Shown here one piece after another: positions 1-64,000 of a stretch of DNA of 64,000 bases. How positions within the stretch are numbered: the stretch's first letter is position 1; the number at the start of each line of letters is the position of its first letter. Location: IMG/VR virus record IMGVR_UViG_3300046692_000091, positions 124,001 to 188,000 of that record; one strand, 5' to 3'. A model generated the notes under the pieces. The model was given only the letters and a program-made list of their open reading frames with translations, had not been told where the DNA came from and did not search any database. A program made the translations under genes and the position numbers.

Positions 1-297
1 AATGCTGTCAAATATGGTAATGGTCCACTGGCTGACAAATACCCCATCAGGGCCGTTAAGATTCTCCCTGAGTATGATGACATGCCCGACGGTAAGTATG
101 TACCGGAAGATGAAGATAGCCTCTCATACGACGTCTGGTGTAATGTCGCCAACGAATGTAGTTACATGGGTCGAGTGATGCCTTTCGCAGACCTTCGGAA
201 ATATGTACCCCCTCGCATGACCCTATACTGCGATAACCGCTTCTGCTTTAATGAAGACCAGCGTGTTGCTGGCATCAATCCAAAATCGACTCTCTAG
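1..297 (+). CDS. Hypothetical protein, 5'-truncated by window edge
   Basis: Frame 1 is open from base 1 to TAG at 297. Confidence 0.7.
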   Translation, partial: NAVKYGNGPLADKYPIRAVKILPEYDDMPDGKYVPEDEDSLSYDVWCNVANECSYMGRVMPFADLRKYVPPRMTLYCDNRFCFNEDQRVAGINPKSTL

Positions 298-306
298 AGA
301 ACCAAC

Positions 307-654
307 ATGGACGCCCTGCTCGCCATTGCCCCGTATTTCGAACTTTTCTTTCTGCTGTGTATTGGTCATGCTCTTACTGACTTTGCTTTAATGAGTCAGT
401 GGATGCGTGAGGACACAGATAACCATCCCTACAGTTTTGCTTTACCTGCACACAGTTTGATCAGTGCATTGCCGGTGTACGTGGTAACAGGGTCCGTAGT
501 TCTCGCGTTGGCAGAAACGATCAGTCACTTCGTAATCGATTGGATGGCTCTCAGTGGGCGTATCGATGGATGGCAGAATCAATTACTGTTGATCAGTACC
601 AAGGTTATTTGGGTTGGACTGCTTGCTTTAGAACTTCCATTCCTAATGGAATAA
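307..654 (+). CDS. DUF3307-like membrane protein
   Basis: GHALTDF...H...SHFVIDW His/Asp motifs within hydrophobic helices. Confidence 0.65.
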   Translation: MDALLAIAPYFELFFLLCIGHALTDFALMSQWMREDTDNHPYSFALPAHSLISALPVYVVTGSVVLALAETISHFVIDWMALSGRIDGWQNQLLLISTKVIWVGLLALELPFLME

Positions 655-660
655 ACATAA

Positions 661-678
661 GCCTCCCTTCGGGGAGGT
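661..678 (+). terminator. Intrinsic terminator
   Basis: gcctccc-ttcg-gggaggt hairpin plus T-rich tail. Confidence 0.85.
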
Positions 679-715
679 ATTATGCTATTTCTTTTATTCA
701 AACCTTTTATAAGGC

Positions 716-723
716 TATATTAC
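716..723 (+). promoter_or_regulatory. phiKZ-type early promoter TATATTAC
   Basis: Motif with upstream AAAC-TTTT tract, intergenic, after a terminator; recurs 9 times. Confidence 0.8.
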
Positions 724-761
724 TTTCCTGACAATCAGTCAAAAAAGCTAAGGAGCTTCAC

Positions 762-1100
762 ATGAGTTTTGTTAAAACCAGCGTTACCCTGGCAATCGGT
801 GCCGTGCTCGGCGTAGCACTAAAATACGCCAAAGATTTCAATGATGGTCGTAAGACTGTCACCCATCATAGTGCGAGATATCGCGCTATGTTGGAAGCCT
901 CCCTACCGGGCTTAAGGGTAGATGCAGATCTTGACGGCGGTGACGCTGCTAAGATCTGGGAGCAGGGCGTCTCCTCGATTGTCTTCGGACAATTTTTCGG
1001 GGAGGCGGATGCAACCCGTTATCCGATCTGGGTTAAAGATCGGATTGGTGAAGAGCTTGAGGCTCTTTATCACGAATTCAAAGTTTACAAGCCAGCATAA
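762..1100 (+). CDS. Hypothetical protein with N-terminal hydrophobic segment
   Basis: SD aaggag; 112 aa ORF. Confidence 0.8.
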   Translation: MSFVKTSVTLAIGAVLGVALKYAKDFNDGRKTVTHHSARYRAMLEASLPGLRVDADLDGGDAAKIWEQGVSSIVFGQFFGEADATRYPIWVKDRIGEELEALYHEFKVYKPA

Positions 1101-1106
1101 ATAACT

Positions 1107-1126
1107 GCCTACCCTTCGGGGTAGGC
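1107..1126 (+). terminator. Intrinsic terminator
   Basis: gcctaccc-ttcg-gggtaggc plus T tract. Confidence 0.85.
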
Positions 1127-1207
1127 TTCATCCTTATTTTTTTTTTTGTTCGCTATTCATGTTCAATCCCATGTAGCATATAAGAAACCCCATTAAAGGA
1201 GGGGGTC

Positions 1208-1690
1208 ATGGTTATCACGCACAATACCGTTGCAGAGATCGATGAGCAAACGCTTACCGGTTTGCCAATTGGATATTACGGAAAAGCAGATGACTTAACT
1301 GCTATTCCGCGGATGCTGGGCGATTGGAACATTCGCACTATTGGGGATACACGTTGCCCAGGTACTGGGTACATTGTCTCTGTGCCATCAAATGCCAGAA
1401 CTCGTGTTATCTACATAGAGGGGCGGATAACGTGGCTTAAAGCGCTAGGGTTTACACAGGAGCTTGCTGTACGTTATATCCGTGCCAGTATGGTAGTGAG
1501 TCGAAAGTGGGATCACGAAGTAGCATTGTTTGTTTTGAACAACATCAAAATAGATGAGTTTGTGTTAGACCTAATGTTGTATAGCAACAACCCTAAAAAG
1601 GTTGGTGAGCAACATGACATCTATACACGAAGCCCTCGTGGGAAAGTGTTAGCGGGATGTCAGATCCTGAAAAACATTATATCACTATAA
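1208..1690 (+). CDS. Hypothetical protein
   Basis: SD aaggaggg; 160 aa ORF. Confidence 0.8.
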   Translation: MVITHNTVAEIDEQTLTGLPIGYYGKADDLTAIPRMLGDWNIRTIGDTRCPGTGYIVSVPSNARTRVIYIEGRITWLKALGFTQELAVRYIRASMVVSRKWDHEVALFVLNNIKIDEFVLDLMLYSNNPKKVGEQHDIYTRSPRGKVLAGCQILKNIISL

Positions 1691-1693
1691 ATA

Positions 1694-1713
1694 GGTCTCC
1701 CTTCGGGGAGGCT
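1694..1713 (+). terminator. Intrinsic terminator
   Basis: ctccc-ttcg-gggag hairpin plus T tract. Confidence 0.8.
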
Positions 1714-1763
1714 TTATTTTGCCTCCTTATTAATATGATCAATATTTTATCAAGAGAATATAA

Positions 1764-2198
1764 ATGGCCAACCACTTCATAGATTGCGAATTTGAAGACT
1801 CCACTCGTACGCTATTGTCACTCGCTATTGTAAGCGAATGCGGACAACGCGAGTTTTACGAAGTTCTACCTTATTCGCAGACACAAGAACAATGGGTATG
1901 TGAAAACGTAATCCCTATCTTGCAGAAAGCACCAATCACATATGAACAGTTCCAGGCTAAACTGGAAACATACATGCACCAATTCCCTGGCATGACCATC
2001 ATCGCAGATCACATCAATGACATAGCGTATTTCTCCCGCGCTCTAGATAAAGGCATGGGTAAACGAATTCGCATACAGCCATTGATAATGATTGTTGATG
2101 ATGAACTGTCCGCTAAGAAATCCAAGATTCTTCACAATGCTCTCTTCGATGCTCGGGCTATCCGCGATAGTTTCTTGCAGCGAGAGGGTCTGATGTAA
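1764..2198 (+). CDS. DEDD-family 3'-5' exonuclease (Rv2179c/DUF5051-like)
   Basis: FIDCEF (ExoI), D in HINDI, HNALFDA (ExoIII). Confidence 0.7.
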   Translation: MANHFIDCEFEDSTRTLLSLAIVSECGQREFYEVLPYSQTQEQWVCENVIPILQKAPITYEQFQAKLETYMHQFPGMTIIADHINDIAYFSRALDKGMGKRIRIQPLIMIVDDELSAKKSKILHNALFDARAIRDSFLQREGLM

Positions 2199-2217
2199 CA
2201 CCTACTGGAAGTATCAC

Positions 2218-2871
2218 ATGTCTAAAAATTTTAACCGTATGACTTCACGCCCTAACCGAAAGAATCGTCCTGAGACTCTTTTGCGTTTGCTGATGTCTAC
2301 ATCGTATCCACATTCTACTCTGGCTGATTTGATGTTTGCCTTCTCTCGTCATTCTGGTCCCAAAGACCAGGAAGAAGAAGATGGTATTGCTGATGAGATG
2401 ACCGCTGTTGAACGTCAATTCGGTATGACTGACTTTATCCGTACTGTTGAAGTATTGCGTAATAAAGACCAAGTCACTATCGTTATCCGTACTCTGGATT
2501 TCGATCCTAGTGTTCGTGAGATCATCGACAACAATCAAACCCACATCGAACTAGCTCGTGTTGCATTCTATCTACCTTCGGCTGATACACAACTGACCGA
2601 TCTAGATGCTTTAGCGGAACTGTTGATTACTATGTTCCGTAAGGCACAGCAAGACAATATCCGCACTGACCGGAAGTGGCGACTGCGTCAACGTCCTACC
2701 GCTAATGGTAATGCTAAGCTAGGGAATGCAGAAGTACCTGCCGTAGAAGAGTCTATTGATCACCGTACAGCCGTAGCTCTGCTGACTGCCTCCCTAAGCA
2801 AGCAACGGTTCCATGTAGTGTTGACACATAACACTATTCTGTTGTTCGACCAACAGCGCAGTTTGAAATGA
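2218..2871 (+). CDS. Hypothetical protein
   Basis: 217 aa ORF with phage-typical codons. Confidence 0.8.
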   Translation: MSKNFNRMTSRPNRKNRPETLLRLLMSTSYPHSTLADLMFAFSRHSGPKDQEEEDGIADEMTAVERQFGMTDFIRTVEVLRNKDQVTIVIRTLDFDPSVREIIDNNQTHIELARVAFYLPSADTQLTDLDALAELLITMFRKAQQDNIRTDRKWRLRQRPTANGNAKLGNAEVPAVEESIDHRTAVALLTASLSKQRFHVVLTHNTILLFDQQRSLK

Positions 2872-2878
2872 CATAAAC

Positions 2879-2899
2879 GCCTCTCCCTGAAGGAGAGGC
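2879..2899. terminator. Hairpin terminator between convergent genes
   Basis: gcctctcc-ctgaa-ggagaggc between + and - stop codons. Confidence 0.7.
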
Positions 2900-2908
2900 A
2901 ATATGCCG

Positions 2909-4840
2909 TTAACCTAAAGCGGTACTCGCAGCACCAATAATCCAGTGGTTAGCTGCAGGGCGAGTATTGTTAATTCCTCGACCTAAACCAAACAACTGAT
3001 TCGCTTTCTGTGAATGCAATGTCCAAACCATCTTCAGATCATCCCACCAATAAACATCATTAGTGCTAGCTACAATAGCTGCTATTCCTTTAGTTGGGTT
3101 GGCAGGTTTTGCTGCAGTCCAATCCGCTGGAGTTGTTGCTACCCACAATGAACAATCTGCCAAAACAGTCTTTGTAAAGGGTAACCGCATTTTCCCCATG
3201 TTGCGCCACCAATGATTCGGTGAGCTAACATTTCGTTCCGGCGCATTTGCGAACATTGAGTTAGCATACCGCAATAGGTCTGCTAGAATCAATACATCCG
3301 TAAATCCAGTGTAATCAGGAGCGCTGCGGAGTGCTTTAATGAATTGTGGGATACTACCAGAAGCAGCAGTGATTGCAGTCAAGTCAGTGGCCGTAATGGT
3401 CGTAGTTACTTTAAACTCGAATGGTTCTCGAACAAAGAAACCCACAGTGTCATTATTAGCTATTGGCATGCTCTGGATATTGCCACCACTAAACAACTGA
3501 TAAACCGTGTTATCATTCGTGTAAGCAAAGTGTCCCTGTAGGACATCATTACGGATGATATCGCCCGTCATGGTTAGAGAGCTGTTACTGCTGTTTTTGA
3601 TCGTGTAGTCAAATGCACGCCGAATCGTATTAGTTGCCGGTGTTAGCAAATGACTCATGCCATCATACATTTTAATATCTGATGGATCGATGATAATGAA
3701 CTTCATTGGCTTGGTGATAATCTCACCAGTTTCCATCTGCACCAGTACGTTAACCCGGTAAGTACCTGCGGTGTTCATTGTTGCTACGTAAGGCTGTGTA
3801 GGATCTACTTGATCGTTTGGATAAAGATCAGGGATGATTAATGATTCTGAACCACCGGCATAGATGAAATCTGAGTCGGCTAAGTTAGCCAGCAGTGGGT
3901 GATCTTCTGGAGGGCCAGGTAAACCAATTTGACGACGGATCTCGCCTACTTGTACAGGTGATCGGTCAACGTTACCAGAAAAGTAGGCCCCAAAGTACTT
4001 GGCAACTTTTGTAGCATCATGAGTAAAGATACCGTCTCGTGCAACCGCATCCGCAATACTGGTGTAGTTATCAGTACTATGGTCGGTAATAATGATCACA
4101 CCATTACCAGCAATACGGTAAGCGGAAAGATCAGAAGCCATTCGTTCAGTGATGTTTGAACCACCGACCAATAGACCAGCCGACGACATAAACAACACGA
4201 GTGCAAATTGATCGAAGTACGAATACGCTAAGTCTAATGTACCTCCACCATTTGTGGTCATGTCGTAGTAAGTTGGGATATGCCCAGTCACACGACAAAC
4301 GGCATCAAATGAATCACGGAAACCGTATTTATCCCCATCGACATGTTGGCCAGCAGCTGGGTTATAGTGCGAGGCTACGACGTTGTAGTTCGCATCACGT
4401 AAACAGTTGTTTACGATAAGAACCTTCTTATTACCTGCAGCTACCTTCCGTGGGTTAGAACAGAAGTTGAAAGCGTTTGCCAGATACTTGGATGCTGCAG
4501 TCAATGCTGCGAATGTAGCGGGTGGTGTAGTAGGCCATACCCCTGGGGTGGACTGCAATTGAATGTTGTAGAACTTAGGAAAGCCCCCATCATAAACTAC
4601 GTTGCCTTTACCATCCTGCGTAACCGCCATGAAAGGCCGCTGTACTTGCGGCCCAGATGGATCAGCTGCACCATTGGTGATCTTAGTTGATCCGACGTCA
4701 TACGCCAAAATCTCAGAAAGAATTGGAGCACGATCATCACGAGTGACGATCGCTTTCCGGACACCTACTGGGAACGTGACTGTAACGGTTCTTGCCCCTT
4801 GGTACCAGCCCGGTTCTAGAGACGTAATTATATCCGCCAT
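2909..4840 (-). CDS. Putative virion structural / tail-fibre-associated protein
   Basis: 643 aa, T/A/N-rich beta-type sequence, DGGFPKFYN segment, within - strand structural-like block. Confidence 0.55.
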   Translation of the reverse strand: MADIITSLEPGWYQGARTVTVTFPVGVRKAIVTRDDRAPILSEILAYDVGSTKITNGAADPSGPQVQRPFMAVTQDGKGNVVYDGGFPKFYNIQLQSTPGVWPTTPPATFAALTAASKYLANAFNFCSNPRKVAAGNKKVLIVNNCLRDANYNVVASHYNPAAGQHVDGDKYGFRDSFDAVCRVTGHIPTYYDMTTNGGGTLDLAYSYFDQFALVLFMSSAGLLVGGSNITERMASDLSAYRIAGNGVIIITDHSTDNYTSIADAVARDGIFTHDATKVAKYFGAYFSGNVDRSPVQVGEIRRQIGLPGPPEDHPLLANLADSDFIYAGGSESLIIPDLYPNDQVDPTQPYVATMNTAGTYRVNVLVQMETGEIITKPMKFIIIDPSDIKMYDGMSHLLTPATNTIRRAFDYTIKNSSNSSLTMTGDIIRNDVLQGHFAYTNDNTVYQLFSGGNIQSMPIANNDTVGFFVREPFEFKVTTTITATDLTAITAASGSIPQFIKALRSAPDYTGFTDVLILADLLRYANSMFANAPERNVSSPNHWWRNMGKMRLPFTKTVLADCSLWVATTPADWTAAKPANPTKGIAAIVASTNDVYWWDDLKMVWTLHSQKANQLFGLGRGINNTRPAANHWIIGAASTALG

Positions 4841-4848
4841 GTTTTAAC

Positions 4849-5211
4849 TCACTTCAAGACAGGTTCAGTGATACGGGCATGATAAGTCACAGCTGCACTG
4901 TGGTTATTACGAATAGTAATCTTACCATCAGCAGCTATTGCAAAGTCTAATACAGCTGTTGCTTGTACGACAGGTGGATTAGGGGTAACGAATGGATCGA
5001 CCATCCGTAGTTCAACACCTACTGAATAGATATAATGCGTAGTAGCGTTATAACCGATAATACCAGGTGCATCATAAACAACTGAGTTATTTGCTGGGAC
5101 AGAACCGGTGATGTAGCGGAAACGTCCGCCAGCGCCAACTCCACCCGCCTCGATTTTTGCAAACCAGTTATTGATCTCAGCGATCATTTGGTCTTTTGTC
5201 ATTGCAGCCAT
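4849..5211 (-). CDS. Putative tail-associated structural protein
   Basis: N-terminal amphipathic helix like its neighbours; beta-rich C-terminus. Confidence 0.5.
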   Translation of the reverse strand: MAAMTKDQMIAEINNWFAKIEAGGVGAGGRFRYITGSVPANNSVVYDAPGIIGYNATTHYIYSVGVELRMVDPFVTPNPPVVQATAVLDFAIAADGKITIRNNHSAAVTYHARITEPVLK

Positions 5212-5234
5212 TAGGGAATCCCTTAATAATACCG

Positions 5235-5669
5235 TTACCCGATCAAGGTTAATCCGGTGGTCATGAATCGTTTGAATTCACCGTACTTGTCTGTGGTCCA
5301 CACATAAGCATTCCATGGACTATAGTAGACACGTGTTTGGCGAACCCATGAGTAGTAGTTTGTGGGTGATGCTGTCCATGTATTCGTCCCTTGGTCATAT
5401 GTGTGGATCTGTAACGATGTTCCATCGACTACATAGATACCTGCACGCGCAACATCGCCCACAACAGCAGCTTTAGCACCAGCTAATTCTGTTGGGGTAG
5501 TTGCGATCTGCATGTAGGGAACCATGTAGTCATTATAAAAGGAGAATGTACCTTCCGAGTTATCGAAGTACAAACCATTACCTGTATTACCGCCTGTTTT
5601 GGTAAACAGATTAATGATCTTATTAAAGAAGTTACCGATCTCTGTTACCATAGATGCTTTAGTAGCCAT
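5235..5669 (-). CDS. Putative tail-associated structural protein
   Basis: N-terminal helix plus Trp/Tyr-rich C-terminal module shared with neighbours. Confidence 0.5.
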   Translation of the reverse strand: MATKASMVTEIGNFFNKIINLFTKTGGNTGNGLYFDNSEGTFSFYNDYMVPYMQIATTPTELAGAKAAVVGDVARAGIYVVDGTSLQIHTYDQGTNTWTASPTNYYSWVRQTRVYYSPWNAYVWTTDKYGEFKRFMTTGLTLIG

Positions 5670-5677
5670 GTCATACC

Positions 5678-6073
5678 TCAGGTACTCGGGGTGGTAGTAT
5701 TAACGTGATAACAAACGAAAGAATCAGCAAAGTAATATACCAGGCCATTGTTACGCCCTATCACCAACGAGTTGATTCTTAGAAACGCTTTTCCCCCAGT
5801 GTAAGCACTAGATACCCAGCTTCCGGATGCCTTAGTCCAATACGTAGAGGTACGGACATCTAAGAAGTCAACCGTACCGGCTTGCAACGTGGTAACTTCA
5901 GCATTCGATGTAGCTAGGTTATAGATTGACATTGGCATGCCAGCTATAAACTGCATACCACTGGCATTTGTTGTGCCCACCACTAATGTAGTACTGGTAG
6001 GAATAGCTAATAGCCGATCCGTGATCTTCTTCAGTGTGCCAGTCATGCTGGTGACGAATTCTGTTAGCGTCAT
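5678..6073 (-). CDS. Putative tail-associated structural protein
   Basis: Same architecture (DVRTSTYWTKASGSW module). Confidence 0.5.
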   Translation of the reverse strand: MTLTEFVTSMTGTLKKITDRLLAIPTSTTLVVGTTNASGMQFIAGMPMSIYNLATSNAEVTTLQAGTVDFLDVRTSTYWTKASGSWVSSAYTGGKAFLRINSLVIGRNNGLVYYFADSFVCYHVNTTTPST

Positions 6074-6075
6074 GA

Positions 6076-7128
6076 TTATAACCTGTACAGTTTAGTAGTT
6101 GAGTCCATGTAGAAGAACTTACCAGTTGTTGTATTTTGGTGAGTCCATTCTGGAACCAACAGGTCGCTAGCAATCAACGATGCTTTAGTGCCAGTGAACT
6201 TGGTCCAGGTACCTGCCGAATATGTCCACTTAGACCAGTCTCGAACATCGACAATAGGTAGTCTGTTATCAGGGCGTTGAAATACCTTCCATGTCGCATT
6301 TTGTTGAGACATAGCGCTATAACCGAATGACTGCGGCCCACGGAACACAGCTAGTTCTGGGTCAGCACTAAGATCAATAATAACCTTAGCTGCTGGTACA
6401 TATACCGAACTACCTACCTGAGACGTCTCAACGGTAATGATATCTTTCACACGGGTAATTTTCACGCGACAACCAAGTGGCTGTAGCGACCATCCGCCAT
6501 TCCCATTATTTGCTGCTGGGCCTGTAGCCACCACACCATTCATCCAGGTCAATCCACCCAGTACTTGGGCAACATTGTAGCGGCCAGTATCGAAACCATT
6601 ATAGTCTTTGTCGATGATCATTGGGGCACGACCATTGCCTCCACGCATTACTGACAACGTGTGTGTTGTCCCATCCGTTGGGTCTAGTGCATAAGCGATA
6701 ATCAGACCTACGAAATCATCGTCACCATTATTAGACGAAAGCTGTGCTTCGAATACATAGTCCTCGTATTTCTCCGGGGAGACAAAACCCACAACAGATG
6801 CAGAGTTTACCGCGCATGAGATACTATCGGTACCTGAATCATAAGTCCATGAATCTAATTCGGCTGGGTTAAATGTATCGGTGTAAGTAAGACCACCCCG
6901 ACTGATCCGCTTCCACCATTTAAAAACACTTTGGAAAGATTCTGTCACACCTTTCTGAGTAGCCAGTTCACTATCGTTCTCAACAATAGAACTTTGCATG
7001 AACGCCGAACGCCCACTGAATTTCCCATCGGCAGTAGTTACCAGTAGATTGTTCTTCTGGTTTACAGGTACAGTCAGTCTATCTTTTACTTCGGTGGTGA
7101 AATTGGCAATGTCTGTTTGGTAAGTCAT
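6076..7128 (-). CDS. Putative tail fibre protein with lectin-like (ConA/TSP-C-like) domain
   Basis: YVFEAQLSSNNGDDDFVGLIIAY resembles DDD-containing L-lectin folds; C-terminal DVRDWSKW module. Confidence 0.5.
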   Translation of the reverse strand: MTYQTDIANFTTEVKDRLTVPVNQKNNLLVTTADGKFSGRSAFMQSSIVENDSELATQKGVTESFQSVFKWWKRISRGGLTYTDTFNPAELDSWTYDSGTDSISCAVNSASVVGFVSPEKYEDYVFEAQLSSNNGDDDFVGLIIAYALDPTDGTTHTLSVMRGGNGRAPMIIDKDYNGFDTGRYNVAQVLGGLTWMNGVVATGPAANNGNGGWSLQPLGCRVKITRVKDIITVETSQVGSSVYVPAAKVIIDLSADPELAVFRGPQSFGYSAMSQQNATWKVFQRPDNRLPIVDVRDWSKWTYSAGTWTKFTGTKASLIASDLLVPEWTHQNTTTGKFFYMDSTTKLYRL

Positions 7129-7137
7129 GTAAAGTCC

Positions 7138-9255
7138 TTACCGCATCCATCCTGGAACGCGGTTGATTAGTTTGGGGAATTCGAATTGCTTACGATCAAC
7201 ATCTAAATCGAATTGTTCGAAAGCTTTTTGGAGAGTACCCATCATCAGACGATGTTCGTCAAACTCTTCTGGGTGTTCTTTGGAGAAGGATTCAAATGCT
7301 TCCTTCTGTTCAAACGGTGACTTGATACCTGTGATCTCTTCTACCATGGATTGTGACCATGCCAGGATGTCTGCGGAACGAGTAGAGATGTTAGGCGCAT
7401 CGCCTGTGTCGAGGACAGCAGTGAATACCACGGTTTGTGAATCTTGTCCGATACGGTAGATACGTGCGATCGCCTGTTCCAGAATATAGCTACGGAAAGG
7501 AGAGTTCAGAATCAACATCGTGTCTGCCATGGTCAAACGCACAGCGGTTGCTAGGGAGGCATAAGTAGCCAAGAGCGGGTTGAGTTTAGGTTCCTTATCA
7601 AAACGAGCCACAATAGATGCCAGTTCGTTAGAGGTCTTACCGTAGACTGCAATCGGAGTCATACCAAGTTTGCGTACATGTACGTCTGATACTTCGAGGG
7701 CTTCCACGAAAGAAGTAAACATGATGGTCTTCTTTTCAGTTGACTCAACAATACCTACCCAGTCTACATGCGGAACCATTGCAACGTGGCACTCAATACG
7801 TTTACCACCCAAGATACGACCTAGTGTCTCACCTTGGATCTTCAGCATCGGATATTTAATGGCCGACTTAACATCTCGGAATTCGTGAATCATTGACTGT
7901 GGTAGTGACGGACCGAATAGTGCCTTCTCGTATTTGTTGGTAGCCTTAATCTCTTCGCCAGTAAAGCGTGGATCAGGGTTAGCAATAACGATCTTCAGTA
8001 CACGTCGATATTCATTGTAAGCAGCAATCTGATCTTTGGTACGCAGTTGTGATTCATGGATGCGTAAGTATTCCGCCCACTTCTTATCGTCCGCAGGCTT
8101 CCGTTCTTTATAGAACTTAACTCGTTCGCGAATGAATGCCTCCATCACAACCTTAATAGCTTCCAACGTAAAGTCGTTACCATTGGGTACCTGGATCTTG
8201 TATGGTTTCATGATCGGTGGCTTGAGACCAGTATCTTCTTCAGTCTTAGCGATAAAGAAGGACATGAAACCCATTCGATGACGGATGATGTCTAAGCCCT
8301 TGCCACCTTCCTTACCAAAGATGAGTCGGAAGCGTGCTTCTACTTCCGCAGTAAACAATGGGTCAGCAACAGACATCAATGTAATAAGTTCAGCACCTAA
8401 TGCTTTCACCGGTGTACCGGAAGCTAGAACGTTATCCTGGGAACCCAGTGCCTTCACACAAGCGATGTAAAGTTGCGTCTGTAGGGATTTGCCATCGTTC
8501 ATGTTGTGGCATTCATCTAAAGCCGTGAAGATCCGTTTACCTTTGAATACACCAGACTGGATAATGTCTAAAAAGTTCGATAGCCACTGATAGTGAACGA
8601 TGATGATTCGTTCTCCTTTATAGGGCTGTCCAGATGAAGACGACCAAACGGATTGCTTCTTCTTATACATCTCATCCATGGACGGAACCCAGACCGTGTC
8701 TACAGCTCTCTTCTCACAGAAGAAGACCATGTGGTCCGCATTCAACATCTCACCGATAGCGGTACACATGTACGTCTTCCCGACGCCTGGCTCCGCGTGC
8801 AGCAAGTCACCAACTAATCCCCACTGGTCCAATCGAGTATTGTAGGATTTGAAGTAATCCATTTGTTTTGGGTTAGCAGTGAACTTTAAGTTATCCAGGT
8901 TACCGAAGTCTAAACGACCAGCAGCTGATGGATCAGGTTTAGCAAAGGCTTTACCTACCCATGTGGATTCCAGCATAGCGGCACGAATAGCAGCAGCTGT
9001 CTTCACTGAGATATAACGGGATCGGTATTGCATCACACTATCGAGAATATAAAGGAAGTCAGGAGCAAAGAACTTATAGAACCTTAACTCTGTTCCGGAA
9101 GCATGGTTAAAAATGTTAGCCGCGATCCGCGTAGTTTTCCAATGCTTGGAGATATCCCGAACGAGATGGTTTCCGTTGATACCGGAAATGATGATTTCAT
9201 TGCCCTGTTCTTTGACAGTAACGACGCCCATCAAACGTCTGAAATAGCTTTGCAT
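7138..9255 (-). CDS. SF2 (SNF2-like) helicase/ATPase
   Basis: Walker A EPGVGKT, DECH, SGTP, motif VI QAIARIYRIGQ. Confidence 0.9.
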   Translation of the reverse strand: MQSYFRRLMGVVTVKEQGNEIIISGINGNHLVRDISKHWKTTRIAANIFNHASGTELRFYKFFAPDFLYILDSVMQYRSRYISVKTAAAIRAAMLESTWVGKAFAKPDPSAAGRLDFGNLDNLKFTANPKQMDYFKSYNTRLDQWGLVGDLLHAEPGVGKTYMCTAIGEMLNADHMVFFCEKRAVDTVWVPSMDEMYKKKQSVWSSSSGQPYKGERIIIVHYQWLSNFLDIIQSGVFKGKRIFTALDECHNMNDGKSLQTQLYIACVKALGSQDNVLASGTPVKALGAELITLMSVADPLFTAEVEARFRLIFGKEGGKGLDIIRHRMGFMSFFIAKTEEDTGLKPPIMKPYKIQVPNGNDFTLEAIKVVMEAFIRERVKFYKERKPADDKKWAEYLRIHESQLRTKDQIAAYNEYRRVLKIVIANPDPRFTGEEIKATNKYEKALFGPSLPQSMIHEFRDVKSAIKYPMLKIQGETLGRILGGKRIECHVAMVPHVDWVGIVESTEKKTIMFTSFVEALEVSDVHVRKLGMTPIAVYGKTSNELASIVARFDKEPKLNPLLATYASLATAVRLTMADTMLILNSPFRSYILEQAIARIYRIGQDSQTVVFTAVLDTGDAPNISTRSADILAWSQSMVEEITGIKSPFEQKEAFESFSKEHPEEFDEHRLMMGTLQKAFEQFDLDVDRKQFEFPKLINRVPGWMR

Positions 9256-9329
9256 GGTTGTACCCTTGTTCTTTATTAAAAGTCATAAGATTAGCCTTCG
9301 AGGAAATAAATACTTTGTGCGTGATAATA

Positions 9330-9450
9330 TAGACGAGGATACGTGCGGAATGCACATATCACGAGGAGGTGATCCAGTCGTTAATCCCAACCAGGTGAGT
9401 CACCAACTATGACTGTGAAGTCACAGAGACCTAACTACGAGCCTTGTCTA
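9330..9450 (+). ncRNA. Candidate structured non-coding RNA
   Basis: 9-bp closing stem tagacgagg/ccttgtcta (one G-U), internal hairpins, downstream terminator, no ORF of 60 aa or more in the track. Confidence 0.35.
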
Positions 9451-9465
9451 CTTCAGACCTCTAAT

Positions 9466-9484
9466 GGCCACCTGCGGGTTGGCC
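9466..9484 (+). terminator. Intrinsic terminator
   Basis: ggccacc-tgcg-ggttggcc followed by ttt. Confidence 0.65.
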
Positions 9485-9515
9485 TTTATGTCCTTACTCC
9501 ATGAAATCTTAAATC

Positions 9516-9523
9516 TATATTAT
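9516..9523 (+). promoter_or_regulatory. Early promoter variant TATATTAT
   Basis: Within a 36-nt block 34/36 identical to the promoter at 19158-19193. Confidence 0.7.
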
Positions 9524-9550
9524 CGTAGTGTCCCCCAATAGGAAAACAAA

Positions 9551-10015
9551 ATGTCTCATTCCGGTATGACCCAAGAACAATCTGATATTTACAAAGAACG
9601 CCTGACTGTTACTATTCCCAATGATAAAGTTGGTACAGTTAAGTTCGGTGTTGACAATGTCGATGATGTTGTCCGTGAACCATTCCCTGCTAAGTTCCAT
9701 GTGCTGGACTCGGTAGACTTCATTACCTACGACCAAGTCCTGAAAGCATTCACTGACGAAGCAACCTTCTTCGGCCTGCAGTGTGTAATGCAACTGACCG
9801 GTGAGAACCAGCGGTATGTTGGTCCGGTTGACTTAGATGAAGGTGATGGTACGGTTAATGGGATCATCGTTACCCTGCCCGGTATTATCGATCCAGCTGA
9901 AGCATTCAGTCTGTACACCGAAGTACAGAAAGCTGGTCACTACATGGCTCCTGCCAGACGCTTTGGTCAGGGTGGTTGTTCATTCACCGTCTTCAAGCTT
10001 ATCCCAAAGGTATAA
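9551..10015 (+). CDS. Hypothetical protein
   Basis: 154 aa ORF with SD, downstream of early promoter. Confidence 0.85.
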   Translation: MSHSGMTQEQSDIYKERLTVTIPNDKVGTVKFGVDNVDDVVREPFPAKFHVLDSVDFITYDQVLKAFTDEATFFGLQCVMQLTGENQRYVGPVDLDEGDGTVNGIIVTLPGIIDPAEAFSLYTEVQKAGHYMAPARRFGQGGCSFTVFKLIPKV

Positions 10016-10017
10016 CT

Positions 10018-10593
10018 GTGGCTAAGAAACAACCTCCTGTATTGGTACGTATCACATTCGAATCGGACAAAGGTGATTTGGTTTGTGATAACGTTATCTT
10101 CAAGTCTGTCCCTCTGCTGCCGGGTATGCAGAAGTATTGCCACCTGGAAAAGAAAGGCAATCAATGGCTGTTGCTCCATACTGAGGGGCTGTTGTTCGAA
10201 TCAGACCCAGTGGGTGGCGAAATCATAATCTCTCGTGATTCCACCGAGAGGGTTTATCGTCCGATCATGATCCTGGATGATGGTCGTCCATTGGTTGTTA
10301 CGCGTTACACCGTGATGACACCACTCACCAAGAATGCTGCTTATTACTTGGATGAACTGGATGACCATACATTCCGTATTTACCACACCACTACTTTCTT
10401 CGAAGACAAATGGACTAGCCCTAAAGAGAAAGAAGATTGGCACCGTAGCATGAATAAAATTCGACTGGAAGTTATTACAAGTATGACGAAACCGATTCCT
10501 GTTGTAGAAGAACAACCACGTGGTCCTTCCACTATTCTGCAACGGATACGTAAAGATCGCGAAGAAGAGCTATTGCTCGATGATACTATCTAA
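10018..10593 (+). CDS. Hypothetical protein (GTG start preferred)
   Basis: GTG 2 nt after upstream stop. Confidence 0.75.
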   Translation: MAKKQPPVLVRITFESDKGDLVCDNVIFKSVPLLPGMQKYCHLEKKGNQWLLLHTEGLLFESDPVGGEIIISRDSTERVYRPIMILDDGRPLVVTRYTVMTPLTKNAAYYLDELDDHTFRIYHTTTFFEDKWTSPKEKEDWHRSMNKIRLEVITSMTKPIPVVEEQPRGPSTILQRIRKDREEELLLDDTI

Positions 10594-10663
10594 GGAATAA
10601 CAATGCCCGTATATGAACAAGTGTGGATACGATTTTATATTGTTAACCCTTGGAGGGTAAATC

Positions 10664-10834
10664 ATGTCAAAGTCGTACCGCACCTGCTATTTCCGCGATC
10701 AGAAAGATCTCTGGACCCCGCGCCCAATGCGCTTCTGGCCTTCGAATAAATGGTCGAAAGTTAAATGCCATCGGATCGAACGGGCACAAGAACTCCAGTT
10801 GATCTACAAAGAACTGCAAGAGTTGCATCGCTAG
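10664..10834 (+). CDS. Small basic protein (56 aa, MSKSYRTCYF...)
   Basis: SD ggagg; ends in terminator; not in supplied track. Confidence 0.6.
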   Translation: MSKSYRTCYFRDQKDLWTPRPMRFWPSNKWSKVKCHRIERAQELQLIYKELQELHR

Positions 10835-10849
10835 TCCTTCGGGACTAGC
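10830..10849 (+). terminator. Intrinsic terminator
   Basis: gctagtcc-ttcg-ggactagc plus ttt. Confidence 0.85.
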
Positions 10850-10872
10850 TTTATTTCCCAATAGGAGTTTTC

Positions 10873-11994
10873 ATGTTATTCAAGATGGGCGAAACTTTCA
10901 TGCACACTGTTACTGTACTGCGTTTCGAAGATGGTTCAATGTCCATCGATCGCGCTACGTGTCATGAAGCGGAACAAATCGCAAAGTGGTTTGCTGATGG
11001 CACGTTGTCGTTCGATGAAATGAAGCAGATGTTCATGATCAACAGTACTGGTTACAATCTGAAACTGGGTACAAACATCAATATTACCTACATTACCTGG
11101 TACCAACAGAACAATACTCCGTTCTTCGGATATCGTGAAGTTGGTGAAGGTAAAGGCTTTACTTCGATGTACCATCCGTCCAGTGGTAACTACGTGTTGT
11201 CTGGCGGTAAACTGTATCATCAAGGGCAGCGTAAATGTGACCACCGTTATGAAGAGTGGGTACTGAAGAATCTTGCTCGATTCCCTCACCCGGATTCCGA
11301 TCCATCTATCCCAGAAGAACTGGAAGTAGCGCCCGATGAGCAACTAATCCTTACTGTGAAGATGGATGGTGCAGATACCCGCAAGTGGCCTTCGTTCATG
11401 CCTAATGGCGTATACAGCAAAGAACTACACGAAGCAAACTGCCGTGAACTGCAAGAGATATATCCTGAGGCAGTGAGACCGTTACCTATGTTAAATGAAA
11501 ACGTTATCCGTGAACGTGGCAATCGTATCCGTAAGGTACTTGCTGGGTTCGTGGATAGTATCATGGGTATCTCCAAGAAATGCCAGGATGATATCACTAG
11601 CATCGATGAACAAATGCAAGCAGCACATGCTGTAGCAAATACTCTCGATCCTTCAGCAGTTGTGAAGAAAGCCATTCGGGAATCTACAGTTCCTGTAATG
11701 ACTATCCGTGAACGTGTTCGTTCGGCTGATCCACGCGACATCACCGAAAAGGTAGCTGATCGTTACCTCGGTATGATTGCAGAAAGCAAGATTTCTTTTG
11801 CACATTATCGCAACCCCAATACCGAACTGGATATTATCTTGCGGATGTTGGAAATGCTCCGTGGTGACAAAACTGTCGAGTTTTATAAGAAAGCTCGTGG
11901 ATTCAAATTCGTTCAGGAGTCACTGATCGAACTAGGTTACACCACCGTTGAAAAAGAAAACTATTTCTTTGATCAGCTGTTAGCAGGTCAATAG
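10873..11994 (+). CDS. Hypothetical protein
   Basis: 373 aa ORF, SD aggag. Confidence 0.85.
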   Translation: MLFKMGETFMHTVTVLRFEDGSMSIDRATCHEAEQIAKWFADGTLSFDEMKQMFMINSTGYNLKLGTNINITYITWYQQNNTPFFGYREVGEGKGFTSMYHPSSGNYVLSGGKLYHQGQRKCDHRYEEWVLKNLARFPHPDSDPSIPEELEVAPDEQLILTVKMDGADTRKWPSFMPNGVYSKELHEANCRELQEIYPEAVRPLPMLNENVIRERGNRIRKVLAGFVDSIMGISKKCQDDITSIDEQMQAAHAVANTLDPSAVVKKAIRESTVPVMTIRERVRSADPRDITEKVADRYLGMIAESKISFAHYRNPNTELDIILRMLEMLRGDKTVEFYKKARGFKFVQESLIELGYTTVEKENYFFDQLLAGQ

Positions 11995-12037
11995 TTTGTA
12001 GGATGCATAGGGCATTCTCTAGAAAAGGGAAATAGAT

Positions 12038-12349
12038 ATGGCTGATGATGTTGAACCGCATGGCGTAGGTTATCAAGAACTACCCGACGTGGTAACGCCA
12101 GAAGGATTCGTTGATCGTTATACGCACCAGTCTGCTTATAATGCGATCATGATGATCGAAGCTGCTTTGATCAATGCTGTCCCAGAGCCTACTCTTGGTG
12201 GCTCGTTCGTAGCAGTCGCATTCAATGCTTTGCCAAATGGCATCGTGGCAGATATCATCAAACAACGATATCTCGATAGTGGGTGGAAAACTGTTTCCAT
12301 CACTACTACCAACGCTACAAGCTCTACTATCAAACTCGTCTTCCCTTAG
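12038..12349 (+). CDS. Hypothetical protein (family with 47684, 48022 and N-terminus of 53684)
   Basis: VVTPEGF...LDSGWKTVSI pattern. Confidence 0.75.
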   Translation: MADDVEPHGVGYQELPDVVTPEGFVDRYTHQSAYNAIMMIEAALINAVPEPTLGGSFVAVAFNALPNGIVADIIKQRYLDSGWKTVSITTTNATSSTIKLVFP

Positions 12350-12996
12350 TGCATCTAGGGGTAGTGGCGGGAGTTGGTTCTCGTACAGTTCCAGAGTGGG
12401 CATTAGAGCTCATGATCCGTTTGGGTCGTACCTATACGGATCTAGGTTATCAAATGTCATCAGGGGACGCATGGGACTCGGACCGTGCGTTCCTTTATGG
12501 CGCTGCACAGTCACACCGATACCAAGAGATTGGCGCCAGGGTCTTTATCGCTAAAGACGGAACCAATGGAAGATGGATTAAAGACAATCCCTTCTATACC
12601 GATGGATCGAACATAGACCCATCAATTGCAACAACTGCACGCTCTATGGCGATGCTAGCCCGTGGTGGCTTCTATGGCTTGAATGAGTTCGGGGTTACAC
12701 TACATACCCGTAACGTCTATCAGATCCATGGCACTGGGTTAGACGAGCTTGTAAGTGCCATTTACTTCTATGCCGAACCAGATGGTCGGTTGAAGGTACG
12801 CGGCGGAACAAACACGGCAGTACAACTCTGTAAAACAGCTGGTGTACCAATCATTAAGAACCTGTATTATCAGGATACTGTGGATGAAATAACTGAATGG
12901 CTTAATACCCATGAGTTAGATTACCCCTACTGTGATATTGATTGGCATCAAATACACAAACCCAATGATCCCCGTTTAAAGGAATTCGAAGAATGA
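12349..12996 (+). CDS. SLOG/DprA-like nucleotide-binding protein
   Basis: AGVGSR, SGDAWDSD (variant of SGGAxGxD), GGTNTAV motifs; GTG overlaps upstream stop. Confidence 0.7.
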   Translation: MHLGVVAGVGSRTVPEWALELMIRLGRTYTDLGYQMSSGDAWDSDRAFLYGAAQSHRYQEIGARVFIAKDGTNGRWIKDNPFYTDGSNIDPSIATTARSMAMLARGGFYGLNEFGVTLHTRNVYQIHGTGLDELVSAIYFYAEPDGRLKVRGGTNTAVQLCKTAGVPIIKNLYYQDTVDEITEWLNTHELDYPYCDIDWHQIHKPNDPRLKEFEE

Positions 12997-13694
12997 CACT
13001 GTGGCAACGTATCAAAAGCTGGTTCGGTTTCAAACCAAAAGCTGTTCCTTCCAAGTTCGGTAGCAGCTACGATTTCAATGATGACCACTACATTGAAGAA
13101 GTTAATCAAGGTCGCCCTTCCTTGAGTGAAGTGAAAGCGAACGATCTTCCGTACCCTGCATCGGTACGTGGTATCCGCAATGCTTCAACCAAAGAGAAGA
13201 ATGGGGTATTCATCAAAGACGGTATCCTGTCTGCAGGTTCTCAGCGTGATAACTTCGCTGATGTACAACCAGTTCGCCGATCCACTCCTACCCCAGCACA
13301 AGCCTCTCGTCCGACCCCCGTTCGCTCTTATGGCGAATCTGAGTGTGACCATAACTACAGTGCCCGCATTGGTGGTGTTACTACATCCTCCCTTCGTTCA
13401 GATGGTAGCTTCGTAGATGGCATGCTGACCGGCTACCTAGTTGGTGAAGCTTTGGAGGCTGTTGGTGATTTGATCTCCGGTGACCGTTCTGATGGTTTCA
13501 CCGAAACTCGTTCTGCTCCAGAACCTACACCTGTATGGCAAGAGCCAGCGCCAATCGCCGCCCCTGTTTCTTCCAGTAGTTGGAATGATAGTGGTTCTAC
13601 TAACTGGGGTGGTGGTAATTCCAGCACGATCGATGGTGGCAGCAACTGGATCAGCGATGTCGCTGAATCTGCAAGTTCTATCTTCTCCGATTGA
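12993..13694 (+). CDS. Low-complexity Ser/Gly-rich protein with N-terminal amphipathic helix
   Basis: MTLWQRIKSWFG start; glycine-zipper-like GMLTGYLVG; S/G/W-rich tail. Confidence 0.75.
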   Translation: MTLWQRIKSWFGFKPKAVPSKFGSSYDFNDDHYIEEVNQGRPSLSEVKANDLPYPASVRGIRNASTKEKNGVFIKDGILSAGSQRDNFADVQPVRRSTPTPAQASRPTPVRSYGESECDHNYSARIGGVTTSSLRSDGSFVDGMLTGYLVGEALEAVGDLISGDRSDGFTETRSAPEPTPVWQEPAPIAAPVSSSSWNDSGSTNWGGGNSSTIDGGSNWISDVAESASSIFSD

Positions 13695-13701
13695 GGTGGC
13701 A

Positions 13702-13878
13702 ATGAACAGAGGTTTCCGTAGACTGTACTCTAGTTTACATCGAACCGACCGTAAGCGATCTGCACGACATACTGAGCTGGCGCCAAGCCAGCTTATGTCT
13801 GAGATACCCGGTTGGTGGAAATGCACAACAATCAAACCACTGGAAGAACTAGATGCCCCAACTCGAAACGCTGCGTGA
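13702..13878 (+). CDS. Small hypothetical protein
   Basis: SD gaggtg; 58 aa ending NAA. Confidence 0.5.
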   Translation: MNRGFRRLYSSLHRTDRKRSARHTELAPSQLMSEIPGWWKCTTIKPLEELDAPTRNAA

Positions 13879-14590
13879 AATGTGTGAGATAATGAAGAGC
13901 ATGGCGCAGCCGGTGCGGCACCATCCGGTCGTCATTGCTTCTCCACCACTATTATTCATGCGCAATGATGATGGCACATATACCAGAAACGAACGTGGTC
14001 ACTTGGTGATGGACCAGCTAGCTACTTACAAGCAAAATAGACCTGTAGCAAAAGACTATTCGTTAGAGTCGGTACTGAAGGAAGATCAGACTTTTACCGA
14101 TTACATGAAATGTTTGACGGATATGCCTTTTGAACCAACACCTCGTCGTCAGATAAAAATGATGTGGAGACGCTCTCCATGGGAATCTGCTAAATGGCAA
14201 GGATTCCAGTGGGGTGGACGGACTAATGCTTCCGCTACAGAACACGCATTGCGTCGTGCGATTCAGAAGACCATCCCTAAAGCTCCAGTGTACACGCCAC
14301 AGATGAAACGTGATTGGAGCTGGCGCGGTAAAAGCCGTGTTATCTCTAATCTTTGCTATGAACTGTTCGGTACGGGTATCTATTCAGGCCGGTGCGGAGC
14401 TCAAGTTATTCAACAGGATATTATCAATGATCGGTTTCGGATTGACCCTGTACGACTATCCACCCAACTTACCAGTGCGTACGCCCAGCTGCCTCTCGAC
14501 GGACGCTTTACATTGCCTTATGAAACGCTTGAGAGCTTTTACGTCACAAAGCAAAGTGGTGTTTATACTTCCACGGGCCATTGGGATTGA
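13853..14590 (+). CDS. Hypothetical protein
   Basis: 245 aa ORF. Confidence 0.75.
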   Translation: MPQLETLREMCEIMKSMAQPVRHHPVVIASPPLLFMRNDDGTYTRNERGHLVMDQLATYKQNRPVAKDYSLESVLKEDQTFTDYMKCLTDMPFEPTPRRQIKMMWRRSPWESAKWQGFQWGGRTNASATEHALRRAIQKTIPKAPVYTPQMKRDWSWRGKSRVISNLCYELFGTGIYSGRCGAQVIQQDIINDRFRIDPVRLSTQLTSAYAQLPLDGRFTLPYETLESFYVTKQSGVYTSTGHWD

Positions 14591-14640
14591 TGAAAGTACT
14601 GGCCGTCCCAATGTAATATCTAACCAAGAGATTTTTAAGC

Positions 14641-15267
14641 ATGTCAGTTCTATCAGACAAAACTATTCGGCGTCTCAGCGAAGAAGCGAAAGTGCCGATG
14701 ATTCAACCTTTCTTTGGTCGTTCAGTAAAGACACTGAACGGAAAGAAAGTGGCAAGCTACGGATTGTCCACGGGCGGGTACGACATCCGAGCAGCGAGAG
14801 AGTTCAAGGTCTTCAAGCCTATCAAATACACCCTCTGGGAACGTTTGAAGTTCCTGTTCACGGGTAAACCAAAACCAGTCAGTCCACTGAGCTATAAAGA
14901 AATCAGTGAAGACATGTTCGATTCGGTTGAAGGTGATTTCGTTGTAGTTCCACCGGGTGGCTTCTTGCTGGCTCGGAGTATGGAATACGTTAACATGCCA
15001 CGGGATGTATTGGCTCTGTGTATCGGTAAATCAACCATCGCTCGTGCGGGTTGGAATTGTCTGTGTACACCAATCGAACCTGAGTGGGATGGATACATCA
15101 CCCTGGAGTTCCAGAACACTACGGATCGTCCTAACATCTTCTATGCTGGTGAAGGTTGCTTGCAATTGGTGTTCATGCGTTTGGATGAAGAACCAGAAAC
15201 TTCCTACCTCGATCGTGGTGGTAAGTACAACAACCAACAAGCTCGTATCGTTTTGCCGCGTGTGTAA
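14641..15267 (+). CDS. dcd: dCTP deaminase
   Basis: SYGLSTGGYDIR, GKSTIARAG, IEPEWDGYITLEF, KYNNQ motifs. Confidence 0.92.
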   Translation: MSVLSDKTIRRLSEEAKVPMIQPFFGRSVKTLNGKKVASYGLSTGGYDIRAAREFKVFKPIKYTLWERLKFLFTGKPKPVSPLSYKEISEDMFDSVEGDFVVVPPGGFLLARSMEYVNMPRDVLALCIGKSTIARAGWNCLCTPIEPEWDGYITLEFQNTTDRPNIFYAGEGCLQLVFMRLDEEPETSYLDRGGKYNNQQARIVLPRV

Positions 15268-15287
15268 AGTGAGCCTTCGGGCTCACT
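15268..15287 (+). terminator. Intrinsic terminator
   Basis: agtgagcc-ttcg-ggctcact plus T tract. Confidence 0.85.
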
Positions 15288-15311
15288 CTTTATTTTCTTT
15301 TTGGAGGTTTC

Positions 15312-15791
15312 ATGGCAGTTATTGTTGTCGATGTTAAAGAAGCATTTGTAATCAATCCGGAACAGTCGTGGGGTAAAGGCGAAGGGTTTATCGAAGCCCT
15401 GCGTGATCATCCTCGGTATAAAGCGATACTGGTGAAGTGCCACCATAAAGAGGTTTCTTTCTATCGTGATATGATCCGTGATTCGGTAGCGAAAGAAGGC
15501 CGTGTCGATCGTATCCTGCAACATTTGGAACGACAAGGAATCGATGTTGTTGTTGTAGAACGTGAACCAAAGTTTAACACAGAACGAATCCGTTATATCG
15601 GCGGTGGTCGTGAATATTTTTCCGGTCAGGCACAGATCGTTAAAGTAGATGACACTATCGATCCTGAGATCGTACAACGTGCACTAGATCATGCTGCTAA
15701 ACAATCGGGTGATGTCACCTACGAATCAATACTACGTCATCTGTTGGATCTTGGTGTATTGCAAGGCACTCTAACTAAAATCGAATACTAG
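15312..15791 (+). CDS. Hypothetical protein
   Basis: SD ggagg; 159 aa. Confidence 0.8.
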   Translation: MAVIVVDVKEAFVINPEQSWGKGEGFIEALRDHPRYKAILVKCHHKEVSFYRDMIRDSVAKEGRVDRILQHLERQGIDVVVVEREPKFNTERIRYIGGGREYFSGQAQIVKVDDTIDPEIVQRALDHAAKQSGDVTYESILRHLLDLGVLQGTLTKIEY

Positions 15792-15800
15792 GAATCTCCA

Positions 15801-18451
<2,651 letters not shown>

Positions 18452-18518
18452 TCAGCGTGATAATGAATACCGTGATGTGTCATGGCGGCATTCTGGTAAT
18501 CAAGTCGTAAGACGGCAG

Positions 18519-18839
18519 ATGATCTCTGAAGCATATTTGGAAAGGAAGAAAGCTATTCTTGCTGGCCAAGTGTCACTGTTGGATTACACATGGACTGCTA
18601 TCAAATGTACAGTGCGTGAGATTTACTGGTTCCGTCGTCACAAGAAAATGGGCGATTGGATCATGTACAATACACCTTACCAATTGGTTGGTCGTAATGT
18701 AACTAGTAGTTGTCACCAAGCTGTTAAAGTAGACAGTAACGAAGAACAACAGTCTGTAGGTGTATTCTACAAGTTGTATGACAAAGCAAAGAATGAAATC
18801 AAAGATGATCGACTGCGTGTCGGTCTGGAGCTAACGTAA
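18519..18839 (+). CDS. Hypothetical protein (start uncertain)
   Basis: ORF filling the gap after ligase. Confidence 0.55.
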   Translation: MISEAYLERKKAILAGQVSLLDYTWTAIKCTVREIYWFRRHKKMGDWIMYNTPYQLVGRNVTSSCHQAVKVDSNEEQQSVGVFYKLYDKAKNEIKDDRLRVGLELT

Positions 18840-18843
18840 TAAA

Positions 18844-19113
18844 ATGGAAATACCTTTACTTAGCGGTATCCTAAAAAGATACCGTAAACGTAAGTTTGTA
18901 AGCAGACTTACACGTCGCCGTGAGACCGTAGTACTTAATGCAGTATCACAAGGCATATACTTCAACCAAGAGTCAGAGAAGTTCCTGTGTCCTTGCTGTG
19001 ACCAACGCATGTGCTATAAGAAGACTAATGGATACCGGATACCAATCATAAAACAGTTCCAACTGGATTACGATGCGTTGACAGTCCAGATAGCTTCTGT
19101 TCGGGCAGAATAA
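18844..19113 (+). CDS. Small basic protein with CPCC motif
   Basis: 89 aa, FLCPCCDQRMC. Confidence 0.6.
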   Translation: MEIPLLSGILKRYRKRKFVSRLTRRRETVVLNAVSQGIYFNQESEKFLCPCCDQRMCYKKTNGYRIPIIKQFQLDYDALTVQIASVRAE

Positions 19114-19119
19114 GCATAA

Positions 19120-19139
19120 GCTCTCCCTTCGGGGAGAGC
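19120..19139 (+). terminator. Intrinsic terminator
   Basis: gctctccc-ttcg-gggagagc plus T tract. Confidence 0.85.
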
Positions 19140-19178
19140 ACTATGTTTTTTTTTGTCTACTCCATGAAATCTTAAATC

Positions 19179-19186
19179 TATATTAC
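19179..19186 (+). promoter_or_regulatory. Early promoter TATATTAC
   Basis: Exact motif, intergenic after terminator. Confidence 0.8.
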
Positions 19187-19218
19187 TGTAGTGCATTAAT
19201 ACCTCAAAAGGAAATATC

Positions 19219-20223
19219 GTGGGTCTTTCCAAACGCTGGCTTGAAAGTAAGATCGAATGGCTGAACCGTGTCATGAATTTGCATAATGTCGATTTCGCCA
19301 TCGCAACTGAAAAAGGCAATCCCATCTCACCCACCCCGAAACAAAAATGGGTAGTCTTCATCGAGAAGTATAGCCATAACCGAGACAAGTCTATCGGCAT
19401 GCATCGAATTGGTAAAGGACCAGAGATTGGTCGGTGTATTCCTAATACCAATGATGACATCGACAAACATGATTGGGTATTCCATACTCGTGATCAGGCT
19501 GCTGCCAAACGCATCAAAGGTTTAGTGTATTCGCCAGATGTAATGACGGAACAGTTAATGTTCAATGAGTTACAACCATGTGTTGACAAGCTTAAAAGGC
19601 ATGAAGGTATCCATATCTACACCACCGATGCTGGTGAGAAGTGGTATGCTACAAGTGACTGCGGTGTGAATGATCAAATCCGCATGCGTACGAAAGGAAG
19701 TGCCGCCAGTGTGAGTAGGTACGGTTGGTTCTATAAAAACGTGATGGACCAATATGGTGGCGAATGGCTACTGCATCGGTTAAGTCTCAGTAGTAAAGAA
19801 GTAATCGACTACTCAGTGGAATCATCTACCCTTACCGGTGAGATTGTTCCGAAGGCACTGAAGAAACATTACCGACTAGAAGAAACCAAAGGAGATAGCT
19901 CCATTACGGTTCTGACGCCAGAAGAGTTCACTGGGTTGTATCGTAAGAAGAATTACGAACTGTTGCTCGACCTACGTGGTGTGGCTGAAGAAGGAACAGT
20001 CCTGGATATCAATGATCTGCTAACGACCATTGTGATGAAAGAATTCCCTGGGGCTTATCCTAACGTCAACCTGGATAAGTTGTTGTTCCTGATCCATGGT
20101 GGAGAACCACTCGCCGGTAAGTCGATGCTGGTATGGCACGGGCGTAAGTACTACTGTACCATTCGCAACAAACAGAAATTTAGTGTCAATGCTGGTTCCG
20201 CATTTCCTTCCACTCCCTATTAA
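19219..20223 (+). CDS. Hypothetical protein (paralogue set 19219/20232/21159)
   Basis: 334 aa, GTG start; C-terminal GTVLDINDLL motif. Confidence 0.8.
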   Translation: MGLSKRWLESKIEWLNRVMNLHNVDFAIATEKGNPISPTPKQKWVVFIEKYSHNRDKSIGMHRIGKGPEIGRCIPNTNDDIDKHDWVFHTRDQAAAKRIKGLVYSPDVMTEQLMFNELQPCVDKLKRHEGIHIYTTDAGEKWYATSDCGVNDQIRMRTKGSAASVSRYGWFYKNVMDQYGGEWLLHRLSLSSKEVIDYSVESSTLTGEIVPKALKKHYRLEETKGDSSITVLTPEEFTGLYRKKNYELLLDLRGVAEEGTVLDINDLLTTIVMKEFPGAYPNVNLDKLLFLIHGGEPLAGKSMLVWHGRKYYCTIRNKQKFSVNAGSAFPSTPY

Positions 20224-20231
20224 GGATCACC

Positions 20232-21149
20232 ATGTTCAAATTTTTCGCACGCCTGCTATCTAACCGTCGTCTCGACAAGATCTATGCTGATGAACGCTTC
20301 GCTGAGCAGATGCCTTCCCTTCGGATTGATTGGAGTGAAGACATTCACCTGGATCTAGATCGTGATGGTCAACGTATTGCTTACCATACCCCGTCGATGA
20401 AACAAATCGACATTAATACTGTTAAGGTAAAGAGTGGTCAGGAAGGTAACTGGGCAGACCGCAGTAAACCACGTTACCAACATCAGTATGACGTTGTGGA
20501 GCAAGTAGCTAACTTCTTGCAGATGCGCAATGTTGATCTATGGTGCGGTGTACCATTCTGTAAGATCGACGGCCGAGTCCATTACGTTGCTCGTGACAGT
20601 GTTCGTCCACTGTATGTTGTTCTCTACACGGAAACTGGTAAAGAATACCGTATTCCTAAGGCACTCTTCGGTTACTTCAGAGATGAAGATTTGCTGAGAC
20701 CTGATATCTACACCATGCATCCTGTCGATCTACATACACACAAACCAGTGGAAGATTGGAAGCCCATTATTCAAATGGTTCCAGGTAAACAAGATATTCA
20801 TGGTGCTTATACGTACCTGAATGAAGTAGCAGGTTGTCCTGGTATCTTAGACTTCCAATCCCAGGATATCATCATCAACATTAATATCCTGGATAACAGT
20901 GCTACACCAATTGTTGACCTGAAGCCGTTCCTCTGGGCTATCCGTGATGGTGTTAAACATGAATCCAAACGGTGGACCCTGAGTATCGATCAGATCCAAC
21001 TGCAGATCGGCATGAACCCGAAACCTATCAAGGTATTGGATTTGTCTCACGAACTTCCAGAGCATCGAATCATCCTGTCTGATGTGCCTACTCTCTGGAG
21101 TGTTGAAACGTACATTAACACTGGCAACCTCCCAACTACTTACCCTTAA
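20232..21149 (+). CDS. Hypothetical protein
   Basis: 305 aa, SD aagga. Confidence 0.85.
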   Translation: MFKFFARLLSNRRLDKIYADERFAEQMPSLRIDWSEDIHLDLDRDGQRIAYHTPSMKQIDINTVKVKSGQEGNWADRSKPRYQHQYDVVEQVANFLQMRNVDLWCGVPFCKIDGRVHYVARDSVRPLYVVLYTETGKEYRIPKALFGYFRDEDLLRPDIYTMHPVDLHTHKPVEDWKPIIQMVPGKQDIHGAYTYLNEVAGCPGILDFQSQDIIININILDNSATPIVDLKPFLWAIRDGVKHESKRWTLSIDQIQLQIGMNPKPIKVLDLSHELPEHRIILSDVPTLWSVETYINTGNLPTTYP

Positions 21150-21158
21150 GGAACCAGA

Positions 21159-22316
21159 ATGTCTCTCTGTACTTGGTTTGTTGAACTACTTTACGGCAAA
21201 AAAGAAGTAGGTACCATCGCTGGTGCCGAAGAAGTAAAGCCAGAAGCGGAAATGTTCTGCCGTAGTAATCGGCGGGATACGTGGACTAAGCGTATCTATT
21301 CGGATATGATTGCCACTGGTGCCGATCTGGTATGTATCTCCACCCCAGGTAATCTTCATCGTTATCGTGGTGTTCTGTTTAACCATAAGTTGAAAGTGTG
21401 GGATGTCGTCACACTGGCTGAAGTTGAACTTGGTACATTGTGGTCGAATGGTGGTGCTCGCGGATGCTATAAGTCATCTCGTGAGATCGATGATCATCGT
21501 TCCCGTTATGAACCTCACAAGAAGATGATGAAAGAGTACGAAATCGTAGGGGGCTTTATTAACGAAGTAACCTATTGTAAAGGCATGTATGGTAACCATC
21601 ACACAGGATTCTCCAAGCACTATTACCTGTCTATCGGTATTAATGTGGACCATCTGAGAATGGTAGAGGAATTCAATACAGATAAACGGTACCGTGTTGC
21701 TACGCTTCCTAATGGCACGCAACTCTTTCGTACTGTCCCACAGATGGTTCAACAAAACATAGCTACTTCGGCTACCAGTTTATTCACCTATACTACCCAG
21801 ACAGGTGAGTCAATCACCATACCGAACTGGGTTATGGGCACGATTAAACAGGTACAGCTCGTTGATGCCGATGGGAATGATACGGTATTGGCCGACCCTA
21901 TCAAGATCACCAAGCTAGATGATGGTGAGGATGTAGGGAAAGAAGCATACATCTATTTGGTTGAAGGTACGGCTAATACATACACTCGTGCCCGCTATCG
22001 GATCGAAGTTGAGTCTGAACGTATCTTTGGTGGTAAGATCGTAGACGTGGATGCCCTGTTGGAATCCATTTTCCACCGTATGTGTTTCCAGCAAATCGAT
22101 CACAAGGGCAAGTTGTTCATCGACCACATCCAATACCTGTGTTTGGATGGAACGACCCATACCGCTGATGTAGGTGGTTTCTTGTCCATCGGGGCAGAGG
22201 CTTATCGAGCAGGTAGAACACAGGCTGGTGTGCATCATGGGTCACATGGCCATACGTATTTACAGGGCCCATTGATCGTAACCCATGTGGCCTTCCCTGA
22301 GGAACCAATTTACTAG
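21159..22316 (+). CDS. Hypothetical protein
   Basis: 385 aa, SD aagga. Confidence 0.85.
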   Translation: MSLCTWFVELLYGKKEVGTIAGAEEVKPEAEMFCRSNRRDTWTKRIYSDMIATGADLVCISTPGNLHRYRGVLFNHKLKVWDVVTLAEVELGTLWSNGGARGCYKSSREIDDHRSRYEPHKKMMKEYEIVGGFINEVTYCKGMYGNHHTGFSKHYYLSIGINVDHLRMVEEFNTDKRYRVATLPNGTQLFRTVPQMVQQNIATSATSLFTYTTQTGESITIPNWVMGTIKQVQLVDADGNDTVLADPIKITKLDDGEDVGKEAYIYLVEGTANTYTRARYRIEVESERIFGGKIVDVDALLESIFHRMCFQQIDHKGKLFIDHIQYLCLDGTTHTADVGGFLSIGAEAYRAGRTQAGVHHGSHGHTYLQGPLIVTHVAFPEEPIY

Positions 22317-22336
22317 ATTTAAAACATTTATAAGGC

Positions 22337-22344
22337 TATATTAC
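22337..22344 (+). promoter_or_regulatory. Early promoter TATATTAC
   Basis: Exact motif with aaacatttataaggc upstream. Confidence 0.75.
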
Positions 22345-22369
22345 TGTAGTGATGTAGCTCCACCCATGG

Positions 22370-22387
22370 GCCTCCTTTCGGGGAGGC
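22370..22387 (+). terminator. Intrinsic terminator directly downstream of promoter
   Basis: gcctcct-ttcg-gggaggc plus ttt. Confidence 0.75.
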
Positions 22388-22416
22388 TTTATGTCCTGTA
22401 ATAGAGGTATCCCAAT

Positions 22417-22701
22417 ATGATTCATCCAGTACGCTGGGCGATATCATTAATGGCAACTGCTCATCTCTACTTAAATGGAGGCGATCCAAAAGTCGTTCGT
22501 GGTATTGTAAAGCACCTAAACGTTCTGTATAACACAGAACTAGTAATGTCGCATGATCTTGATAAAGAAGTATGTGTACTAGAAGCTCTAACAAAAAGAG
22601 TCAGTGGGGTTTTCGACCACTATGGTGATGATAACCAATTATCCCCGGATGTGCGCATGTCCTACATCGAAATGCAATTAATATCCGCAAGACGCCTCTA
22701 A
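22417..22701 (+). CDS. Hypothetical protein
   Basis: SD gaggt; 94 aa. Confidence 0.65.
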   Translation: MIHPVRWAISLMATAHLYLNGGDPKVVRGIVKHLNVLYNTELVMSHDLDKEVCVLEALTKRVSGVFDHYGDDNQLSPDVRMSYIEMQLISARRL

Positions 22702-22746
22702 GTTAAGGGGGGTCCTGCGAAAATCTATCTTCCAGGAGGAATCCCC

Positions 22747-23109
22747 ATGAAACCTATGTATTTGACCCTTACCGACAACACGTTGACTTTTGAAGACCTG
22801 GTTAATGTAGGCCAGGATGCAGAAGCTCTCAAATTCACGTTGGTTGATCGTTTTACCCGTCAGCCAATAGATCGTCCTATGGTTGTTGCAGCGACTGATA
22901 CGCGCCATGAAGGCGTTGTTGTATCGTCTGTAGTAATGCATAGCGATGGCGAATCTACCTTTCAAGCTTTGTTTGACTGGTGGAATAAATGTGAGATCCA
23001 TGAGATCGCAATCGAATGGTATCACATCGATAGTGCCAAGGTTGATATCCGTGTGAAGGGTAATCCTAAACACGTTGTAAACTATGCTCTGAAAGTAGAA
23101 AAAGCATAG
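22747..23109 (+). CDS. Hypothetical beta-rich protein
   Basis: SD aggagg; 120 aa. Confidence 0.8.
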   Translation: MKPMYLTLTDNTLTFEDLVNVGQDAEALKFTLVDRFTRQPIDRPMVVAATDTRHEGVVVSSVVMHSDGESTFQALFDWWNKCEIHEIAIEWYHIDSAKVDIRVKGNPKHVVNYALKVEKA

Positions 23110-23123
23110 TCTATCCTTTGGAT

Positions 23124-23159
23124 TGGACACCTCTGACCTTTACGGGTTGGGGGTGTCCA
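23124..23159 (+). terminator. Long hairpin, probable terminator
   Basis: tggacacc...ggtgtcca stem with inner G-U stem, T tract downstream. Confidence 0.55.
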
Positions 23160-23298
23160 TCTATTGCTTTTCTTTTTTATACTCAGCACCCCTCTAGTAT
23201 AGGTGAACGACCATACTAAAAGCAAAGGAGGGAGGCTTTTATTTTGTAACATGGTTACGTTAGTAACATCCTTATTCCCTACCAACAAGAGATCAGAA

Positions 23299-23637
23299 AT
23301 GACCGCAAGTAATGTTGTAAAGATCCCGGTAATCTGCATGGGTGCAGAATCGAAATTCCTGACTAAGAAGACAGTTCAGCTCGAGAAGATCGTAAGCTGT
23401 CAATTGGTAGACGCATATGGCGTACAGATTAAGGATTATGTGGTAGCTAATGAAGCTCCTATTCCTAATCTGTACCAACGGACCATCTATAAGAAAGGTC
23501 TGGCAACATCCGAAAAGATTGGGTCGCTATTTGTTGATCAAGTAACAGGGTCTTATACTCTGAAGCTGTTAGATCCATTGGCTCGACCAGCAGGTGTTGA
23601 TATCCAACTTACCATCCAAACGAAGGAAGCCGCATGA
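23299..23637 (+). CDS. Hypothetical beta-rich protein
   Basis: 112 aa; ATGA-coupled to next gene. Confidence 0.75.
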   Translation: MTASNVVKIPVICMGAESKFLTKKTVQLEKIVSCQLVDAYGVQIKDYVVANEAPIPNLYQRTIYKKGLATSEKIGSLFVDQVTGSYTLKLLDPLARPAGVDIQLTIQTKEAA

Positions 23638-24071
23638 CTGAAGTGTCTATTCGCCGTATGCCTGTTGATGACAGTGCAGATAGCCGTCAAGCCATTATTC
23701 AGGTACCGATTCATAATACCGAATGCTACCAACTACCTGATCTGTTGGGCATTAACCCAACAGCAATTCATTGGATCACTCCGGTCCAAGTCTCAGCACA
23801 ATACTCAGGTATCCCAGCCCCAGGATTTACGTTTACCATTCGTCCTTACCGTGAGCAAGAAGGTGGTGGACAATGGGTAGATGTATTCTACCGGCTGAAC
23901 AAGGTAGCCCTCATTTCGATCGGTGGACCACATGGCCGTATCGTCACGGGTAATGCACTCGATGAACAATTGGCTAAGTTGTTCCCTGAGATGGCAGAAG
24001 CAGTAGCACAAGTAACGGTGGCCTTCCTCGTGCAGTACGAGGTTCCTCATGAAGACACGTTTGCTACTTGA
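23634..24071 (+). CDS. Hypothetical protein
   Basis: 145 aa, coupled start. Confidence 0.75.
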   Translation: MTEVSIRRMPVDDSADSRQAIIQVPIHNTECYQLPDLLGINPTAIHWITPVQVSAQYSGIPAPGFTFTIRPYREQEGGGQWVDVFYRLNKVALISIGGPHGRIVTGNALDEQLAKLFPEMAEAVAQVTVAFLVQYEVPHEDTFAT

Positions 24072-24426
24072 TTATTCCAATCGCGGGGTAGTCTCAGGCA
24101 GATCTAATAGTTTGGTACATCACGGATCTCCTGATCTTCAGTTTACTGATGTGAATGTACTGGCAGTTACGCAAGGGCCACAGACCTACGAATCTGAGTT
24201 AGGCTTCTATAAGGAGCCTCAACTTGAGTTCCCCAATCGGATAGTGTTTACTTTCTTCGATAAGATTCAGAATCAATTGATTGCTGAGTTGGAAGTAGAA
24301 CTCCAATTGAAGAGAATGCGTTGGATCAAGTCCGTGACTATGTCTCGGGTTACACCTTTCCAAGTTGAGATCGAACTGATTCAAGATCCAGCTATTCCCA
24401 GCCACTTATGGAGTATAGCGATTTGA
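24049..24426 (+). CDS. Hypothetical protein
   Basis: 125 aa, SD gaggt. Confidence 0.7.
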   Translation: MKTRLLLDYSNRGVVSGRSNSLVHHGSPDLQFTDVNVLAVTQGPQTYESELGFYKEPQLEFPNRIVFTFFDKIQNQLIAELEVELQLKRMRWIKSVTMSRVTPFQVEIELIQDPAIPSHLWSIAI

Positions 24427-24839
24427 TAGAATTGACGATAGCTTTATACGACAAACGGGAAGGTGATCTAGGAGATTGTGTTAGAGGCACCGAAGATAAA
24501 ACTTTAGGGAAGCCATTTTGGATAACCCCAGGTCTAACATTCGAAACTGATGGGCAACCCATCCATGCCTTTAAAACAGTTCCCACGCTACACTCTTACG
24601 TGGGTGTAAAGACTTTCCAGATCTGGGACAAGCGCAGTCAGTCCAAGCGAAAGCTTGTGGCAACGATTACGATAGACACCGCTACTAATAGCTACGTTGT
24701 GGCATTAGAAGACTACTATCAACGTCGTCGGTTGAATATGACTTTCCATGTACATGGGAATTATGTTAGACCTCCTGCGCCTGTGGCATTCCATAACAAG
24801 ACCCATCACGGTGATTGGGTTTTCGATAATACGATCTAA
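24408..24839 (+). CDS. Hypothetical beta-rich protein
   Basis: 143 aa; motif shared with 23299. Confidence 0.7.
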   Translation: MEYSDLIELTIALYDKREGDLGDCVRGTEDKTLGKPFWITPGLTFETDGQPIHAFKTVPTLHSYVGVKTFQIWDKRSQSKRKLVATITIDTATNSYVVALEDYYQRRRLNMTFHVHGNYVRPPAPVAFHNKTHHGDWVFDNTI

Positions 24840-24841
24840 TC

Positions 24842-24994
24842 ATGAAGACCAAACTCGAGATGATCCACACTCTGCAACAACAGATGGAAACTCTCATTGA
24901 AGATAACCTGAAACTGGTTAAACAAATGGGTGCTCTAGTAAAGAATCAGACTGATCTAGAAAAGCGTCTTGCAAAGCTAGAGGAAAGGAAATAA
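24842..24994 (+). CDS. Small coiled-coil protein (50 aa)
   Basis: MKTKLEMIHTLQQQMETLIEDN... heptad pattern; fills the gap exactly. Confidence 0.65.
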   Translation: MKTKLEMIHTLQQQMETLIEDNLKLVKQMGALVKNQTDLEKRLAKLEERK

Positions 24995-24996
24995 CC

Positions 24997-25461
24997 ATGC
25001 AACATCCGGTAGTAGCTAAACAAGTATTTTCGGATCTAGGTATCGTGCTCGATGGCCGTTCCTATTTCCCAGAAGATTCCCTCAATGCAACCTTGATCGA
25101 AAAGGTACTGCAGCGAGAAGCCCGTTGGTTGACCTATAACAAAGCTGGTGTGCTAGTTGGCTATAATGCCGAAGAGGATATCCAACTAGGTACTCGGGTT
25201 GCACTGAACCATAACGGTTCGGTAGATGACGCCGATATTTTCTGGTCACCTCTCTCTGGGGATAAAGATACCCCTTTGGTTCAGCTGTATGCTGAAGGCT
25301 TAGAAGAGACAACCAATCGCATGCAAGAAACCCGTGCGTACATGATGCAATGTATGGGTAGCCGTGGCTGGGTTCCTACCTTTGATGATGCTGGTGATCT
25401 GGTGGGGCTATGCCGTAACTTCATTATCGATGTAAGTCAAATCAATCGTCGTGCTGCTTAA
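24997..25461 (+). CDS. Hypothetical protein
   Basis: 154 aa. Confidence 0.8.
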   Translation: MQHPVVAKQVFSDLGIVLDGRSYFPEDSLNATLIEKVLQREARWLTYNKAGVLVGYNAEEDIQLGTRVALNHNGSVDDADIFWSPLSGDKDTPLVQLYAEGLEETTNRMQETRAYMMQCMGSRGWVPTFDDAGDLVGLCRNFIIDVSQINRRAA

Positions 25462-25469
25462 GGATTTAA

Positions 25470-25916
25470 ATGAAAACGTTTTTGTATCTGTTACCGATCG
25501 AACATGATCAAGAAATCAAAGATCTACTGCGCATGGTTTCAAAGCCACCAACTGAGTGCTACTCCGGACCTATGGTGATGGAGAGTAAGCTGATTGATCT
25601 GGTAGGTAAAGCCGAACGAGTAGAAACTGATCAAGGTCTGGATGCTCGTAACCTGGTCATCCCCGAAGATAAGATTTGTGTTGGGATCATGGTCGAACAT
25701 AGTGAGGGTGAAAATGTTCATCGGACCGAATGCGACATGTTTGCTGATCACCCAGAATTCGAACATCCGGTAGGTGGTCTTGCTAATCGAATGGACCGCG
25801 CTGCCGATGTATTGATCGATAGACTACACCGTCCAAACAAAACCACTTCGTATGCCTGGACCTATAACGGCATGAGTGGTTACAAAGCTTTGCGGTTGTG
25901 TGGGCGTTACAGTTAA
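25470..25916 (+). CDS. Hypothetical protein
   Basis: 148 aa, SD aagga. Confidence 0.8.
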   Translation: MKTFLYLLPIEHDQEIKDLLRMVSKPPTECYSGPMVMESKLIDLVGKAERVETDQGLDARNLVIPEDKICVGIMVEHSEGENVHRTECDMFADHPEFEHPVGGLANRMDRAADVLIDRLHRPNKTTSYAWTYNGMSGYKALRLCGRYS

Positions 25917-25961
25917 TTCACTTCGGTGTATTAATATTCTGACCCATCAACTAGAGGCAAC

Positions 25962-26333
25962 GTGATGCAATGTTTAACACACGTACTGAGGTCGTTGGTT
26001 CTCGTAACCGCATTAGCGGCTGCAACGAATACAATGGCAACAGAGGTGATTGCGGATGGAACTTACTGTGAGAGTCTAGCTGAAATGGCTAAGGCAGGAG
26101 CAGAAGCTAAATCCCGTGGTGAGTCTAAGCAACAATGGCGCACTAATCTCCTCTCCCTAAAGGGATACGTTGTGAAGAATAAAGATAACGTTCTTTACAG
26201 CATTCTTCCTAAAGCGGTATCGGAAGTGGACGCAGTCTATAAGAATCGTGAGACTCCTATGGACACATACCAAACTTCCTACGTCGGCTGCATGACGAAT
26301 GATTACGGTTCCGCCGTAACCATCAACTATTGA
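25962..26333 (+). CDS. Putative secreted protein with two conserved Cys
   Basis: Signal-peptide-like N-terminus; paralogous to 45079/45929/46375. Confidence 0.7.
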   Translation: MMQCLTHVLRSLVLVTALAAATNTMATEVIADGTYCESLAEMAKAGAEAKSRGESKQQWRTNLLSLKGYVVKNKDNVLYSILPKAVSEVDAVYKNRETPMDTYQTSYVGCMTNDYGSAVTINY

Positions 26334-26338
26334 TATTT

Positions 26339-26358
26339 GGCCTTCCTTCGGGGAGGCC
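26339..26358 (+). terminator. Intrinsic terminator
   Basis: ggccttcc-ttcg-gggaggcc. Confidence 0.75.
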
Positions 26359-26385
26359 TTATGTCCCAATCAAAGAAAGGTAAAT

Positions 26386-26532
26386 ATGGAAACGTTAGGC
26401 TCTTCATTAATATTGTTAGGTATTCTCGCCTTCTTCTTCGGTTTCGGTGATATGTGCGGGACTAATAAAAAGGTAGTTGTTGGTAGTGTTGCCGCAATCG
26501 TAGCGGGCGTGATTATCAATTTAATCAACTAG
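26386..26532 (+). CDS. Small two-TM membrane protein (48 aa)
   Basis: SD aaggt; METLGSSLILLGILAFFFG...; below track cutoff. Confidence 0.6.
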   Translation: METLGSSLILLGILAFFFGFGDMCGTNKKVVVGSVAAIVAGVIINLIN

Positions 26533-26540
26533 GGGGTTCT

Positions 26541-26717
26541 ATGTGGGCACTCTATCTCGTAGCATTTGTTATCTTCGCTATCGGCTTGGAGTTCTTCTTA
26601 GGGGAACGTCAATCCAAAGTAGACGATGATGACATTGGACGTACCAGTACTGGTGAAGAACGTTTCGCAGGACTGGTATTAATGTTGGTAGGTGTAACAA
26701 TTGCATTATGGGTGTAA
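26541..26717 (+). CDS. Small two-TM membrane protein (58 aa)
   Basis: SD ggggg; two hydrophobic helices around an acidic loop. Confidence 0.6.
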   Translation: MWALYLVAFVIFAIGLEFFLGERQSKVDDDDIGRTSTGEERFAGLVLMLVGVTIALWV

Positions 26718-26718
26718 C

Positions 26719-26916
26719 ATGGAAACATTAGTTGGAATTATAGCTGCAATCGCCATGGCCAGTGCAATTGCTTTACTGGTATTGGGGATCAACGCTCTAT
26801 GTTGGTGGGAAGCCTTTCTTCCCAAAACAAAGCGAAAAGTATTTATCAGTGCCTGTGTGTTGGGCACGATTGTATTTTTCAGTGTGCTTTGGTTTATTTG
26901 GCTCATGCACAACTAA
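26719..26916 (+). CDS. Small two-TM membrane protein (65 aa)
   Basis: METLVGII...; 1 nt after upstream stop. Confidence 0.6.
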   Translation: METLVGIIAAIAMASAIALLVLGINALCWWEAFLPKTKRKVFISACVLGTIVFFSVLWFIWLMHN

Positions 26917-26934
26917 CACAAAAAATCTGAAATC

Positions 26935-26942
26935 TATATTAC
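26935..26942 (+). promoter_or_regulatory. Early promoter TATATTAC
   Basis: Context near-identical to promoter at 47089. Confidence 0.8.
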
Positions 26943-26977
26943 TACTGTGAATTCATAAAGACCATTAGGGGCTACAA

Positions 26978-27718
26978 ATGCAAATCGAACAACGCGATAC
27001 CAACATGACCCGCACTATGATGGACGCTTTCTTCAGTTGGTTCGCGGCAAACGACATCAGCCGTATCCACGTTATTGTGGACGGCACCCTTTTTGACAGT
27101 AAGGCTTTCGTAGACGATATGAATGGTCTGTATCAGATCCGTTTGTCTATTGGCGCTGCTGCAGTTCGTGGTTTCGGTTATCATGAACATGGCTTCTCGT
27201 ACGGTTGCATGCGTCAAGGTGTTCATATCGACATGGACATTCCTTACGAAGCAGTGTTGGGCTTTGTTATCCCAACTGGTGAGAACACCGAAGTCATCTT
27301 CGAGGTTCCTAACCTGGAACGTCACCAAATGAAACTCGAACAACAGAAAGGTTTGTTGCCACAACTGGGTAACTTCGCTTTCGTTGATCATGAAGGTAAA
27401 GCACTGCCGGATGAAATGGTTCATGAGCTGATGCGTCAACTCGTTCCATCCAATGCGGCCAAAGCAATCGAAGCCGCTCCTTATGCCGTACATGGCATCG
27501 CCCCAGAGACCCAGGATGAGGAAGGCAATCAACTGCCAACCATCACTGACCTGATGACCCGTAAACCTCTGGCGCAGCGTCCTGCTAAGCCCCAGCCTAA
27601 AGAAGCTCAAGCACCATTGTTGAACTTCGGCAATGTAAGTGGTACACAACTTCCAGCCCCAAAACCAACCCGTGCCATCCCTGCAGGTTGGTCCGTAATC
27701 CAAGGAGGTAAAGCATGA
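26978..27718 (+). CDS. sspB: SspB-like ClpXP adaptor
   Basis: MDAFFSWFAAND / HVIVDGT / IRLSIGAAAV / DIPYEAVL track E. coli SspB RAFYEWLLDN / HLVVDVT / IVLNIAPRAV / SVPLAAVL; P/Q-rich linker; C-terminal SVIQGGKA. Confidence 0.75.
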   Translation: MQIEQRDTNMTRTMMDAFFSWFAANDISRIHVIVDGTLFDSKAFVDDMNGLYQIRLSIGAAAVRGFGYHEHGFSYGCMRQGVHIDMDIPYEAVLGFVIPTGENTEVIFEVPNLERHQMKLEQQKGLLPQLGNFAFVDHEGKALPDEMVHELMRQLVPSNAAKAIEAAPYAVHGIAPETQDEEGNQLPTITDLMTRKPLAQRPAKPQPKEAQAPLLNFGNVSGTQLPAPKPTRAIPAGWSVIQGGKA

Positions 27719-28428
27719 ACCCGTGTGACCAACTGGCGCATATCACGTGCCGTCGTAAATCCCCGCGCCTGGCTGAGATCTTCAAGAAGCTGGATGGGGA
27801 TTCGCATTTCCAGCAATTGGATATGTATGAACTGAATGACATGTTGTTCCGTGAACTAGCATGGATGCCAAGTATGGTATCGATGGATTCTGAAGAACTC
27901 TATCAGGTCAACATCCGCACTATCCCGATCGCTCGTTTCGAAGATGGTGGTCTCCGTGTACTGTCAATGGATACCCAAACCTTCTGGCCCAGTATGAATG
28001 ATGTACAATCGGAACATGCTGTTCTGCAAGACATGGTTCATGCAGCTATGGTTAAGCATGTAATGTCCTGGGGCCTACGAATCAAAGAACCAGAACTGCG
28101 TATGCCGGTGTACTTCTCATTCGATCAACTCCGTCAGAATCTGGACGCTGTTGTTGTAGGGGCTGGTTTGCACACACTGACTGACGAACTCCGTCGTGTG
28201 CCACGTAAAACCAATCACCTCACTATTAATGTGGTGTTGACGATTACACCATCATTGATGTACCAGATCCGTGACCAGTCTCGTGCACAGATCTACATCT
28301 GCGACAACAACTTGCAACCTATCAATAACTTTGAAGGTGTTGTTGATAATGGGAACGAAAGTTTCTTTGACTTCTTGCGGAAACATAGTTACGACAGTAG
28401 CGTAATGTTAATGCCAGGTCTGGAGTAA
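27715..28428 (+). CDS. Hypothetical protein
   Basis: 237 aa, ATGA-coupled to sspB. Confidence 0.8.
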   Translation: MNPCDQLAHITCRRKSPRLAEIFKKLDGDSHFQQLDMYELNDMLFRELAWMPSMVSMDSEELYQVNIRTIPIARFEDGGLRVLSMDTQTFWPSMNDVQSEHAVLQDMVHAAMVKHVMSWGLRIKEPELRMPVYFSFDQLRQNLDAVVVGAGLHTLTDELRRVPRKTNHLTINVVLTITPSLMYQIRDQSRAQIYICDNNLQPINNFEGVVDNGNESFFDFLRKHSYDSSVMLMPGLE

Positions 28429-28431
28429 CAA

Positions 28432-29814
28432 ATGCTTATTCAGGAAGTGTTAGGGTTATACCACAATGCAATAGAGATGCTCAGTTCGGGTGACTCAACA
28501 GTCAAAGGTTTCATGACGTTGGGTGTCATGGGTCTGTTGGGTTATTTGGGGCGTACGATACCCCAAACAATCTGGGCGTTCATCAAACGTAACACGATTT
28601 CATCGATGACTTTCACTCGCGCAGGTTCATATTCCATGGACATGCAGAACTACGTAGAGTTCATGCGTTGGTTCTCACAATCCAAGTGGGCTAAATATGA
28701 TCGCAATCGACGTGTAACATTCGATCGGAATGACCCAGCTTTTGGACCAGGTACTGGCTTCCACTGGTTTGTTTGGAAAGGTCGTTACTTCTGGTTTAAT
28801 GTTGTCCGTTTGAATTCCTCCGGTACCGATATCGAGAAAGAAGAATTCACACTGTATACATTCGGTCGTACCACTAAACCATTCGAAGAACTGGTGGAAG
28901 AGTTCCGTATCAAGCCATGCAAGAAATCGATACGTATCTATGCCCCATCGAATGACGGTTGGAACTATCAGGGGCGACTACGGTTGGACGCTGATGAAAC
29001 ACTGATCATCGATCCAGAAGTAGAGAAAGAGTTCTTTGGTTCTATCGACTGGTATCTGGCAAACGAACCATGGTACCGTAAACGTGGATTGGCTTATAAA
29101 CACACTGTCGTGTTGCATGGTCCACCTGGTACCGGTAAGACTTCGTTGATCAAACGTGCAGCCCGGAAGTACAAGCGGGATATTCACTTCCTGAACTTGG
29201 CTACCCATGGTCGTCAGTTGACTGATCTGATGGGTAAGTTGTCGGCTGGTGACATTCTGTGCATTGAAGACTTTGATGATGTCAAGTCGTTGCACCGTCG
29301 CACTGGTCCGAAGAAGATGGAAATCGGTGAACTGGACATCGGTTCCGATAAGAAACCAGAAGCGTTGTTGATGGACTGCGAGATTCAACTCAGTACCTTC
29401 CTCAACGTTCTGCAAGGCGTTGTAGAGCTCGATGATATCATTATCGTGCTGACTACTAACCACCTGGAACTGATCGATCCAGCGGTCTACCGTCCGTCCC
29501 GTGTGAACAAACTGATCGAAGTGCTACCTCTGAAAGATCCGGAAGTTAAGCGCTATATCGACACGATGTATGATAATCCTACTTACGATCGTAATGTAAT
29601 GTACCCAGACGTTCCAGCTTCTACCCTGGCTGGTATCTTCATGGAGCACCCGAACGATCACCTGGCTTTCATTGATAAGCTAGATTCGTTGGACGACAAA
29701 TACGTCGCGGAGAACTATGCTCTACAACCAGAGCCCCCGCGCCCACCTTCCAAGAAAAATAAGGACCCTTCTCCAATAGGAGGACAGGTTCTTGAAACCG
29801 TAGAGGCAGCGTAA
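28432..29814 (+). CDS. BCS1-like membrane-anchored AAA+ ATPase
   Basis: N-terminal TM; GPPGTGKTS, IEDFD, STFLNVLQG, TTNH, DPAVYRPSR. Confidence 0.85.
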   Translation: MLIQEVLGLYHNAIEMLSSGDSTVKGFMTLGVMGLLGYLGRTIPQTIWAFIKRNTISSMTFTRAGSYSMDMQNYVEFMRWFSQSKWAKYDRNRRVTFDRNDPAFGPGTGFHWFVWKGRYFWFNVVRLNSSGTDIEKEEFTLYTFGRTTKPFEELVEEFRIKPCKKSIRIYAPSNDGWNYQGRLRLDADETLIIDPEVEKEFFGSIDWYLANEPWYRKRGLAYKHTVVLHGPPGTGKTSLIKRAARKYKRDIHFLNLATHGRQLTDLMGKLSAGDILCIEDFDDVKSLHRRTGPKKMEIGELDIGSDKKPEALLMDCEIQLSTFLNVLQGVVELDDIIIVLTTNHLELIDPAVYRPSRVNKLIEVLPLKDPEVKRYIDTMYDNPTYDRNVMYPDVPASTLAGIFMEHPNDHLAFIDKLDSLDDKYVAENYALQPEPPRPPSKKNKDPSPIGGQVLETVEAA

Positions 29815-29815
29815 C

Positions 29816-30157
29816 ATGGATAATTTTGCACGTCACAACTTCAACGTCTACCCGGAAGAGATGACCTACCACAAAGATCGCTTCTTGCAAAATGATGCTG
29901 GTTGTGCGGTAGTTACATTCGTTGGGGCTTTTCATGGCGATACCATTCTGACGAATGAAGTCGAAGTGATTGCACGTGGTGTGGAACTGGGTAAGATCGC
30001 TCGGTTCCTGGTTCGTTCAGGTGATCAGGAAACCCATCTCGACATGGATCTGACAACCTGCCGTTATGAAGCAGAAAGCAATATCAAAACCAAACTGGGT
30101 GACGTCGTACTGGTGTTCACCGCGCACTACCCAACCGAAGAAAAGGAAGCTGCATGA
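29816..30157 (+). CDS. Hypothetical protein
   Basis: 113 aa; coupled to prs-like gene. Confidence 0.8.
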   Translation: MDNFARHNFNVYPEEMTYHKDRFLQNDAGCAVVTFVGAFHGDTILTNEVEVIARGVELGKIARFLVRSGDQETHLDMDLTTCRYEAESNIKTKLGDVVLVFTAHYPTEEKEAA

Positions 30158-31092
30158 TTCGCGTTCGTTATGGTTACAGTCATAGTTCTTCGACGATGCC
30201 TGTTGAAATGAAACACATGCCGGGTGGTGAACTCCACCCAACGCTTGACACGGATCACTTGAATGCCAGCGAGTACACCATCTACGCCGACACCAAGAGC
30301 TCGGATGATCTGTTTGGTATTGCTCTGGTAGCTAACGCTATCCGCCGTAATGCCGAAGTACCAATCAAAGCACTCTCTCTGGTAATTGGTTATGTGCCTT
30401 ATGCACGCCAAGACCGTATTGTTGGTGGTGAAGGTGAGGCACTATCGATCGAAGTGATGGCCGACTTCATCAACATGCTGAACTTCGATGCAGTGATCAT
30501 TGCAGATCCCCACAGCGATACAACTCCGGCTTTGATCCGTAATGCTAAGGTCATGTCCCAGGAAATGATCTTCAGTGAATTCCTGATCCGCGAAACGGCA
30601 GACTTCGATACCCGTGAGATTGCTTACGTGCCATCTGAGTACATCCTGGTTTCCCCAGATGCTGGTGCGATCAAGAAGACCGAGAAGCTGGCTACTAAGT
30701 TCGGCTTTAAAGGTGTAGCGTACGCTAACAAAACACGCAATACCCGTACCGGTAAGATCACTGGTTGTACTGTGGACCGATTGGTTTTGGATGGTGAACC
30801 AGCAATGATAAGTCAACTACAAGGCGAGAAGCTTTTAGTAGTTGACGATATCTGTGATGGTGGTTATACATTTATCCAATTGGCCGAAGTGTTGAATACC
30901 TACAGCCCAGCTAGTTTGGAACTGTACGTCACTCACGGTATCTTCTCTAAAGGTCTCGAGCCGTTGTATAAAGCGGGTTACACTCGTGTTGTTACTACCA
31001 ATGCTTATGGCATGGAAGGTAGCACTGAGCTGTATGCGCTTGAGAAAGAAGAAAAGAAAGCACTCAAATTCGTAAAAATCGATATTGCCTAA
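30154..31092 (+). CDS. prs: Ribose-phosphate pyrophosphokinase-like protein (candidate Adps of NARP1)
   Basis: YVPYARQDR, DPHS, VSPDAGA, VVDDICDGGYTF, THGIFS. Confidence 0.9.
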   Translation: MIRVRYGYSHSSSTMPVEMKHMPGGELHPTLDTDHLNASEYTIYADTKSSDDLFGIALVANAIRRNAEVPIKALSLVIGYVPYARQDRIVGGEGEALSIEVMADFINMLNFDAVIIADPHSDTTPALIRNAKVMSQEMIFSEFLIRETADFDTREIAYVPSEYILVSPDAGAIKKTEKLATKFGFKGVAYANKTRNTRTGKITGCTVDRLVLDGEPAMISQLQGEKLLVVDDICDGGYTFIQLAEVLNTYSPASLELYVTHGIFSKGLEPLYKAGYTRVVTTNAYGMEGSTELYALEKEEKKALKFVKIDIA

Positions 31093-31101
31093 GGATTCAA
31101 A

Positions 31102-32916
31102 ATGTCAATGTTTCTCAACGCTGGTACCGCTACTGACTTCTACAAACCTGGCCACGGTCCACTGTATCCAGAAGGCACTACCCGTAAGTACTCCAACTTC
31201 ACCCCACGCTCGGCGAAGAACTTCCTGCGTTCCAAAAGCTGCTCGGCTTACTATGATAACAAAGTAGTAAACTTCGGCCTGTATGGTACCTGGCAAGAAC
31301 TGGTTGACCTGTGGGATAAAACCTTCTTCCAAGTTTCGAAGAAGAAAGCAATCGCCTTCATCAAACGTCGTTTTGATAATGGCACTGGTCCTGATGTTAT
31401 CACAACTGCTCAAATCGCTGCACTCCACGATGTCGGCTTCCTGCCGGTAACTGTGTTGTCCATCGAAGAAGGTAACCGTGTCGATATCGGCATTCCTCTG
31501 TGGGTTATCTATAACTCCGAAGAATACCCAGAACACTACTGGCTGGTTAACTACCTGGAAACCATCACCAGTTCGTACAACTGGCAGTCGATCACCAACG
31601 CAACCATCGCCTACGAATATCGTCGTCTGTGCGAGATCTGGGCTGCTAAGACCTGTGATAACAATGACCACGTTAAAATCCAAGGTCATGACTTCTCGTT
31701 CCGTGGCATGCCTGGTCCAGAAGCTGCTGGTCGTTCTAACGCGGGCCACTTGGCTTCGTTCTGGGGTACTGATACTATCCCGGCAATCGATTACATCGAA
31801 CGCCTGTATAACGCCAACTCTGATAAAGAAGTCCTGGGTGTATCGGTTACTGCTACTGAACACGCCGTTGCTACTGCGAATATCCTGTCTCGCCTGAAGC
31901 ACAAGATCCGTGCTCTGCCTGCCGACACTGTTATCTCCGGTGAAATGATCGATCTGCTCAAACTCGAATGCGAGCGTGAGTACATCCTGGAAATCATCCT
32001 GGTAAAAGTGAAGAAGGGTATCATCTCCCTGGTTTGCGATTCCTTCGACTTCTGGAGTGTTATCGAACACGTACTGCCTTCGCTCCGTAAGGAAATCGAA
32101 AGCCGTATCGTGAACGAACTCGGTCTGGCTAAAGTAGTTGTACGTCCTGACTCGGGTAATCCGGTACACGTGATCTGTGGTTTCAAAATCATGGGTGAGT
32201 TCGCTGACATTGCTGCATTCTCGAAGCATGTCTACGACAACGGTACTTTCGAACTGGGTATGTACGAAGCTGTGAAGATTGGTGATGTTTACCATGAACT
32301 GCAGAATACTACTTGGACTAGCTGCTCTATCGAAGACTTCCTGGGTCGTGAGATGAAGCGGGTAGAAGCAATCGGTGCGATCGAATCCCTGTGGGAATCT
32401 TTCGGTGGTCACACTAACACCAAAGGCTATAAAGTACTGAACTCGTACATCGGTCTGATCTATGGTGACTCGATCACTGTTGAACGTACCGAACAGATCT
32501 TCCAACGTCTGGCTGATAAAGGCTTCGCTTCGTCGAACGTTGTTCTGGGTATCGGTTCGTTTACTTATCAGTACAACACTCGTGATACCTTCGGCATGGC
32601 CATGAAGGCAACTGCGTGTGAAGTGCAGGATGAACTGATCGAGCTGTACAAAGATCCGAAGACCGCTGCATCCAAGAAGTCCGCTAAAGGCTTCCTGCGT
32701 GTACTGAAAGACGAGAACGGCAAATATACACTCGAACAAGAAGTGGAAATGGATTGGAAAGATCTGTTCTACGGTTCGGGTGAACTGAAGCCTCTGTTCC
32801 ACAACGGTAAGTTCCAGCGTGCTGAACATTTCGGTGATGTACGTAGTCGCATTGACTCTACTTTCGTAGTAGCTAATGACGATGACGGTTTCGACCCAGT
32901 CGAAGAAGCGGCATAA
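31102..32916 (+). CDS. nadV: Nicotinamide phosphoribosyltransferase-like protein (candidate Namat of NARP1)
   Basis: TDFYKPGH, HDFSFRGM, F.GTDT, ATEH, DSFDFW, VRPDSG, LIYGDSIT, RDTFG.AMKAT. Confidence 0.92.
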   Translation: MSMFLNAGTATDFYKPGHGPLYPEGTTRKYSNFTPRSAKNFLRSKSCSAYYDNKVVNFGLYGTWQELVDLWDKTFFQVSKKKAIAFIKRRFDNGTGPDVITTAQIAALHDVGFLPVTVLSIEEGNRVDIGIPLWVIYNSEEYPEHYWLVNYLETITSSYNWQSITNATIAYEYRRLCEIWAAKTCDNNDHVKIQGHDFSFRGMPGPEAAGRSNAGHLASFWGTDTIPAIDYIERLYNANSDKEVLGVSVTATEHAVATANILSRLKHKIRALPADTVISGEMIDLLKLECEREYILEIILVKVKKGIISLVCDSFDFWSVIEHVLPSLRKEIESRIVNELGLAKVVVRPDSGNPVHVICGFKIMGEFADIAAFSKHVYDNGTFELGMYEAVKIGDVYHELQNTTWTSCSIEDFLGREMKRVEAIGAIESLWESFGGHTNTKGYKVLNSYIGLIYGDSITVERTEQIFQRLADKGFASSNVVLGIGSFTYQYNTRDTFGMAMKATACEVQDELIELYKDPKTAASKKSAKGFLRVLKDENGKYTLEQEVEMDWKDLFYGSGELKPLFHNGKFQRAEHFGDVRSRIDSTFVVANDDDGFDPVEEAA

Positions 32917-32918
32917 TC

Positions 32919-32944
32919 GGACGGGGACCTTCGGGTCCCCATCC
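32919..32944 (+). terminator. Intrinsic terminator
   Basis: ggggacc-ttcg-ggtcccc plus T tract. Confidence 0.85.
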
Positions 32945-32970
32945 TATTTTCTTTTTTGTCGGAGTAAACA

Positions 32971-33585
32971 ATGATCTGCTGTCAAAATTGTAATGTTGAT
33001 GCTGTTAGTCCTCAGCGTTCAGAAGTAAATGCATCCATCCGCTTTGATGCAACTGATGCCCCTAATCCAGCATTGATCGGCAAGAATCTCCGCTTGGTTA
33101 ATGGTACGTTGTTCACTCGTGATGGCGCAATGCCTAAAGGCGGCTTTCGTGTTGAGATGATTACTACTGGTGCAAAGCATCGTATCTCGATCTACCGCAT
33201 GACCTTACCTTTCGATGAGTTGATGCTGATCCTACAATTCGATGAAACGGTTGGTGAAGTACAAGTCAGACAGTTCGCAAATGTCGAACCACTGGTACAA
33301 CTCCATCTGGAGATGACCAAAGAATTCGTGGAAGAAAAACTCTACCAAGAACTAGCACCATTGGTATACCGTGTACCTTCACGTGCAGCTATGCTCCAAC
33401 TCTTCGAGCATCGTAAATTGTCAGGCCGTGTTCTGGAGGCAGCCGAAGTACAAATCCAAACCAATAACCGGACAGGTAACTGGCCGATGATGGCAATATT
33501 CCATCAGAATCTCCTCGGTGTTGAGACGCGAAATTCTCCTGTTATTAATATTCCTGATTGGAGAAATAACGCAGCTTGGCAATAA
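32971..33585 (+). CDS. Hypothetical protein
   Basis: 204 aa, SD ggag. Confidence 0.8.
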   Translation: MICCQNCNVDAVSPQRSEVNASIRFDATDAPNPALIGKNLRLVNGTLFTRDGAMPKGGFRVEMITTGAKHRISIYRMTLPFDELMLILQFDETVGEVQVRQFANVEPLVQLHLEMTKEFVEEKLYQELAPLVYRVPSRAAMLQLFEHRKLSGRVLEAAEVQIQTNNRTGNWPMMAIFHQNLLGVETRNSPVINIPDWRNNAAWQ

Positions 33586-33609
33586 TGTGTAATTAACCGG
33601 AGAGCTTTA

Positions 33610-35034
33610 ATGAAAGAATATTTGTCCATGCAGCAAGAAGTACTGGAACGAGGCGTGCCGAAAGGTGACCGCACTGGTACTGGTACTATTTCTTGCCCTG
33701 GTGTTAGTCGTGTATATGACATCAGCGATAATCGGTTGGCTGCAACGTCTACCAAAAAGATTCACATCAAGACAGGTCAGGTTGAAGAAGACTGGATGTT
33801 GTCAGGTGATACCCGACTGAAGTTCCTGAAAGACAACAACTGCAACATCTGGGACGAATGGGTTCTGAAAGGTACCGGTATCTATCGTAATCGTACGGTC
33901 AAAGAAATGCGTCGAGTTTATACTCGTAACCATTTCGGTTGGTCTAAACCAGTCGTTCTAGATATCGGTTGTGACCCAGAGAACACAGAAGTCTGGAATA
34001 AGGTTGCAGAAACAGAGGACTTCGAAGTCTGGGCATGGGACGTAACTAAAGGCATCGGCATTAAACCACATCATGGCATTCGGGATAAGTCCAAGGATAG
34101 TCTGAATTGGATGAACTGGCAAAACCCAGAAGATCCTATTTGGCTTCAGTTCTACTCTGCTCTGGGTATCTCTGATCTGGAAGTAATGGACGGAGAACTC
34201 GGTAAGGTATACGGGGCAATGTTCCGTAGTATCGAAGACACCCGTATCGATAGTGGTGGGGGTGTTAATGAGAAAGAATGGACAGACCGTGGATTCTCTT
34301 GGGAAGGTATGTTAGGTGATGGCCGATCGGTGTATACGCGTAAGATCGATCAGGTTGCTAAACTACTGTATGATCTGGAGCATAACCCAGATTCTCGTCG
34401 TTTGATTCTGTGTCCATGGAACCCAGCATATGTAGATGAACAAGCATTGCCTCCTTGCCATTCATTCATCCAGTTCTGGACGCGTGAGATGACTTCCGAG
34501 CAACGTTACCATGTCTATTGTAAGCAGTATGACCGTGAGCAAAAAGAGTTGCTTGACGACATTGCTAAACGTAGTCGTGCCGACATTTATACTGCGCATG
34601 CTCCATATCCGTTGTCATGCTTTGCTGAAGTCGACGACCGTGGTACTTTCTTCGATCATTATAAGCTGCATGCTTATCTAGATGAGCTTGATGTTCCACG
34701 TCGTGCTTTGACATGCATTGTTTATATGCGGTCTAACGATGTGTTCTTGGGTGCACCGTATAACCTCACGTTCTATTCTTCACTAACGCACAAGCTGGCT
34801 CACCAGTTTAACATGTACGGTGAGAAACTGGTTCACTTCGTAGGTGATGCACATATCTACCAGAACCATTTGGATCAAGTTGCCGAACAACAAGCTCGTA
34901 CACCTGACCGTGATATGCCTCGACTGAAGATCAATGTTCCGAAAGGTACTTCGATTCTCGACATGACGTTCCAAGATCTGGAAGTGATCGGTTATAACCC
35001 ACAGCCTGCTATTGAAGCACCTGTAGCTGTTTAA
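33610..35034 (+). CDS. thyA: Thymidylate synthase with two large insertions
   Basis: DRTGTGT, IWDEW, ELGKVYG, SRRLI...WNP, LPPCH, RSNDVFLGAPYN, GDAHIY.NH. Confidence 0.95.
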   Translation: MKEYLSMQQEVLERGVPKGDRTGTGTISCPGVSRVYDISDNRLAATSTKKIHIKTGQVEEDWMLSGDTRLKFLKDNNCNIWDEWVLKGTGIYRNRTVKEMRRVYTRNHFGWSKPVVLDIGCDPENTEVWNKVAETEDFEVWAWDVTKGIGIKPHHGIRDKSKDSLNWMNWQNPEDPIWLQFYSALGISDLEVMDGELGKVYGAMFRSIEDTRIDSGGGVNEKEWTDRGFSWEGMLGDGRSVYTRKIDQVAKLLYDLEHNPDSRRLILCPWNPAYVDEQALPPCHSFIQFWTREMTSEQRYHVYCKQYDREQKELLDDIAKRSRADIYTAHAPYPLSCFAEVDDRGTFFDHYKLHAYLDELDVPRRALTCIVYMRSNDVFLGAPYNLTFYSSLTHKLAHQFNMYGEKLVHFVGDAHIYQNHLDQVAEQQARTPDRDMPRLKINVPKGTSILDMTFQDLEVIGYNPQPAIEAPVAV

Positions 35035-35043
35035 CAACATAAG

Positions 35044-35061
35044 GCCTCCCATTGGGGAGGC
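35044..35061 (+). terminator. Intrinsic terminator
   Basis: gcctccc-attg-gggaggc plus tttt. Confidence 0.8.
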
Positions 35062-35080
35062 TTTTATATCGGAGTTTCAA

Positions 35081-35338
35081 ATGCAACAGAATATAATTGT
35101 AGCAGTAAGCTATCCGGTTGTAAGTAAAGACAGCGTAAAGTTTGTTCATTCAATCAACAATGATGAGGGTACGATTACCTTCGTCTCTGTCGATACTCCT
35201 GATAAAGCACAACTTTTTGGTGGCGAAGTAGGGGCGGTTGCAGAGTTCTTAAACTACCATGTTAAACCTAATCTGGAAAATACATGGAAGTTCAATTCTG
35301 TTGACATAAACAAAATCAAACCAGAGGAGGCAGCATGA
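35081..35338 (+). CDS. Hypothetical protein
   Basis: 85 aa, SD ggag. Confidence 0.8.
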   Translation: MQQNIIVAVSYPVVSKDSVKFVHSINNDEGTITFVSVDTPDKAQLFGGEVGAVAEFLNYHVKPNLENTWKFNSVDINKIKPEEAA

Positions 35339-35850
35339 CCTTTCGCCGTGAACTGAGTATTGAAGAACGCTGTGCATTTGCTAACCTGCTGACCGATCAG
35401 CGGTTGACTGATATCCCGTCACGTTATACCCCTACAAGCATTCGTTCACTTGGGGTATTTACTAAAGATGGCATGACGGTCGAAGCCATGCATGCGCGGC
35501 TGGATGAGACAGATGTTCCTCGTTATACTGACAACCCATACCCAGAATTTGAAGTGGGGGATTACATTCAATCCAACAATGCCCGGCTGTATGCAATCCA
35601 ATTGCAAGACAATGGCAGTCTCAAGTATACCCATCATGGCTATATCGAAACTATGTTGGCCAAGTCATTGCTTGGACACTTGGTAAAAGAAGGCGATAAT
35701 TTGGTGTATCGTCGTGTGGATGAAGATGAACAAGTACTCTTGACGATTCGTCCAGGTGACTTCTTGGTTCGCCGTATGGCAGATATGAAAACCTATGCCT
35801 ATTGGTTGCCTGCCCGTGATGGGGAAGGCGTAGACACAGTGGAGGAATAA
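35335..35850 (+). CDS. Chimeric hypothetical protein (N-terminus resembles ThyA insertion)
   Basis: RRELSIEER...HARLDETDVPR versus ThyA TREMTSEQR...HAYLDELDVPR. Confidence 0.75.
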   Translation: MTFRRELSIEERCAFANLLTDQRLTDIPSRYTPTSIRSLGVFTKDGMTVEAMHARLDETDVPRYTDNPYPEFEVGDYIQSNNARLYAIQLQDNGSLKYTHHGYIETMLAKSLLGHLVKEGDNLVYRRVDEDEQVLLTIRPGDFLVRRMADMKTYAYWLPARDGEGVDTVEE

Positions 35851-36270
35851 ATGCGTCAAATAAAAATCGAGCTATCCAAGAAATCAGAAGGTTTTAAAGA
35901 AGCTCTTGAAGCATACATCAAAAAGAATTCAGTCTCAGGAATGCTGGTAGAGTTCGGCACCCCTGATCTGACCCCATACAAGGACGCCAAACGTCGTGGG
36001 TGGCGGTTACGACAAGTGAACCCAGCGAATGTATGCGCTGTGCTTAAAAGCCCCGTATACAACGAATCTGACAATACGTATATCTTTACGGTGCATCCGG
36101 ATGGTGGACGGCGCGATGTACTGGATGCTTATAATGAAGAGCTCATGATAGGTACCCGACTGATGAAAGATAAAGATGGCATGGTAATTGAAATTATGCA
36201 AATCGATTTCATCCTGGCCAATAACCACGTTGACGTCGAACATGAAGAAGTAGGGAAAAGAAAGAAATGA
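35851..36270 (+). CDS. Hypothetical protein
   Basis: 139 aa, SD ggagg. Confidence 0.8.
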   Translation: MRQIKIELSKKSEGFKEALEAYIKKNSVSGMLVEFGTPDLTPYKDAKRRGWRLRQVNPANVCAVLKSPVYNESDNTYIFTVHPDGGRRDVLDAYNEELMIGTRLMKDKDGMVIEIMQIDFILANNHVDVEHEEVGKRKK

Positions 36271-36542
36271 ATACGTTGCTTAAAATCTGTATCATCTTGT
36301 GCTTTCAGTTGTATTGGTTGCTGGCCTGGCCATTCATGAAACGTACTCGTTACCTCACCACAGCCGGTAAGTTGAACCGTATTCCGAATATGGGTACCGG
36401 TTGCAGCGAGATCGTTAAGCTGTTGAATCGGGACTATGGCGCTGAGATGCAGATTGAAGTAACGGCTAGTCCGCGCTTCCGTTATGATCGTTTCCGCTGG
36501 ACATTCCGTTTCTGCGATTGCACCATCCGCGTTACCGAATAA
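36267..36542 (+). CDS. Hypothetical protein with N-terminal TM
   Basis: 91 aa, coupled start. Confidence 0.65.
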   Translation: MNTLLKICIILCFQLYWLLAWPFMKRTRYLTTAGKLNRIPNMGTGCSEIVKLLNRDYGAEMQIEVTASPRFRYDRFRWTFRFCDCTIRVTE

Positions 36543-36612
36543 AAATATACCCGTGTTGATTATTGATTGCGATGAAGTCTGTCGCTTTCAATATCTCACG
36601 AGGTGTATTTCA

Positions 36613-37995
36613 ATGACTCAAGAAGTTGCTGTATCTGTCGAAGTTGTAACTCCACCAGTAGTGGAAGCTGTTGTTGTAAAAGAAATCAAAGAAGGTTTCG
36701 GTGTTGTAGAGAAAGACCGGAAACTTGCACGTATCGTTGTAATTGATGATGTCGTTAAGCATCCTAATGCTGACGCTCTGGAACTGGCTGTTATTGGTGG
36801 CTGGCAGCTCTGCGTTAAAATTGGCGAATACAAGAAAGGTGATCGTGCAGTCTACTGTGAAATCGACTCTCTGCTCCCACTGTCTAACGTAGAACTGTTC
36901 GGCTTCCTGGAAGAACGCCGTTCCGATAACCGTCGTGTAAATGGTGTGAACTTTCACCGTCTGAAAACCATCAAGCTGCGTAAAGAACTTTCGCAAGGTC
37001 TGCTGGTGCCAGTTCCTGCTAAGTTCAAAGATGCTCCGGTTGATACTAACCTGACTATCGAACTTGGTATCCTGAAATACGAAGCCCGTGCACCTATGGA
37101 ACCTGGTTCGAAAGAAACCCGTGGTTCGGATTGGTACTCGCGTTTGGTTCGACGTATCCTGGGTAATATTGGCGGTACTCTGCTGCCATGGCCTACTCAG
37201 CTGATGAAGTCTGACCAAGATCGCGTACAGAACAAAACTGTTGCTTTCGCTGTGGCTCAAGAAGAAGGTGAAGAATTCGAAGTTACCTTCAAGCTCGACG
37301 GCCAGTCGATGACAGTCTTCTGCATCGATGATAACGGTATCCGTACTGGTGTCTGCTCCCGTAACTACGAACTGGGTATTGGCGGTGGTCAATGGACATT
37401 CGCTGAACAGATCCGTTACTGGGTTGGTACTTTCCTGGCTCGTAACCGTAAGATCATCTCCTGGAAGAAAACCAAGGATGAAGAAGGTAACTTCAAGCTT
37501 AAGGTTCGCTGGAACGGTGTGAACATCCCTGAGTGGAAAGCCAAAACTGAAGGTGGCGATAACAACTATACCCGTACTGTTGCTAAGTACGACATCATCG
37601 AGAAGCTGAAAGCCTACCAAGCACGTACTGGTGAATTCATCAGCCTGCAAGGCGAACAGATCGGTCCTGACATTCAGTCTGGTTTCGAAGGCGTAGAAGA
37701 ACACGAGTATCATGTCTTCAACGTATACCGCAATGGTAACGAAGAAGTCCTGCCAGAAGAAGCACGTAAGATTGTTGCTGAACTTGGTCTGACTTACGTC
37801 CCAGTGATGCATGAACGTTTCAAGATCCCTGCAGAATTCACTGTTAAGGATATCCTGGCTATGGCCGAAGGTCAACGTGCTTTCAACCAGAAGAAAGGTA
37901 CTTACCGTGAAGGTATCGTGTTCAAGTCGCTGAAACGAGTAATGTCGTGGAAAGCTATCTCGAATGCTTACCTCTGTAAGAAAGCTGACGAATAA
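36613..37995 (+). CDS. RNA ligase (N-terminal OB-fold, DRB0094-like)
   Basis: HPNADALE OB motif, SQGL, KLDG, LQGEQIGPDIQ, REGIVFK, KAISNAYL; SD gaggtg. Confidence 0.88.
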   Translation: MTQEVAVSVEVVTPPVVEAVVVKEIKEGFGVVEKDRKLARIVVIDDVVKHPNADALELAVIGGWQLCVKIGEYKKGDRAVYCEIDSLLPLSNVELFGFLEERRSDNRRVNGVNFHRLKTIKLRKELSQGLLVPVPAKFKDAPVDTNLTIELGILKYEARAPMEPGSKETRGSDWYSRLVRRILGNIGGTLLPWPTQLMKSDQDRVQNKTVAFAVAQEEGEEFEVTFKLDGQSMTVFCIDDNGIRTGVCSRNYELGIGGGQWTFAEQIRYWVGTFLARNRKIISWKKTKDEEGNFKLKVRWNGVNIPEWKAKTEGGDNNYTRTVAKYDIIEKLKAYQARTGEFISLQGEQIGPDIQSGFEGVEEHEYHVFNVYRNGNEEVLPEEARKIVAELGLTYVPVMHERFKIPAEFTVKDILAMAEGQRAFNQKKGTYREGIVFKSLKRVMSWKAISNAYLCKKADE

Positions 37996-38000
37996 TCGTA

Positions 38001-38020
38001 GGCGGACCTTCGGGTCCGTT
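38001..38020 (+). terminator. Intrinsic terminator
   Basis: ggcggacc-ttcg-ggtccgtt. Confidence 0.8.
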
Positions 38021-38037
38021 TATGCCATGGTGATAAG

Positions 38038-38397
38038 ATGATCTACGACTTAATTGGTAATCAGGTTCACTCTGCACCAAGAACCACGCAAGTTAAATAC
38101 ATAGAAGGAAAGAACGTGACTGAGTTTTATACCAGAGGTAATGGGCGTGAAGTAACCGCAGTAATGAATGCTTTGGCCCCAGATAAGTTTTCATGTATTC
38201 AGGAAGTCATTGCTTGCATGAAAACGGGTGCTACTGATACCTACCGTGTATCGATCACACAGAAGCGTTCATTCTGGAGCGGACGTATATACGAGTACGC
38301 CATTGTTCGGGACTACTTGGATAACCATGTCTTCGAATCAAAACGTCAGGTCGCCCATAAACCCAAACCGTTTAACATAGCCCAAGTTATCGGCTAA
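38038..38397 (+). CDS. Hypothetical protein
   Basis: 119 aa. Confidence 0.7.
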   Translation: MIYDLIGNQVHSAPRTTQVKYIEGKNVTEFYTRGNGREVTAVMNALAPDKFSCIQEVIACMKTGATDTYRVSITQKRSFWSGRIYEYAIVRDYLDNHVFESKRQVAHKPKPFNIAQVIG

Positions 38398-38415
38398 TAA
38401 AAAAGAGATCTAACC

Positions 38416-38532
38416 GTGAAACGTTTCCTGACCATTGCCTTCTCCGTGCTCATTGGTAGTATCCTCGTAACAGGTACTCTCGTTCAACTGCAACTGACCG
38501 TTGTCAAAAATCATCAACTGGAATCGAAATGA
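38416..38532 (+). CDS. Small single-TM protein (38 aa)
   Basis: GTG start, MKRFLTIAFSVLIGSILV..., ATGA-coupled to next gene. Confidence 0.55.
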   Translation: MKRFLTIAFSVLIGSILVTGTLVQLQLTVVKNHQLESK

Positions 38533-38819
38533 ACAAGCTTTATACTCTCGCTTTTGCTTCTCTGATTTCATCGTGTGCCGCTACACCGTCTTATGCTACA
38601 CCTGTCCCTGTACCAGAATTACGTGGTGAGCTGATCGCCACTCGTTGCTTTGTTGCTGATGACAAGATTAGCCCAGTAGATTGTCTTGCCGTAGTGGACA
38701 TCGGCAATCGTCCGAAAGCTTTCGCTACTGACAAGAAAGACTACTCCAACCTAGTTGGTGAAACCGTAGTTGTGGTTAGTCAGGGTAATGGGTTTAACGA
38801 TATCGTCTCCAGCAAATAA
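38529..38819 (+). CDS. Putative lipoprotein
   Basis: Lipobox-like ISSC; paralogous to 39972. Confidence 0.65.
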   Translation: MNKLYTLAFASLISSCAATPSYATPVPVPELRGELIATRCFVADDKISPVDCLAVVDIGNRPKAFATDKKDYSNLVGETVVVVSQGNGFNDIVSSK

Positions 38820-38828
38820 GGTTATCTC

Positions 38829-39305
38829 GTGACAGATCCAAGACAGCAAGAAATAGATTGCATCGAACTCATGCGTGACCGGTTGATCAAAGAACCACAT
38901 AACTGGCGTGGTACTGTGTTGGAAGAATCCAGTTGGTACAAGCTGCTAGTGGGTGAACTGGATCTTACTGAGTTCACAGTAGCATTTCGCTACTTGCTCA
39001 GTTATTGGGATAAACGTCGACTTAATGTTGGCGGCATCATGAAAATGGAAACCTATATTCGCTTGTGGAATTGCCTATCGGATGACGCTAAACAACAATG
39101 GCCTGATATCGATATCAAGGTGCATCAGTTTGTCGGTCGTCCAGAATGTGCGATCCATGTCCTGCAGGATATAATGCGTGGCCCTACTGACATCAGTACT
39201 TACCTGGATCAATTTCTGCGCGATGATGTCGGTTCTACCTTCCGCTGGGTACAAGGTATCCAAAGAGCAAAAGTAACACGCCAACTCAATAAGGAAGCAG
39301 CATGA
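38829..39305 (+). CDS. Hypothetical protein
   Basis: 158 aa, GTG start. Confidence 0.75.
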   Translation: MTDPRQQEIDCIELMRDRLIKEPHNWRGTVLEESSWYKLLVGELDLTEFTVAFRYLLSYWDKRRLNVGGIMKMETYIRLWNCLSDDAKQQWPDIDIKVHQFVGRPECAIHVLQDIMRGPTDISTYLDQFLRDDVGSTFRWVQGIQRAKVTRQLNKEAA

Positions 39306-39703
39306 GTAATCAACCTGTAACGCGTCGTATTTATAACCTGGTTCGCATCAAAGACAAACAAGGTAAAGCTTACACAGGCTTTGTTGTTGGTCTAGCCGAG
39401 AAGTGTGGTGATAGTGAACTCGATGGTCAAGCATTCTATGCCACCGAAGATCTCAGTGGTTGGACGGATGAACAGTTCGCTTTAGTCAATAAGAAACTGA
39501 AGGCCATCTGGGACTGTGCTGTCGATTATCTCGTATGGGATTGCACTCATGGCGATAATGAGCAATATATTTCCCGCATTTGTCCTGGTGATCTATTGTT
39601 GGTCATTGACGACAAAGTTGTTCCGGTTATCGGGGAACTACGTGAACTCATGTTTGAATATGAGCACTACACAGTTGATGCCCCTCTGGAGAAAGCAGCA
39701 TAA
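39302..39703 (+). CDS. Hypothetical protein
   Basis: 133 aa; RICPGDLLL resembles TIRPGDFLV of 35335. Confidence 0.8.
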   Translation: MSNQPVTRRIYNLVRIKDKQGKAYTGFVVGLAEKCGDSELDGQAFYATEDLSGWTDEQFALVNKKLKAIWDCAVDYLVWDCTHGDNEQYISRICPGDLLLVIDDKVVPVIGELRELMFEYEHYTVDAPLEKAA

Positions 39704-39975
39704 TGGCTAAGGCAGTCCGACATAAAAGTGGTGTGTGGATGCAACCAGGTACAGAAGGCTGGGAAAAGTATCATAACCCACCTGTAATAATGAAAGTACC
39801 TAATGCTCCACTCTCACTCGATCAGTACATGGACGAGCTTGATAAGAAGTGGCGTAAAGCCGAAGGGCGTGTTCCTGTTAAAGAACTGGATGAACGGGGA
39901 CTGATGCTAGAAGGCCGTATTCCATGGGACCCTGTTCGACTGAAACAACTCACCGAAGAACGGTTGGCTGCATGA
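39703..39975 (+). CDS. Hypothetical protein
   Basis: 90 aa, TAATG-coupled. Confidence 0.75.
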   Translation: MAKAVRHKSGVWMQPGTEGWEKYHNPPVIMKVPNAPLSLDQYMDELDKKWRKAEGRVPVKELDERGLMLEGRIPWDPVRLKQLTEERLAA

Positions 39976-40253
39976 AGTATATCGCTATCCTGATAGGCTT
40001 GCTACTATTAAGTGGTTGCGAACCAACAGCTATATACACAACCAAAGGTACTTTGATCGGAGCTAATTGCGGACCAAAGGTCATGGGTCGTTATGGCACC
40101 GCATTTGATTCTGGTTGTGTTGTTGCAGTAAAGACAGATAAGGGAGTTTCGACTTATCCTGTAAGTGTAGATAATACCACAATTGTAGGTTCATCTGTGG
40201 TCGTCATTGAAACTGGCAAGGAAATGTATCGGGTAATAAAGTCAATTGAATAA
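39972..40253 (+). CDS. Putative lipoprotein
   Basis: MKYIAILIGLLLLSGC lipobox. Confidence 0.75.
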   Translation: MKYIAILIGLLLLSGCEPTAIYTTKGTLIGANCGPKVMGRYGTAFDSGCVVAVKTDKGVSTYPVSVDNTTIVGSSVVVIETGKEMYRVIKSIE

Positions 40254-40282
40254 GGAGATAATGTATGTGTAATTTAAGCATA

Positions 40283-40314
40283 CGGTAGCCTGCCTCATTT
40301 CGAGGCAGGCACCG
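40283..40314 (+). promoter_or_regulatory. Strong hairpin without U-tract
   Basis: cggt(a)gcctgcctc-atttc-gaggcaggc-accg. Confidence 0.45.
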
Positions 40315-40332
40315 CAGTGTGAGTAATTACCA

Positions 40333-40593
40333 ATGTCTGCTGACAAACAAACGCGTGCATCAAACCGTTACCACGATTTCCGTATCATCCGTAATCAGTT
40401 GTCAATCTGGAAGTTTCACAATCCGACTGGCGGCTGGTTGTCGGCACAGAAGCCATCAGGCTGGCGTAAACGGAAAGCGATGAACTGTAGTTGTCATACC
40501 TGTCGTGGTTGGGCTAAAGATGCGCGTCAATTTCGTTACGATTACCAGTTGGAGAAATCCGGTATGAAACGTGAAGAATACGAAGGGATCTAA
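40333..40593 (+). CDS. Small basic protein with CxCxxC motif
   Basis: NCSCHTCRG. Confidence 0.7.
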   Translation: MSADKQTRASNRYHDFRIIRNQLSIWKFHNPTGGWLSAQKPSGWRKRKAMNCSCHTCRGWAKDARQFRYDYQLEKSGMKREEYEGI

Positions 40594-40748
40594 TGCGTAC
40601 ATTCATGAGTGTTAAAGGCTTTCGGCGTTGGTCTCGTATGGGACTGGCTGGACGAATCAAACAGCTCATTAAAGACGACATGGGTAAAATGAGTTGGTTT
40701 CGACCAACTCGACAGAAACGCTGGGTTCCTGGTAAGGAGGAAACATGA
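40593..40748 (+). CDS. Small basic protein (51 aa)
   Basis: TAATG-coupled; MRTFMSVKGFRRWSR... Confidence 0.55.
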   Translation: MRTFMSVKGFRRWSRMGLAGRIKQLIKDDMGKMSWFRPTRQKRWVPGKEET

Positions 40749-40795
40749 ACGACGAATGGGAAGGCTACATCACTAATGAAGAGGAGTGGATCTAA
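40745..40795 (+). CDS. Micropeptide MNDEWEGYITNEEEWI (16 aa)
   Basis: SD aaggagg; ATGA overlap. Confidence 0.45.
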   Translation: MNDEWEGYITNEEEWI

Positions 40796-40839
40796 TGAGA
40801 GAGCTCGATTGGGATCTGTTCGTTAAGGAACTGGTATGA
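40795..40839 (+). CDS. Micropeptide MRELDWDLFVKELV (14 aa)
   Basis: SD gaggag; TAATG overlap. Confidence 0.45.
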   Translation: MRELDWDLFVKELV

Positions 40840-40931
40840 AAGAAGGAGAGATTGATCTCGGCTTTATGGTTCGACCTGCCCAACACAGTGATGGTTGGGA
40901 AGATTACTGTGACGAACGTCCAGATATCTAA
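40836..40931 (+). CDS. Acidic micropeptide (31 aa)
   Basis: SD aagga; ATGA overlap; ends before terminator. Confidence 0.45.
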   Translation: MKEGEIDLGFMVRPAQHSDGWEDYCDERPDI

Positions 40932-40940
40932 CAACATATT

Positions 40941-40960
40941 GGCTACCCTTCGGGGTAGCC
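40941..40960 (+). terminator. Intrinsic terminator
   Basis: ggctaccc-ttcg-gggtagcc plus T tract. Confidence 0.85.
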
Positions 40961-40997
40961 TCTATTCCCTTTTCTTTTTTGAAACTTTTTAAAGGCC

Positions 40998-41005
40998 TAT
41001 ATTAC
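40998..41005 (+). promoter_or_regulatory. Early promoter TATATTAC
   Basis: Exact motif with aaactttttaaagg upstream. Confidence 0.8.
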
Positions 41006-41036
41006 TTTCTTGTAATTACCCACAAGAAGGAAGCTA

Positions 41037-41285
41037 GTGATGTCTCTTACCGCTGTTCTGTTTTCTACTATGATCGGTTTCAATGAAGGCAACGCTCGCC
41101 CTGCGGTACCCAGTCAAGAGAAGATCGAATTCCGTGGTCCGAATGCGATGTCAGCATGTCGCTCATTCGAACCAACGCTGCATACCAAACCACCCACGCA
41201 GTATGGTAACCGCAAAGTGTCAGTTGATACTTACGGGAACGGGATGGTACAGCGTGAAACTTTCTGCGTGCAAACGGAGCAATGA
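41037..41285 (+). CDS. Putative secreted small protein
   Basis: Hydrophobic N-terminus, two Cys. Confidence 0.65.
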   Translation: MMSLTAVLFSTMIGFNEGNARPAVPSQEKIEFRGPNAMSACRSFEPTLHTKPPTQYGNRKVSVDTYGNGMVQRETFCVQTEQ

Positions 41286-41656
41286 TGTCAAAACTTAAGG
41301 AAGAGATATATAAAGGAGAACTACGTAATTTGGAGTTCTCCTATATCGCAGTAACCCTGCAAGCACTGTGGGAAAAAGGTTATGAACCATTCTTGATGTC
41401 AATGCTGGATGTTGATATCGTATCTGACCATACCTTTCGTATTACCAAAGTAGGTGCGAAGTGGTATATCAATTGTTCAGGCCTGTTTTCTTGGGATGTT
41501 AACTTTACCGTGGAGAATGGTAAAGTAGGTGGGATTTACATTAGTAACACCAACTGCAAAAGAAAACAACTGTTGTTCCAGTTGCAAGATCTGGTTCTAC
41601 ATATCTTCACTACGTATCACCAGAACGATGTCCAAATCGACTTCACTGTAAATTAA
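41282..41656 (+). CDS. Hypothetical protein
   Basis: 124 aa, coupled. Confidence 0.75.
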   Translation: MMSKLKEEIYKGELRNLEFSYIAVTLQALWEKGYEPFLMSMLDVDIVSDHTFRITKVGAKWYINCSGLFSWDVNFTVENGKVGGIYISNTNCKRKQLLFQLQDLVLHIFTTYHQNDVQIDFTVN

Positions 41657-41659
41657 GTG

Positions 41660-41688
41660 TTGACACGATAAGAGCCATCACCTATAAT
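41660..41688 (+). promoter_or_regulatory. Consensus sigma70 promoter with overlapping inverted repeat
   Basis: TTGACA (41660-65), 17-nt spacer, TATAAT (41683-88); 9-bp IR gagccatca/tgatggctc at 41672-41696. Confidence 0.7.
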
Positions 41689-41720
41689 GATGGCTCACCC
41701 ACAGTAAGAAAGGATGCAAC

Positions 41721-41927
41721 ATGAAATACGAAGACCTGCTGCTTAACTCCGACCAGACACGGGTTCTGTATCTGGTGGATGTACTCAGAGCAGCAGTGGC
41801 TGAAGGGCGTGAAACTCACAAGCCACAAGGGATTGCCATTACGGAAACACTCGCAGTATTCAGCCTTAATGACGTAGAGCGCAAGGCGTTGCACAGAGAG
41901 GCGATTGAACGCCTCCATACCACTTAA
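41721..41927 (+). CDS. Hypothetical protein of stand-alone sigma70 cassette
   Basis: SD aagga; 68 aa; own promoter and terminator. Confidence 0.75.
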   Translation: MKYEDLLLNSDQTRVLYLVDVLRAAVAEGRETHKPQGIAITETLAVFSLNDVERKALHREAIERLHTT

Positions 41928-41935
41928 CCATAACC

Positions 41936-41953
41936 GAGCCCCGAAAGGGGCTC
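41936..41953 (+). terminator. Hairpin terminator with GAAA loop
   Basis: gagcccc-gaaa-ggggctc. Confidence 0.7.
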
Positions 41954-41975
41954 ATCTGTTTCTAAGGATTGACAA

Positions 41976-42275
41976 ATGTTTCTAGGTGTTCCAAGTACAG
42001 CATGGATCAATGCTATCGCTGTCCTCTTCGGTTTCTGGGGAATCTGGCTTTGTACCTCGGTATGTGATAGCAAGTCAACCATCAAGCAGATCCCATATGC
42101 TACAGCTATTGCTGGTTGCATGAATATTCTTGTAGTGGTACTCAATCTGTCATTGTTTACATACGGCATGTTACTTAAAGCCGAAGTACAACAAGAACGG
42201 GCGCATGACATCGCGGAATATCGAGAAGAACTATTCGCTCCAGACATAGTACTACTTGTTCCAGTAAAGCCTTAA
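41976..42275 (+). CDS. Two-TM membrane protein
   Basis: Two hydrophobic helices. Confidence 0.75.
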   Translation: MFLGVPSTAWINAIAVLFGFWGIWLCTSVCDSKSTIKQIPYATAIAGCMNILVVVLNLSLFTYGMLLKAEVQQERAHDIAEYREELFAPDIVLLVPVKP

Positions 42276-42305
42276 CCCTTCAAGAAATCCAACAGGAATT
42301 GCAAT

Positions 42306-42986
42306 ATGTCCATGTACAGCGGTTTGCAACTTGATCTGAAGTTGCGTTCGGATATCCCACCAGCTATCATCGTGTGGCTATCGAAGCATTCTCTAGGTGA
42401 TGGCAACATTCCTGAAATCAATTCATTCTTCTCTTCTGGTGTTCCATACTTCGAAGATTGGAAAGGTGGTTCTTTGGTTTTCAAAGAAGATCATTGGCAT
42501 CTGAAGTCTAATGGCGTTGGTTCCAAATACGACGACATGAAGATTGCATTCTTTCTGCATGAACTCCAGCCTTGGATGGTTGAAGAACCTGGCCGTATTC
42601 TGGCCCGTACCATTTACGAAGAACATTGTGCTACTGAAGAAGTCTTCTGGATTGACCCAGAGACAACTCTGGTACGCCGTCGTCGTGGTGTGGTATATGG
42701 CTACGACGCACCAATGCAAATGATGCCTATGGGTAAGGAGATAGATGAACCTAAAGGTCATTCTGATCATCACCCGAAAGATTGGGATGCCGAAGAATTG
42801 GCAGCACCGCTTGGTAACATCGAAGGTTACCCACAACCTAAATGGGCTGATGAATATACCTTCAACTATCCAGTGAATCCGAAAGTCAATGTGAGAGCAG
42901 AGACTAAACGTATCCTGGCAAAACAACACAATGATGGGCACGTAAATAATGTGCTCGCCGAACTAGCGAAGATGGAAGGGAAGTAA
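42306..42986 (+). CDS. Hypothetical protein
   Basis: 226 aa. Confidence 0.85.
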   Translation: MSMYSGLQLDLKLRSDIPPAIIVWLSKHSLGDGNIPEINSFFSSGVPYFEDWKGGSLVFKEDHWHLKSNGVGSKYDDMKIAFFLHELQPWMVEEPGRILARTIYEEHCATEEVFWIDPETTLVRRRRGVVYGYDAPMQMMPMGKEIDEPKGHSDHHPKDWDAEELAAPLGNIEGYPQPKWADEYTFNYPVNPKVNVRAETKRILAKQHNDGHVNNVLAELAKMEGK

Positions 42987-43399
42987 TGAATATTGTAACA
43001 TGGCGTGATGCTCGTTTAGTGTTGGTTAAGGATAGCCTGTTGTCATTAGCAGCGCGTCTTGGTTACATGGGTACGGAGCAATTGAACGAAGTCCCTGTAG
43101 GTCAAGGTACCGATGGTTGGAACGTAAGAATCAGCGCCGTCAAAGGCATTGGTCAACGTATCAAACACGTCATGGACGTAGAGATCTGGCATGAAGAACC
43201 AGGTAGCAAGCGTTGGAAGTTTACAGTTGATGTATTGGGTCAAAACCAGTGCAAGAACTGTTACTTCCCTGAAGTGCGTGTGAATGAACGAGATGTGGAT
43301 CGCATCGGGCCGGATGAGTGGGCTGATCTGTGCTTCCTACCAGAAGTCTTTGGTGACTTCGTTGCAACTGAATTGCTGAACCATTACAACCGGGGATAA
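42986..43399 (+). CDS. Hypothetical protein
   Basis: 137 aa, TAATG-coupled. Confidence 0.8.
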   Translation: MNIVTWRDARLVLVKDSLLSLAARLGYMGTEQLNEVPVGQGTDGWNVRISAVKGIGQRIKHVMDVEIWHEEPGSKRWKFTVDVLGQNQCKNCYFPEVRVNERDVDRIGPDEWADLCFLPEVFGDFVATELLNHYNRG

Positions 43400-43401
43400 T
43401 A

Positions 43402-43881
43402 ATGCTTAATCCAACTCGCGGTCTTATTCGCAAAACCGTATTTGGCCAAGATATCCGGCCAATGCAACCACCCATCAACTGCAAGATCGGTAAAGAGTTG
43501 GCGGGTTACATGACCAAGGGACTAGTGGATCGTTTCTTGGAATACGGTTACCTGTCCATGATCATAAAGCACAGCAAAGAATACACACCAATCTACACTT
43601 TCCAAGCGGCGACACATGTTGAGGAAGTGAAGATTCATGTCATGCCTAAGTGCTTCACCATCTATCGTGATAAGGTAGATGGCGATGATCGCGGTATCTA
43701 CTTCGTCACTGTTAAGTTGGATATGCATTTCAACGTAACTGACGTAGAGATCGAATCAACAAAAATGGCTTTCATCGATGTAGCTACCGATCTACATCGT
43801 GTCTTGACTGGATACATGAACCAGTTCGACACATTCGGCAAAGCAAAGAACCCAACCCCACAAGAAAAAATCGACTGCTAA
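43402..43881 (+). CDS. Hypothetical protein
   Basis: 159 aa. Confidence 0.8.
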   Translation: MLNPTRGLIRKTVFGQDIRPMQPPINCKIGKELAGYMTKGLVDRFLEYGYLSMIIKHSKEYTPIYTFQAATHVEEVKIHVMPKCFTIYRDKVDGDDRGIYFVTVKLDMHFNVTDVEIESTKMAFIDVATDLHRVLTGYMNQFDTFGKAKNPTPQEKIDC

Positions 43882-43890
43882 GGATTAGTA

Positions 43891-44373
43891 ATGAAGATGT
43901 CTACTACTGCAAAACGTATTGGCCTGGCGCAACTGGAAGTAGTTGTTAAGGATTTCATTGGTAGCGGTTACTTGGCTATGTTCACTGCCGCTGCACCTTC
44001 GCACACTTTCCGTGTTGCAGAAAACCAGACCTTGGAACTGCGTTATGCAGACTCGGGTAAAATCAAACGTATTTTTATGGTGTTGACGAATACTCGTTCG
44101 ACCCGTTCGGAAACTGTGGTATACACAATCCCTCGTGGCGATATCGCCGAGATCAGTGTTACCCCAGTTCCAGGTAGTCAACTCCAGAACTACATTAAGC
44201 TAGCCATGGAGCTTGCTAATGCAATCGTCGTGGTTCAAGACAGCTGCACTGTAGATGGCGAACTTCGTGTTAGCTATCCAGGCGGTACTGGTTATTCGGC
44301 TATCGATGGTGAAGGCGCAGCTGAAGCATTCGTTCGCATGCGTAACAATGGTAGCCCAGGAGTTGCAAATTGA
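43891..44373 (+). CDS. Hypothetical protein
   Basis: 160 aa, SD aagga. Confidence 0.8.
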   Translation: MKMSTTAKRIGLAQLEVVVKDFIGSGYLAMFTAAAPSHTFRVAENQTLELRYADSGKIKRIFMVLTNTRSTRSETVVYTIPRGDIAEISVTPVPGSQLQNYIKLAMELANAIVVVQDSCTVDGELRVSYPGGTGYSAIDGEGAAEAFVRMRNNGSPGVAN

Positions 44374-44645
44374 ATATGGTCTTGCTAAACCAGTTCATGT
44401 TTTACTTGGTGTCCTTTGCGATTAGCGGTATGTGGTTTACATATCGCGCATTCTCGACTGGTTGGGAAGCACGAACATATGCTTCTCAATACAAGCCAAG
44501 TATTCATGGACTAGATTACAAGGCTCGCTACGATAAGATGTTCAGTTATTTCACGATGATGTGTGTAGCTGCAACATTCATGTGGATGTTCTTTTCGGCT
44601 CTTCTATTAATAGCTTACTTTGGGGGGACTTATGAAACATCTTGA
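44370..44645 (+). CDS. Two-TM membrane protein
   Basis: Two hydrophobic helices; TTG or internal ATG start. Confidence 0.7.
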   Translation: MNMVLLNQFMFYLVSFAISGMWFTYRAFSTGWEARTYASQYKPSIHGLDYKARYDKMFSYFTMMCVAATFMWMFFSALLLIAYFGGTYETS

Positions 44646-45075
44646 TTTACCCTGCATTTCAATGCTGAATGGAATCTTGAAGGGGGTGGAACTTAAACGC
44701 TTCCAGATGGAAACTCAAGCAATCGGGTACCTCACACAAGCGGAAGGTATGTGGTTGACCCAGAAGAATTCTCCGATGTTGTATTCGGCGGATGACTGGG
44801 TCGGCGAGAAGTTCGATATCCACGCTTATGGTCCAGACAAAGTAGTTCATTCTCAAAAGGTGTATGTAATCACCCATTACCATGATGAATGGAAACTTAT
44901 TCTGTCTTCACCAGAAACGGCGATGGAAAACTTACCGCAGCTCATGCGTAACCTGCGTTTGGATGAAGCACTTATCCCAGATATGATTCTACTGAATCTG
45001 GATCTGTATCCACCTCAAGGACGGAGACCAAAAAGGGGTTGGCTGTATGACCCTAAAAACCACTTCTGGAGTTAA
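44632..45075 (+). CDS. Hypothetical protein
   Basis: SD ggggg then ATG. Confidence 0.75.
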   Translation: MKHLDLPCISMLNGILKGVELKRFQMETQAIGYLTQAEGMWLTQKNSPMLYSADDWVGEKFDIHAYGPDKVVHSQKVYVITHYHDEWKLILSSPETAMENLPQLMRNLRLDEALIPDMILLNLDLYPPQGRRPKRGWLYDPKNHFWS

Positions 45076-45078
45076 GAC

Positions 45079-45468
45079 ATGAAGTTACTTAAAATCATGC
45101 TGGCTACAGTAATCGCATTCGGGGTGGTGTTAAGCCATCCCGTTATGGCGGTTCCTGAACCGACCCAAGAGACAGGAATCTCGGCAGAAACATGCACCAC
45201 AGCTGGTCGTTATATCGCGGACGTACTTCGGATGATACAGGAAGGTCGTACCAATATTGAGATCATGTCATGGCTCGATAGCGTTACACCCGATGCCAAG
45301 GAAAAACCACAGGCTTATCTAGGTGTGGTAATGGTAAAACTAAATGTCGTATCCGCTCGGGTGGCTTTAACAAAAGCATACAAGCCCAGCGTGATACGGC
45401 AAAAACAAATTTCTGATTGCATGACAAAAGATGGCACGCAATTAATGGTTTACGGAAAAACACAATGA
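45079..45468 (+). CDS. Putative secreted two-Cys protein
   Basis: Signal peptide MKLLKIMLATVIAFGVVLSHPVMA. Confidence 0.75.
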   Translation: MKLLKIMLATVIAFGVVLSHPVMAVPEPTQETGISAETCTTAGRYIADVLRMIQEGRTNIEIMSWLDSVTPDAKEKPQAYLGVVMVKLNVVSARVALTKAYKPSVIRQKQISDCMTKDGTQLMVYGKTQ

Positions 45469-45932
45469 AACTGAATGTAATCAACCTGCTCAGCAAAACC
45501 TTTGGTGAGCGTTATGTATCGGCTAGTGACCTGTTCCGCAAATCACTGAACACGGTAGCTACTCCAGTAATGGGTAGCAAGAAAGCAGTACTGTGGATCA
45601 TTGTTGACAATGGTCAACGTGGTGAAGATGTTACTCGTCGTCACTATGAAACGATGTTGGCAGAAGACTCGTTGATCGCAGGTAAAGAAATGCCAATCGA
45701 TCCGTACGGTGGTCCTCGTGAACTGGCTGTCCGTTTGCTGCAACAAGGTTACGAAATGAAGTTGACTTTGATTCCACCTGGATTCGAAGATACTGAGCGT
45801 TATCTGTCGTTACACCATTCCGCTATGGTTTCCGAACATAAAGACATTCAGGCTGTGTGCTATAACCTGGATAACCGTGTTATGCCAGAAGCGGACCCTG
45901 AACCACTTAAGATTGAAGGAATCAATACATGA
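45465..45932 (+). CDS. Hypothetical protein
   Basis: ATGA-coupled, 155 aa. Confidence 0.8.
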   Translation: MKLNVINLLSKTFGERYVSASDLFRKSLNTVATPVMGSKKAVLWIIVDNGQRGEDVTRRHYETMLAEDSLIAGKEMPIDPYGGPRELAVRLLQQGYEMKLTLIPPGFEDTERYLSLHHSAMVSEHKDIQAVCYNLDNRVMPEADPEPLKIEGINT

Positions 45933-46372
45933 GAGCTATCCTTGCTACCTTTGCACTGATCCTCCTCGTAGTACTGGGTGGCCCTGCTAAAGCACAAGAC
46001 CAACCCTTCGGTACCTTTGCAGTAGAAAAGCTTACCATCACTCCAGCTGTGTGCATGGAGGTAGGTGCACTGACTGAACAAGCTGTAGGGCACATGCAAA
46101 CAGGTTCCAGCGATATGGACCTGATCGGTGACTTGGCTGCAATGGCTCAGCGTGATCTCAACAATGATTCACACTATCTGGCAGCAATGATGACCAGTAC
46201 TGCTATCCCGCATATTCGCACACGGATCAATGCCCCAGAAGTTCTGGCATTGGTTAAGAAGGTACCGGGTAACACCCGTGTATCCGCAGTTGGCTTGGAT
46301 ATGAAGATCAAATGCTCTAAACTAGAAGGCACAACTTACGACGTGCCAAAACGAATTAAAGCTAAGGTTTAA
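45929..46372 (+). CDS. Putative secreted two-Cys protein
   Basis: Signal peptide ending AKA. Confidence 0.75.
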   Translation: MRAILATFALILLVVLGGPAKAQDQPFGTFAVEKLTITPAVCMEVGALTEQAVGHMQTGSSDMDLIGDLAAMAQRDLNNDSHYLAAMMTSTAIPHIRTRINAPEVLALVKKVPGNTRVSAVGLDMKIKCSKLEGTTYDVPKRIKAKV

Positions 46373-46374
46373 AC

Positions 46375-46809
46375 ATGAAAGTAATGTTTGCTATTTTCGG
46401 TCTGTTCTTTATGGGTCTGTTTGGTACTCTTGCGGCTGAGGCCAAAGATGCACCAATCAACTACAGCGTTAAAGAAGATCTGGTAATCACACCAACTGTT
46501 TGCCAGATATATGCCGACACATTATCGTTGGCGTTGATGAGTTATGCAACCGACGCATCGTTAACAGATATCACTGGCTTGATGGATAAACAAATCCTGG
46601 TGTATATCAAAGACAATGAACAATATCTTGGCCGCACCATGGCAAGCATGGCGCTGGGTATATCCCTTAGGATCATGCGTGATCAAGCAGCAGCAGACGG
46701 ACCGACTATGGCGAATAAAACAACCATAGCGGCAAATATCACAGAAGATACATTTATTTCGTGTCGACAGGATGTCGGCAAAACCCGCGGTGCATATCGC
46801 CGCAACTAA
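46375..46809 (+). CDS. Putative secreted two-Cys protein
   Basis: Signal peptide ending AEA; ITPTVC matches ITPAVC of 45929. Confidence 0.75.
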   Translation: MKVMFAIFGLFFMGLFGTLAAEAKDAPINYSVKEDLVITPTVCQIYADTLSLALMSYATDASLTDITGLMDKQILVYIKDNEQYLGRTMASMALGISLRIMRDQAAADGPTMANKTTIAANITEDTFISCRQDVGKTRGAYRRN

Positions 46810-46819
46810 GGAGGAAGTG

Positions 46820-47020
46820 ATGTATAATAAGTACCTTCGAAAACCTCTCTCTTACCTCATCGGATTTATGATAGGATGGATATTACTGGGCGCATTCGTT
46901 CCAGTACTGTCAAGGACATTTACCACCATCGGCGACGATGTTTTGGTTTGTAGTCAAGAATGGAACTTCATTCGCTTTAAAACCAAATGCCGTGTAGATG
47001 TCCCTCTTACCGATCACTGA
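46820..47020 (+). CDS. Small single-TM protein
   Basis: SD aaggagg; 66 aa. Confidence 0.7.
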   Translation: MYNKYLRKPLSYLIGFMIGWILLGAFVPVLSRTFTTIGDDVLVCSQEWNFIRFKTKCRVDVPLTDH

Positions 47021-47025
47021 TCTGC

Positions 47026-47043
47026 GCCGCCCTTCGGGGCGGC
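47026..47043 (+). terminator. Intrinsic terminator
   Basis: gccgccc-ttcg-gggcggc plus ttt. Confidence 0.85.
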
Positions 47044-47088
47044 TTTGCCTGTTCTTTTTTGTCTGTTTACTCGAAAAAATCTGAAATC

Positions 47089-47096
47089 TATATTAC
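47089..47096 (+). promoter_or_regulatory. Early promoter TATATTAC
   Basis: Exact motif; context shared with 26935. Confidence 0.8.
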
Positions 47097-47207
47097 TACA
47101 GTGTATTCAAGACAAAAGAATTAATGTCTAACCGCAGCTAGTGGGGTGGGTTATGTAAACGTTAGCAGGAAACTAATACCGTTAGGCATCTAATATAGGA
47201 GCATGCA

Positions 47208-47681
47208 ATGGCTTATACCAAATTAGCTATTGTTCGTGGGGAATGGCAACTTGACCCTGATCAAGTATTCCGTCTCTATGTGCACCCAACACTCGAACTC
47301 ATCGACCGTGCCGGAGAAACGCACCATGTATCAGCATTCGCAACAACTGTCGGAAGAGCAAGTAAATCACGATGTGAAACGTCGGGTACTCTCTTTTGCT
47401 CCGCCTCCGAAACCAGTAGCTCGTTTGGGGGAAGACCAGGGCAAGCCTTCAGAACGTCAGACCAAAAGTGGCTGGAACCGTTAAGTCCAGACCAAAGTTT
47501 TCACATGCTTGGAGAATTGTCTAATAACAGTTCTCCGATTATGGCTGCTCTAGTATCTCGATCAGCTGTTCAATGGCTAACTGAAGATATGGAGCCAGAT
47601 CTCGTTTGCATTGATGATGCGATAGAGACCAACCAGTACGATGGACAGATCATCGAAATTCTTAAACGCATGAAGGTTTGA
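47208..47681 (+). CDS. Hypothetical protein
   Basis: SD aggag; 157 aa. Confidence 0.75.
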   Translation: MAYTKLAIVRGEWQLDPDQVFRLYVHPTLELIDRAGETHHVSAFATTVGRASKSRCETSGTLFCSASETSSSFGGRPGQAFRTSDQKWLEPLSPDQSFHMLGELSNNSSPIMAALVSRSAVQWLTEDMEPDLVCIDDAIETNQYDGQIIEILKRMKV

Positions 47682-47683
47682 TA

Positions 47684-48022
47684 ATGAGTAACCGGATTGA
47701 AATGTTGGTAAGCCAAATCCCAGATCGTGAAGAGATCATCAAAAAGGGTACGGCTCGTGAAGTAGAAGAAATCCTGCAATTGGTCATGCTGGAATTCCGT
47801 TCAAACGAAGGTGATAACGATACCTTCGCTAAAGTTCAGGATAACGTAGATTCCTGGAAGTGGTATATCGAGCTTCCATTCGCTGTATCAGAATATGTTC
47901 AGCACGCTGTGCGCGATGCACTCGCTGAGAAGTTCTTCGATATTGTTCATTTCAATGACTACGGTTCATTCGAAGCTGGCAAGACCCGCATGTCCATCAC
48001 AGTCCTCAAGAGTGAAAAGTAA
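47684..48022 (+). CDS. Hypothetical protein
   Basis: 112 aa; family with 48022. Confidence 0.8.
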   Translation: MSNRIEMLVSQIPDREEIIKKGTAREVEEILQLVMLEFRSNEGDNDTFAKVQDNVDSWKWYIELPFAVSEYVQHAVRDALAEKFFDIVHFNDYGSFEAGKTRMSITVLKSEK

Positions 48023-48351
48023 TGTGCCATATTCACCACGATCCTGATGCTATCATTCAGGCTTATACCGAAGCAGTCACCAAACGCGTAATCGACCAGA
48101 TCATGGCACTGCATGGCGAAGACTTAATGCCAGCAGTGATTCGCCTTAATAGGGATGGCTTGGTGTTCCAGCATCTGATCAATGAAGATATCCATTCTGC
48201 ATCCAAAGCAGGTATGTCCATCATCCGTGAGATGAATAGCCTGGGATTTGTTGATATTAAGTTCTATGATCACTGCATCGCTGGCCAGCGTACTTCGATG
48301 GAATATACTCTGACGACTATCGAGAACTTCGAGGTTATTCTGAATGTTTGA
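48022..48351 (+). CDS. Hypothetical protein
   Basis: 109 aa; TKRVIDQI matches TQRVIDYI of 53684. Confidence 0.8.
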   Translation: MCHIHHDPDAIIQAYTEAVTKRVIDQIMALHGEDLMPAVIRLNRDGLVFQHLINEDIHSASKAGMSIIREMNSLGFVDIKFYDHCIAGQRTSMEYTLTTIENFEVILNV

Positions 48352-48619
48352 TCTGACTAAGTGCGATACGTTCCATGAGGGTGATGTGCTTCTCACTTTC
48401 AAAATTGGTGACGATGAAACTAAAGCCAAGATGATCCCAGTAATGGCGAGCTTGGGTCTGTACCAATGGGCTTACTCCAAACGTGAAGACGATGGCTGTG
48501 AGCAATACTTGTTCGTAGCTGATTACGAACAGCGTAAGGTTGATCATCTGCGTAGCTGCATGAATTCGTTGTCTTTGCCGGAAAGCTTTAAAGCAAAGCT
48601 CTCGGAACTGGCTTCATGA
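48344..48619 (+). CDS. Hypothetical protein
   Basis: 91 aa, SD gaggt. Confidence 0.75.
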   Translation: MFDLTKCDTFHEGDVLLTFKIGDDETKAKMIPVMASLGLYQWAYSKREDDGCEQYLFVADYEQRKVDHLRSCMNSLSLPESFKAKLSELAS

Positions 48620-48954
48620 TTCAATACCCATGTGATCTCCTAGCAGAACAACTTAAGAAGCTGCGTGAGCGGTTCTGGTGGCTTACTGGCGACACATTGC
48701 CCCTACCGGGTGAATACATCATCGATCAGTCTCATGGACGTTTCTACGAGTCCACTGAAGAACTGGTCACTCGTCGGCGTGAATGGCTTATTAACCGATC
48801 AGGCAAGACTGCGTTCCGTTTCAACTTCGATGGTGAGGCTGAAACTTTATACGTAGGTTCGCTAACAGATGAGGATGAAATCATCTTCTCTTGGTTACGT
48901 GGTGAGGATACTAAACATGACAAAGGAACTATTCCCGGAGAACCTGTCGTTTGA
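48616..48954 (+). CDS. Hypothetical protein
   Basis: 112 aa, ATGA-coupled. Confidence 0.7.
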   Translation: MIQYPCDLLAEQLKKLRERFWWLTGDTLPLPGEYIIDQSHGRFYESTEELVTRRREWLINRSGKTAFRFNFDGEAETLYVGSLTDEDEIIFSWLRGEDTKHDKGTIPGEPVV

Positions 48955-49099
48955 AGAAGTCTTAGCTAGTGTGGCGGGGGGTGCTTTAGTGCAGTCCCGT
49001 CATCTACCTGAAACCAAACTTGCGCTGGAACCTACCCAACAGACGGATCGATTGGAACTCAAACCAAATCCAGAATATCTGGTGGACGTGTACATATGA
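48917..49099 (+). CDS. Small hypothetical protein
   Basis: SD gagga; 60 aa; coupled to next gene. Confidence 0.55.
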   Translation: MTKELFPENLSFEEVLASVAGGALVQSRHLPETKLALEPTQQTDRLELKPNPEYLVDVYI

Positions 49100-49374
49100 G
49101 CAGCAAACAAATGACCCTGATCCGTGGGGTTATGGTAAACGATCTGTTGGAAATCAATCAACAGGTTCAAGATGGTATCGATAGCCAAGAGTTAGGCTTT
49201 ACCATCGATCAAGCTGTTGCTGTTAAACAAGCAATCCAAGACACTACTGTCGGTGTACTGCATGTGATCGACAAGCATGCGCAAATCTTTCCTGCTGGTC
49301 ATGATCTCGGCTCTAATCCTTTCTTTAATGAATCGGAACTAGCCGAAGCTTACATCGAAGCAATCAACTCTTAA
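49096..49374 (+). CDS. Small acidic helical protein with INS C-terminus
   Basis: Ends YIEAINS. Confidence 0.8.
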   Translation: MSSKQMTLIRGVMVNDLLEINQQVQDGIDSQELGFTIDQAVAVKQAIQDTTVGVLHVIDKHAQIFPAGHDLGSNPFFNESELAEAYIEAINS

Positions 49375-49382
49375 GGAACAAC

Positions 49383-49631
49383 ATGGATACCGAAGAACTC
49401 GTTGAATCTGTTGCAGAGGCTAATGACCTCAAACAAAAAGAAATTCTGGATGGCATGATCGGTATTCGTATCGAAGCAGAAGCTATGCCCCAAGTAGAAG
49501 GCATTCATCACGCTATCTCTGAAACTGCTCGTCTGTATGAAGGCGCATTCGTTCTGGAAGTAACTGCCAATGGTTGTGCTACCGAATACATGGGTACCGC
49601 AGATCGTTACCTGGAGTACGTTAACTCGTGA
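49383..49631 (+). CDS. Small acidic protein with VNS C-terminus
   Basis: Ends YLEYVNS. Confidence 0.8.
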   Translation: MDTEELVESVAEANDLKQKEILDGMIGIRIEAEAMPQVEGIHHAISETARLYEGAFVLEVTANGCATEYMGTADRYLEYVNS

Positions 49632-49864
49632 CCCATCTTGTCCCTGATGAGAAAGTCGATGCTGCTGCAAAGCTATTCATCGACTGGTCACGCAGTGTAG
49701 ATGAAGATGAGTTCGAAGCCACCTTCAAAGGTCTTGATGGTATCCTTGATATTCTAGCTAAGGCGATGATTATCCCATTGGATACTAAAGATCGTCTCAC
49801 TGCTGCGATTGGCCGTATCAATGAAGAAGAGGAAAAGAAAACCTTCGAAGACTTCTTCAAATAA
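49628..49864 (+). CDS. Small acidic helical protein
   Basis: GTGA-coupled; GRINEEEE tail. Confidence 0.75.
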   Translation: MTHLVPDEKVDAAAKLFIDWSRSVDEDEFEATFKGLDGILDILAKAMIIPLDTKDRLTAAIGRINEEEEKKTFEDFFK

Positions 49865-49934
49865 AGAACTACTAATTCCCGTAATACAATGCGTGAATGT
49901 TTCGCGCTAATCATTCTCAATAGGAAGCACCGCA

Positions 49935-50168
49935 ATGACTGACAAAATCGTAGAAGCCAATGTTGAATCCCGTGATGCCCTGATCAGTATTATCAATGAA
50001 GTCCGTAGCACCGCCAATGGCGAAGTCACCATCGCTGCCGCTGTTGATGTTGCAATCACCGGCACCGTAATTGCTGTTGAACAAGCTGTCCTGTCCGGTG
50101 GCATGGGTTCGGTAGTTGACCTGAACGAAGCCCTGGGTAAGAACTGGGCCGAAGCCGTTAACTCCTAA
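49935..50168 (+). CDS. Small acidic protein with VNS C-terminus
   Basis: Ends WAEAVNS. Confidence 0.8.
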   Translation: MTDKIVEANVESRDALISIINEVRSTANGEVTIAAAVDVAITGTVIAVEQAVLSGGMGSVVDLNEALGKNWAEAVNS

Positions 50169-50452
50169 TGGCGCTGTCCCTAATCGACTCAGGGTTGTTC
50201 AAGCTGTTGGACCGTGATCGTGACCAACTGGTGTGCGATGAGTTCAAAGATGCACGTGACGAGGCCGGTAATCTAACCGTCGCCTCCGTCTCTGCAGCTA
50301 TGGATAAACTGTACGACAGAACAGTCGGACAAACGTTGTACGCTTTAGATAGCGTAGGCTTCTTCACGATTGCCGATACTAAAGCTAGAACAATTACAGA
50401 TATCGTTTCTCAGTCAATGGGCGACGAATGGTTCGCTGCAATCAACTCGTAA
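50168..50452 (+). CDS. Small acidic protein with INS C-terminus
   Basis: Ends WFAAINS. Confidence 0.8.
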   Translation: MALSLIDSGLFKLLDRDRDQLVCDEFKDARDEAGNLTVASVSAAMDKLYDRTVGQTLYALDSVGFFTIADTKARTITDIVSQSMGDEWFAAINS

Positions 50453-50461
50453 GGAAATCCG

Positions 50462-50809
50462 ATGTTCCCTGTTTACTTCCAAGGTAGTGTAGTTGGTGCC
50501 ATTCTAGGTATCATCTTGATTCTCTCGTTGGCAACCATTCTGATTCGCAATAAAAGCGAAGGCATGAAGTGGTTCTCCAACAAATACCGCTGGTTGGTGG
50601 CAACCGCTATACTGGTCAGTTGGACTGGTTCGTTCGTCAATATCGGTCTACACCAAGTTGAAGGTGATCGTGCCCGATTCGATCAAGCTGGTACTCTCAC
50701 CGAGAAGAACATTCCTAAGGTTACTCGTGACACTCCTTCACCGGAGTCGGCACGTAAAGCTGCTGACGAATCTCGCAAAGAGATCGACGCCGGTAACCTG
50801 AACAAGTAA
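50462..50809 (+). CDS. Two-TM membrane protein, probable SPFH partner
   Basis: Two hydrophobic helices; directly upstream of SPFH gene. Confidence 0.75.
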   Translation: MFPVYFQGSVVGAILGIILILSLATILIRNKSEGMKWFSNKYRWLVATAILVSWTGSFVNIGLHQVEGDRARFDQAGTLTEKNIPKVTRDTPSPESARKAADESRKEIDAGNLNK

Positions 50810-50851
50810 TACCTGGTTACACTCAAACTCGAATTCAAAAGGAAATGCTAC

Positions 50852-51715
50852 ATGAAACTGCTGTCCGTTATCAAGTCCGCTGCACTCGCCATGATCGCCG
50901 TCGTTGCACTGCAAGGCTGCTCGTTCGAAGTCATCCCACCTGCCTTCAAAGGTAAGATTCTGACTACCTCTGGTTACAACCCAGAGATCCTGGAACCAGG
51001 TAAAGAAACTCTGTGGGGTCGTGATGAACTGGTCCTGCTGGAAACCGGTACTCGCACTGTTGCTGAAACCATCACCGTGAAGATGGATGACAAACTCGAT
51101 CTGACTTTCGATGTTCGTTTCCGTACTCGCATTGGCGGGGACAAGAAAGTCCTGAACCAAATGTTCAATGACATTCAGGTCAAAGAAAAGCGTGTGACAC
51201 TGCAACAAGTCTACGGTGTGTATGGTCTTGATGTAGTGCAATCGGTATCTCGTTCAGTTGTTGGCAAATACAAAACCGAAGATGTCGGTGCTAACTTCGA
51301 TAAGATCACCGCTGATCTGTCTGAACGTCTCGTGAAAGCAATGGTTAATTCCCCCCTGGAAGTATCGAACGTTACTCTTGGTAATCTGAAGTATCCTAAA
51401 GTGATTACTGAAGCGATCGAGAAACAACAAGAGCGTCTGCTGGCTATTGAAACTGAAACCAACCAGCAAGCCATCGAAACAGTTAAACGTGATAACCAAC
51501 TGCGGTTGGCACAACTGGATCGCGATATCGAACTGACCAAAGCCAAGACTCTGCGGGATGCTAACGCCATTACTGCGGATGGTCTGAGCCCGGCACTGCT
51601 GCAATACCGTGCTCTGGACGTACAAGAGAAAATGGCTGAGAATGATGCCGCTGTATTCGTACCATACGAAGCCTTCGGTACCGCTGGCATGTCTAACCGT
51701 ATCTTCAACAAGTAA
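50852..51715 (+). CDS. SPFH/band-7 (prohibitin-like) lipoprotein
   Basis: Lipobox LQGC; IPPAFKG, VTLGNLKYPKVITEAIE, coiled coil, LLQYRAL. Confidence 0.85.
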   Translation: MKLLSVIKSAALAMIAVVALQGCSFEVIPPAFKGKILTTSGYNPEILEPGKETLWGRDELVLLETGTRTVAETITVKMDDKLDLTFDVRFRTRIGGDKKVLNQMFNDIQVKEKRVTLQQVYGVYGLDVVQSVSRSVVGKYKTEDVGANFDKITADLSERLVKAMVNSPLEVSNVTLGNLKYPKVITEAIEKQQERLLAIETETNQQAIETVKRDNQLRLAQLDRDIELTKAKTLRDANAITADGLSPALLQYRALDVQEKMAENDAAVFVPYEAFGTAGMSNRIFNK

Positions 51716-51731
51716 CACTGTCTAACGGACT

Positions 51732-51749
51732 GCCTCCCTTCGGGGAGGC
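51732..51749 (+). terminator. Intrinsic terminator
   Basis: gcctccc-ttcg-gggaggc plus ttt. Confidence 0.85.
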
Positions 51750-51779
51750 TTTCTGTCATTTCTTTTTTGTGAGGTTACG

Positions 51780-52058
51780 ATGACTCAATTCGACGAATCT
51801 TTCCAGGCAATCGAACGAAACATCTCAGGTGGTAGTTACGCCCGGAATAATCCTTGCCCAGTCTCTCAAGCTTTCGCTAATGGCTTGGAAGAAGGAGCAC
51901 GTCATGGTGTACGGGTAACGCTGGATATCCTGGAGCTCCATGGGCATCTAGAAAATGAAGAAGCTGGTAAAGTATCCATCCAGAACCAATGGGATGATTG
52001 GTACCACACCATGCTTGACGAACATGTCGATGTAATTAACGGAGTACCCACAGAATGA
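51780..52058 (+). CDS. Small acidic protein, paralogue of 52925
   Basis: SQAFANGLEEG...GVRVTLDILE versus TQAFRMGIDRGVECVLSAVD. Confidence 0.75.
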   Translation: MTQFDESFQAIERNISGGSYARNNPCPVSQAFANGLEEGARHGVRVTLDILELHGHLENEEAGKVSIQNQWDDWYHTMLDEHVDVINGVPTE

Positions 52059-52312
52059 CCCCTGTACCATCTGATTTCTTTCGTGGTCTAGTAGAACACA
52101 TTGCCCATAACACCAAGCAGCATGATGCGATTGATCTCGCCTTGGTCCATTCTGGAGCAGCAATGACACTGGACTACTTTGCACTGCAGACAATTCGTGC
52201 AGAGCCAGACGGCTCGCATATAAACGCAATGGCTATGTCTGATTGTTTCCGGGAGCATGCCGAACTGTTCTATGCTGATCCTGAACAACAGCAAGCAAAA
52301 AAAGACGCATAG
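52055..52312 (+). CDS. Hypothetical protein
   Basis: 85 aa, coupled. Confidence 0.7.
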   Translation: MTPVPSDFFRGLVEHIAHNTKQHDAIDLALVHSGAAMTLDYFALQTIRAEPDGSHINAMAMSDCFREHAELFYADPEQQQAKKDA

Positions 52313-52349
52313 GCATTCCCTATGTATTAACTCCATTCGGAACACCAAA

Positions 52350-52457
52350 ATGAAACACCGCATCATAGCCTTCTTCTATGAATACCGTAACCCATTGGGG
52401 TTAGCGCTCGTAGGTGGGCTATACATCGCTTTCGTAAATCTCTCTGGCCTCAGTTGA
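52350..52457 (+). CDS. Small single-TM protein (35 aa)
   Basis: MKHRIIAFFYEYRNPLGLALVGGLYIAFV. Confidence 0.5.
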   Translation: MKHRIIAFFYEYRNPLGLALVGGLYIAFVNLSGLS

Positions 52458-52473
52458 CAAAAGGAAAACTGCA

Positions 52474-52932
52474 ATGTCTCCCGCTCTTGTTCTCTCCCTC
52501 GCTGCTATTGTAATCGTTCTACTCGTTGCCTACTATGCGTGGGTTGGTCTTATCAATGCTACCGGTGGTGGCTTGAAAGAGTGGGTAGATGCAGACTTTC
52601 CTGATATCGTGCATACGCCGAAAGCGACATGGTTGACTGGGTTTAAATATCGCCAACATGGCTTGTCTGTTAAAGCTAAATTGGATGTGCCGATCTGTCT
52701 AGAATATGATCAGCATGTACATCTTGGTCGGTTCTCTGTGGTTGACACCTTTGCACGTTCCGCCAGTTCATTAGACGGGGTTGATCAGAACCATGAAAAG
52801 GATCTGGTTGCCTATGACTTTGGTATGGATCTGGAACTCATGACTGGTGGTCAAATCGCTATGCGCGTAGTCTATAACCGCATCAGTATTACCGACATCG
52901 AACCAGTCATCAAGGAGTCTGCCTGTGAGTGA
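52474..52932 (+). CDS. N-terminally anchored membrane protein
   Basis: TM at approximately residues 3-25. Confidence 0.8.
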   Translation: MSPALVLSLAAIVIVLLVAYYAWVGLINATGGGLKEWVDADFPDIVHTPKATWLTGFKYRQHGLSVKAKLDVPICLEYDQHVHLGRFSVVDTFARSASSLDGVDQNHEKDLVAYDFGMDLELMTGGQIAMRVVYNRISITDIEPVIKESACE

Positions 52933-53278
52933 GTACCCAAAGGCAACCAAGGCCGAGCTTGAAAAAGCATATGCCTTGGTTAATGAATTAGAGAAAGAAC
53001 TCGTAGCCGATTCACAAATGGCACGTGGAATTTGGTTTGCTGATATTCAAGCGAACGTCCTAGATCAGAACCCCCCAAAGTTTGACAAAGGGTCAACGAT
53101 GACCCAAGCTTTCCGCATGGGGATTGATCGTGGTGTGGAATGTGTATTGAGCGCAGTCGATTCTCGGGGCATCCTGATGATCGATGGCAATGATCGAATG
53201 CTCAACGTAGACATCACTAGCGATGGTCCGGATATGTTACCCCTGGTAGATCTGTGGACTACCTACATTAATAGCTGA
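52925..53278 (+). CDS. Acidic protein with INS C-terminus
   Basis: GTG start, SD aaggag; ends WTTYINS. Confidence 0.8.
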   Translation: MSEYPKATKAELEKAYALVNELEKELVADSQMARGIWFADIQANVLDQNPPKFDKGSTMTQAFRMGIDRGVECVLSAVDSRGILMIDGNDRMLNVDITSDGPDMLPLVDLWTTYINS

Positions 53279-53285
53279 GGTCTCG

Positions 53286-53621
53286 ATGTATCAAACCACC
53301 AATGATGAACGTTGGGCAAAAGCCACGACTCGTGTTATCACTGATGCTGAGATGAATAATGCCAGTATCCGTATTGGTCAGAACATGATGTTCCAAGGGC
53401 TCAATCAGGACCTTAAGGAATTGAATCAGCTGGTCGATATGGACGAGGATAAAATCAAGTGTGTCCAGCTAGGTATGTGCATGGTTTTCAATTACATTGA
53501 AGACGCTCAGTTAGAACTGATCAGTAAAGAAGATCAGGGTTCACTGAATCCTACTCATGAATCACATGACTATCATCTTGGTTTTGCATGGGATAGTTAC
53601 ATCGCTTCTATTAATAGCTAG
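53286..53621 (+). CDS. Acidic protein with INS C-terminus
   Basis: Ends YIASINS. Confidence 0.8.
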   Translation: MYQTTNDERWAKATTRVITDAEMNNASIRIGQNMMFQGLNQDLKELNQLVDMDEDKIKCVQLGMCMVFNYIEDAQLELISKEDQGSLNPTHESHDYHLGFAWDSYIASINS

Positions 53622-53683
53622 GCTCTGTATGATCTTATGTATCTATGTTTGTAGATATCATCCTGATCACTAAGGAGTCTTAA

Positions 53684-54223
53684 ATGGCTATTCTGAAGAA
53701 AATTGAAGCTGTTGCTGCACGTGTAGCACAGGACATCACCCCACTGGAACTGTTCATCAATGAACACCTGACTACTCAGCGTGTAATTGATTACATCAGC
53801 AATACCCAGATCGATAACCCGTCCATCCGTGTTAACATTGATGGCGCTACCCTGACCACTCCAGCCGTCGCTGCTCTGAAGGCTTCCATTGAAGCTGCAG
53901 AATGGAAAGACGTTGAAGTCATCCAGGAAGCTAAACGTGTAGTCGTTGCTTTCTCGGTTAAACCAAAGGTTGACGTTTACGTCGCCACCGTTAGCCCTGC
54001 TTCTCCATCGGTAGCTGTTGCTGGCACCGTACAACTTGTCGTTACTGTAACTAAGAACGGCGAAGCGTATAGCGCTACTCCTACCTATACCTCTGGTACT
54101 CCAGCTAAAGCCACCGTTGCATCTAACGGTCTGGTTACTGGTGTTGCCGTTGGTACTTCGGTTATCACCATTGCTGAAGCTGGCAAGTACAGCGTCACCA
54201 AGACTGTTACCGTTACTGCTTAA
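53684..54223 (+). CDS. Ig-like (Big_2) domain protein, probable virion decoration protein
   Basis: C-terminal VSPASPSVAVAGTVQL...YTSGTPAKATVASNGLVTGVAVGTSVITI; SD aaggag; TATG cluster upstream. Confidence 0.8.
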   Translation: MAILKKIEAVAARVAQDITPLELFINEHLTTQRVIDYISNTQIDNPSIRVNIDGATLTTPAVAALKASIEAAEWKDVEVIQEAKRVVVAFSVKPKVDVYVATVSPASPSVAVAGTVQLVVTVTKNGEAYSATPTYTSGTPAKATVASNGLVTGVAVGTSVITIAEAGKYSVTKTVTVTA

Positions 54224-54229
54224 TATATC

Positions 54230-54249
54230 GCCTATCCTTCGGGATAGGC
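54230..54249 (+). terminator. Intrinsic terminator
   Basis: gcctatcc-ttcg-ggataggc plus ttt. Confidence 0.85.
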
Positions 54250-54287
54250 TTTATGTTGTTTTCTTTTATTCAAACTTTTTAAACGCC

Positions 54288-54295
54288 TATATTAC
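54288..54295 (+). promoter_or_regulatory. Early promoter TATATTAC
   Basis: Context tttcttttattcaaac shared with promoter at 716. Confidence 0.8.
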
Positions 54296-54329
54296 ATTCT
54301 TGGATTCACTAACTATAGGAAAAGGCCCG

Positions 54330-54713
54330 ATGACTAGTGTAAAGACCGATCGCGAACGCGTAGAAAAACTGTCAATGTTCAGCATAGATCTCACCCAGAA
54401 GATCCGTTCACTAATCGATGTCTTAGGACCATACGCACCTCTGGCACAAGCGTTGTCCGAATACCCTGATGCCTTAATCGTAAAAGCACAAGTAAAATTG
54501 CGTGGCTCAAGTAATAGTCTCTATCAGGTCTCTATCCTAGATAGTGGTCAACTGCAAGAAGTGTTCGTCACCGACAATGACGTATCTCGCTATATTGCAC
54601 TCCGCTTTAACAAAGCGGTATTTGGTACGAGCGACATATTCGATCGTGCCTCAATCTCCGTTGATGGTGTGACTATTGATCCTGAATCTCAGGGTCTAGC
54701 CGACATCGACTGA
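54330..54713 (+). CDS. Hypothetical protein
   Basis: 127 aa after promoter. Confidence 0.75.
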   Translation: MTSVKTDRERVEKLSMFSIDLTQKIRSLIDVLGPYAPLAQALSEYPDALIVKAQVKLRGSSNSLYQVSILDSGQLQEVFVTDNDVSRYIALRFNKAVFGTSDIFDRASISVDGVTIDPESQGLADID

Positions 54714-54718
54714 GAACA

Positions 54719-54736
54719 GTAACCCTTCGGGGTTAC
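54719..54736 (+). terminator. Intrinsic terminator
   Basis: gtaaccc-ttcg-gggttac plus T tract. Confidence 0.85.
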
Positions 54737-54771
54737 ATATTTTTCTTTGTGTGTTTTAAGGAATTTGCAGT

Positions 54772-55206
54772 ATGACAGTTGCACCAGAAATGGTTCCATT
54801 CGTTTATTGCGGTGGTACGTTAGCTGTATTCATCATAGGTACATTACTGTTCTTACTTATCCGCGGCATGATGGATCAGCGTGAGAATGAAAAGCCCGGC
54901 GAAAACAAACGTACTCGTTACATGATGCGTTTCGTTTATGATGCAGTTAACGTTAGGAGAATCGGCTATTACTCTACGAATACGATGAAGCCTTATATAC
55001 AGGCGTATCCAAAGTATGCGGCGGTAATAACTGGTTATCCGGCGGCGAAGTCTGTGTTTGATGACCATGCTAAACTAAGCCTTGGTCAAGTCAAAGAACA
55101 ATTTGCTTATCTGTACCCTACGTGCCGAATCTATCTAATGGAAGAACGCACTTACTTCGGTATTAAATCCTGGTATGACCTAACGAGCGTGGATCTGGTC
55201 CCATGA
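54772..55206 (+). CDS. N-terminally anchored membrane protein
   Basis: TM at approximately residues 9-30. Confidence 0.75.
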   Translation: MTVAPEMVPFVYCGGTLAVFIIGTLLFLLIRGMMDQRENEKPGENKRTRYMMRFVYDAVNVRRIGYYSTNTMKPYIQAYPKYAAVITGYPAAKSVFDDHAKLSLGQVKEQFAYLYPTCRIYLMEERTYFGIKSWYDLTSVDLVP

Positions 55207-55499
55207 GTGAATATGTAATCGAAATCATCCGTGGTCGTGATCACATTTATCTGTCTCGTAAAGAGAGCGGTAAAGCCAATGTCACACCGCAAGAACGCAA
55301 CGCTATTACTTTTGAATCATCAACTGCAGCTAAGCTAGTGATTGATGCATTGATGGAAAAGCCCACCTCAGACATGCGTAAGCTGTTGAAGGTTCAAGAA
55401 GACTGGAATCGTCCAGTCCAACTGTTGGCCCGTAAGCGGTTGGGTAATAGTCACATGACTACCAACGCCCGTATGTATCTATTTAAGGAAGCCGCATAA
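55203..55499 (+). CDS. Hypothetical protein
   Basis: 98 aa, coupled. Confidence 0.75.
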   Translation: MSEYVIEIIRGRDHIYLSRKESGKANVTPQERNAITFESSTAAKLVIDALMEKPTSDMRKLLKVQEDWNRPVQLLARKRLGNSHMTTNARMYLFKEAA

Positions 55500-55636
55500 T
55501 GTGGAAATTTACTTCGTTTGATGGACTCGTTTGGCGCACCCCTAAACAAATGAATCTGGTCGCCGCTGTCGCTCAGTGGACAATTTCCACTGGTCTTGGC
55601 GAAGCAGATATCAAAGAAATCATTAACATCCACTAA
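55499..55636 (+). CDS. Small hypothetical protein (45 aa)
   Basis: TAATG-coupled; MWKFTSFDGLVWRTPKQ... Confidence 0.6.
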   Translation: MWKFTSFDGLVWRTPKQMNLVAAVAQWTISTGLGEADIKEIINIH

Positions 55637-55648
55637 AAGGAATTAGTC

Positions 55649-56332
55649 ATGATCGAGATTAAAGTTAAGCCACAACATGGTAAAGGTCCTGGTATCAACA
55701 TTCACGGTAAACACGTGACTGAATCGGTACACCAGATCTTCTCTCGTGTAATGCGTGCTAATCACATGGACAGTCCTTACTACAAGGCCCGTCAAAAGTG
55801 TTCTGCATTCTTCCAAGGTGGGCATGATGCACCGAAAGGTGAATGGCTATTCATCGAGTTCTGGGGTAGTGATTACCTGGACTTCGTACAGATCATCCGT
55901 AAGCTAGTTAACTATCTCGATAATGAGGGTAATCCGCTACCGATTACCTACAGCTTCCCTGAAGAACAACGGGAGCGTGCGGATAACATCCATCACGATA
56001 CATTGCGTGGTAAGTATCAGAACAATGCTGACGGCACGAAGACACTGTTCCCTGTAGATGGGGATGATGTAATCGATCTGATCTGGCACATCGAACACGA
56101 AGGCTTCGTAATCCATCGTACAGAGATCCATGTTGATCCTTACGAGTGGGAAGAGAAAGGTGCGCTGGGTGTATTCCAGATGATCACTGAGGACACTACT
56201 GTTCCTTACATCTGGTTGCTCGGTGAGAACCTACGCTTCCTACCGACCGACGAAGAACAGAAACGGGCTGTCATGGATCTGTTGGGAGAATTCAAAATCG
56301 CCTACACGTTGAAGAAATATCCGAATGTCTAA
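55649..56332 (+). CDS. Hypothetical protein
   Basis: 227 aa, SD aagga. Confidence 0.85.
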   Translation: MIEIKVKPQHGKGPGINIHGKHVTESVHQIFSRVMRANHMDSPYYKARQKCSAFFQGGHDAPKGEWLFIEFWGSDYLDFVQIIRKLVNYLDNEGNPLPITYSFPEEQRERADNIHHDTLRGKYQNNADGTKTLFPVDGDDVIDLIWHIEHEGFVIHRTEIHVDPYEWEEKGALGVFQMITEDTTVPYIWLLGENLRFLPTDEEQKRAVMDLLGEFKIAYTLKKYPNV

Positions 56333-56627
56333 ATCTTTGACATGGGAACTCGAATGGATTGATAACAATCCAGATCGATACGAAGGCCCTTGGCATCAGG
56401 CAGCGGTGAAACGGTTCATCACTGCCCGCTATCTACGGAATGCGCTGATCAAAAAGGATGTGTCCTATACAGGTGATCCTGAGAAGCGTTACAAGTACTT
56501 GGGAACTTCCAAAGGGGCGGGCACTAGTAAAGGAGAGATCCTAGAAGTTTACTGGTGCTTCGTTGACAACCAACTGTATCACCGTACTCCCGGTGATTTC
56601 CGTGATCGAATTCAGGATAGCCGATGA
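56325..56627 (+). CDS. DUF1653-like SH3-fold protein
   Basis: YKYLG...EVYW...LYHRTPGDF pattern. Confidence 0.45.
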   Translation: MSKSLTWELEWIDNNPDRYEGPWHQAAVKRFITARYLRNALIKKDVSYTGDPEKRYKYLGTSKGAGTSKGEILEVYWCFVDNQLYHRTPGDFRDRIQDSR

Positions 56628-56848
56628 GAGAACTTGCTGATGGCGTGTATGACACGTGTCCACTACATGGACCGAAAGTCTACATGCCTGACCGTTTAGT
56701 GCGCGTCACTGACAACTGTGTATCGTTTGTGATTGATGACATTGTTATACCCGATCCCAAACCGAGTGGCTTTCCATTCCGTTTCTCCGTTGCTGACTTT
56801 TTCAGCGTAAACGTACTCTTTAACAAAGAAAAGAATAAGGTTGCATAA
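56624..56848 (+). CDS. Hypothetical protein
   Basis: 74 aa, coupled. Confidence 0.65.
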   Translation: MRELADGVYDTCPLHGPKVYMPDRLVRVTDNCVSFVIDDIVIPDPKPSGFPFRFSVADFFSVNVLFNKEKNKVA

Positions 56849-56850
56849 GA

Positions 56851-57558
56851 ATGACTAATTGCGTTATCTACACCGACACCCCTTCTCGCGACGTGGTTCC
56901 TTATCGTGTCTACCTGCAAGAAGCTGGTTCGATGGGTATGGCAGATTGGTATCAAGGTACCATGGGAAAGCTGAATACGTTGGACTCCCGTTGCTTGGTA
57001 TTCCCTAATGCAAAAGAAGCTGAGGATTTTGCTCGGATCTTTGCTAATATACATAGTCGGTTTGGTGGTTGCCAGACCGTTGGTTATCATGGTGTTACTG
57101 AAAACGGTAACGCCTGTCCCCCATTCAAGATCGTTAAACATGGTGATCAAGAAATGGGCTGGACTCCTGAAAAACATGAGGCCTGGCTTAAGCGTAATGC
57201 GGCTTGGAATGAAATGCTTATACCGGCACTGATTAGTCGTGACAGCGTAACTGTTGCACGTGAGGGTGATGTCACCCCAGAAGAACTGCTTAACCGTATT
57301 ACCTACCTGACTAATAACCTGGTAGAAGAAGAACTCGATGAAGTTCTTGGTAACATCCAGAACATGGAACGCTTGGAATTCAAGTGCACCGATATCGATA
57401 CATATCCTGAATCCGTAACGATTCATTATACTCGTAAACTTCCAGCCTTCGAACCCTACCATTGCTCGATGACCGTTTGCTCGTTGAATCTCTATGATGA
57501 CAAAGGCATCAAGCAGTTGAAAGATCTGGCTGCACGTCGAGAACTTGCGGATGCGTGA
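56851..57558 (+). CDS. Hypothetical protein
   Basis: 235 aa. Confidence 0.8.
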   Translation: MTNCVIYTDTPSRDVVPYRVYLQEAGSMGMADWYQGTMGKLNTLDSRCLVFPNAKEAEDFARIFANIHSRFGGCQTVGYHGVTENGNACPPFKIVKHGDQEMGWTPEKHEAWLKRNAAWNEMLIPALISRDSVTVAREGDVTPEELLNRITYLTNNLVEEELDEVLGNIQNMERLEFKCTDIDTYPESVTIHYTRKLPAFEPYHCSMTVCSLNLYDDKGIKQLKDLAARRELADA

Positions 57559-57991
57559 ACAAACCGATATGCGTCGGTACAGTGTGTCGCAGCAATACAA
57601 GTTCTATGAGCTCGACAAAGATACCACGATGGCTAATATCGCCTTAGGCTTGACCTGTTCATACAGCGACATGCTTCTGGTCTTCCCGGATGATCTATCC
57701 TGGGATACTTGCCAGTACGATGGTTTCGGTGGCTACGGTATATTCGAAGTTTCAGTATGCGTGAAGAATGACTCATACTGGAACAAGCAAGGCCCATTCA
57801 TATACCGTGGTGCACATGTCGTTTTCTTTGGCGGTTCTATCGAAAAGATCCAGGCACAAGCAGAGAAATGGTTTCTCACTAACCGGGATCTGAAGAACGA
57901 ACTATATACTCATCGCTATGGTCGTAAAGTTACGCCGGTGCTTTTATCACTACGTTGCTACGAACCATATGTACCCAAGATAAAAGAGTAG
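57551..57991 (+). CDS. Hypothetical protein
   Basis: 146 aa, overlapping start. Confidence 0.75.
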   Translation: MREQTDMRRYSVSQQYKFYELDKDTTMANIALGLTCSYSDMLLVFPDDLSWDTCQYDGFGGYGIFEVSVCVKNDSYWNKQGPFIYRGAHVVFFGGSIEKIQAQAEKWFLTNRDLKNELYTHRYGRKVTPVLLSLRCYEPYVPKIKE

Positions 57992-57996
57992 AAAAG

Positions 57997-58278
57997 ATGA
58001 GCGTTAAGTTGATCAAGCGTGACAATGTGTGGGTTACTGAATTCTTAGGGAAAGAGCGGCACTTCATCATTGATACTGATTTGGTGACTTGGCGCTCACT
58101 CGGTGTACACCCATCTGGTGCAGTCGAGTTCCAGATTGATCTGGATGGTAGTTTGGAAAACGTACGCAGTATTTTTACTGGAGAAGACATTACGGAATTG
58201 GACATTCCTCGTGGCCATTCAGTTGCTGGAATGATTAAAGCAACAAAACCGTACGTACATAGGGGGAATCATGTTTGA
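57997..58278 (+). CDS. Hypothetical protein
   Basis: 93 aa. Confidence 0.7.
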   Translation: MSVKLIKRDNVWVTEFLGKERHFIIDTDLVTWRSLGVHPSGAVEFQIDLDGSLENVRSIFTGEDITELDIPRGHSVAGMIKATKPYVHRGNHV

Positions 58279-58681
58279 TGTAACTGCAATAAATCTGGTC
58301 TTACTTTTCCTGGTGATCGCTGGTCTGATTTGGTGGTTGATCCGCTGGGTAGCGAAACCGGTAGCTATGCTTCAGTTCACCGGTGTAGAACTGATCACGC
58401 AATACGGCACACAACGCGTTATAGAGCATTCTAAGCTGCGTTCGGATGATGGTGATAAACCACTAGTCTCTGGACTGAATGACTTCTATATCACCGTTCA
58501 GGATGGTGTATTACGGTACCATAACCCTGGCGAAGCTCATCTACTTAACCCAATCCTACGAAGCTCTGAGGAGATCCTATTCTTCAGACTGCAAATTCGT
58601 GTGGTCGGTGAACGAATTGTAAAGTTCGAGCAGACCAATCTTTCCAAACCGAACGCTACATTGCTGTGGAGCAAAGCGTAA
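58271..58681 (+). CDS. N-terminally anchored membrane protein
   Basis: SD ggggga; TM at approximately residues 6-25. Confidence 0.8.
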   Translation: MFDVTAINLVLLFLVIAGLIWWLIRWVAKPVAMLQFTGVELITQYGTQRVIEHSKLRSDDGDKPLVSGLNDFYITVQDGVLRYHNPGEAHLLNPILRSSEEILFFRLQIRVVGERIVKFEQTNLSKPNATLLWSKA

Positions 58682-58692
58682 GGAGGTAAACC

Positions 58693-58827
58693 ATGCTATA
58701 TAGCGAAGTTGGTTTCCTTACAAGTATCCTAGTGGTACTCGGTATTATGGTATCTTCAACTCTCCTAAGGAATACAAATGTCAGAGTCACTCAATGCTGG
58801 TCAGTTCCCCGTACTACATCGCAGTAG
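58693..58827 (+). CDS. Possible small TM peptide (44 aa)
   Basis: Very strong SD aaggaggt; overlaps next gene by 50 nt. Confidence 0.4.
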   Translation: MLYSEVGFLTSILVVLGIMVSSTLLRNTNVRVTQCWSVPRTTSQ

Positions 58828-59239
58828 TAATGGTGCGCTCTTCGTGCAGCATCAACAATCTTTGCCTCAGCGAGTAACCTTGCCTAGCGGTGATGTTGTT
58901 GAAACTGGTTTCGTAAAAGTCACTGGCGTCGATGCCATTGATCTGTATGCCCTGTGCCAAAACAATGGCCGTAGTAAATCCCTGTCGATTAAAGCGATCG
59001 TTTATATTGACGAAGGCGATAACTTGAAGGTGCATGATGTTAAACGTATGGCTCCGGCTTTACTGAGCGATCCAGCTTATGTCACTAAAGGCAAAGCTAA
59101 AATCGAGATCGGCCATGTAACTAAACTGTGTGGATTGCGCTGGGGTTTCAATCTCCAGCTTGACCCTGCAACCGGTAAGTGTACCATCGAAGTGGACCGG
59201 GAATCCCCGATCGTTGGTTTGAAGTTGCAGTTCGATTAA
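58778..59239 (+). CDS. Hypothetical protein
   Basis: 153 aa, SD aagga. Confidence 0.8.
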   Translation: MSESLNAGQFPVLHRSSNGALFVQHQQSLPQRVTLPSGDVVETGFVKVTGVDAIDLYALCQNNGRSKSLSIKAIVYIDEGDNLKVHDVKRMAPALLSDPAYVTKGKAKIEIGHVTKLCGLRWGFNLQLDPATGKCTIEVDRESPIVGLKLQFD

Positions 59240-59241
59240 AC

Positions 59242-59261
59242 GGGGTCCCTTCGGGGACTCC
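59242..59261 (+). terminator. Intrinsic terminator
   Basis: ggggtccc-ttcg-gggactcc plus ttt. Confidence 0.85.
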
Positions 59262-59286
59262 TTTATGTTGCAAAAAATTATAACCC

Positions 59287-59294
59287 TATATTAC
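59287..59294 (+). promoter_or_regulatory. Early promoter TATATTAC
   Basis: Exact motif after terminator. Confidence 0.8.
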
Positions 59295-59358
59295 CATTTG
59301 GTGTAGGGAAATCGTATCCATGACCAATCCTGGTGTTTGACTAGTAAGGCAACAAAGA

Positions 59359-59643
59359 ATGCTAAGCTCGCTCTTCAATCTGACCATCCGTAGTCTCGCA
59401 GCATCCAAAGTAGAACCAGGTATGGTATTAACCGCAGCACGAGATATATTCGTGACCATTCTCGATAGACGTGGGGCACACCACGATATCTTGTTTGCGA
59501 ACGAAGGGGATCAGGTCCGAGTTGAAGGATCTGATAGTCACCGTCCTGGTGATTTGTTCGTATGCTCCAACGTCGACAACTTTGATGAAGTCGGCTCAGT
59601 AAATCCACATGACCTCGAAGACGCCTTTAATGAGTACAAATAA
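59359..59643 (+). CDS. Small beta-barrel (SH3-like) protein
   Basis: LTAARDI...LFANEGDQVRV; family with 59938 and 61162. Confidence 0.7.
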   Translation: MLSSLFNLTIRSLAASKVEPGMVLTAARDIFVTILDRRGAHHDILFANEGDQVRVEGSDSHRPGDLFVCSNVDNFDEVGSVNPHDLEDAFNEYK

Positions 59644-59984
59644 TGCAATTTGATAATCTCTACGAATACATCGACCAAACTTACGATGTTCAGCTCGATA
59701 AAGCGTTCCTTAAAAAAGAAGCTCCGTCGCTGACATACCTGAAACTGGTCCGAGTTCTTTCGGTGTTAAAGATTGATCCGACTGGTCAATCGGCAGAAGC
59801 TTTGTTCGCCGATGCTGTCCGTCAGGAACGCAGCGCGTTCACACCACATCAATACAGCCTCGTGCAGAACCTACTCACGCTGGCCGATCTCCATGAGATC
59901 ATTGAAACCCTTATTCGCAAATCAGGAAAGAAAACAAATGCTCCTTTCGACAACGGTCAGTTCGCCGACGATATTAATAGCTAA
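59643..59984 (+). CDS. Helical protein with INS C-terminus
   Basis: TAATG-coupled; ends FADDINS. Confidence 0.75.
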   Translation: MQFDNLYEYIDQTYDVQLDKAFLKKEAPSLTYLKLVRVLSVLKIDPTGQSAEALFADAVRQERSAFTPHQYSLVQNLLTLADLHEIIETLIRKSGKKTNAPFDNGQFADDINS

Positions 59985-60144
59985 AGAAGACTTGACCGTG
60001 ACCATCGGTGATCACACAGCTACTCTTGCCCAGAAAGGCGAGCGTGTAACTCTGTTGTATCAACATGATGGTTTCCTAGAAGTCATGGCGACGGATGGTA
60101 CCAGCTTTTATACAAACAACGATAAAGTAGTACCTGTCACCTAA
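59938..60144 (+). CDS. Small beta-barrel (SH3-like) protein
   Basis: LIAKEDL...TLAQKGERVTL; start could also be GTG at 59998. Confidence 0.6.
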   Translation: MLLSTTVSSPTILIAKEDLTVTIGDHTATLAQKGERVTLLYQHDGFLEVMATDGTSFYTNNDKVVPVT

Positions 60145-60170
60145 ATCTAATGTGATTATAGGAGATAGCG

Positions 60171-60530
60171 ATGTTTCAAGTAGACGATAAATTTTACACT
60201 TGGTCTTCCACCATGCATGGCCGAGGCTTTCGAAAAGAACTGGTAACCACTGGTGCGTTTGTGATAGACCACATCAGTACCGGATGGGTGATCATCGGTC
60301 ATTCTCGTACAGTCAGTGCCGAGGTGGATAAACAGATTGCATTGCTAAAAGCTGGACGTCATCCTAATAGACGATTCCAATCGCAGTTTTCCAGTACGAA
60401 CCATGAAAGTTCGTCGGACATCAAGCTAATGGAATTTCCAGCTAAAACTGTCAAAGATGGAAAGCTGATTGAATCCAAGATCCGTTCTAGCTATACTGAG
60501 CAAGGCGGAACATTCTGCGTCACTAACTGA
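60171..60530 (+). CDS. Degenerate GIY-YIG-like protein
   Basis: GAFVIDHISTGWVIIGHS...GRHPNRRFQ follows the GIY-YIG pattern without catalytic Tyr/Arg. Confidence 0.55.
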   Translation: MFQVDDKFYTWSSTMHGRGFRKELVTTGAFVIDHISTGWVIIGHSRTVSAEVDKQIALLKAGRHPNRRFQSQFSSTNHESSSDIKLMEFPAKTVKDGKLIESKIRSSYTEQGGTFCVTN

Positions 60531-60539
60531 GGAAGTGTA

Positions 60540-61154
60540 ATGTTAGGGTATACCCAAATGCATCACCGGACTGGTATTGAAGAACTCCGTCTAGCGGCTG
60601 TTGAAAATATCCGGGAAACACTAGGGGATGCTCGTTGGGAGTTCATGGTTACTGAACGTGATCCTGACGTACCTGCAGTACTCACCACCATCGGCAATAA
60701 CCGCTATGGGGCACCTGATCTGATTCTGGGTTGTGGCATGACTGATAAAGGTCTGGGTCATCTTCGTATGTCCTATGGCGATCTGTTTGCTTACTTGGAA
60801 TGGCACAAAGACTTTACCTCGGGCGAAGTTGATCTGGTTGACTACTATACGTTCCTGCTGAAAGAACGTGGTCATGCCAAGATTGTTCCAATCAAACCCT
60901 CCGGTCGTATCCATCTGCTTCACGTAGATGCTGAACGCTGGTTAGCTGGTCAAGGTTGGCAACATGCTCAGTACTACAATGCAGATGAGCGTAAAAATGC
61001 ACGCTTCCTGCAACTCGTACTGAGCGATGACGATGGTCGGTTACCATGGGACGAAGGTTACAACTACGTCCGACAGCATATCCTGGAATCCAAACCATTC
61101 GGTGTTAAGCCAGTTGATGCTCCTGTATCTGCCCGTGCCCATTATTTGAACTGA
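60540..61154 (+). CDS. DUF4262-like protein
   Basis: GDARWEFMV...LTTIGNNRYGAPDLILGCG...LQLVLSDDDGRLPWDEGY. Confidence 0.65.
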   Translation: MLGYTQMHHRTGIEELRLAAVENIRETLGDARWEFMVTERDPDVPAVLTTIGNNRYGAPDLILGCGMTDKGLGHLRMSYGDLFAYLEWHKDFTSGEVDLVDYYTFLLKERGHAKIVPIKPSGRIHLLHVDAERWLAGQGWQHAQYYNADERKNARFLQLVLSDDDGRLPWDEGYNYVRQHILESKPFGVKPVDAPVSARAHYLN

Positions 61155-61161
61155 GGTTGTA

Positions 61162-61416
61162 ATGTCTGATCGTAAATTTGCTGTATGTGAATACGTTCAA
61201 TTGAATTGTGATGTCATGATCAACAAGCCTGGTAGTGGCCAAGTGCTTTATGCACCTAAGGACACTGTAGTGCGGGTCATGTCGTTTGATCCAAGTCTGG
61301 ACTCCCCTTATGGTGTCCGTGTTGATGGCGAACCTTATCGCAATGCTCCGGTTACCGAAGCCATGATGGATAAGATGCCAATGGGGTATGTACATGCCGA
61401 GCCCGTGGGACTATAG
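61162..61416 (+). CDS. Small beta-barrel (SH3-like) protein
   Basis: VQLNCDV...LYAPKDTVVRV; SD gaggt. Confidence 0.7.
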   Translation: MSDRKFAVCEYVQLNCDVMINKPGSGQVLYAPKDTVVRVMSFDPSLDSPYGVRVDGEPYRNAPVTEAMMDKMPMGYVHAEPVGL

Positions 61417-61765
61417 GTCCGATCAACGGCAAGGGGTAAACTGGGAACGTAAGTATTACATCGTACTGGCTGATGAAACAGGTCAGCCATTGTACGAATA
61501 CGTTCGCATGGTCGGTAAAATTTACTCCAAGATTAAATCCTCACGCAAAGCACATTTCGCACCGCTGGATAAGAAGAATGAACGCATCTACTTTATCCAG
61601 TATTCAGATGCCCGTAATGCGATAGTAACTATTGCTAAAGCATCTGCAGCGAATGTGCCCGTGGGACGTTACCTATTGATGGTGACGCAAACCTTTGAAA
61701 ATGAACCTGTGGCATCATTGCCATACTACGTAGAAAGAGAGATTAAAGATGACACAAGTGATTGA
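61388..61765 (+). CDS. Hypothetical protein (start uncertain)
   Basis: 125 aa ORF filling the gap. Confidence 0.65.
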   Translation: MYMPSPWDYRSDQRQGVNWERKYYIVLADETGQPLYEYVRMVGKIYSKIKSSRKAHFAPLDKKNERIYFIQYSDARNAIVTIAKASAANVPVGRYLLMVTQTFENEPVASLPYYVEREIKDDTSD

Positions 61766-62159
61766 CGAGTCAGTCAAAGTTTTGGATATCAAGCTGTTCA
61801 ACCAGAGTACCCACTATTACAATCTGAAAGTGTGTGAGGGTAGCTATACTCTGCACGATAACGAAGAAAGTCGGGCATTCAACGAACACTTCCTAACTCC
61901 GGATGATGCAAAGTTCGAAGACCAGATTGTACAAGCTGTGTTCTGTCTGGGTAACCAACATGCGCCGGCAACTGTACGGGATCTGATCCGCATTGTCCGT
62001 ACGAAGAAAGTCGATCAACAAACGCTGGCGGAGTATTCGATGTTCACCATCGGTGACTTCGTTATCCTGACTAAAGATGAAGTGATCATCGCCATCAATG
62101 GTGATGTTACTCGTCGCAATCGTGTTGATGGTTTCGACACAACTCGGGGGCAGGCATAA
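61749..62159 (+). CDS. Hypothetical protein
   Basis: 136 aa. Confidence 0.8.
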   Translation: MTQVIDESVKVLDIKLFNQSTHYYNLKVCEGSYTLHDNEESRAFNEHFLTPDDAKFEDQIVQAVFCLGNQHAPATVRDLIRIVRTKKVDQQTLAEYSMFTIGDFVILTKDEVIIAINGDVTRRNRVDGFDTTRGQA

Positions 62160-62455
62160 TGCACGTTGTTCGCTTAGCAACAGATCGGTTGGGGGCTAAC
62201 CCTATTGGCCAAGTCTGTGAAGCGTCTAAAGTGAAGAAATTGATGTGGTGTCCTAAGGGCACCTCCAACACCATCGCTGACACTGCCGACTACCATGTAG
62301 GAATGATGATCGCTTCTGGTTTCATTAACGAACCCACAGCGCTCAACAAGTTCCTGCAGAAGCTGAAACAACCTGCCGGTGAGTATTACGTTCTGTTGTG
62401 GAACGTCACGCGCGGTAACTCCGATGCTGTCTTCGAGTTTGACTTTGCTGGGTAA
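62159..62455 (+). CDS. Hypothetical protein
   Basis: 98 aa, TAATG-coupled. Confidence 0.75.
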   Translation: MHVVRLATDRLGANPIGQVCEASKVKKLMWCPKGTSNTIADTADYHVGMMIASGFINEPTALNKFLQKLKQPAGEYYVLLWNVTRGNSDAVFEFDFAG

Positions 62456-62470
62456 GCCTTCGGGCTTACC
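62451..62470 (+). terminator. Intrinsic terminator overlapping stop codon
   Basis: ggtaagcc-ttcg-ggcttacc plus ttt. Confidence 0.85.
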
Positions 62471-62491
62471 TTTATGCCATATTAAGGAAAT

Positions 62492-63031
62492 ATGATGCCT
62501 TTTGTACTGTACATCTGCTGGATGCTTTTGTCTGCTTGGGGTTGCACCCGTATTGCGACCGCGTCATTTGGACCAGGTGATGGGGTAGAACGATTACTAC
62601 TCTGGATGTTCCTCTGGCTGGTTTGCCTGGTACTGGTTGGGTACCTGCTGCTTAAAGCTTATCCTGATAAACCCCGTGGTAAGTTCAGCCTGGATCATGT
62701 ATCGCTCCGTTATTGGGATGGTATTGGCCAGTACACCGAAGTATTGGATATAGCTCTAACACACAAGGTTTTCGAAGTAGGGGCTTGCGTCAATACCTTC
62801 TATGCAATCCTGGAAGATACCGATTATCCAACTCCTACCCGCCGTGGCAGTGTAATGGCTTGCCGACCAGTATGGATTCGTTCTCTGAAAGAAGTAGAGA
62901 TCAATAGCCAAACTGATCTGTTGAAGATAACGATCGATAAGGATGGCATGACCAAGGTTAAATACATCGGTCCTGCCACCTGTGTTACAGCTGATTGCAA
63001 ATGGCAATTTACCCCAGGGGAAAAGAAATGA
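62492..63031 (+). CDS. Two-TM anchored protein
   Basis: Two N-terminal hydrophobic helices. Confidence 0.8.
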   Translation: MMPFVLYICWMLLSAWGCTRIATASFGPGDGVERLLLWMFLWLVCLVLVGYLLLKAYPDKPRGKFSLDHVSLRYWDGIGQYTEVLDIALTHKVFEVGACVNTFYAILEDTDYPTPTRRGSVMACRPVWIRSLKEVEINSQTDLLKITIDKDGMTKVKYIGPATCVTADCKWQFTPGEKK

Positions 63032-63447
63032 ATAACGAAACGTTCTATGTTGTCGAAGTAATTCGCAAAGCCGACAACATGGCGTTTATGTTGTTCGGTA
63101 ATCATTCGAGTGATGCGGATGATAGCTGGTATTTCGATCAGCGACGTATCAGTGATCTGCGTGATTGGGCGCGGTTGGGTTCCATTATCCGTATCGGCGA
63201 CCATATCGACCACAATCAGTGGCTCGTTGATTTTGTTATCCCGCAGATGCGTATGTTGCAAGAGCGTTATCCTCTTAGTGACGACCATCACGGAGAGGGT
63301 GTAAAACATGTTACGCATAAACTTTGTATATACAAGGTCGATATGCGAGCTAGTTTAAATTTACGTTTTAAACCAATGGTGTGTCAGACCTTCCATCTGG
63401 TAGGTGAAGCATTTATTGGCGCAATCAAGCAAGGATATACTACATGA
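63028..63447 (+). CDS. Hypothetical protein
   Basis: ATGA-coupled, 139 aa. Confidence 0.75.
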   Translation: MNNETFYVVEVIRKADNMAFMLFGNHSSDADDSWYFDQRRISDLRDWARLGSIIRIGDHIDHNQWLVDFVIPQMRMLQERYPLSDDHHGEGVKHVTHKLCIYKVDMRASLNLRFKPMVCQTFHLVGEAFIGAIKQGYTT

Positions 63448-63800
63448 GTAACCAAACAATCCAATCGGTAGCAGTTGAAACCAAAACAGACAAACTCGCC
63501 CGTTTGCGGAAAGAGTACATCATCGATCAGTGGCCTACGTTCCTGAAACTTTTCCCTGGGATGTCCGAGTATCGCGGTGAAGGCCCTTTGGAACAAAAGG
63601 CTTTGGAGATGCTGGAGCTGAGCTATACCGCACAAGTATCTATCATCGGTGTGAAAGTACCCGATGAAGATCTACCTGCGCTACAAGCTCGGCCCACCAA
63701 AGACTTCATCAAGCATTTGAAGTCAAGTTACAACCGTTCTAATTTGGCCGATCAATGGCGTCTGGTACGCGATCAGTTCCTGATGGATCTCGAAGAATAA
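63444..63800 (+). CDS. Hypothetical protein
   Basis: 118 aa, coupled. Confidence 0.8.
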   Translation: MSNQTIQSVAVETKTDKLARLRKEYIIDQWPTFLKLFPGMSEYRGEGPLEQKALEMLELSYTAQVSIIGVKVPDEDLPALQARPTKDFIKHLKSSYNRSNLADQWRLVRDQFLMDLEE

Positions 63801-63803
63801 GAA

Positions 63804-63821
63804 GAGTCCCTTCGGGGACTC
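63804..63821 (+). terminator. Intrinsic terminator
   Basis: gagtccc-ttcg-gggactc plus ttt. Confidence 0.85.
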
Positions 63822-63847
63822 CTTTATTACGTTAAGTGGAGTTACAC

Positions 63848-64000
63848 ATGGCAATGTCGAAAGCTGAAATTGCAATGAACGCTAAGTTTCCAACTAGTGG
63901 ACCTAAGTACGTCCCTTGGTATAAAGCACCAAGTAATACTCATGTTCGTACTGACGATATGTTCGATGTTGATCGTCAGGGCAATGGGTTCATTGTAACG
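63848..64000 (+). CDS. Hypothetical protein, 3'-truncated
   Basis: SD ggag; open to window end. Confidence 0.65.
   Translation, partial: MAMSKAEIAMNAKFPTSGPKYVPWYKAPSNTHVRTDDMFDVDRQGNGFIVT

What the first reader, a model, noticed from the sequence alone, without database searches (positions are those of the whole stretch)
40593..40931. Chain of translationally coupled micropeptides (51, 16, 14 and 31 aa)
Seen: four consecutive ORFs joined by exact TAATG/ATGA overlaps, the last three with an SD inside the previous ORF, ending 9 nt before a terminator. Two basic proteins (86 and 51 aa) precede three acidic, Trp-containing peptides: MNDEWEGYITNEEEWI, MRELDWDLFVKELV, MKEGEIDLGFMVRPAQHSDGWEDYCDERPDI. 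Perfect chaining with SDs seems unlikely by chance, and annotation pipelines would miss these. Inference: peptide inhibitors (acidic-aromatic nucleic-acid or docking-motif mimics) of host proteins.
Basis: partly seen in the sequence, partly recalled or inferred. Interest (0 to 1): 0.7.

Follow-up and report, generated by a model that had tools for sequence, protein, structure and literature searches.

The report
Modular acidic micropeptides in Pseudomonas phages
The chain of tiny overlapping genes is real. It encodes short acidic peptides built from a few conserved 5-8-residue modules. The same modules recur, fused to a small basic protein or as free 7-31-codon mini-genes, in at least seven unrelated groups of Pseudomonas phages, which suggests an undescribed class of phage peptides aimed at a host factor.

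Summary
ORFs of 86, 51, 16, 14 and 31 aa (40333-40931) are joined by TAATG/ATGA overlaps. Shine-Dalgarno (SD) sites precede the last three, and a terminator follows 9 nt after the last stop.

Chaining alone is not rare, because shuffled genomes give similar chains. The comparative evidence is what decides the case.

- In 16 related jumbo-phage loci the same peptide modules recur with free wobble variation. The modules are EEYEG[ILF], D[EV]RPDI, EE[ED]W[IV], [IL]DWDLF, DLG[LF][FM], DEHDDL, WEDYC and GVGEG.
- The modules are either fused in frame to the conserved basic N-domain or sit in separate coupled micro-ORFs.
- Substitutions are mostly synonymous only in the proposed frames.
- E[ED]W[IVW] is followed by a stop in 19 of 19 cases.

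Pattern scans then found the same modules as stand-alone mini-ORFs, down to 7-8 codons (for example M-x-DERPDI-stop). They occur in unrelated Pseudomonas phages: Lu11, pf16, phi-2, nickie, and relatives of vB_PpS_SYP and Torfinnsbu. Most are unannotated, and two are absent from close relatives. Controls in IMG/VR and in bacterial genomes gave only scattered, chance-like hits.

The best reading is that these are trans-acting acidic peptide ligands for a Pseudomonas host factor. The target is unknown, and there is no expression or binding evidence. No known family fits.

The parts
40265..40288 (+). 7-codon upstream ORF (M-C-N-L-S-I-R) behind a strong SD (AAGGAG, 40252-40257). Its TAG stop lies inside the 5' arm of the hairpin. 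It belongs to a conserved 5' element of the N-domain gene.
   Evidence: An ORF of the form M-x-x-L-[SI]-[IT]-R-stop is present in nearly all relatives, but conservation here looks like nucleotide-level conservation (TTTAAGCATACGGTAGCC).
40283..40314 (+). Conserved RNA hairpin between the uORF and the N-domain start codon.
   Evidence: 17 predicted pairs across 14 loci, 5 of them with compensatory double changes. The same element precedes the remote N-domain homologue in Lu11-like contigs.
40333..40593 (+). 86-aa basic protein. It has a conserved N-domain (residues 1-78, Cys triad in MNCSCxTCRGW, ending QLEKxGM) and a one-module acidic tail (EEYEGI, 40573-40590).
   Evidence: It matches phrog_4499 (unknown function, E=1.5e-7). 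There is no Pfam, NCBIfam or PDB match. AF2 gives a helical model with pLDDT 61.
40593..40748 (+). 51-aa very basic ORF. It is homologous to the in-frame linker that follows the N-domain in D6 and Psa21, so here it is a detached linker.
   Evidence: Against L008 it shows 16 synonymous and 10 non-synonymous changes in frame, versus 3:23 and 2:24 in the other frames (Fisher p=2.7e-6). It is absent in L015 and frameshifted in L014.
40745..40795 (+). 16-aa acidic peptide made of two modules: DEWEGY (an EEYEG-type module), an IT linker, then NEEEWI at the C-terminus.
   Evidence: Orthologues exist in L008, L014, L015 and L027. The ITNEE(E)WI part is invariant, and the changes are conservative (W/Y, Y/F/L).
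40795..40839 (+). 14-aa acidic peptide carrying the [IL]DWDLF module.
   Evidence: The peptide is identical in L008 and L015, with one synonymous change each. The DWDLF module appears in 11 N-domain-anchored loci with wobble variation only.
40836..40931 (+). 31-aa acidic peptide with three modules: EIDLGFM, then GWEDYC, then DERPDI at the C-terminus.
   Evidence: Synonymous to non-synonymous counts are 11:4 against L015 (other frames 1:14 and 3:12) and 5:3 against L008 (p=1e-4). The module parts carry only synonymous changes against L008.
40941..40980 (+). Intrinsic-terminator-like hairpin (40941-40960) plus a T-rich tail. It marks the end of the transcription unit.
   Evidence: The same hairpin is conserved in most relatives, 6-10 nt after the last ORF.
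40998..41005 (+). TATATTAC motif after the terminator. It is a likely start of the next unit and resembles, from memory, the phiKZ-type early promoter consensus.
   Evidence: the motif is found after the terminator in all 12 loci where a terminator was located. Promoter function was not tested.

Best explanation
The 3' end of this transcription unit is a translationally coupled peptide cassette. Ribosomes that translate the 86-aa basic protein re-initiate at each overlapping stop/start. They produce a detached basic linker (51 aa) and three acidic peptides (16, 14 and 31 aa).

Each peptide is a string of one to three conserved 5-8-residue modules. Each module has an acidic run followed by an aromatic or hydrophobic anchor, and the last module exposes a free C-terminal Ile, Val, Leu or Phe. 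The modules are the functional units. They act in trans as short linear ligands that occupy a binding site on a factor of fluorescens/putida/syringae-group Pseudomonas hosts, either for host take-over or counter-defence. On this reading it does not matter whether a module hangs on the N-domain protein or is made as a free peptide.

Shown: the anatomy, peptide-level selection, the module grammar, the fused/free interchange, and the spread across unrelated Pseudomonas phages.

Inferred: that the peptides bind something, that the partner is a host protein, and that the effect is inhibition.
For: 1. Peptide-level selection.
- In loci found through the N-domain alone, modules keep their residues while all wobble positions vary. 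For example, Pro in RPDI uses CCA, CCT, CCC and CCG, and DWDLF varies only at third positions or by Leu/Ile.
- Substitutions are mostly synonymous only in the proposed frames.

2. Modules are autonomous.
- The same modules are fused in frame to the N-domain in some phages (P0008, P0013, P0016, Psa21). In others they are separate ATG-started, SD-preceded ORFs (window, D6, L005, L012-L017).
- L027 keeps two micro-ORFs with no N-domain gene at all.

3. C-terminal exposure. E[ED]W[IVW] is followed by a stop in 19 of 19 cases, with all three stop codons used. RPDI is followed by a stop in 17 of 26 cases.

4. Host-linked spread.
- Stand-alone mini-ORFs occur in Lu11, pf16, phi-2 and nickie, and in contigs related to vB_PpS_SYP and to Torfinnsbu/DDSR119. 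All of these are Pseudomonas phages of different families.
- An ATG lies within 4 codons upstream of DERPDI-stop in 15 of 26 IMG/VR hits, against 2 of 80 hits in bacterial genomes (p=1.3e-9).
- The reversed-peptide control gave 6 hits, none ORF-like.

5. Accessory behaviour. The mini-ORF is a roughly 24-nt indel between phi-2 and the 97%-identical phiGM22-3. It is also absent from the nickie relatives phiK7B1 and Nican01.

6. The motifs occur nowhere else in the 314.8-kb genome.
Against: - There are no transcript, ribosome or peptide data. The window comes from a rhizosphere metagenome, and only DNA runs hold it.
- No target was identified. The beta-clamp docking job gave no verdict.
- No conserved host protein ends in DERPDI, so simple C-terminal mimicry of a host tail is not supported for that module.
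- Free peptides of 7-16 residues may be short-lived in the cytoplasm.
- In two jumbo-phage lineages the modules stay next to the N-domain gene, which could mean the partner is that protein rather than a host factor.
- Host restriction rests on the hits I could identify. Several IMG/VR contigs remain unassigned.
Confidence: 0.45

Rival explanations
1. The modules are the acidic tail of the basic, probably zinc-binding N-domain protein, and they work on that protein itself. They bind or mask its nucleic-acid-binding surface, in the way the acidic aromatic tails of T7 gp2.5 or T4 gp32 do. The free micro-ORFs are split tails that still bind it in trans.
For: - The fused/separate alternation is the classic sign of interacting parts.
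- The charges are complementary: pI 10-11.8 against 4.1-4.3.
- The cassette of hairpin element, N-domain homologue and acidic micro-ORFs is shared by two unrelated jumbo-phage lineages, the 201phi2-1-like and the Lu11-like phages.
- The distant homologue P0026 still carries WEDYC, GVGEG and DERPDI.
Against: - The peptides occur without any N-domain gene in L027, pf16, phi-2 and nickie, and in the locus of the SYP-like contig.
- Sharp conservation of several distinct motifs is more than charge masking needs.
- Some N-domain homologues (P0024, P0025) have no such tail.
Confidence: 0.2
2. The peptides act in cis as nascent chains. Acidic, Pro- or Trp-containing sequences placed right at a stop codon pause or destabilise the ribosome at the end of the operon. 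This would tune re-initiation, terminator formation or 3'-end stability, in the manner of TnaC-, SecM- or MgtL-type elements.
For: - The modules sit at stop codons: E[ED]W[IVW] in 19 of 19 cases.
- The last stop lies 5-10 nt from a terminator stem in the window, L027, D6, L014 and pf16.
- ORFs can be as short as 7-8 codons.
- The sequence coding EEEWV-stop also provides the SD and ATG of the next ORF in several loci.
Against: - Many module copies are internal in fused arrays.
- There is no constant downstream gene or structure: in phi-2 the site is between the scaffold and capsid genes, and in nickie it follows nrdA.
- All three stop codons are used.
- Restriction to phages of one host genus is unexpected for a ribosome-directed signal.
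- If this phage forms a nucleus like its relatives, transcription and translation are separated. That point rests on established knowledge of these phages and was not tested here.
Confidence: 0.15
3. A specific version of the main idea: the DWDLF and DLG[LF][FM] modules are sliding-clamp-binding motifs that block the host beta clamp.
For: The modules resemble the consensus QL[SD]LF / QLxLxL as I recall it. This is a lead from memory only.
Against: - Position 1 is Asp, not the near-universal Gln.
- Variants such as DLGFM and DLGIV drift from the consensus.
- The docking job scored 0.02 and gave no verdict, so it counts neither way.
- The idea says nothing about DERPDI, EEDWI or EEYEGI.
Confidence: 0.05
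4. The small ORFs are debris of a frameshifted longer gene, or chance ORFs, with no function.
For: - ORF chains of this kind arise by chance.
- The 51-aa ORF is dispensable: it is absent in L015 and broken in L014.
- The tail of the 86-aa gene was replaced as a patch between the window and L008.
Against: - The frames, starts, SDs and residues are kept across loci whose N-domains share only 51-91% identity.
- Synonymous changes are in excess in the proposed frames.
- The same peptides occur in unrelated phages.
Confidence: 0.02

Closest known systems
Acidic C-terminal tails of phage and bacterial single-strand-binding proteins (T7 gp2.5, T4 gp32, SSB DDDIPF tip). Recalled from established knowledge.
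   Same: A basic nucleic-acid-type domain is followed by a disordered acidic tail ending in a hydrophobic or aromatic residue with a free carboxylate. The tail serves as a docking peptide.
   Different: There is no OB fold and no PF terminus. The tail here is a mosaic of several sharply conserved modules. The modules also exist as free mini-genes and in phages that lack the basic protein.
Short-linear-motif mimicry by viruses. This is well described for eukaryotic viruses (general knowledge).
   Same: Motifs of 5-8 residues are portable between protein contexts, are often stacked several to a disordered tail, and evolve by shuffling.
   Different: The motifs here are in phages, are partly expressed as stand-alone peptides of 7-31 residues, and have no identified host motif to mimic.
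Small phage effectors against host functions (T4 Stp 26 aa, T4 Dmd 60 aa, T7 Gp0.4 51 aa, lambda Kil 47 aa). Recalled from memory.
   Same: They are accessory, strain-variable small products placed at operon ends.
   Different: The products here are much shorter (down to 7-8 codons), modular, and shared between unrelated phage families. No target is known.
Peptide signals of the arbitrium and RRNPP type. NprX SKPDI resembles x-R-P-D-I (from memory).
   Same: The peptides are very short and their sequences are highly specific.
   Different: There is no secretion leader, no processing sites and no adjacent receptor gene. The hosts are Gram-negative. The likeness is three residues only.
Regulatory leader and arrest peptides (TnaC, SecM, MgtL).
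   Same: They are tiny ORFs whose residues next to the stop codon are conserved, and they are rich in acidic residues, Pro and Trp.
   Different: The ORFs here lie at the 3' end of the unit rather than upstream of a regulated gene. Internal copies exist, and any stop codon is used.
C-terminal toxin-binding tails of type II antitoxins (MazE, CcdA; acidic with Trp). Recalled from memory.
   Same: A basic N-terminal domain is followed by an acidic, Trp-containing disordered tail that plugs a basic groove.
   Different: No toxin gene is adjacent, there is no sequence homology, and the free peptides are shorter than known neutralising segments.

Membership tests
Translationally coupled overlapping ORFs | The stop of one ORF overlaps the start of the next (ATGA / TAATG), with an SD inside the upstream ORF. 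| tested here: met
   The junctions are conserved in L008, L014, L015 and L027.
phrog_4499 (phage protein family of unknown function) | A significant profile match of the 86-aa protein. | tested here: met
   E=1.5e-7 over residues 1-58. The distant homologues P0024-P0026 match at E=2e-11 to 7e-17.
Beta-clamp-binding motif (QL[SD]LF / QLxLxL) | Gln at position 1 and Leu/Phe anchors in the right register. | tested here: not met
   All 11 DWDLF and 11 DLGxx instances have Asp at that position.
Beta-clamp-binding motif (QL[SD]LF / QLxLxL) | The peptide docks in the clamp's hydrophobic cleft. | tested here: inconclusive
   Folding DPO3B_PSEAE with the 14-aa peptide gave a score of 0.02 and no verdict. 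The tool was not calibrated for chains under 30 residues.
SSB-type acidic tail | A C-terminal D-D-D-I-P-F-like tip attached to an OB-fold ssDNA-binding domain. | tested here: not met
   The termini are RPDI, EEW[IV], YEG[ILF] and HDDL. The N-domain is predicted helical, with no Pfam or PDB match.
Arbitrium / RRNPP signalling peptides | A pre-pro-peptide with an N-terminal secretion signal. | tested here: not met
   The ORFs are 7-31 codons long and start directly with M-[KRNH]-[ED]. There is no hydrophobic leader.
Arbitrium / RRNPP signalling peptides | An adjacent gene for a TPR-type peptide receptor. | tested here: inconclusive
   None of the three neighbouring ORFs scanned (39703-39972, 39924-40250, 41037-41282) hits a TPR family in Pfam or PHROGs. 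Whole genomes were not screened.
Leader / arrest peptides (TnaC, SecM, MgtL type) | The ORF lies upstream of the gene or terminator it controls, and arrest is tied to a particular stop codon or release factor. | tested here: not met
   The acidic ORFs lie at the 3' end, and no constant downstream gene is present. TAA, TGA and TAG are all used. Actual stalling cannot be tested here.
Type II antitoxin | An adjacent cognate toxin gene and a recognisable DNA-binding fold. | tested here: not met
   The two flanking ORFs scanned have no toxin family hit, and the N-domain has no Pfam or NCBIfam match.
Known RNA family | An Rfam covariance-model match in 40100-41200. | tested here: not met
   No match up to E=1.

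The most novel reading that the evidence does not exclude
Phages of fluorescens/putida/syringae-group Pseudomonas share, by horizontal exchange, a small vocabulary of ultra-short acidic peptide effectors. Some are only 7-8 residues long, for example M-x-DERPDI. They can be strung together, fused to a carrier protein or expressed alone. They neutralise a host immunity or hub protein. These would be the first sub-10-residue, ribosomally made, trans-acting counter-defence or take-over effectors known in phages.
Probability: 0.3. Interest if true: 0.9.

Novelty: categorically new. Interest (0 to 1): 0.8.

Why it matters
If the peptides are made and active, phage genomes hold a layer of functional genes far below every annotation threshold. 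These genes are 7-31 codons long, are exchanged between unrelated phages of one host genus, and are rearranged like words.

That would give a new kind of phage effector to look for, and a natural set of minimal peptide ligands for an as-yet-unknown Pseudomonas protein.

It also offers ready-made experiments. Isolated phages already differ by presence or absence of a single 24-nt mini-gene (phi-2 against phiGM22-3, and nickie against phiK7B1). The first pair is 97% identical over the compared stretch.

The finding also shows gene fission and fusion at the scale of single short motifs.

Tried and rejected
- Near-identity search of the region in the phage collection found nothing. The distant mode found Psa21, D6 and 201phi2-1.
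- Pfam, NCBIfam, PDB sequence search and the protein atlas gave nothing for the 86-aa protein or the peptides. AF2 of the N-domain gave only a low-confidence helical model (pLDDT 61), so no fold search was run.
- No RNA sequencing run holds the region.
- Complex prediction with the Pseudomonas aeruginosa beta clamp and the 14-aa peptide gave no verdict. It is not evidence either way.
- Mimicry of the phage tubulin tail was considered. The PhuZ tails (this genome ends ...DDISEDGFIAD; 201phi2-1 ends ...DEDGMVV) share only an acidic-Gly-hydrophobic flavour with EEYEG[ILF], so I dropped it as unsupported. The chimallin tails are not acidic.
- Mimicry of a conserved host C-terminus was considered. 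DERPDI-stop in 596 Gb of bacterial genomes gave 119 scattered hits, with no Pseudomonas among the 80 listed.
- Resemblances recalled from memory could not be tested, and each rests on 3-4 residues. They are leads only. They include the FtsZ C-terminal peptide, the ClpX/ClpA IGF/IGL loop, the DinI C-terminal helix, MazE/CcdA tails and NprX.
- Literature search for the motif strings and for phage micropeptides found no description.
- The search for related loci and the search for homologous proteins refuse queries this short.
- Pfam Tubulin does not detect PhuZ in this genome.
- Chaining statistics alone do not support the finding.

Full report
**1. What is in the window**

The window is bases 124001-188000 of a single 314,814-bp viral contig from a rhizosphere metagenome. 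The contig is about 70% identical at the DNA level to the Pseudomonas jumbo phages Psa21, D6 and 201phi2-1.

- 86 aa, 40333-40593
- 51 aa, 40593-40748
- 16 aa, 40745-40795
- 14 aa, 40795-40839
- 31 aa, 40836-40931

Each ORF is shifted by -1 and joined to the previous one by TAATG or ATGA. SD-like sites precede the last three starts. The first two products are basic (pI 10.0 and 11.8), and the last three are acidic (pI 4.1-4.3) and contain Trp. A GC-rich hairpin with a T-rich run starts 9 nt after the last stop, followed by a TATATTAC motif.

**2. Is it more than chance?**

Not by the chaining itself. When the genome is shuffled in 300-nt blocks, about two ATG starts per genome head a four-ORF chain of this type, and the real genome has a second such chain elsewhere. 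The comparative evidence decides the matter.

**3. Comparative evidence in relatives**

The 86-aa protein has 13 homologues of 54-91% identity and more distant ones. I fetched 16 distinct loci through that protein alone.

All share a basic N-domain of about 78 residues that ends in QLEKxGM and has an invariant Cys triad. After that point the proteins differ completely in length and order, but they are built from the same short modules:
- EEY[ED]G[ILF]
- D[EV]RPDI
- EE[ED]W[IV]
- [IL]DWDLF
- [EK]xDLG[LFI][FMV]
- DEHDDL
- WEDYC
- GVGEG[IL]

In some phages several modules are fused in frame to the N-domain. P0008 carries EEYDGL, two RPDI units and KEWV. P0013 carries DERPDI, EEYEGL and EEEWV. Psa21 carries IDWDLF and EEDWI. 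In others the same modules sit in separate ATG-started ORFs that overlap the previous stop, as in the window. Modules inside one chain are typically joined by a two-residue linker such as IT, VT, AT or CS. Stop codons fall at the same module boundaries.

**4. Evidence that the peptides, not the nucleotides, are selected**

- In these N-domain-anchored loci the module residues are constant while wobble positions vary freely. Pro in RPDI uses all four codons, and DWDLF varies only at third positions or Leu/Ile.
- The window and L008 are 96% identical without indels. The 14-aa peptide is identical in L008, with one synonymous change.
- The 31-aa ORF has 5 synonymous and 3 non-synonymous changes against L008, and 11:4 against L015. 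Reading the same differences in the other two frames gives 2:6 and 0:8, and 1:14 and 3:12 (p=1e-4).
- The 51-aa ORF gives 16:10 in frame against 3:23 and 2:24 in the other frames (p=2.7e-6).
- E[ED]W[IVW] is followed by a stop in 19 of 19 occurrences, using TAA, TGA and TAG.
- None of the motifs occurs elsewhere in the 314.8-kb genome.

The 51-aa ORF is homologous to the basic linker that is in frame with the N-domain in D6 and Psa21. It is absent in L015 and frameshifted in L014. It is therefore a detached and dispensable piece of the same protein family.

**5. The modules outside this phage group**

Degenerate DNA patterns for M-x-E-[LI]-DWDLF, DERPDI-stop and DVRPDI-stop were scanned over IMG/VR. 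Besides the known clade they hit tiny ORFs in other contexts.

| Phage or contig | Host of the isolate or of its named relative | Micro-ORF and position |
|---|---|---|
| L027, 317-kb contig | unknown | Two micro-ORFs (EEYEGF-IT-NEEWI and EIDLGFM-DERPDI) directly after the homologue of the window's 90-aa gene, with no N-domain gene, then the same terminator |
| Lu11 and Lu11-like jumbo contigs | P. putida | ...REEDWL-stop, a 13-aa ...DVRPDI peptide and an 8-aa M-N-DERPDI, followed by the same conserved hairpin element and a remote N-domain homologue |
| pf16, T4-like | P. putida | An 8-aa M-H-DERPDI overlapping a 13-aa ...DVRPDI ORF, between phoH and its annotated terminator |
| phi-2, T7-like | P. 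fluorescens SBW25 | An 8-aa M-L-DERPDI right after the scaffold gene's stop |
| nickie | P. syringae | An 8-aa M-I-DVRPDI overlapping the nrdA stop |
| L021, 89.5% identical to vB_PpS_SYP | P. plecoglossicida | A 14-aa peptide with LDWDLF and EEDWI |
| L039, related to Torfinnsbu and DDSR119 | P. poae, P. putida | A 9-aa M-K-R-DERPDI behind a strong SD |

The micro-ORFs are unannotated in the pf16, phi-2 and nickie records.

Controls:
- The reversed peptide pattern gave 6 hits, none ORF-like.
- DERPDI-stop in 596 Gb of bacterial and archaeal genomes gave 119 scattered hits, with no Pseudomonas among the 80 listed.
- An ATG lay within four codons upstream in 2 of those 80 hits, against 15 of 26 in IMG/VR (p=1.3e-9).

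Because the scans selected for the residues, synonymous variation in these extra hits is not independent evidence. The ORF-likeness and the host distribution are.

The mini-ORF is missing from the 97%-identical phiGM22-3, where it is a roughly 24-nt indel. It is also missing from the nickie relatives phiK7B1 and Nican01. It therefore behaves as an accessory cassette.

**6. Operon context**

Upstream of the 86-aa gene lies a conserved element: a strong SD, a 7-codon ORF (40265-40288), and a hairpin (40283-40314). The hairpin has 17 predicted pairs, five of them with compensatory changes across 14 loci. The same element precedes the remote N-domain homologue in Lu11-like contigs.

The whole unit therefore reads: uORF and hairpin, basic protein, detached linker, three acidic peptides, terminator. 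Rfam has no match here. The N-domain belongs to phrog_4499, of unknown function. It has no Pfam, NCBIfam or PDB relative and folds as low-confidence helices.

**7. How it most likely works**

Three things are shown. The peptides are selected as peptides. The module is the unit. A module works in any context: fused, free or alone in an unrelated phage.

Three further facts point to trans-acting ligands for a factor of the host rather than of the phage. Every carrier I could identify is a phage of non-aeruginosa Pseudomonas from a different family. The cassette is gained and lost between close relatives. The smallest carriers, a 43-kb T7-like phage among them, share no other accessory gene that I could see.

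The acidic run plus an aromatic or hydrophobic anchor, often with a free carboxylate, is the chemistry of peptides that plug basic grooves or hydrophobic pockets. I put 0.45 on this reading. The binding, the host partner and the effect are all inferred.

Rivals:
- Tails that act on the N-domain protein itself (0.2). This is favoured by the fusion/fission pattern and the shared cassette in two jumbo lineages. It is weakened by peptide-only phages.
- A cis-acting nascent-chain effect at stop codons (0.15). This is favoured by the strict stop-adjacency and the nearness to terminators. It is weakened by internal copies, variable downstream context, use of all three stops and the host restriction.
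- A beta-clamp motif (0.05).
- Gene debris (0.02).

**8. Comparison with known systems**

The nearest analogies are the acidic docking tails of phage SSB-type proteins, viral short-linear-motif mimicry, small phage effectors such as Stp or Dmd, peptide signals of the arbitrium/RRNPP type, arrest peptides, and antitoxin tails. Each defining feature I could test was not met or was inconclusive (see the membership table). The only memberships met are the trivial ones: translational coupling and phrog_4499. Full-text searches for the motif strings and for phage micropeptides found no description.

**9. Limits**

- There is no expression or binding evidence.
- Host restriction is based on the identifiable subset of hits.
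- Several IMG/VR hits are probably chance: L028, L034, L037, L040, L046 and L048.
- The single docking job gave no verdict.
- All target ideas based on 3-4-residue resemblances are leads from memory, not results.

Noticed in passing
window 40252-40314: A conserved 5' element sits in front of the 86-aa gene. It has a strong SD, a 7-codon ORF ending in TAG, and a 17-bp hairpin with five compensatory pairs across 14 loci. The same element (TTTA..CATACGNTAGCC plus hairpin) precedes the remote homologue in Lu11-like phages. It could be a coupling device, a processing site or a promoter-proximal structure.
   Followed up: partly
L003 2869-3207 (201phi2-1, record 259769-260107): The N-domain gene and its downstream 21-23-aa micro-ORF are not annotated in the 201phi2-1 record, where the gp numbering skips 359. 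The upstream gp358 (29 aa) is itself made of GVGEGL, EEYEGL and DEYEGY modules.
   Followed up: partly
window 40567-40590 vs L008 2735-2758: In an otherwise 96%-identical alignment, a 24-nt patch is replaced at the end of the 86-aa gene (KREEYEGI against CPNSKELI). This looks like a module swap in place.
   Followed up: no
L050 1199-1245 (pf16, between phoH and its terminator): Two overlapping reading frames each end in an RPDI module. The 8-aa M-H-DERPDI sits in one frame, and a 13-aa peptide ending DVRPDI starts inside it in the +1 frame. The same layout is seen in L031.
   Followed up: partly
L005 3483-3659, L012 2453-2629, L013 2567-2728: In several relatives, extra small basic proteins (53-58 aa) lie between the acidic micro-ORFs and the terminator. 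One matches phrog_7399. The 53-aa one shares a W-x-K-R-x-M-x-x-C stretch with the N-domain.
   Followed up: no
window 38529-38819 and 39972-40253: Two small genes with lipoprotein-type signal peptides and a lipobox Cys lie just upstream. One has a weak hit to the Cor superinfection-exclusion family (phrog_1119, E=0.04).
   Followed up: no
window 41660-41688: A perfect sigma-70 consensus promoter (TTGACA, 17 nt, TATAAT) lies inside a jumbo-phage genome whose relatives use their own RNA polymerases.
   Followed up: no
genome C1 about 206195-206336, minus strand (outside the window): This is the only other chain of four overlapping small ORFs in the genome. I did not examine it, and it may be chance.
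   Followed up: no
genome C1 241304-242227 (outside the window): The PhuZ tubulin homologue (32% identity to 201phi2-1 gp59) ends in an acidic tail, ...DDISEDGFIAD. It loosely recalls the EEYEG[ILF] module, but the likeness is too weak to use.
   Followed up: partly

What the first reader, a model, noticed from the sequence alone, without database searches (positions are those of the whole stretch)
41660..41953. Stand-alone gene under a perfect host sigma70 promoter with an operator-like palindrome
Seen: TTGACA-N17-TATAAT at full consensus, the only such promoter I found. A perfect 9-bp inverted repeat (gagccatca-cctataa-tgatggctc) brackets the -10, and gtgt-tg-acac surrounds the -35. One 68-aa helical ORF follows, then a terminator with a GAAA loop, unlike the TTCG loops typical here. 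Known: phiKZ-like phages use their own RNAPs and shield their DNA from host proteins. Inference: an acquired, possibly autoregulated cassette, or a sensor gene expressed only when phage DNA meets host RNAP.
Basis: partly seen in the sequence, partly recalled or inferred. Interest (0 to 1): 0.75.

Follow-up and report, generated by a model that had tools for sequence, protein, structure and literature searches.

The report
Conserved host-type promoter in jumbo phage
A phiKZ-like giant phage, of a kind thought to transcribe its genome only with its own RNA polymerases, has kept one perfect host (sigma70) promoter in front of one small gene of unknown function through long evolution, which implies that host RNA polymerase reads this gene under some condition.

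Summary
TTGACA-N17-TATAAT lies at 41660-41688. A perfect 9-bp inverted repeat (41672-41680 / 41688-41696) brackets the -10. A 68-aa ORF (41721-41927) and a GAAA-loop hairpin (41936-41953) follow.

The window comes from a 315-kb phiKZ-like phage of the Psa21/D6/RVTF4 clade. It encodes multisubunit RNAPs and no sigma70-family factor.

The decisive evidence is conservation:
- All 16 related loci carrying the 68-aa homologue hold a sigma70-type promoter scoring at least 10/12 upstream of it. It is the best-scoring site of the locus in 14.
- Across 12 lineages, neutral positions are saturated (spacer 0.36, 4-fold sites 0.37). The -35 is 0.92 identical, and A-11 and T-7 are invariant.
- No other gene among 246 ortholog trios has such a promoter.
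- The genome as a whole avoids sigma70-like sites.

The cassette sits inside a phage early operon and is clade-wide, so it is not a recent acquisition.

The repeat is conserved as base-pairing, not as sequence. The protein is a near-neutral helical bundle with no HTH, which disfavours autoregulation.

Whether the gene is a 'sensor' of DNA exposure is untested. No RNA data exist for this phage.

The parts
40941..40960 (+). Phage-type terminator hairpin (TTCG loop) that ends the preceding transcription unit
   Evidence: TTCG is the loop of 34 of the 68 perfect GC-rich tetraloop hairpins in the genome.
40998..41005 (+). TATATTAC, the core of the phage's own early-type (virion RNAP) promoter motif; it marks the start of the operon that contains the cassette
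   Evidence: The motif cTATATTAC occurs 32 times in the genome. About 28 copies are intergenic, on the + strand, with a shared AT-rich upstream context. It fits the published description of phiKZ-type early promoters: an AT-rich motif of about 10 nt centred near -10 (PMC7598289). The assignment is by analogy, not by a mapped TSS.
41037..41285 (+). 82-aa early-operon ORF (phrog_31103, function unknown)
   Evidence: Its homologue directly precedes the promoter in most relatives.
41282..41656 (+). 124-aa ORF with 38% GC, a lineage-specific insertion just 5' of the promoter
   Evidence: Contigs of relatives in runs X3 and X4 skip about 400 nt here. GC is 0.384 against 0.458 for the window. No family match was found.
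41660..41665 (+). -35 hexamer TTGACA
   Evidence: Pairwise identity across 12 lineages is 0.92 (TTGAC 0.97), against 0.36-0.37 at neutral sites.
41672..41696 (.). Perfect 9-bp inverted repeat GAGCCATCA-N7-TGATGGCTC with the -10 in its loop (promoter positions -23..+2)
   Evidence: Across 12 lineages 84.9% of cells are paired, against 27-47% with slid partners, and 4 pairs show changes on both sides. The repeat is unique in the genome. Folding energy shows no strand preference.
41683..41688 (+). -10 hexamer TATAAT
   Evidence: A-11 and T-7 are invariant in 12 lineages; overall identity is 0.77.
41694..41697 (+). Predicted start site for host RNAP, 6-9 nt after the -10 (inferred, not mapped)
   Evidence: Inferred from standard sigma70 promoter geometry. 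No RNA data were available.
41710..41714 (+). Shine-Dalgarno AAGGA, 6 nt before the ATG
   Evidence: It is conserved in the alignment of relatives.
41721..41927 (+). 68-aa ORF: a conserved orphan protein modelled as a four-helix bundle
   Evidence: Homologues occur only in Psa21/D6/RVTF4-like jumbo phages: 8 hits, 6 representatives among 1.84 billion proteins, and tblastn hits. Mean protein identity is 0.57 against 0.37 at 4-fold sites. The AlphaFold2 model has pLDDT 94. No Pfam, NCBIfam, PDB or fold match was found.
41936..41953 (+). GC-rich 7-bp hairpin with a GAAA loop and a weak U-tract; either a leaky terminator or a 3' stabiliser
   Evidence: A hairpin at this position is kept in 13 lineages (-13 to -24 kcal/mol), with 2-5 U in the tails that could be scored. 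It is the only GAAA-loop hairpin of its class in the genome.

Best explanation
This is a genuine host-type (RpoD/sigma70) promoter, kept by purifying selection. It gives one conserved 68-aa orphan gene its own monocistronic unit (promoter, 26-nt leader with Shine-Dalgarno, ORF, GNRA hairpin). That unit is nested inside an operon that the phage's own virion RNAP most likely transcribes from the early motif at 40998.

The gene therefore has two routes of expression. One is read-through by phage RNAP. The other is initiation by host E-sigma70 near 41695 whenever host holoenzyme can reach the DNA.

Shown here:
- the sequence elements;
- their selective conservation against a saturated neutral background;
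- their uniqueness in the genome;
- the absence of a phage sigma70-family gene.

Inferred:
- that host RNAP actually initiates here during some stage or outcome of infection;
- that the selective benefit comes from making the 68-aa protein at that time.

The inverted repeat is selected for complementarity, not for sequence. Its arms occupy the only unconstrained positions of a very compact promoter (the spacer and the discriminator). I read it as a nucleic-acid structure that tunes the unit, either as an RNA hairpin in read-through transcripts or as a DNA dyad affecting promoter opening. I do not read it as an operator for the 68-aa protein. Its exact role is unresolved.
For: 1. Sequence. The promoter is an exact consensus, expected 0.01 times per window.
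2. Presence in relatives. All 16 related loci carrying a 66-69-aa homologue hold a sigma70-type site scoring at least 10/12. It lies 28-33 nt before the ATG (68-71 nt in D6-type phages) and is the top-scoring site of the 2-6 kb locus in 14 of them.
3. Selection. Over 12 lineages the -35 is 0.92 identical, TTGAC 0.97, the -10 0.77, and A-11 and T-7 1.00. The spacer is 17 nt (16 in one lineage). The spacer sequence (0.36) and the gene's 4-fold synonymous sites (0.37) are saturated. This is the information profile expected of sigma70 recognition (established knowledge; PMC7598289).
4. Uniqueness. Among 246 ortholog trios of three complete genomes, the best three-way promoter score is 9. The target scores 12, 12 and 10.
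5. Genome-wide avoidance. Sites scoring 9/12 or more number 302, against 501 +/- 21 in dinucleotide shuffles and 399 +/- 17 in synonymous-codon shuffles. This suggests host holoenzyme is a selective force on this DNA.
6. No phage sigma. No Sigma70_r2 or r4 domain is encoded. The phage's own early motif is different and lies at 40998.
7. The dyad. 84.9% of cells are paired against 27-47% in controls, with changes on both sides in 4 pairs.
8. Precedent. The phiKZ-related phages RSL2 and RSF1 are rifampicin-sensitive, and reviewers state that host-RNAP transcription of some genes cannot be excluded (PMC5468394; PMC7598289).
Against: No transcript data were available: no RNA run holding this sequence was listed, so no TSS is mapped.

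phiKZ itself develops independently of host RNAP (PMC7598289). By the prevailing model (my own knowledge of the field, not checked here) the DNA of these phages is shielded first in an early-infection vesicle and then in the phage nucleus. It is therefore unclear when host RNAP could reach the promoter.

phiKZ and PhiPA3 have no comparable site, and 201phi2-1 has only a chance match inside a coding region. The feature is therefore clade-specific.

The most distant homologue (82 aa, L020/L021) lacks the sigma70 promoter. In L021 it is preceded by the early-type motif TATATTAC instead.

The function of the protein is unknown.
Confidence: 0.6

Rival explanations
1. Sentinel or fail-safe gene. The promoter is silent in a normal infection because the DNA is enclosed. 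It fires only when phage DNA is exposed to the cytoplasm, for example after a failed or breached early vesicle or nucleus, or in a stalled infection. The 68-aa protein then rescues the infection or acts on the host. This is a special case of the best explanation, not an alternative to it.
For: The promoter is conserved in a phage family regarded as independent of host RNAP (PMC7598289). It is the only such promoter in the genome. Sigma70-like sites are avoided elsewhere, as expected if accidental host transcription is costly.
Against: There is no direct evidence. The gene also lies in an early operon and is probably transcribed by phage RNAP in every infection, which weakens an 'only when exposed' logic. 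The protein gives no functional clue.
Confidence: 0.15
2. Autoregulated cassette. The 68-aa protein binds as a dimer to the inverted repeat across the -10 and represses its own promoter, in the manner of Aca or Cro.
For: The dyad spans -23..+2 and is centred on A-11, a classic operator position. It is unique in the genome, as expected for a private operator. Symmetric covariation of the two arms is also what a co-evolving dimer would produce.
Against: The product shows no HTH or RHH. It is a generic helical bundle (best Foldseek E about 1; best VIA Z 6.9, within noise for helical proteins). Net charge is -3 to +1, and the invariant surface residues are acidic.

In L010 the protein is 93% identical, yet the left arm differs at 3 of 9 positions while the right arm is unchanged. 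D6-type phages keep the promoter and a 75-77% identical protein but carry a different dyad downstream of the -10.

Confidence: 0.08
3. Not a working host promoter. The conserved hexamers serve something else, such as a site for a phage factor or phage RNAP, or part of an RNA element in read-through transcripts. The gene would then be expressed only from the phage early promoter at 40998.
For: The early-type motif at 40998 has no strong terminator before the gene. A hairpin is conserved in the intercistronic RNA. The distant homologue in L021 uses the early-type motif followed by a hairpin.
Against: The conservation pattern is exactly that of sigma70 recognition: TTGAC, a 17-nt spacer of free sequence, and invariant A-11 and T-7 with variable middle positions. 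No other copy of the motif exists in the genome, so a dedicated phage factor is unlikely. Published phiKZ-type early, middle and late motifs are different. No phage sigma is encoded.
Confidence: 0.14
4. Replication-related promoter. Host-RNAP transcription from this unique strong promoter primes or activates a phage origin through an R-loop, as at T4 oriF/oriG.
For: Only that it is a single, unique, strong, conserved promoter.
Against: There is no GC-skew inflection near genome position 165.6 kb; the skew follows gene orientation. The promoter is tightly coupled (28-33 nt) to a conserved, well-folded ORF with a Shine-Dalgarno sequence. No AT-rich unwinding element lies downstream.
Confidence: 0.03

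Closest known systems
Phage morons: autonomous promoter-gene-terminator units (described in PMC10914365, citing Juhala et al. 2000)
   Same: One small gene is flanked by its own host-type promoter and a hairpin, embedded in a longer phage operon. Its expression signals differ from those of its neighbours.
   Different: Classical morons sit in temperate phages, are expressed from the prophage, and are patchily distributed with deviant composition. This unit is in a virulent phiKZ-like phage. It is syntenic in the whole clade. Its GC is only slightly raised, 0.507 against 0.458.
Host-RNAP early promoters of phages that also encode their own RNAP (T7 A1-A3; N4 late genes). Textbook knowledge; T7's early rifampicin sensitivity is noted in PMC7598289
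   Same: A consensus-like sigma70 promoter sits in a phage that has its own transcription machinery.
   Different: In T7 the host promoters drive the whole early class and are required. Here a single gene has one, inside an operon that already has a phage-RNAP promoter. The family is regarded as independent of host RNAP.
Rifampicin-sensitive phiKZ-related Ralstonia phages RSL2 and RSF1 (PMC5468394)
   Same: phiKZ-related phages that encode both RNAP sets yet depend on host RNAP for something. The present promoter offers a concrete candidate for that kind of dependence.
   Different: They belong to a different host and clade. No host-type promoter or target gene was identified there, and no homologue of the 68-aa protein was found outside the Psa21/D6/RVTF4 group.
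Anti-CRISPR/Aca operons: a strong sigma70 promoter with inverted repeats bound by an HTH autorepressor (from my own knowledge; not checked in the library)
   Same: A strong host promoter overlapped by an inverted repeat, driving a very small phage gene that would be made at once on DNA entry.
   Different: No HTH partner gene is present and the product is not an HTH. The repeat sequence is not conserved along with the protein.
Cruciform-regulated promoter with an inverted repeat at the -10 (engineered E. coli promoter of Horwitz and Loeb, 1988; from my own knowledge)
   Same: An inverted repeat brackets the -10, so that hairpin or cruciform extrusion could couple promoter activity to DNA supercoiling.
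   Different: That example was an engineered promoter. Nothing here shows extrusion, and the arms are only 9 bp.

Membership tests
Bacterial sigma70 (RpoD) -35/-10 promoter | -35 hexamer close to TTGACA | tested here: met
   6/6 in the window. TTGAC identity is 0.97 over 12 lineages.
Bacterial sigma70 (RpoD) -35/-10 promoter | -10 hexamer close to TATAAT, with A-11 and T-7 | tested here: met
   6/6 in the window. A-11 and T-7 are invariant in 12 lineages and the middle positions vary.
Bacterial sigma70 (RpoD) -35/-10 promoter | Spacer of 17 +/- 1 nt with free sequence | tested here: met
   The spacer is 17 nt in 11 lineages and 16 nt in one. Spacer identity is 0.36.
Bacterial sigma70 (RpoD) -35/-10 promoter | Transcript 5' end 6-9 nt after the -10 that depends on host holoenzyme (rifampicin-sensitive) | not testable with these tools
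   No RNA run was listed.
phiKZ-type early (virion RNAP) promoter | The phage's conserved AT-rich motif (here cTATATTAC) about 10 nt upstream of the TSS | tested here: not met
   The motif is absent from 41640-41720. The nearest copy is at 40998.
Moron | Own promoter and own terminator around a single gene | tested here: inconclusive
   The promoter criterion is met. The 3' hairpin is conserved in 13 lineages, but the U-tract is weak or variable, and the downstream genes have no promoter of their own, so termination must be leaky.
Moron | Patchy presence among related phages and deviant composition, indicating independent acquisition | tested here: not met
   The unit is present and syntenic in all clade members examined. 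GC is 0.507 against 0.458. It is absent from phiKZ and PhiPA3, so acquisition at the base of the clade remains possible.
Autorepressor with operator (Cro/Aca-like) | Inverted repeat overlapping the core promoter | tested here: met
   The repeat spans -23..+2.
Autorepressor with operator (Cro/Aca-like) | The product has a DNA-binding fold (HTH, RHH) | tested here: not met
   The pLDDT-94 model is a four-helix bundle with no significant match. pI is about 5.3-8.2 and no family was hit.
Autorepressor with operator (Cro/Aca-like) | Operator sequence conserved together with the protein | tested here: not met
   The arms drift between loci with 93%-identical proteins, and the dyad is relocated in D6-type phages.
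Intrinsic (factor-independent) terminator | GC-rich stem-loop directly followed by a U-tract | tested here: inconclusive
   The stem has 7 bp, 6 of them GC. The tail ATCTGTTTCT has 5 T in 8 by the scan's rule, with no uninterrupted run. It lacks the ..TTATGC tail that I saw on many of the TTCG terminators (sequence contexts, tails; not counted).
Single-stranded-DNA promoter (Frpo type) | The hairpin itself rebuilds double-stranded -35 and -10 boxes | tested here: not met
   The repeat excludes the -35 and puts the -10 in the loop.

The most novel reading that the evidence does not exclude
Chimalliviruses of the Psa21/D6/RVTF4 clade keep exactly one gene wired to host RNA polymerase. It acts as a fail-safe: the 68-aa protein is made from the sigma70 promoter only when the phage genome is naked in the cytoplasm, for example after a breached or failed early vesicle or nucleus, or in a stalled infection. 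The protein then rescues the infection or disables the host. This would mean that host RNAP access to chimallivirus DNA is a recurrent, selectable event, and the promoter would be a natural reporter of it.
Probability: 0.15. Interest if true: 0.85.

Novelty: new variant of a known kind. Interest (0 to 1): 0.62.

Why it matters
phiKZ-like, nucleus-forming phages are the standard example of transcription that does not need the host. Their DNA is thought to be hidden from host proteins throughout infection.

A consensus sigma70 promoter preserved while neighbouring neutral sites have saturated is hard to explain unless host holoenzyme reaches this DNA often enough to be selected for. The same genomes also deplete accidental sigma70-like sites.

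This turns an open question into a simple experiment at one defined locus in culturable phages (Psa21, D6). The question is whether host RNAP ever transcribes chimallivirus DNA, and if so when and why. It may also bear on why some phiKZ-related phages are rifampicin-sensitive.

The locus also nominates a 68-aa orphan protein as a host-interaction factor. The promoter could serve as a reporter of genome exposure.

Tried and rejected
- RNA evidence: two run searches listed only DNA metagenomes. Laying contigs confirmed the assembly and revealed the 124-aa insertion, but gave no transcripts.
- Protein function: Pfam, PHROGs (only a weak hit to an unknown-function family), NCBIfam, a PDB profile search, Foldseek against PDB, AFDB and BFVD, VIA-align wide, ESM Atlas by shape and ESM Atlas by features were all uninformative.
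- The 835-aa hit P0011 matches through a repeated EATRREAIEKLE-like helix. I treat it as spurious.
- RNA-versus-DNA nature of the dyad: G·U cells outnumber A·C cells 14 to 5. By my own tally that is only about 8 against 3 independent events. Folding energies show no strand preference. The point is unresolved.
- A long-range stem between the -35 region and the start codon appears in the single-sequence fold but is not conserved. Rejected.
- Origin of replication: no skew signal. Rejected.
- A phage-encoded sigma70-like factor: none found.
- A wider class of such promoters: none was found among 246 ortholog trios. phiKZ and PhiPA3 have none, and 201phi2-1 has only a coding-region match.
- The second exact consensus in the genome is inside a coding region. 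I treat it as chance.
- Supplementary TSS tables of the phiKZ ONT-cappable-seq paper were not held.

Full report
**1. What is there**

The window is bases 124001-188000 of a 314,814-bp virus record with 46% GC. Its NAD-dependent ligase is 75% identical to that of Pseudomonas phage Psa21, 70% to D6, 57% to RVTF4 and 39% to PhiPA3. The genome encodes fragments of multisubunit RNAP beta and beta' subunits and no sigma70-family domain. It is therefore a phiKZ-like jumbo phage of the Psa21/D6/RVTF4 clade, recovered from a rhizosphere metagenome.

- TTGACA (41660-41665), a 17-nt spacer and TATAAT (41683-41688).
- A perfect 9-bp inverted repeat at 41672-41680 / 41688-41696 with the -10 in its loop.
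- An AAGGA Shine-Dalgarno sequence and a 68-aa ORF (41721-41927).
- A GAAA-loop hairpin at 41936-41953.

An exact consensus promoter is expected 0.01 times per window. The GAAA loop is unique among 68 perfect GC-rich tetraloop hairpins in the genome, 34 of which have TTCG loops.

**2. Context**

The phage's own early-type promoter motif, cTATATTAC with an AT-rich upstream part, occurs 32 times. About 28 copies are intergenic on the + strand. This matches published descriptions of phiKZ-type early promoters (PMC7598289).

One copy lies at 40998, after a TTCG terminator at 40941-40960. The next lies at 47089. The cassette therefore sits inside a presumptive virion-RNAP early operon: 82-aa ORF, 124-aa ORF, the cassette, then 99-, 226-, 137- and 159-aa ORFs.

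The 22 nt between the 3' hairpin and the next gene hold no promoter. Downstream genes must therefore be reached by read-through, and the 3' hairpin cannot be a tight terminator.

The 124-aa ORF (38% GC) is an insertion absent from relatives. It sits immediately 5' of the promoter.

**3. The decisive evidence is comparative**

The 68-aa protein has homologues only in this clade:
- D6 at 77%, Psa21 at 56% and RVTF4 at 36% identity.
- Eight metagenomic clusters.
- Six representatives among 1.84 billion proteins.

I recovered 16 loci that carry a 66-69-aa homologue. All 16 hold a sigma70-type promoter scoring at least 10/12 upstream of the gene. It lies 28-33 nt before the ATG, or 68-71 nt in D6-type phages. 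It is the best-scoring site of the 2-6 kb locus in 14 of the 16.

Mean pairwise identity over 12 non-redundant lineages:

| Positions | Identity |
|---|---|
| -35 hexamer | 0.92 |
| TTGAC | 0.97 |
| -10 hexamer | 0.77 |
| A-11 and T-7 | 1.00 |
| Spacer | 0.36 |
| 4-fold synonymous sites of the adjacent gene | 0.37 |

The neutral background is saturated, yet exactly the bases that sigma70 reads have been held. The spacer length is kept while its sequence is free. The upstream gene differs between lineages, so no coding constraint explains this.

**4. Uniqueness and genomic background**

I fetched two complete relatives and compared 246 ortholog trios. The best promoter score held in all three genomes was 9, at a site with a poor -35. 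The target scores 12, 12 and 10.

Sigma70-like sites are depleted genome-wide:
- At 9/12 or better: 302 observed, against 501 +/- 21 in dinucleotide shuffles and 399 +/- 17 in synonymous-codon shuffles that keep protein sequence and codon usage.
- At 10/12 or better: 34 observed, against 74 +/- 11 and 52.5 +/- 6 respectively.

The genome thus avoids accidental host promoters but keeps this one. phiKZ and PhiPA3 have no TTGAC-N18-TANAAT site. The single one in 201phi2-1 is antisense inside the ligase gene.

**5. The inverted repeat**

In an alignment of 12 lineages, 84.9% of cells pair, against 27-47% when partners are slid. Four pairs show changes on both sides. RNAalifold recovers only this helix. 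The arm sequences themselves drift (spacer identity 0.36), so selection acts on complementarity.

I could not decide the acting strand or molecule. G·U cells exceed A·C cells 14 to 5, but by my own tally that is only about 8 against 3 independent events. Folding energies of the two strands are equivalent.

D6-type phages keep the promoter and a 75-77% identical protein, but carry a different, longer hairpin downstream of the -10. L019 has almost no dyad. In L021, the distant 82-aa homologue is preceded by an early-type motif plus a hairpin.

The repeat is unique in the genome. The intergenic region is only about 64 nt. The spacer and the discriminator are the only free positions, which may be why the stem straddles the -10.

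**6. The protein**

AlphaFold2 gives a confident four-helix bundle (pLDDT 94). There is no significant structural or sequence match. Net charge is -3 to +1, and several invariant residues are glutamates.

Together with the drifting and relocating dyad, this argues against the product being the repressor of its own promoter.

**7. Interpretation**

The best-supported reading is a functional host-RNAP promoter that gives one small gene a second, host-driven route of expression within a phage-RNAP early operon.

The elements, their selective conservation and their uniqueness are shown. Actual initiation by host RNAP, and the time at which it happens, are inferred.

Its 'only when exposed' logic is weakened because the gene is probably also transcribed by read-through in every infection. 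'Acquired' can hold only at the base of the clade.

For precedent, the phiKZ-related Ralstonia phages RSL2 and RSF1 are rifampicin-sensitive despite encoding both RNAP sets (PMC5468394). A review states that host transcription of some genes cannot be excluded in such phages (PMC7598289). I found no paper describing a conserved sigma70 promoter in these phages. The library is incomplete, so this is not proof of novelty.

**8. Verdict**

The feature is real and non-random, and more interesting than a single consensus match would suggest. It is a new variant of a known kind: a moron-like, host-promoter unit in a phage family held to be independent of host RNAP. Function is unresolved for lack of RNA or experimental data.

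Noticed in passing
G000:C1:219655-219683 (L002:970-998), outside the window: A second intergenic sigma70-like site scoring 11/12 (TTGACA-17-CATAAT). It lies directly downstream of an early-type cTATATTAC motif and 42 nt before a 193-aa ORF. The distant D6-type homologue has TTGACG-17-TAAGAT upstream. The close relative G001 has a degraded -35 (TTGTAT-17-TATAAT). This may be a weaker second case of the same phenomenon.
   Followed up: partly
L019:2249-2277: In a more distant relative, the gene after the 66-aa homologue also has its own TTGACG-17-TATAAT site (11/12). In that lineage two consecutive small genes carry host-type promoters.
   Followed up: no
window 41282-41656: A 124-aa ORF with 38% GC that is absent from relatives (contigs skip about 400 nt). 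It is inserted precisely between the stop codon of the 82-aa gene and the -35, and it preserves the TAAGTGTTGACAC junction. Psa21 has a 133-aa gene at the same spot; I did not test whether the two are homologous.
   Followed up: partly
whole genome G000; in the window e.g. 716, 19179, 22337, 26935, 40998, 47089, 54288, 59287: About 28 copies of an early-type promoter motif (AT-rich upstream part plus cTATATTAC), nearly all on the + strand. Many are preceded by a TTCG-loop terminator with a ..CTTTATGC.. tail, which contains the TATG known as the phiKZ late-promoter core.
   Followed up: partly
whole genome G000: Sigma70-like promoter sites are depleted relative to both dinucleotide shuffles and synonymous-codon shuffles (z about -6 to -9 at 9/12 or better). 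The very best sites (11/12 or better) are not depleted.
   Followed up: yes
window 33610-35031: The thymidylate synthase ORF is 474 aa, but it matches a PHROG profile of about 335 positions in two stretches. This suggests an insertion of roughly 150-200 aa (an intein, a homing element or an extra domain) within ThyA.
   Followed up: no
window 41682-41918, minus strand: A 78-aa antisense ORF overlaps the 68-aa gene almost completely, and my crude gene caller preferred it. Conservation, the Shine-Dalgarno sequence and the confident fold all support the + strand ORF. Automatic annotation may miscall this locus.
   Followed up: partly
P0011 (835 aa, metagenomic): An 835-aa protein carries six tandem repeats of about 33 aa (..PEATRREAIEKLE.LDITH.GVLV.YA.AL..), which match the C-terminal helix-turn-helix-like part of the 68-aa profile (E 5e-8). 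This is probably convergent helical repeats rather than homology.
   Followed up: no

What the first reader, a model, noticed from the sequence alone, without database searches (positions are those of the whole stretch)
49096..59984. Seven small proteins share a C-terminal [WYF]-x-x-x-[IV]-N-S-COOH motif
Seen: YIEAINS (49374), YLEYVNS (49631), WAEAVNS (50168), WFAAINS (50452), WTTYINS (53278), YIASINS (53621), FADDINS (59984). All have an aromatic residue exactly 7 from the end and stop right after Ser. Ser uses both TCN and AGC codons and all three stop codons occur, so selection is on the protein, not the DNA. The bodies are highly diverged acidic helical proteins. Several share a weak core (AIQDTTVGVLHVID, LYDRTVGQTLYALD, GIDRGVECVLSAVD), also seen in 51780, which lacks the tail. 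Six of the seven flank the membrane-protein/SPFH pair. I do not recognise this motif from any described family. Inference: a C-terminal docking or sorting signal read by one receptor (phage scaffold, SPFH complex, protease or host target), letting a variable set of effectors plug into a shared machine.
Basis: partly seen in the sequence, partly recalled or inferred. Interest (0 to 1): 0.88.

Follow-up and report, generated by a model that had tools for sequence, protein, structure and literature searches.

The report
Jumbo-phage protein family with INS tail
Seven small acidic proteins of a Pseudomonas jumbo phage end in the same few amino acids because most are diverged copies of one uncharacterised gene family, and the fixed free end probably works as a docking helix whose partner is unknown.

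Summary
Seven + strand ORFs end in [WYF]xxx[IV]NS-stop, against 0.004 expected per gene set. An eighth match at 26958 lies in no ORF and fits chance. Selection acts on the protein: Asn uses AAC and AAT, Ser uses TCN and AGY, Thr variants occur, and all three stops occur. Every ortholog in about ten related 300-kb Pseudomonas jumbo phages keeps the tail, including Psa21, D6, two distant metagenomic phages and Noxifer. The scanned parts of phiKZ have none.

The bodies are mostly related, not independent. With tails removed, profiles of each group still find other tail-bearing groups first: A-B-C-D and F-G-I. They share a hairpin with a core helix, a linker and a C-terminal amphipathic helix. Common descent therefore explains most of the recurrence. 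Group H shows no body similarity.

No Pfam, PHROG, NCBIfam or PDB relative exists. The link to SPFH is positional only.

What remains unusual is that Ile-Asn are the only invariant columns across the family, and the chain almost always stops one residue later. I read the tail as a docking helix that needs a free end. It may dock on the family's own core or on an unknown shared partner. Function is untested.

The parts
49096..49374 (+). Group A member, 92 aa, pI 4.3, ends YIEAINS
   Evidence: Orthologs in 7 distinct genomes all keep the tail. AF2 predicts H3-29, H37-62, a disordered linker at 67-78 and a tail helix at 79-91, with mean pLDDT 66.
49383..49631 (+). Group B member, 82 aa, ends YLEYVNS
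   Evidence: The tail-trimmed profile hits groups A and C first.
49628..49864 (+). Group X, 78 aa, no tail. Possible tail-less relative (weak).
   Evidence: Its tail-trimmed profile hits F first, E 0.07-0.1. hhalign X-F gives 25% probability.
49935..50168 (+). Group C member, 77 aa, ends WAEAVNS. It corresponds to only the C-terminal module of a 203-225 aa protein in relatives.
   Evidence: the window protein aligns to residues 127-203 of the L004 ortholog and 131-208 of the D6 ortholog.
50168..50452 (+). Group D member, 94 aa, ends WFAAINS
   Evidence: L004 carries an extra paralog (9060-9317, ending EWAEAINS) hit at E = 2e-7 with the tail removed.
50462..51715 (+). Context, not a family member. 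A 115-aa two-TM protein (50462-50809) and a 287-aa SPFH/Band_7 protein with a lipoprotein-type signal (50852-51715), followed by a terminator at 51732.
   Evidence: Band_7 at 3e-13 and phrog_200 'lipoprotein' at 8.5e-48. TM and signal features. Terminator.
51780..52058 (+). Group E, 92 aa, with a degenerate tail: HVDVING plus VPTE
   Evidence: The L004 ortholog ends HVDVING-stop. In the window the chain runs 4 codons further into an ATGA overlap. E orthologs in other phages end differently. Body links to the family are weak.
52055..52312 (+). Group Y, 85 aa, no tail. Likely a tail-less relative of group G.
   Evidence: hhalign Y-G gives 78% probability, E = 1.8e-5. hmmsearch Y to Psa21 G gives E = 0.002.
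52474..52932 (+). 152-aa protein with an N-terminal TM segment. Its end overlaps the start of F in every genome examined. Candidate partner of F.
   Evidence: The same overlap is seen in distant L023 (9547-10008 and 10001-10348).
52925..53278 (+). Group F member, 117 aa, ends WTTYINS. The best-conserved group.
   Evidence: AF2 gives pLDDT 82 and pTM 0.66, with H9-46, H59-81, short strands and a tail helix at 107-116. The BFVD model of the Psa21 ortholog matches at TM 0.91. Distant homologs keep the tail.
53286..53621 (+). Group G member, 111 aa, ends YIASINS
   Evidence: With tails trimmed, G hits F at E = 5e-5 to 5e-4.
59643..59984 (+). Group H member, 113 aa, ends FADDINS after a variable Gly/Lys/Ser-rich linker. 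No detectable body similarity to the other groups.
   Evidence: No cross hits with tails trimmed.
26938..26958 (+). Stray YITTVNS-stop that lies in no ORF. Chance match, not part of the family.

Best explanation
Most of these genes are members of one lineage-specific multigene family of small, acidic, soluble proteins. The family is found in Psa21-like and Noxifer-like Pseudomonas jumbo phages, a group treated in the literature as nucleus-forming. It arose by tandem duplication and divergence.

Each member has four parts: a helical hairpin; a second helix carrying the family core (A-[FY]-x-x-G-h-x-x-G-h-x-x-x-h-x-x-[IL]-[DE] in the F cluster); a Gly/Pro-rich or strand-containing linker; and a short C-terminal amphipathic helix. 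That helix puts a hydrophobic stripe at -11, -7 and -3 and ends in Asn-Ser/Thr with a free carboxylate.

Shown: the tail recurs mainly by common descent, and it is held by strong purifying selection on the protein.

Inferred: the tail is a docking helix whose aromatic/Ile face and free end insert into a conserved groove. The most likely groove is the family's own conserved small-residue core helix. Docking in cis would close a three-helix unit. Docking in trans would link copies or paralogs. The divergent surfaces would then give each paralog its own target, as expected for host-takeover or anti-defence genes in an accessory block of small genes.
For: Paralogy:
- Tail-trimmed profiles searched against tail-trimmed ORF sets recover other tail groups as top hits in each of six genomes (9-13 of 16; p = 2e-5 to 3e-9).
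- The strongest links are F-I at 2e-5, F-G at 5e-5, A-B at 9e-4 and C-B at 2e-3. The best hit in the phiKZ control is 0.02.
- Foldseek links the F model to Psa21 group I at probability 1.0 and TM 0.58-0.65, and more weakly to Noxifer proteins of 89 and 99 aa. Those lengths match gp239 and gp256, which end in VNS and INT.
- Two codon lineages exist for the tail: ATC AAC TCN and ATT AAT AGY.

Protein-level selection:
- Asn is invariant in 47 of 47 sequences despite AAC/AAT turnover. Ser switches between TCN and AGY, with ACN (Thr) variants. All three stop codons are used.
- Key positions are 0.81-1.00 identical within groups, against 0.63-0.82 for the bodies.
- Ile(-3) and Asn(-2) are the only invariant columns in a 15-sequence alignment at 14-47% identity.

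Shared architecture: AF2 gives helix, helix, linker, terminal helix for both F and A.

Cis packing: the F tail helix has pLDDT of about 87, and an independent BFVD model agrees over the full length (TM 0.91, rmsd 1.7). The core helix carries invariant Gly66 and Gly70 in F.

Need for a free end: more than 60 sequences from several phage lineages stop right after Ser/Thr. In the three exceptions the last residue is also replaced: ING+VPTE, IND+ETN and INL.
Against: - No coordinates were available, so burial of Trp and Ile and the contacts of the carboxylate were not measured.
- In group A the tail helix has low confidence (pLDDT about 50), sits behind a disordered linker, and differs from the BFVD model of its ortholog (TM 0.58, rmsd 9.8). 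That fits a tethered peptide waiting for a partner as well as it fits cis packing.
- Group H has the tail behind a low-complexity linker on a body with no detectable similarity. That looks like a portable linear motif.
- Simple cis packing does not obviously require the exact chain end.
- The alignments are shallow (3-10 sequences per group), and individual cross-group E-values are marginal.
Confidence: 0.5

Rival explanations
1. The tail is a true C-terminal docking or sorting signal read by one external receptor, either a phage or a host protein. Candidates are a membrane complex, a nucleus-shell or early-vesicle component, or a hub protein. On this view the family is a set of adaptors or effectors plugged into one machine.
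For: - The chain end is fixed in more than 60 sequences, and Asn-Ser/Thr is invariant beyond what a helix cap needs.
- The tail is tethered by flexible linkers in A and H.
- H, and possibly PSA21_251 (ending EIANINS), carry it on bodies with no detectable similarity.
- One face of the helix is universal (-7, -3, -2, -1), while positions -6 to -4 are group-specific.
- The window copy of C keeps only the tail-bearing module.
Against: - No receptor candidate emerged.
- SPFH fails on distribution and on topology.
- The BCS1-like AAA ATPase is far more widespread than the family, with 173 phage records.
- The F tail helix is confidently packed in two independent models.
- Published work on nucleus-forming phages reports import through surface residues, not terminal signals (PMC12908238).
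Confidence: 0.32
2. The tail is a C-terminal degron that times the turnover of these proteins through a host or phage AAA+ protease or unfoldase.
For: A free C-terminus is what such machines commonly read (established knowledge of ssrA/ClpXP and FtsH). The genome encodes an AAA+ ATPase at 28432-29814.
Against: The ending is polar (Asn-Ser), unlike the non-polar known degrons. The AAA protein is BCS1-like and no protease domain was found. Its distribution does not track the family. A degron would not need the upstream amphipathic pattern.
Confidence: 0.07
3. The motif is a by-product of a DNA- or RNA-level signal at gene ends, such as a ribosome-binding site, a start/stop overlap, a promoter or a terminator.
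For: This does happen in the same window. Ten genes end in K/E-x-A-A because AAGGA plus an ATGA overlap serves the next gene.
Against: For the INS tails the codons differ (ATC/ATT/GTN; AAC/AAT; TCN/AGY/ACN) and the downstream contexts differ (RBS, ATGA overlap, promoter-like 20-mer, terminator). The Shine-Dalgarno sequence usually lies after the stop codon (TAAGGA).
Confidence: 0.01

Closest known systems
Lineage-specific expansions of small proteins in jumbo phages (for example the roughly 35-copy zinc-ribbon expansion of Bacillus phage G; PMC7824862)
   Same: Tandem, fast-diverging paralogs of small proteins in accessory regions of giant phage genomes, with only a short signature conserved.
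   Different: The signature here is an extreme C-terminal helix with a fixed chain end, not a metal-binding or known fold. No family model exists in Pfam, PHROGs or NCBIfam.
C-terminal hub-docking tails, such as the bacterial SSB C-terminal tip and the sliding-clamp-binding C-terminal tails of phage T4 and bacterial polymerases (from established knowledge, not tested here)
   Same: A short acidic-then-hydrophobic peptide at the very C-terminus, often behind a flexible linker. Its free end inserts into a pocket, so many proteins can use one partner.
   Different: The sequence pattern differs: the ending is polar (Asn-Ser/Thr) rather than hydrophobic. No hub has been identified. Most carriers are paralogs rather than unrelated proteins.
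Terminal tripeptide sorting signals of eukaryotes (PTS1 -SKL, ER -KDEL; from established knowledge)
   Same: An invariant last few residues whose function depends on being at the free C-terminus.
   Different: Nothing comparable is described for phages or bacteria. In nucleus-forming phages, import is reported to use surface residues, not terminal signals (PMC12908238). No localisation data exist for this family.
NfeD-SPFH operon partners
   Same: Small genes lie next to an SPFH/Band_7 gene together with a small membrane protein.
   Different: There is no NfeD match. The tail proteins are soluble. The SPFH pair and the family occur independently of each other.

Membership tests
Any curated protein family (Pfam-A, PHROGs v4, NCBIfam) | A profile match above the curated or significant threshold | tested here: not met
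   All seven proteins plus 51780: no Pfam hit better than E = 0.049, no PHROG hit better than 0.05, and NCBIfam hits far below cut-off.
Any solved structure | Sequence or fold similarity to a PDB chain | tested here: not met
   An hmmsearch with the F profile against PDB sequences gave 0 hits at E <= 10. Foldseek of the F model against PDB gave a best E of 2.0.
ssrA-like or FtsH-type C-terminal degrons | Non-polar last residues (for example -LAA) | tested here: not met
   The last two residues are Asn-Ser/Thr in more than 60 sequences.
ssrA-like or FtsH-type C-terminal degrons | Tail-dependent proteolysis | not testable with these tools
   Needs half-life measurements.
PDZ-binding C-terminal motifs | A hydrophobic residue at the last position | tested here: not met
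   The last residue is Ser or Thr.
NfeD partners of SPFH proteins | An NfeD domain or membrane anchoring, plus obligatory pairing with an SPFH gene | tested here: not met
   No NfeD hit and no TM segment in any tail protein. SPFH occurs without the family in L011 and L013. The family occurs with no Band_7 on record in L023.
Acb2/Tad1-type hairpin anti-defence sponges | Significant fold match to the hairpin domain | tested here: not met
   Only one BFVD hit, at E = 3.6, for the low-confidence A model.
Type II antitoxins with a C-terminal toxin-binding helix | An N-terminal DNA-binding fold (RHH, HTH or AbrB) and an adjacent toxin gene | tested here: inconclusive
   No Pfam match to antitoxin or toxin families among the tail proteins, 51780, the 115-aa membrane protein or SPFH. 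Most other flanking genes were not scanned. Neighbours are mostly other family members or membrane proteins. Fold-level similarity cannot be excluded.
The family proposed here (INS-tail family) | Core helix, linker, and a C-terminal [WFYH]xxx[IV]N[ST]-COOH | tested here: met
   Met by A, B, C, D, F and G. H meets only the tail criterion. E, X and Y meet only weak body criteria.

The most novel reading that the evidence does not exclude
The [WFY]xxx[IV]N[ST]-COOH helix is a genuine terminal address tag. One phage or host receptor would read its free end and thereby recruit a diversifying set of small proteins to a single site, for example a membrane complex, the early infection vesicle or the nucleus shell. 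That would be the first terminal sorting or docking signal described in nucleus-forming jumbo phages, where import is currently thought not to use terminal signals.
Probability: 0.27. Interest if true: 0.85.

Novelty: new variant of a known kind. Interest (0 to 1): 0.55.

Why it matters
Accessory blocks of small ORFan genes make up much of a jumbo-phage genome and are almost entirely unexplained. This work groups at least nine such genes per genome into one family with a simple, testable handle. The handle is a fixed C-terminal helix that can be extended, truncated or point-mutated without touching the body.

If the tail docks on a shared partner, it identifies a hub of the infection cycle in Psa21-like phages. 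It would also give a portable tag for recruiting cargo to that hub. These phages are of interest as biocontrol agents against Pseudomonas syringae.

If the tail only closes or links the family's own fold, the family is still a clean case of a paralog array that diversifies its surfaces around a minimal conserved scaffold. That pattern is typical of host-takeover and anti-defence genes.

Tried and rejected
- Chance: rejected.
- DNA-level origin (RBS, overlap or promoter): rejected from codon and context diversity. The KEAA endings in the same window show what such an artefact looks like.
- Known families: Pfam, PHROGs and NCBIfam gave nothing, as did PDB by sequence and by fold.
- The long forms of group C and the odd members of L022 and L023 have no Pfam domain.
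- Weak tblastn hits of H in Pseudomonas phage EL (E = 7) span two annotated genes and are chance.
- P0011, a 1724-aa hit of the F profile, is a repeat protein full of HTH_48 units that adds up weak matches. It is spurious.
- SPFH as receptor: rejected on distribution and topology.
- BCS1-like AAA ATPase as a co-occurring reader: not supported, since it is present in 173 phage records.
- phiKZ (1-50 kb and 230-280 kb) has no tail-bearing ORF and no coherent profile hits, so phiKZ functional data cannot be transferred.
- tblastn of the distant member P0012 against the phage collection found nothing.
- hhalign on the shallow group alignments gave only weak pairwise links. The enrichment test on top hits was more informative.
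- Literature searches found no description of this motif or family.


Full report
1. THE OBSERVATION

From the window's amino-acid composition, the chance of this ending is 3.4e-5 per gene. That gives 0.004 expected among 121 called genes, and P(>=7) = 4e-21. The called proteins contain no internal copy of the motif, against 0.7 expected.

In six-frame translations of Markov-1 random sequences, motif-plus-stop occurs 0.18 times per window. The real window has eight. The eighth, ending at 26958, is not in an ORF of 20 aa or more. It is the one occurrence that chance allows.

2. WHERE THE WINDOW COMES FROM

The window is part of IMG/VR contig 3300046692_000091, which is 314.8 kb (locus L003, 100% identity).

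The nearest isolates are Pseudomonas phages D6, Psa21 (genus Tepukevirus) and RVTF4, each about 305 kb.

The Psa21 record annotates PhuZ and split RNA-polymerase subunits, and its gene order follows phiKZ. A Psa21 homolog of a nucleus-shell-associated protein has been studied (PMC10643120). These are therefore chimallivirus-type, nucleus-forming jumbo phages.

3. SELECTION ACTS ON THE PROTEIN

I sorted 47 non-identical tail-bearing sequences from nine related genomes into eight ortholog groups. Groups A, B, C, D, F, G and H are in the window. Group I is absent from the window and sits just after SPFH in Psa21, L004 and L005.

Codon usage across these 47 sequences:
- Position -2 is always Asn, coded 32 times by AAC and 15 times by AAT.
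- Position -3 is Ile or Val, using seven different codons.
- Position -1 is Ser by TCN (28), Ser by AGY (16) or Thr by ACN (3).
- The stop is TAA (30), TGA (13) or TAG (4).

What follows the stop also differs between genes. It may be a TAAGGA ribosome-binding site, an ATGA overlap, a conserved promoter-like 20-mer or a hairpin terminator.

The same window holds a useful contrast. Ten genes end in K/E-x-A-A because AAG GAA GCN GCA TGA carries the Shine-Dalgarno sequence and overlapping start of the next gene. The INS tail shows no such DNA constancy.

Within ortholog groups the four key positions (-7, -3, -2, -1) are 0.81-1.00 identical, against 0.63-0.82 for the bodies.

The group-weighted profile extends the motif to [LMA]-A-[DE]-x-[WFYH]-[AIV]-x-x-[IV]-N-[ST]. 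This places hydrophobic residues at -11, -7 and -3, as in an amphipathic helix.

4. DISTRIBUTION

In the complete Psa21 genome, scanned piece by piece, all nine full matches lie in 12 kb of 305 kb (258,991-270,714). 'INS' is the commonest three-residue ending among 1338 ORFs. Two further genes elsewhere end in INS:
- PSA21_276 carries the family core and a one-residue shift of the Trp.
- PSA21_251 has no detectable body similarity.

Group F has few relatives in the large databases: six clusters among 5.8 billion proteins and six real representatives among 1.84 billion. All of them keep the tail, down to a very diverged member (21% identity to F in the alignment).

The genomic contexts of the two most distant F homologs are other jumbo phages:
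- L022, a 310-kb contig, has eight tail genes on both sides of a membrane+SPFH pair.
- L023 has two canonical tails plus two variants...INDETN and ...INL.

Noxifer belongs to another genus and infects P. fluorescens. It has two members, gp256 (...FEEINT) and gp239 (...FGSVNS). Foldseek hits of matching length (89 and 99 aa) and the tail regex point to them, and tail-trimmed profiles support this.

phiKZ has none in the 100 kb scanned, which includes the region corresponding by position to the Psa21 cluster.

5. THE BODIES ARE RELATED

BLAST finds no cross-group hits, and pairwise hhalign on shallow alignments is weak: F-G 53%, Y-G 78%.

The decisive test removed the last eight residues from both the profiles and the target ORFs. 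The best non-self hits of each group profile were still other tail-bearing proteins. Two clusters appear:
- A, B, C and D hit each other.
- F, I and G hit each other.
- The tail-less neighbours X and Y attach to F and G.

Repeated in six genomes separately, 9-13 of the 16 top-two hits were tail-bearing, against a 12-15% background (p = 2e-5 to 3e-9).

The phiKZ control shows that single E-values around 0.02-0.3 can arise by chance in such small sets. The weight therefore lies on the enrichment and on the stronger links: F-I 2e-5, F-G 5e-5, A-B 9e-4, C-B 2e-3.

Structure agrees with this:
- AF2 of F (9 sequences, pLDDT 82, pTM 0.66) gives a long helix 9-46, the core helix 59-81, short strands and the tail helix 107-116.
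- The independent BFVD model of the Psa21 F ortholog matches at TM 0.91. Psa21 group I is the next hit, at probability 1.0 and TM 0.58-0.65.
- AF2 of A (6 sequences, pLDDT 66) gives the same order of elements: helix 3-29, helix 37-62, a disordered linker and the tail helix 79-91.

A 15-sequence alignment of the F cluster at 14-47% identity shows the shared core helix, A-[FY]-x-x-G-h-x-x-G-V-x-x-V-x-x-x-I-D, and a short [IL]-N strand. Only two columns are invariant, Ile(-3) and Asn(-2).

Group H is the exception. It gives no cross hits, and its tail follows a variable Gly/Lys/Ser-rich linker.

6. CONTEXT

All family members are soluble and acidic, with pI 4.1-5.0. They sit among small membrane proteins.

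Hairpin terminators at 51732, 54230, 54719 and 59242 divide the block into transcription units.

The start of F overlaps the end of a 152-aa protein with an N-terminal TM segment. This holds in every genome examined, including L023, which suggests the two act as a pair.

The SPFH gene is Band_7 and phrog_200 'lipoprotein', and it begins with a lipoprotein-like signal. The same membrane+SPFH pair occurs in two other phages (L011, L013; 60% identity) with no tail family. L023 has the family with no Band_7 gene on record within 10 kb. SPFH is therefore a neighbour, not a demonstrated partner.

The AAA protein that Psa21 labels FtsH is BCS1_N+AAA in the window (28432-29814). It occurs in 173 phage records, as already noted in PMC7824862. 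It does not track the family.

7. WHAT IT MOST LIKELY IS AND HOW IT WORKS

Shown:
- This is a lineage-specific family of tandem paralogs.
- The tail is its most conserved element and is under protein-level purifying selection.
- The chain end is fixed.

Inferred: the tail is a docking helix. Two readings fit the data.

(a) It docks on the family's own conserved core helix. In cis this would close a three-helix unit. In trans it would link copies. In favour: the only two conserved elements are the core helix, which has invariant small residues (Gly66 and Gly70 in F), and the tail, which has a bulky aromatic. The F tail is also confidently placed in two independent models.

(b) It docks on an external shared partner. 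In favour:
- the fixed free end;
- Asn-Ser/Thr conserved beyond what a helix cap needs;
- flexible linkers in A and H;
- H, and possibly PSA21_251, carrying the tail on bodies that show no similarity;
- one universal face and one group-specific face on the helix.

In all three cases where the chain does not end in N-S/T, the last residue is also replaced (ING+VPTE in the window's E, IND+ETN and INL in L023). This fits either reading and suggests those copies have lost tail function.

I put (a) at about 0.5, (b) at about 0.3 and a degron at under 0.1. The tools gave no model coordinates and no complex prediction, so I could not separate (a) from (b).

8. COMPARISON WITH WHAT IS KNOWN

No curated family, solved structure or paper describes this family or motif.

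In principle it resembles C-terminal hub-docking tails, such as the SSB tip and clamp-binding tails. It also resembles terminal tripeptide signals. It meets none of their sequence definitions, because the ending is polar.

As a genomic phenomenon it is one more lineage-specific expansion of small proteins in a jumbo phage (PMC7824862).

A review of nucleus-forming phages states that nuclear import uses surface residues rather than a terminal signal sequence (PMC12908238). A terminal signal in this group would be new, but nothing here shows that the tail directs localisation.

9. VERDICT

The motif is real and protein-level. However, most carriers are paralogs, so shared descent explains most of the recurrence, and the link to SPFH is positional only.

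The fixed Ile-Asn-Ser/Thr free end remains an unexplained and easily testable feature.

Novelty: a new variant of a known kind, namely an uncharacterised paralog family with an unusual terminal signature.

Interest: 0.55.

Noticed in passing
window 23203-23637, 24997-25461, 28432-29814, 29816-30157, 31102-32916, 35081-35338, 38829-39305, 39302-39703, 39703-39975, 55203-55499: Ten + strand genes end in -A-A, most of them in K/E-E-A-A. In most of these the DNA reads AAG GAA GCN GCA followed by TGA or TAA. That sequence carries the Shine-Dalgarno (AAGGA) and, where the stop is TGA, the overlapping ATG of the next gene. It is a C-terminal 'motif' created by translational coupling rather than by selection on the protein.
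   Followed up: yes
window 28432-29814: A 460-aa BCS1_N + AAA ATPase, annotated as FtsH / cell division protein in Psa21 and D6. No protease domain was found. Homologs occur in 173 phage records, mostly jumbo phages. Its role in phages is only speculated in the literature (PMC7824862).
   Followed up: partly
window 53629-53645 (and after the F or G stop in L001, L004, L005, L006, L010, L012): A conserved motif of about 20 nt, (G)TGTGATCTTATGTATCTA, lies directly after the stop of whichever tail gene comes last and about 40 nt before the Ig-like (Big_2) gene at 53684-54223. It is a candidate phage promoter containing TATG. It occurs only once in the window.
   Followed up: partly
window 51732-51749, 54230-54249, 54719-54736, 59242-59261: GC-rich hairpins with TTCG tetraloops act as likely terminators. 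Those at 54230 and 59242 are followed by TTTATGTTG, and the one at 51732 by TTTCTGTCAT. They split the block into transcription units.
   Followed up: no
window 49935-50168 versus L004 8449-9060, L001 4711-5337, L005 8662-9339: Group C is a 203-225 aa protein in most relatives. The window and Psa21 keep only the C-terminal module of 77-93 aa with the tail. The N-terminal 130 aa of the long form has no Pfam match.
   Followed up: partly
window 52474-52932 / 52925-53278; L023 9547-10008 / 10001-10348: A 152-aa protein with an N-terminal TM segment always overlaps the start of the group F gene, even in the most distant genome. This suggests a conserved, translationally coupled pair.
   Followed up: partly
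window 51780-52058; L004 11264-11542: Group E ends HVDVING-stop in the closest relative. In the window it runs four codons further (VPTE) into an ATGA overlap. E orthologs in other phages have a different C-terminal half ending ...RSERE. This may be a decayed or recombined tail.
   Followed up: partly
window 50852-51715: The SPFH/Band_7 protein begins with a lipoprotein-like signal peptide (…VALQGC) and matches phrog_200 'lipoprotein'. A phage-encoded, probably extracytoplasmic SPFH protein paired with a two-TM protein is conserved even in phages only 60% identical (L011, L013).
   Followed up: partly
L024 (Noxifer) 5306-5605 and 16335-16604; L018 (Psa21) 27501-27845 and 12287-12709: Family members, or INS-ended proteins, occur outside the main cluster and in another phage genus. 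Noxifer gp256 and gp239 have Phe at -6, not -7. PSA21_276 carries the core with Trp at -8. PSA21_251 ends EIANINS on an unrelated 140-aa body.
   Followed up: partly
window 60540-61154: A 204-aa DUF4262 protein, just above Pfam's threshold (28.6 bits against 28). DUF4262 is also on record, as a weak hit, for a similarly placed 201-aa gene in L022. Function unknown.
   Followed up: no
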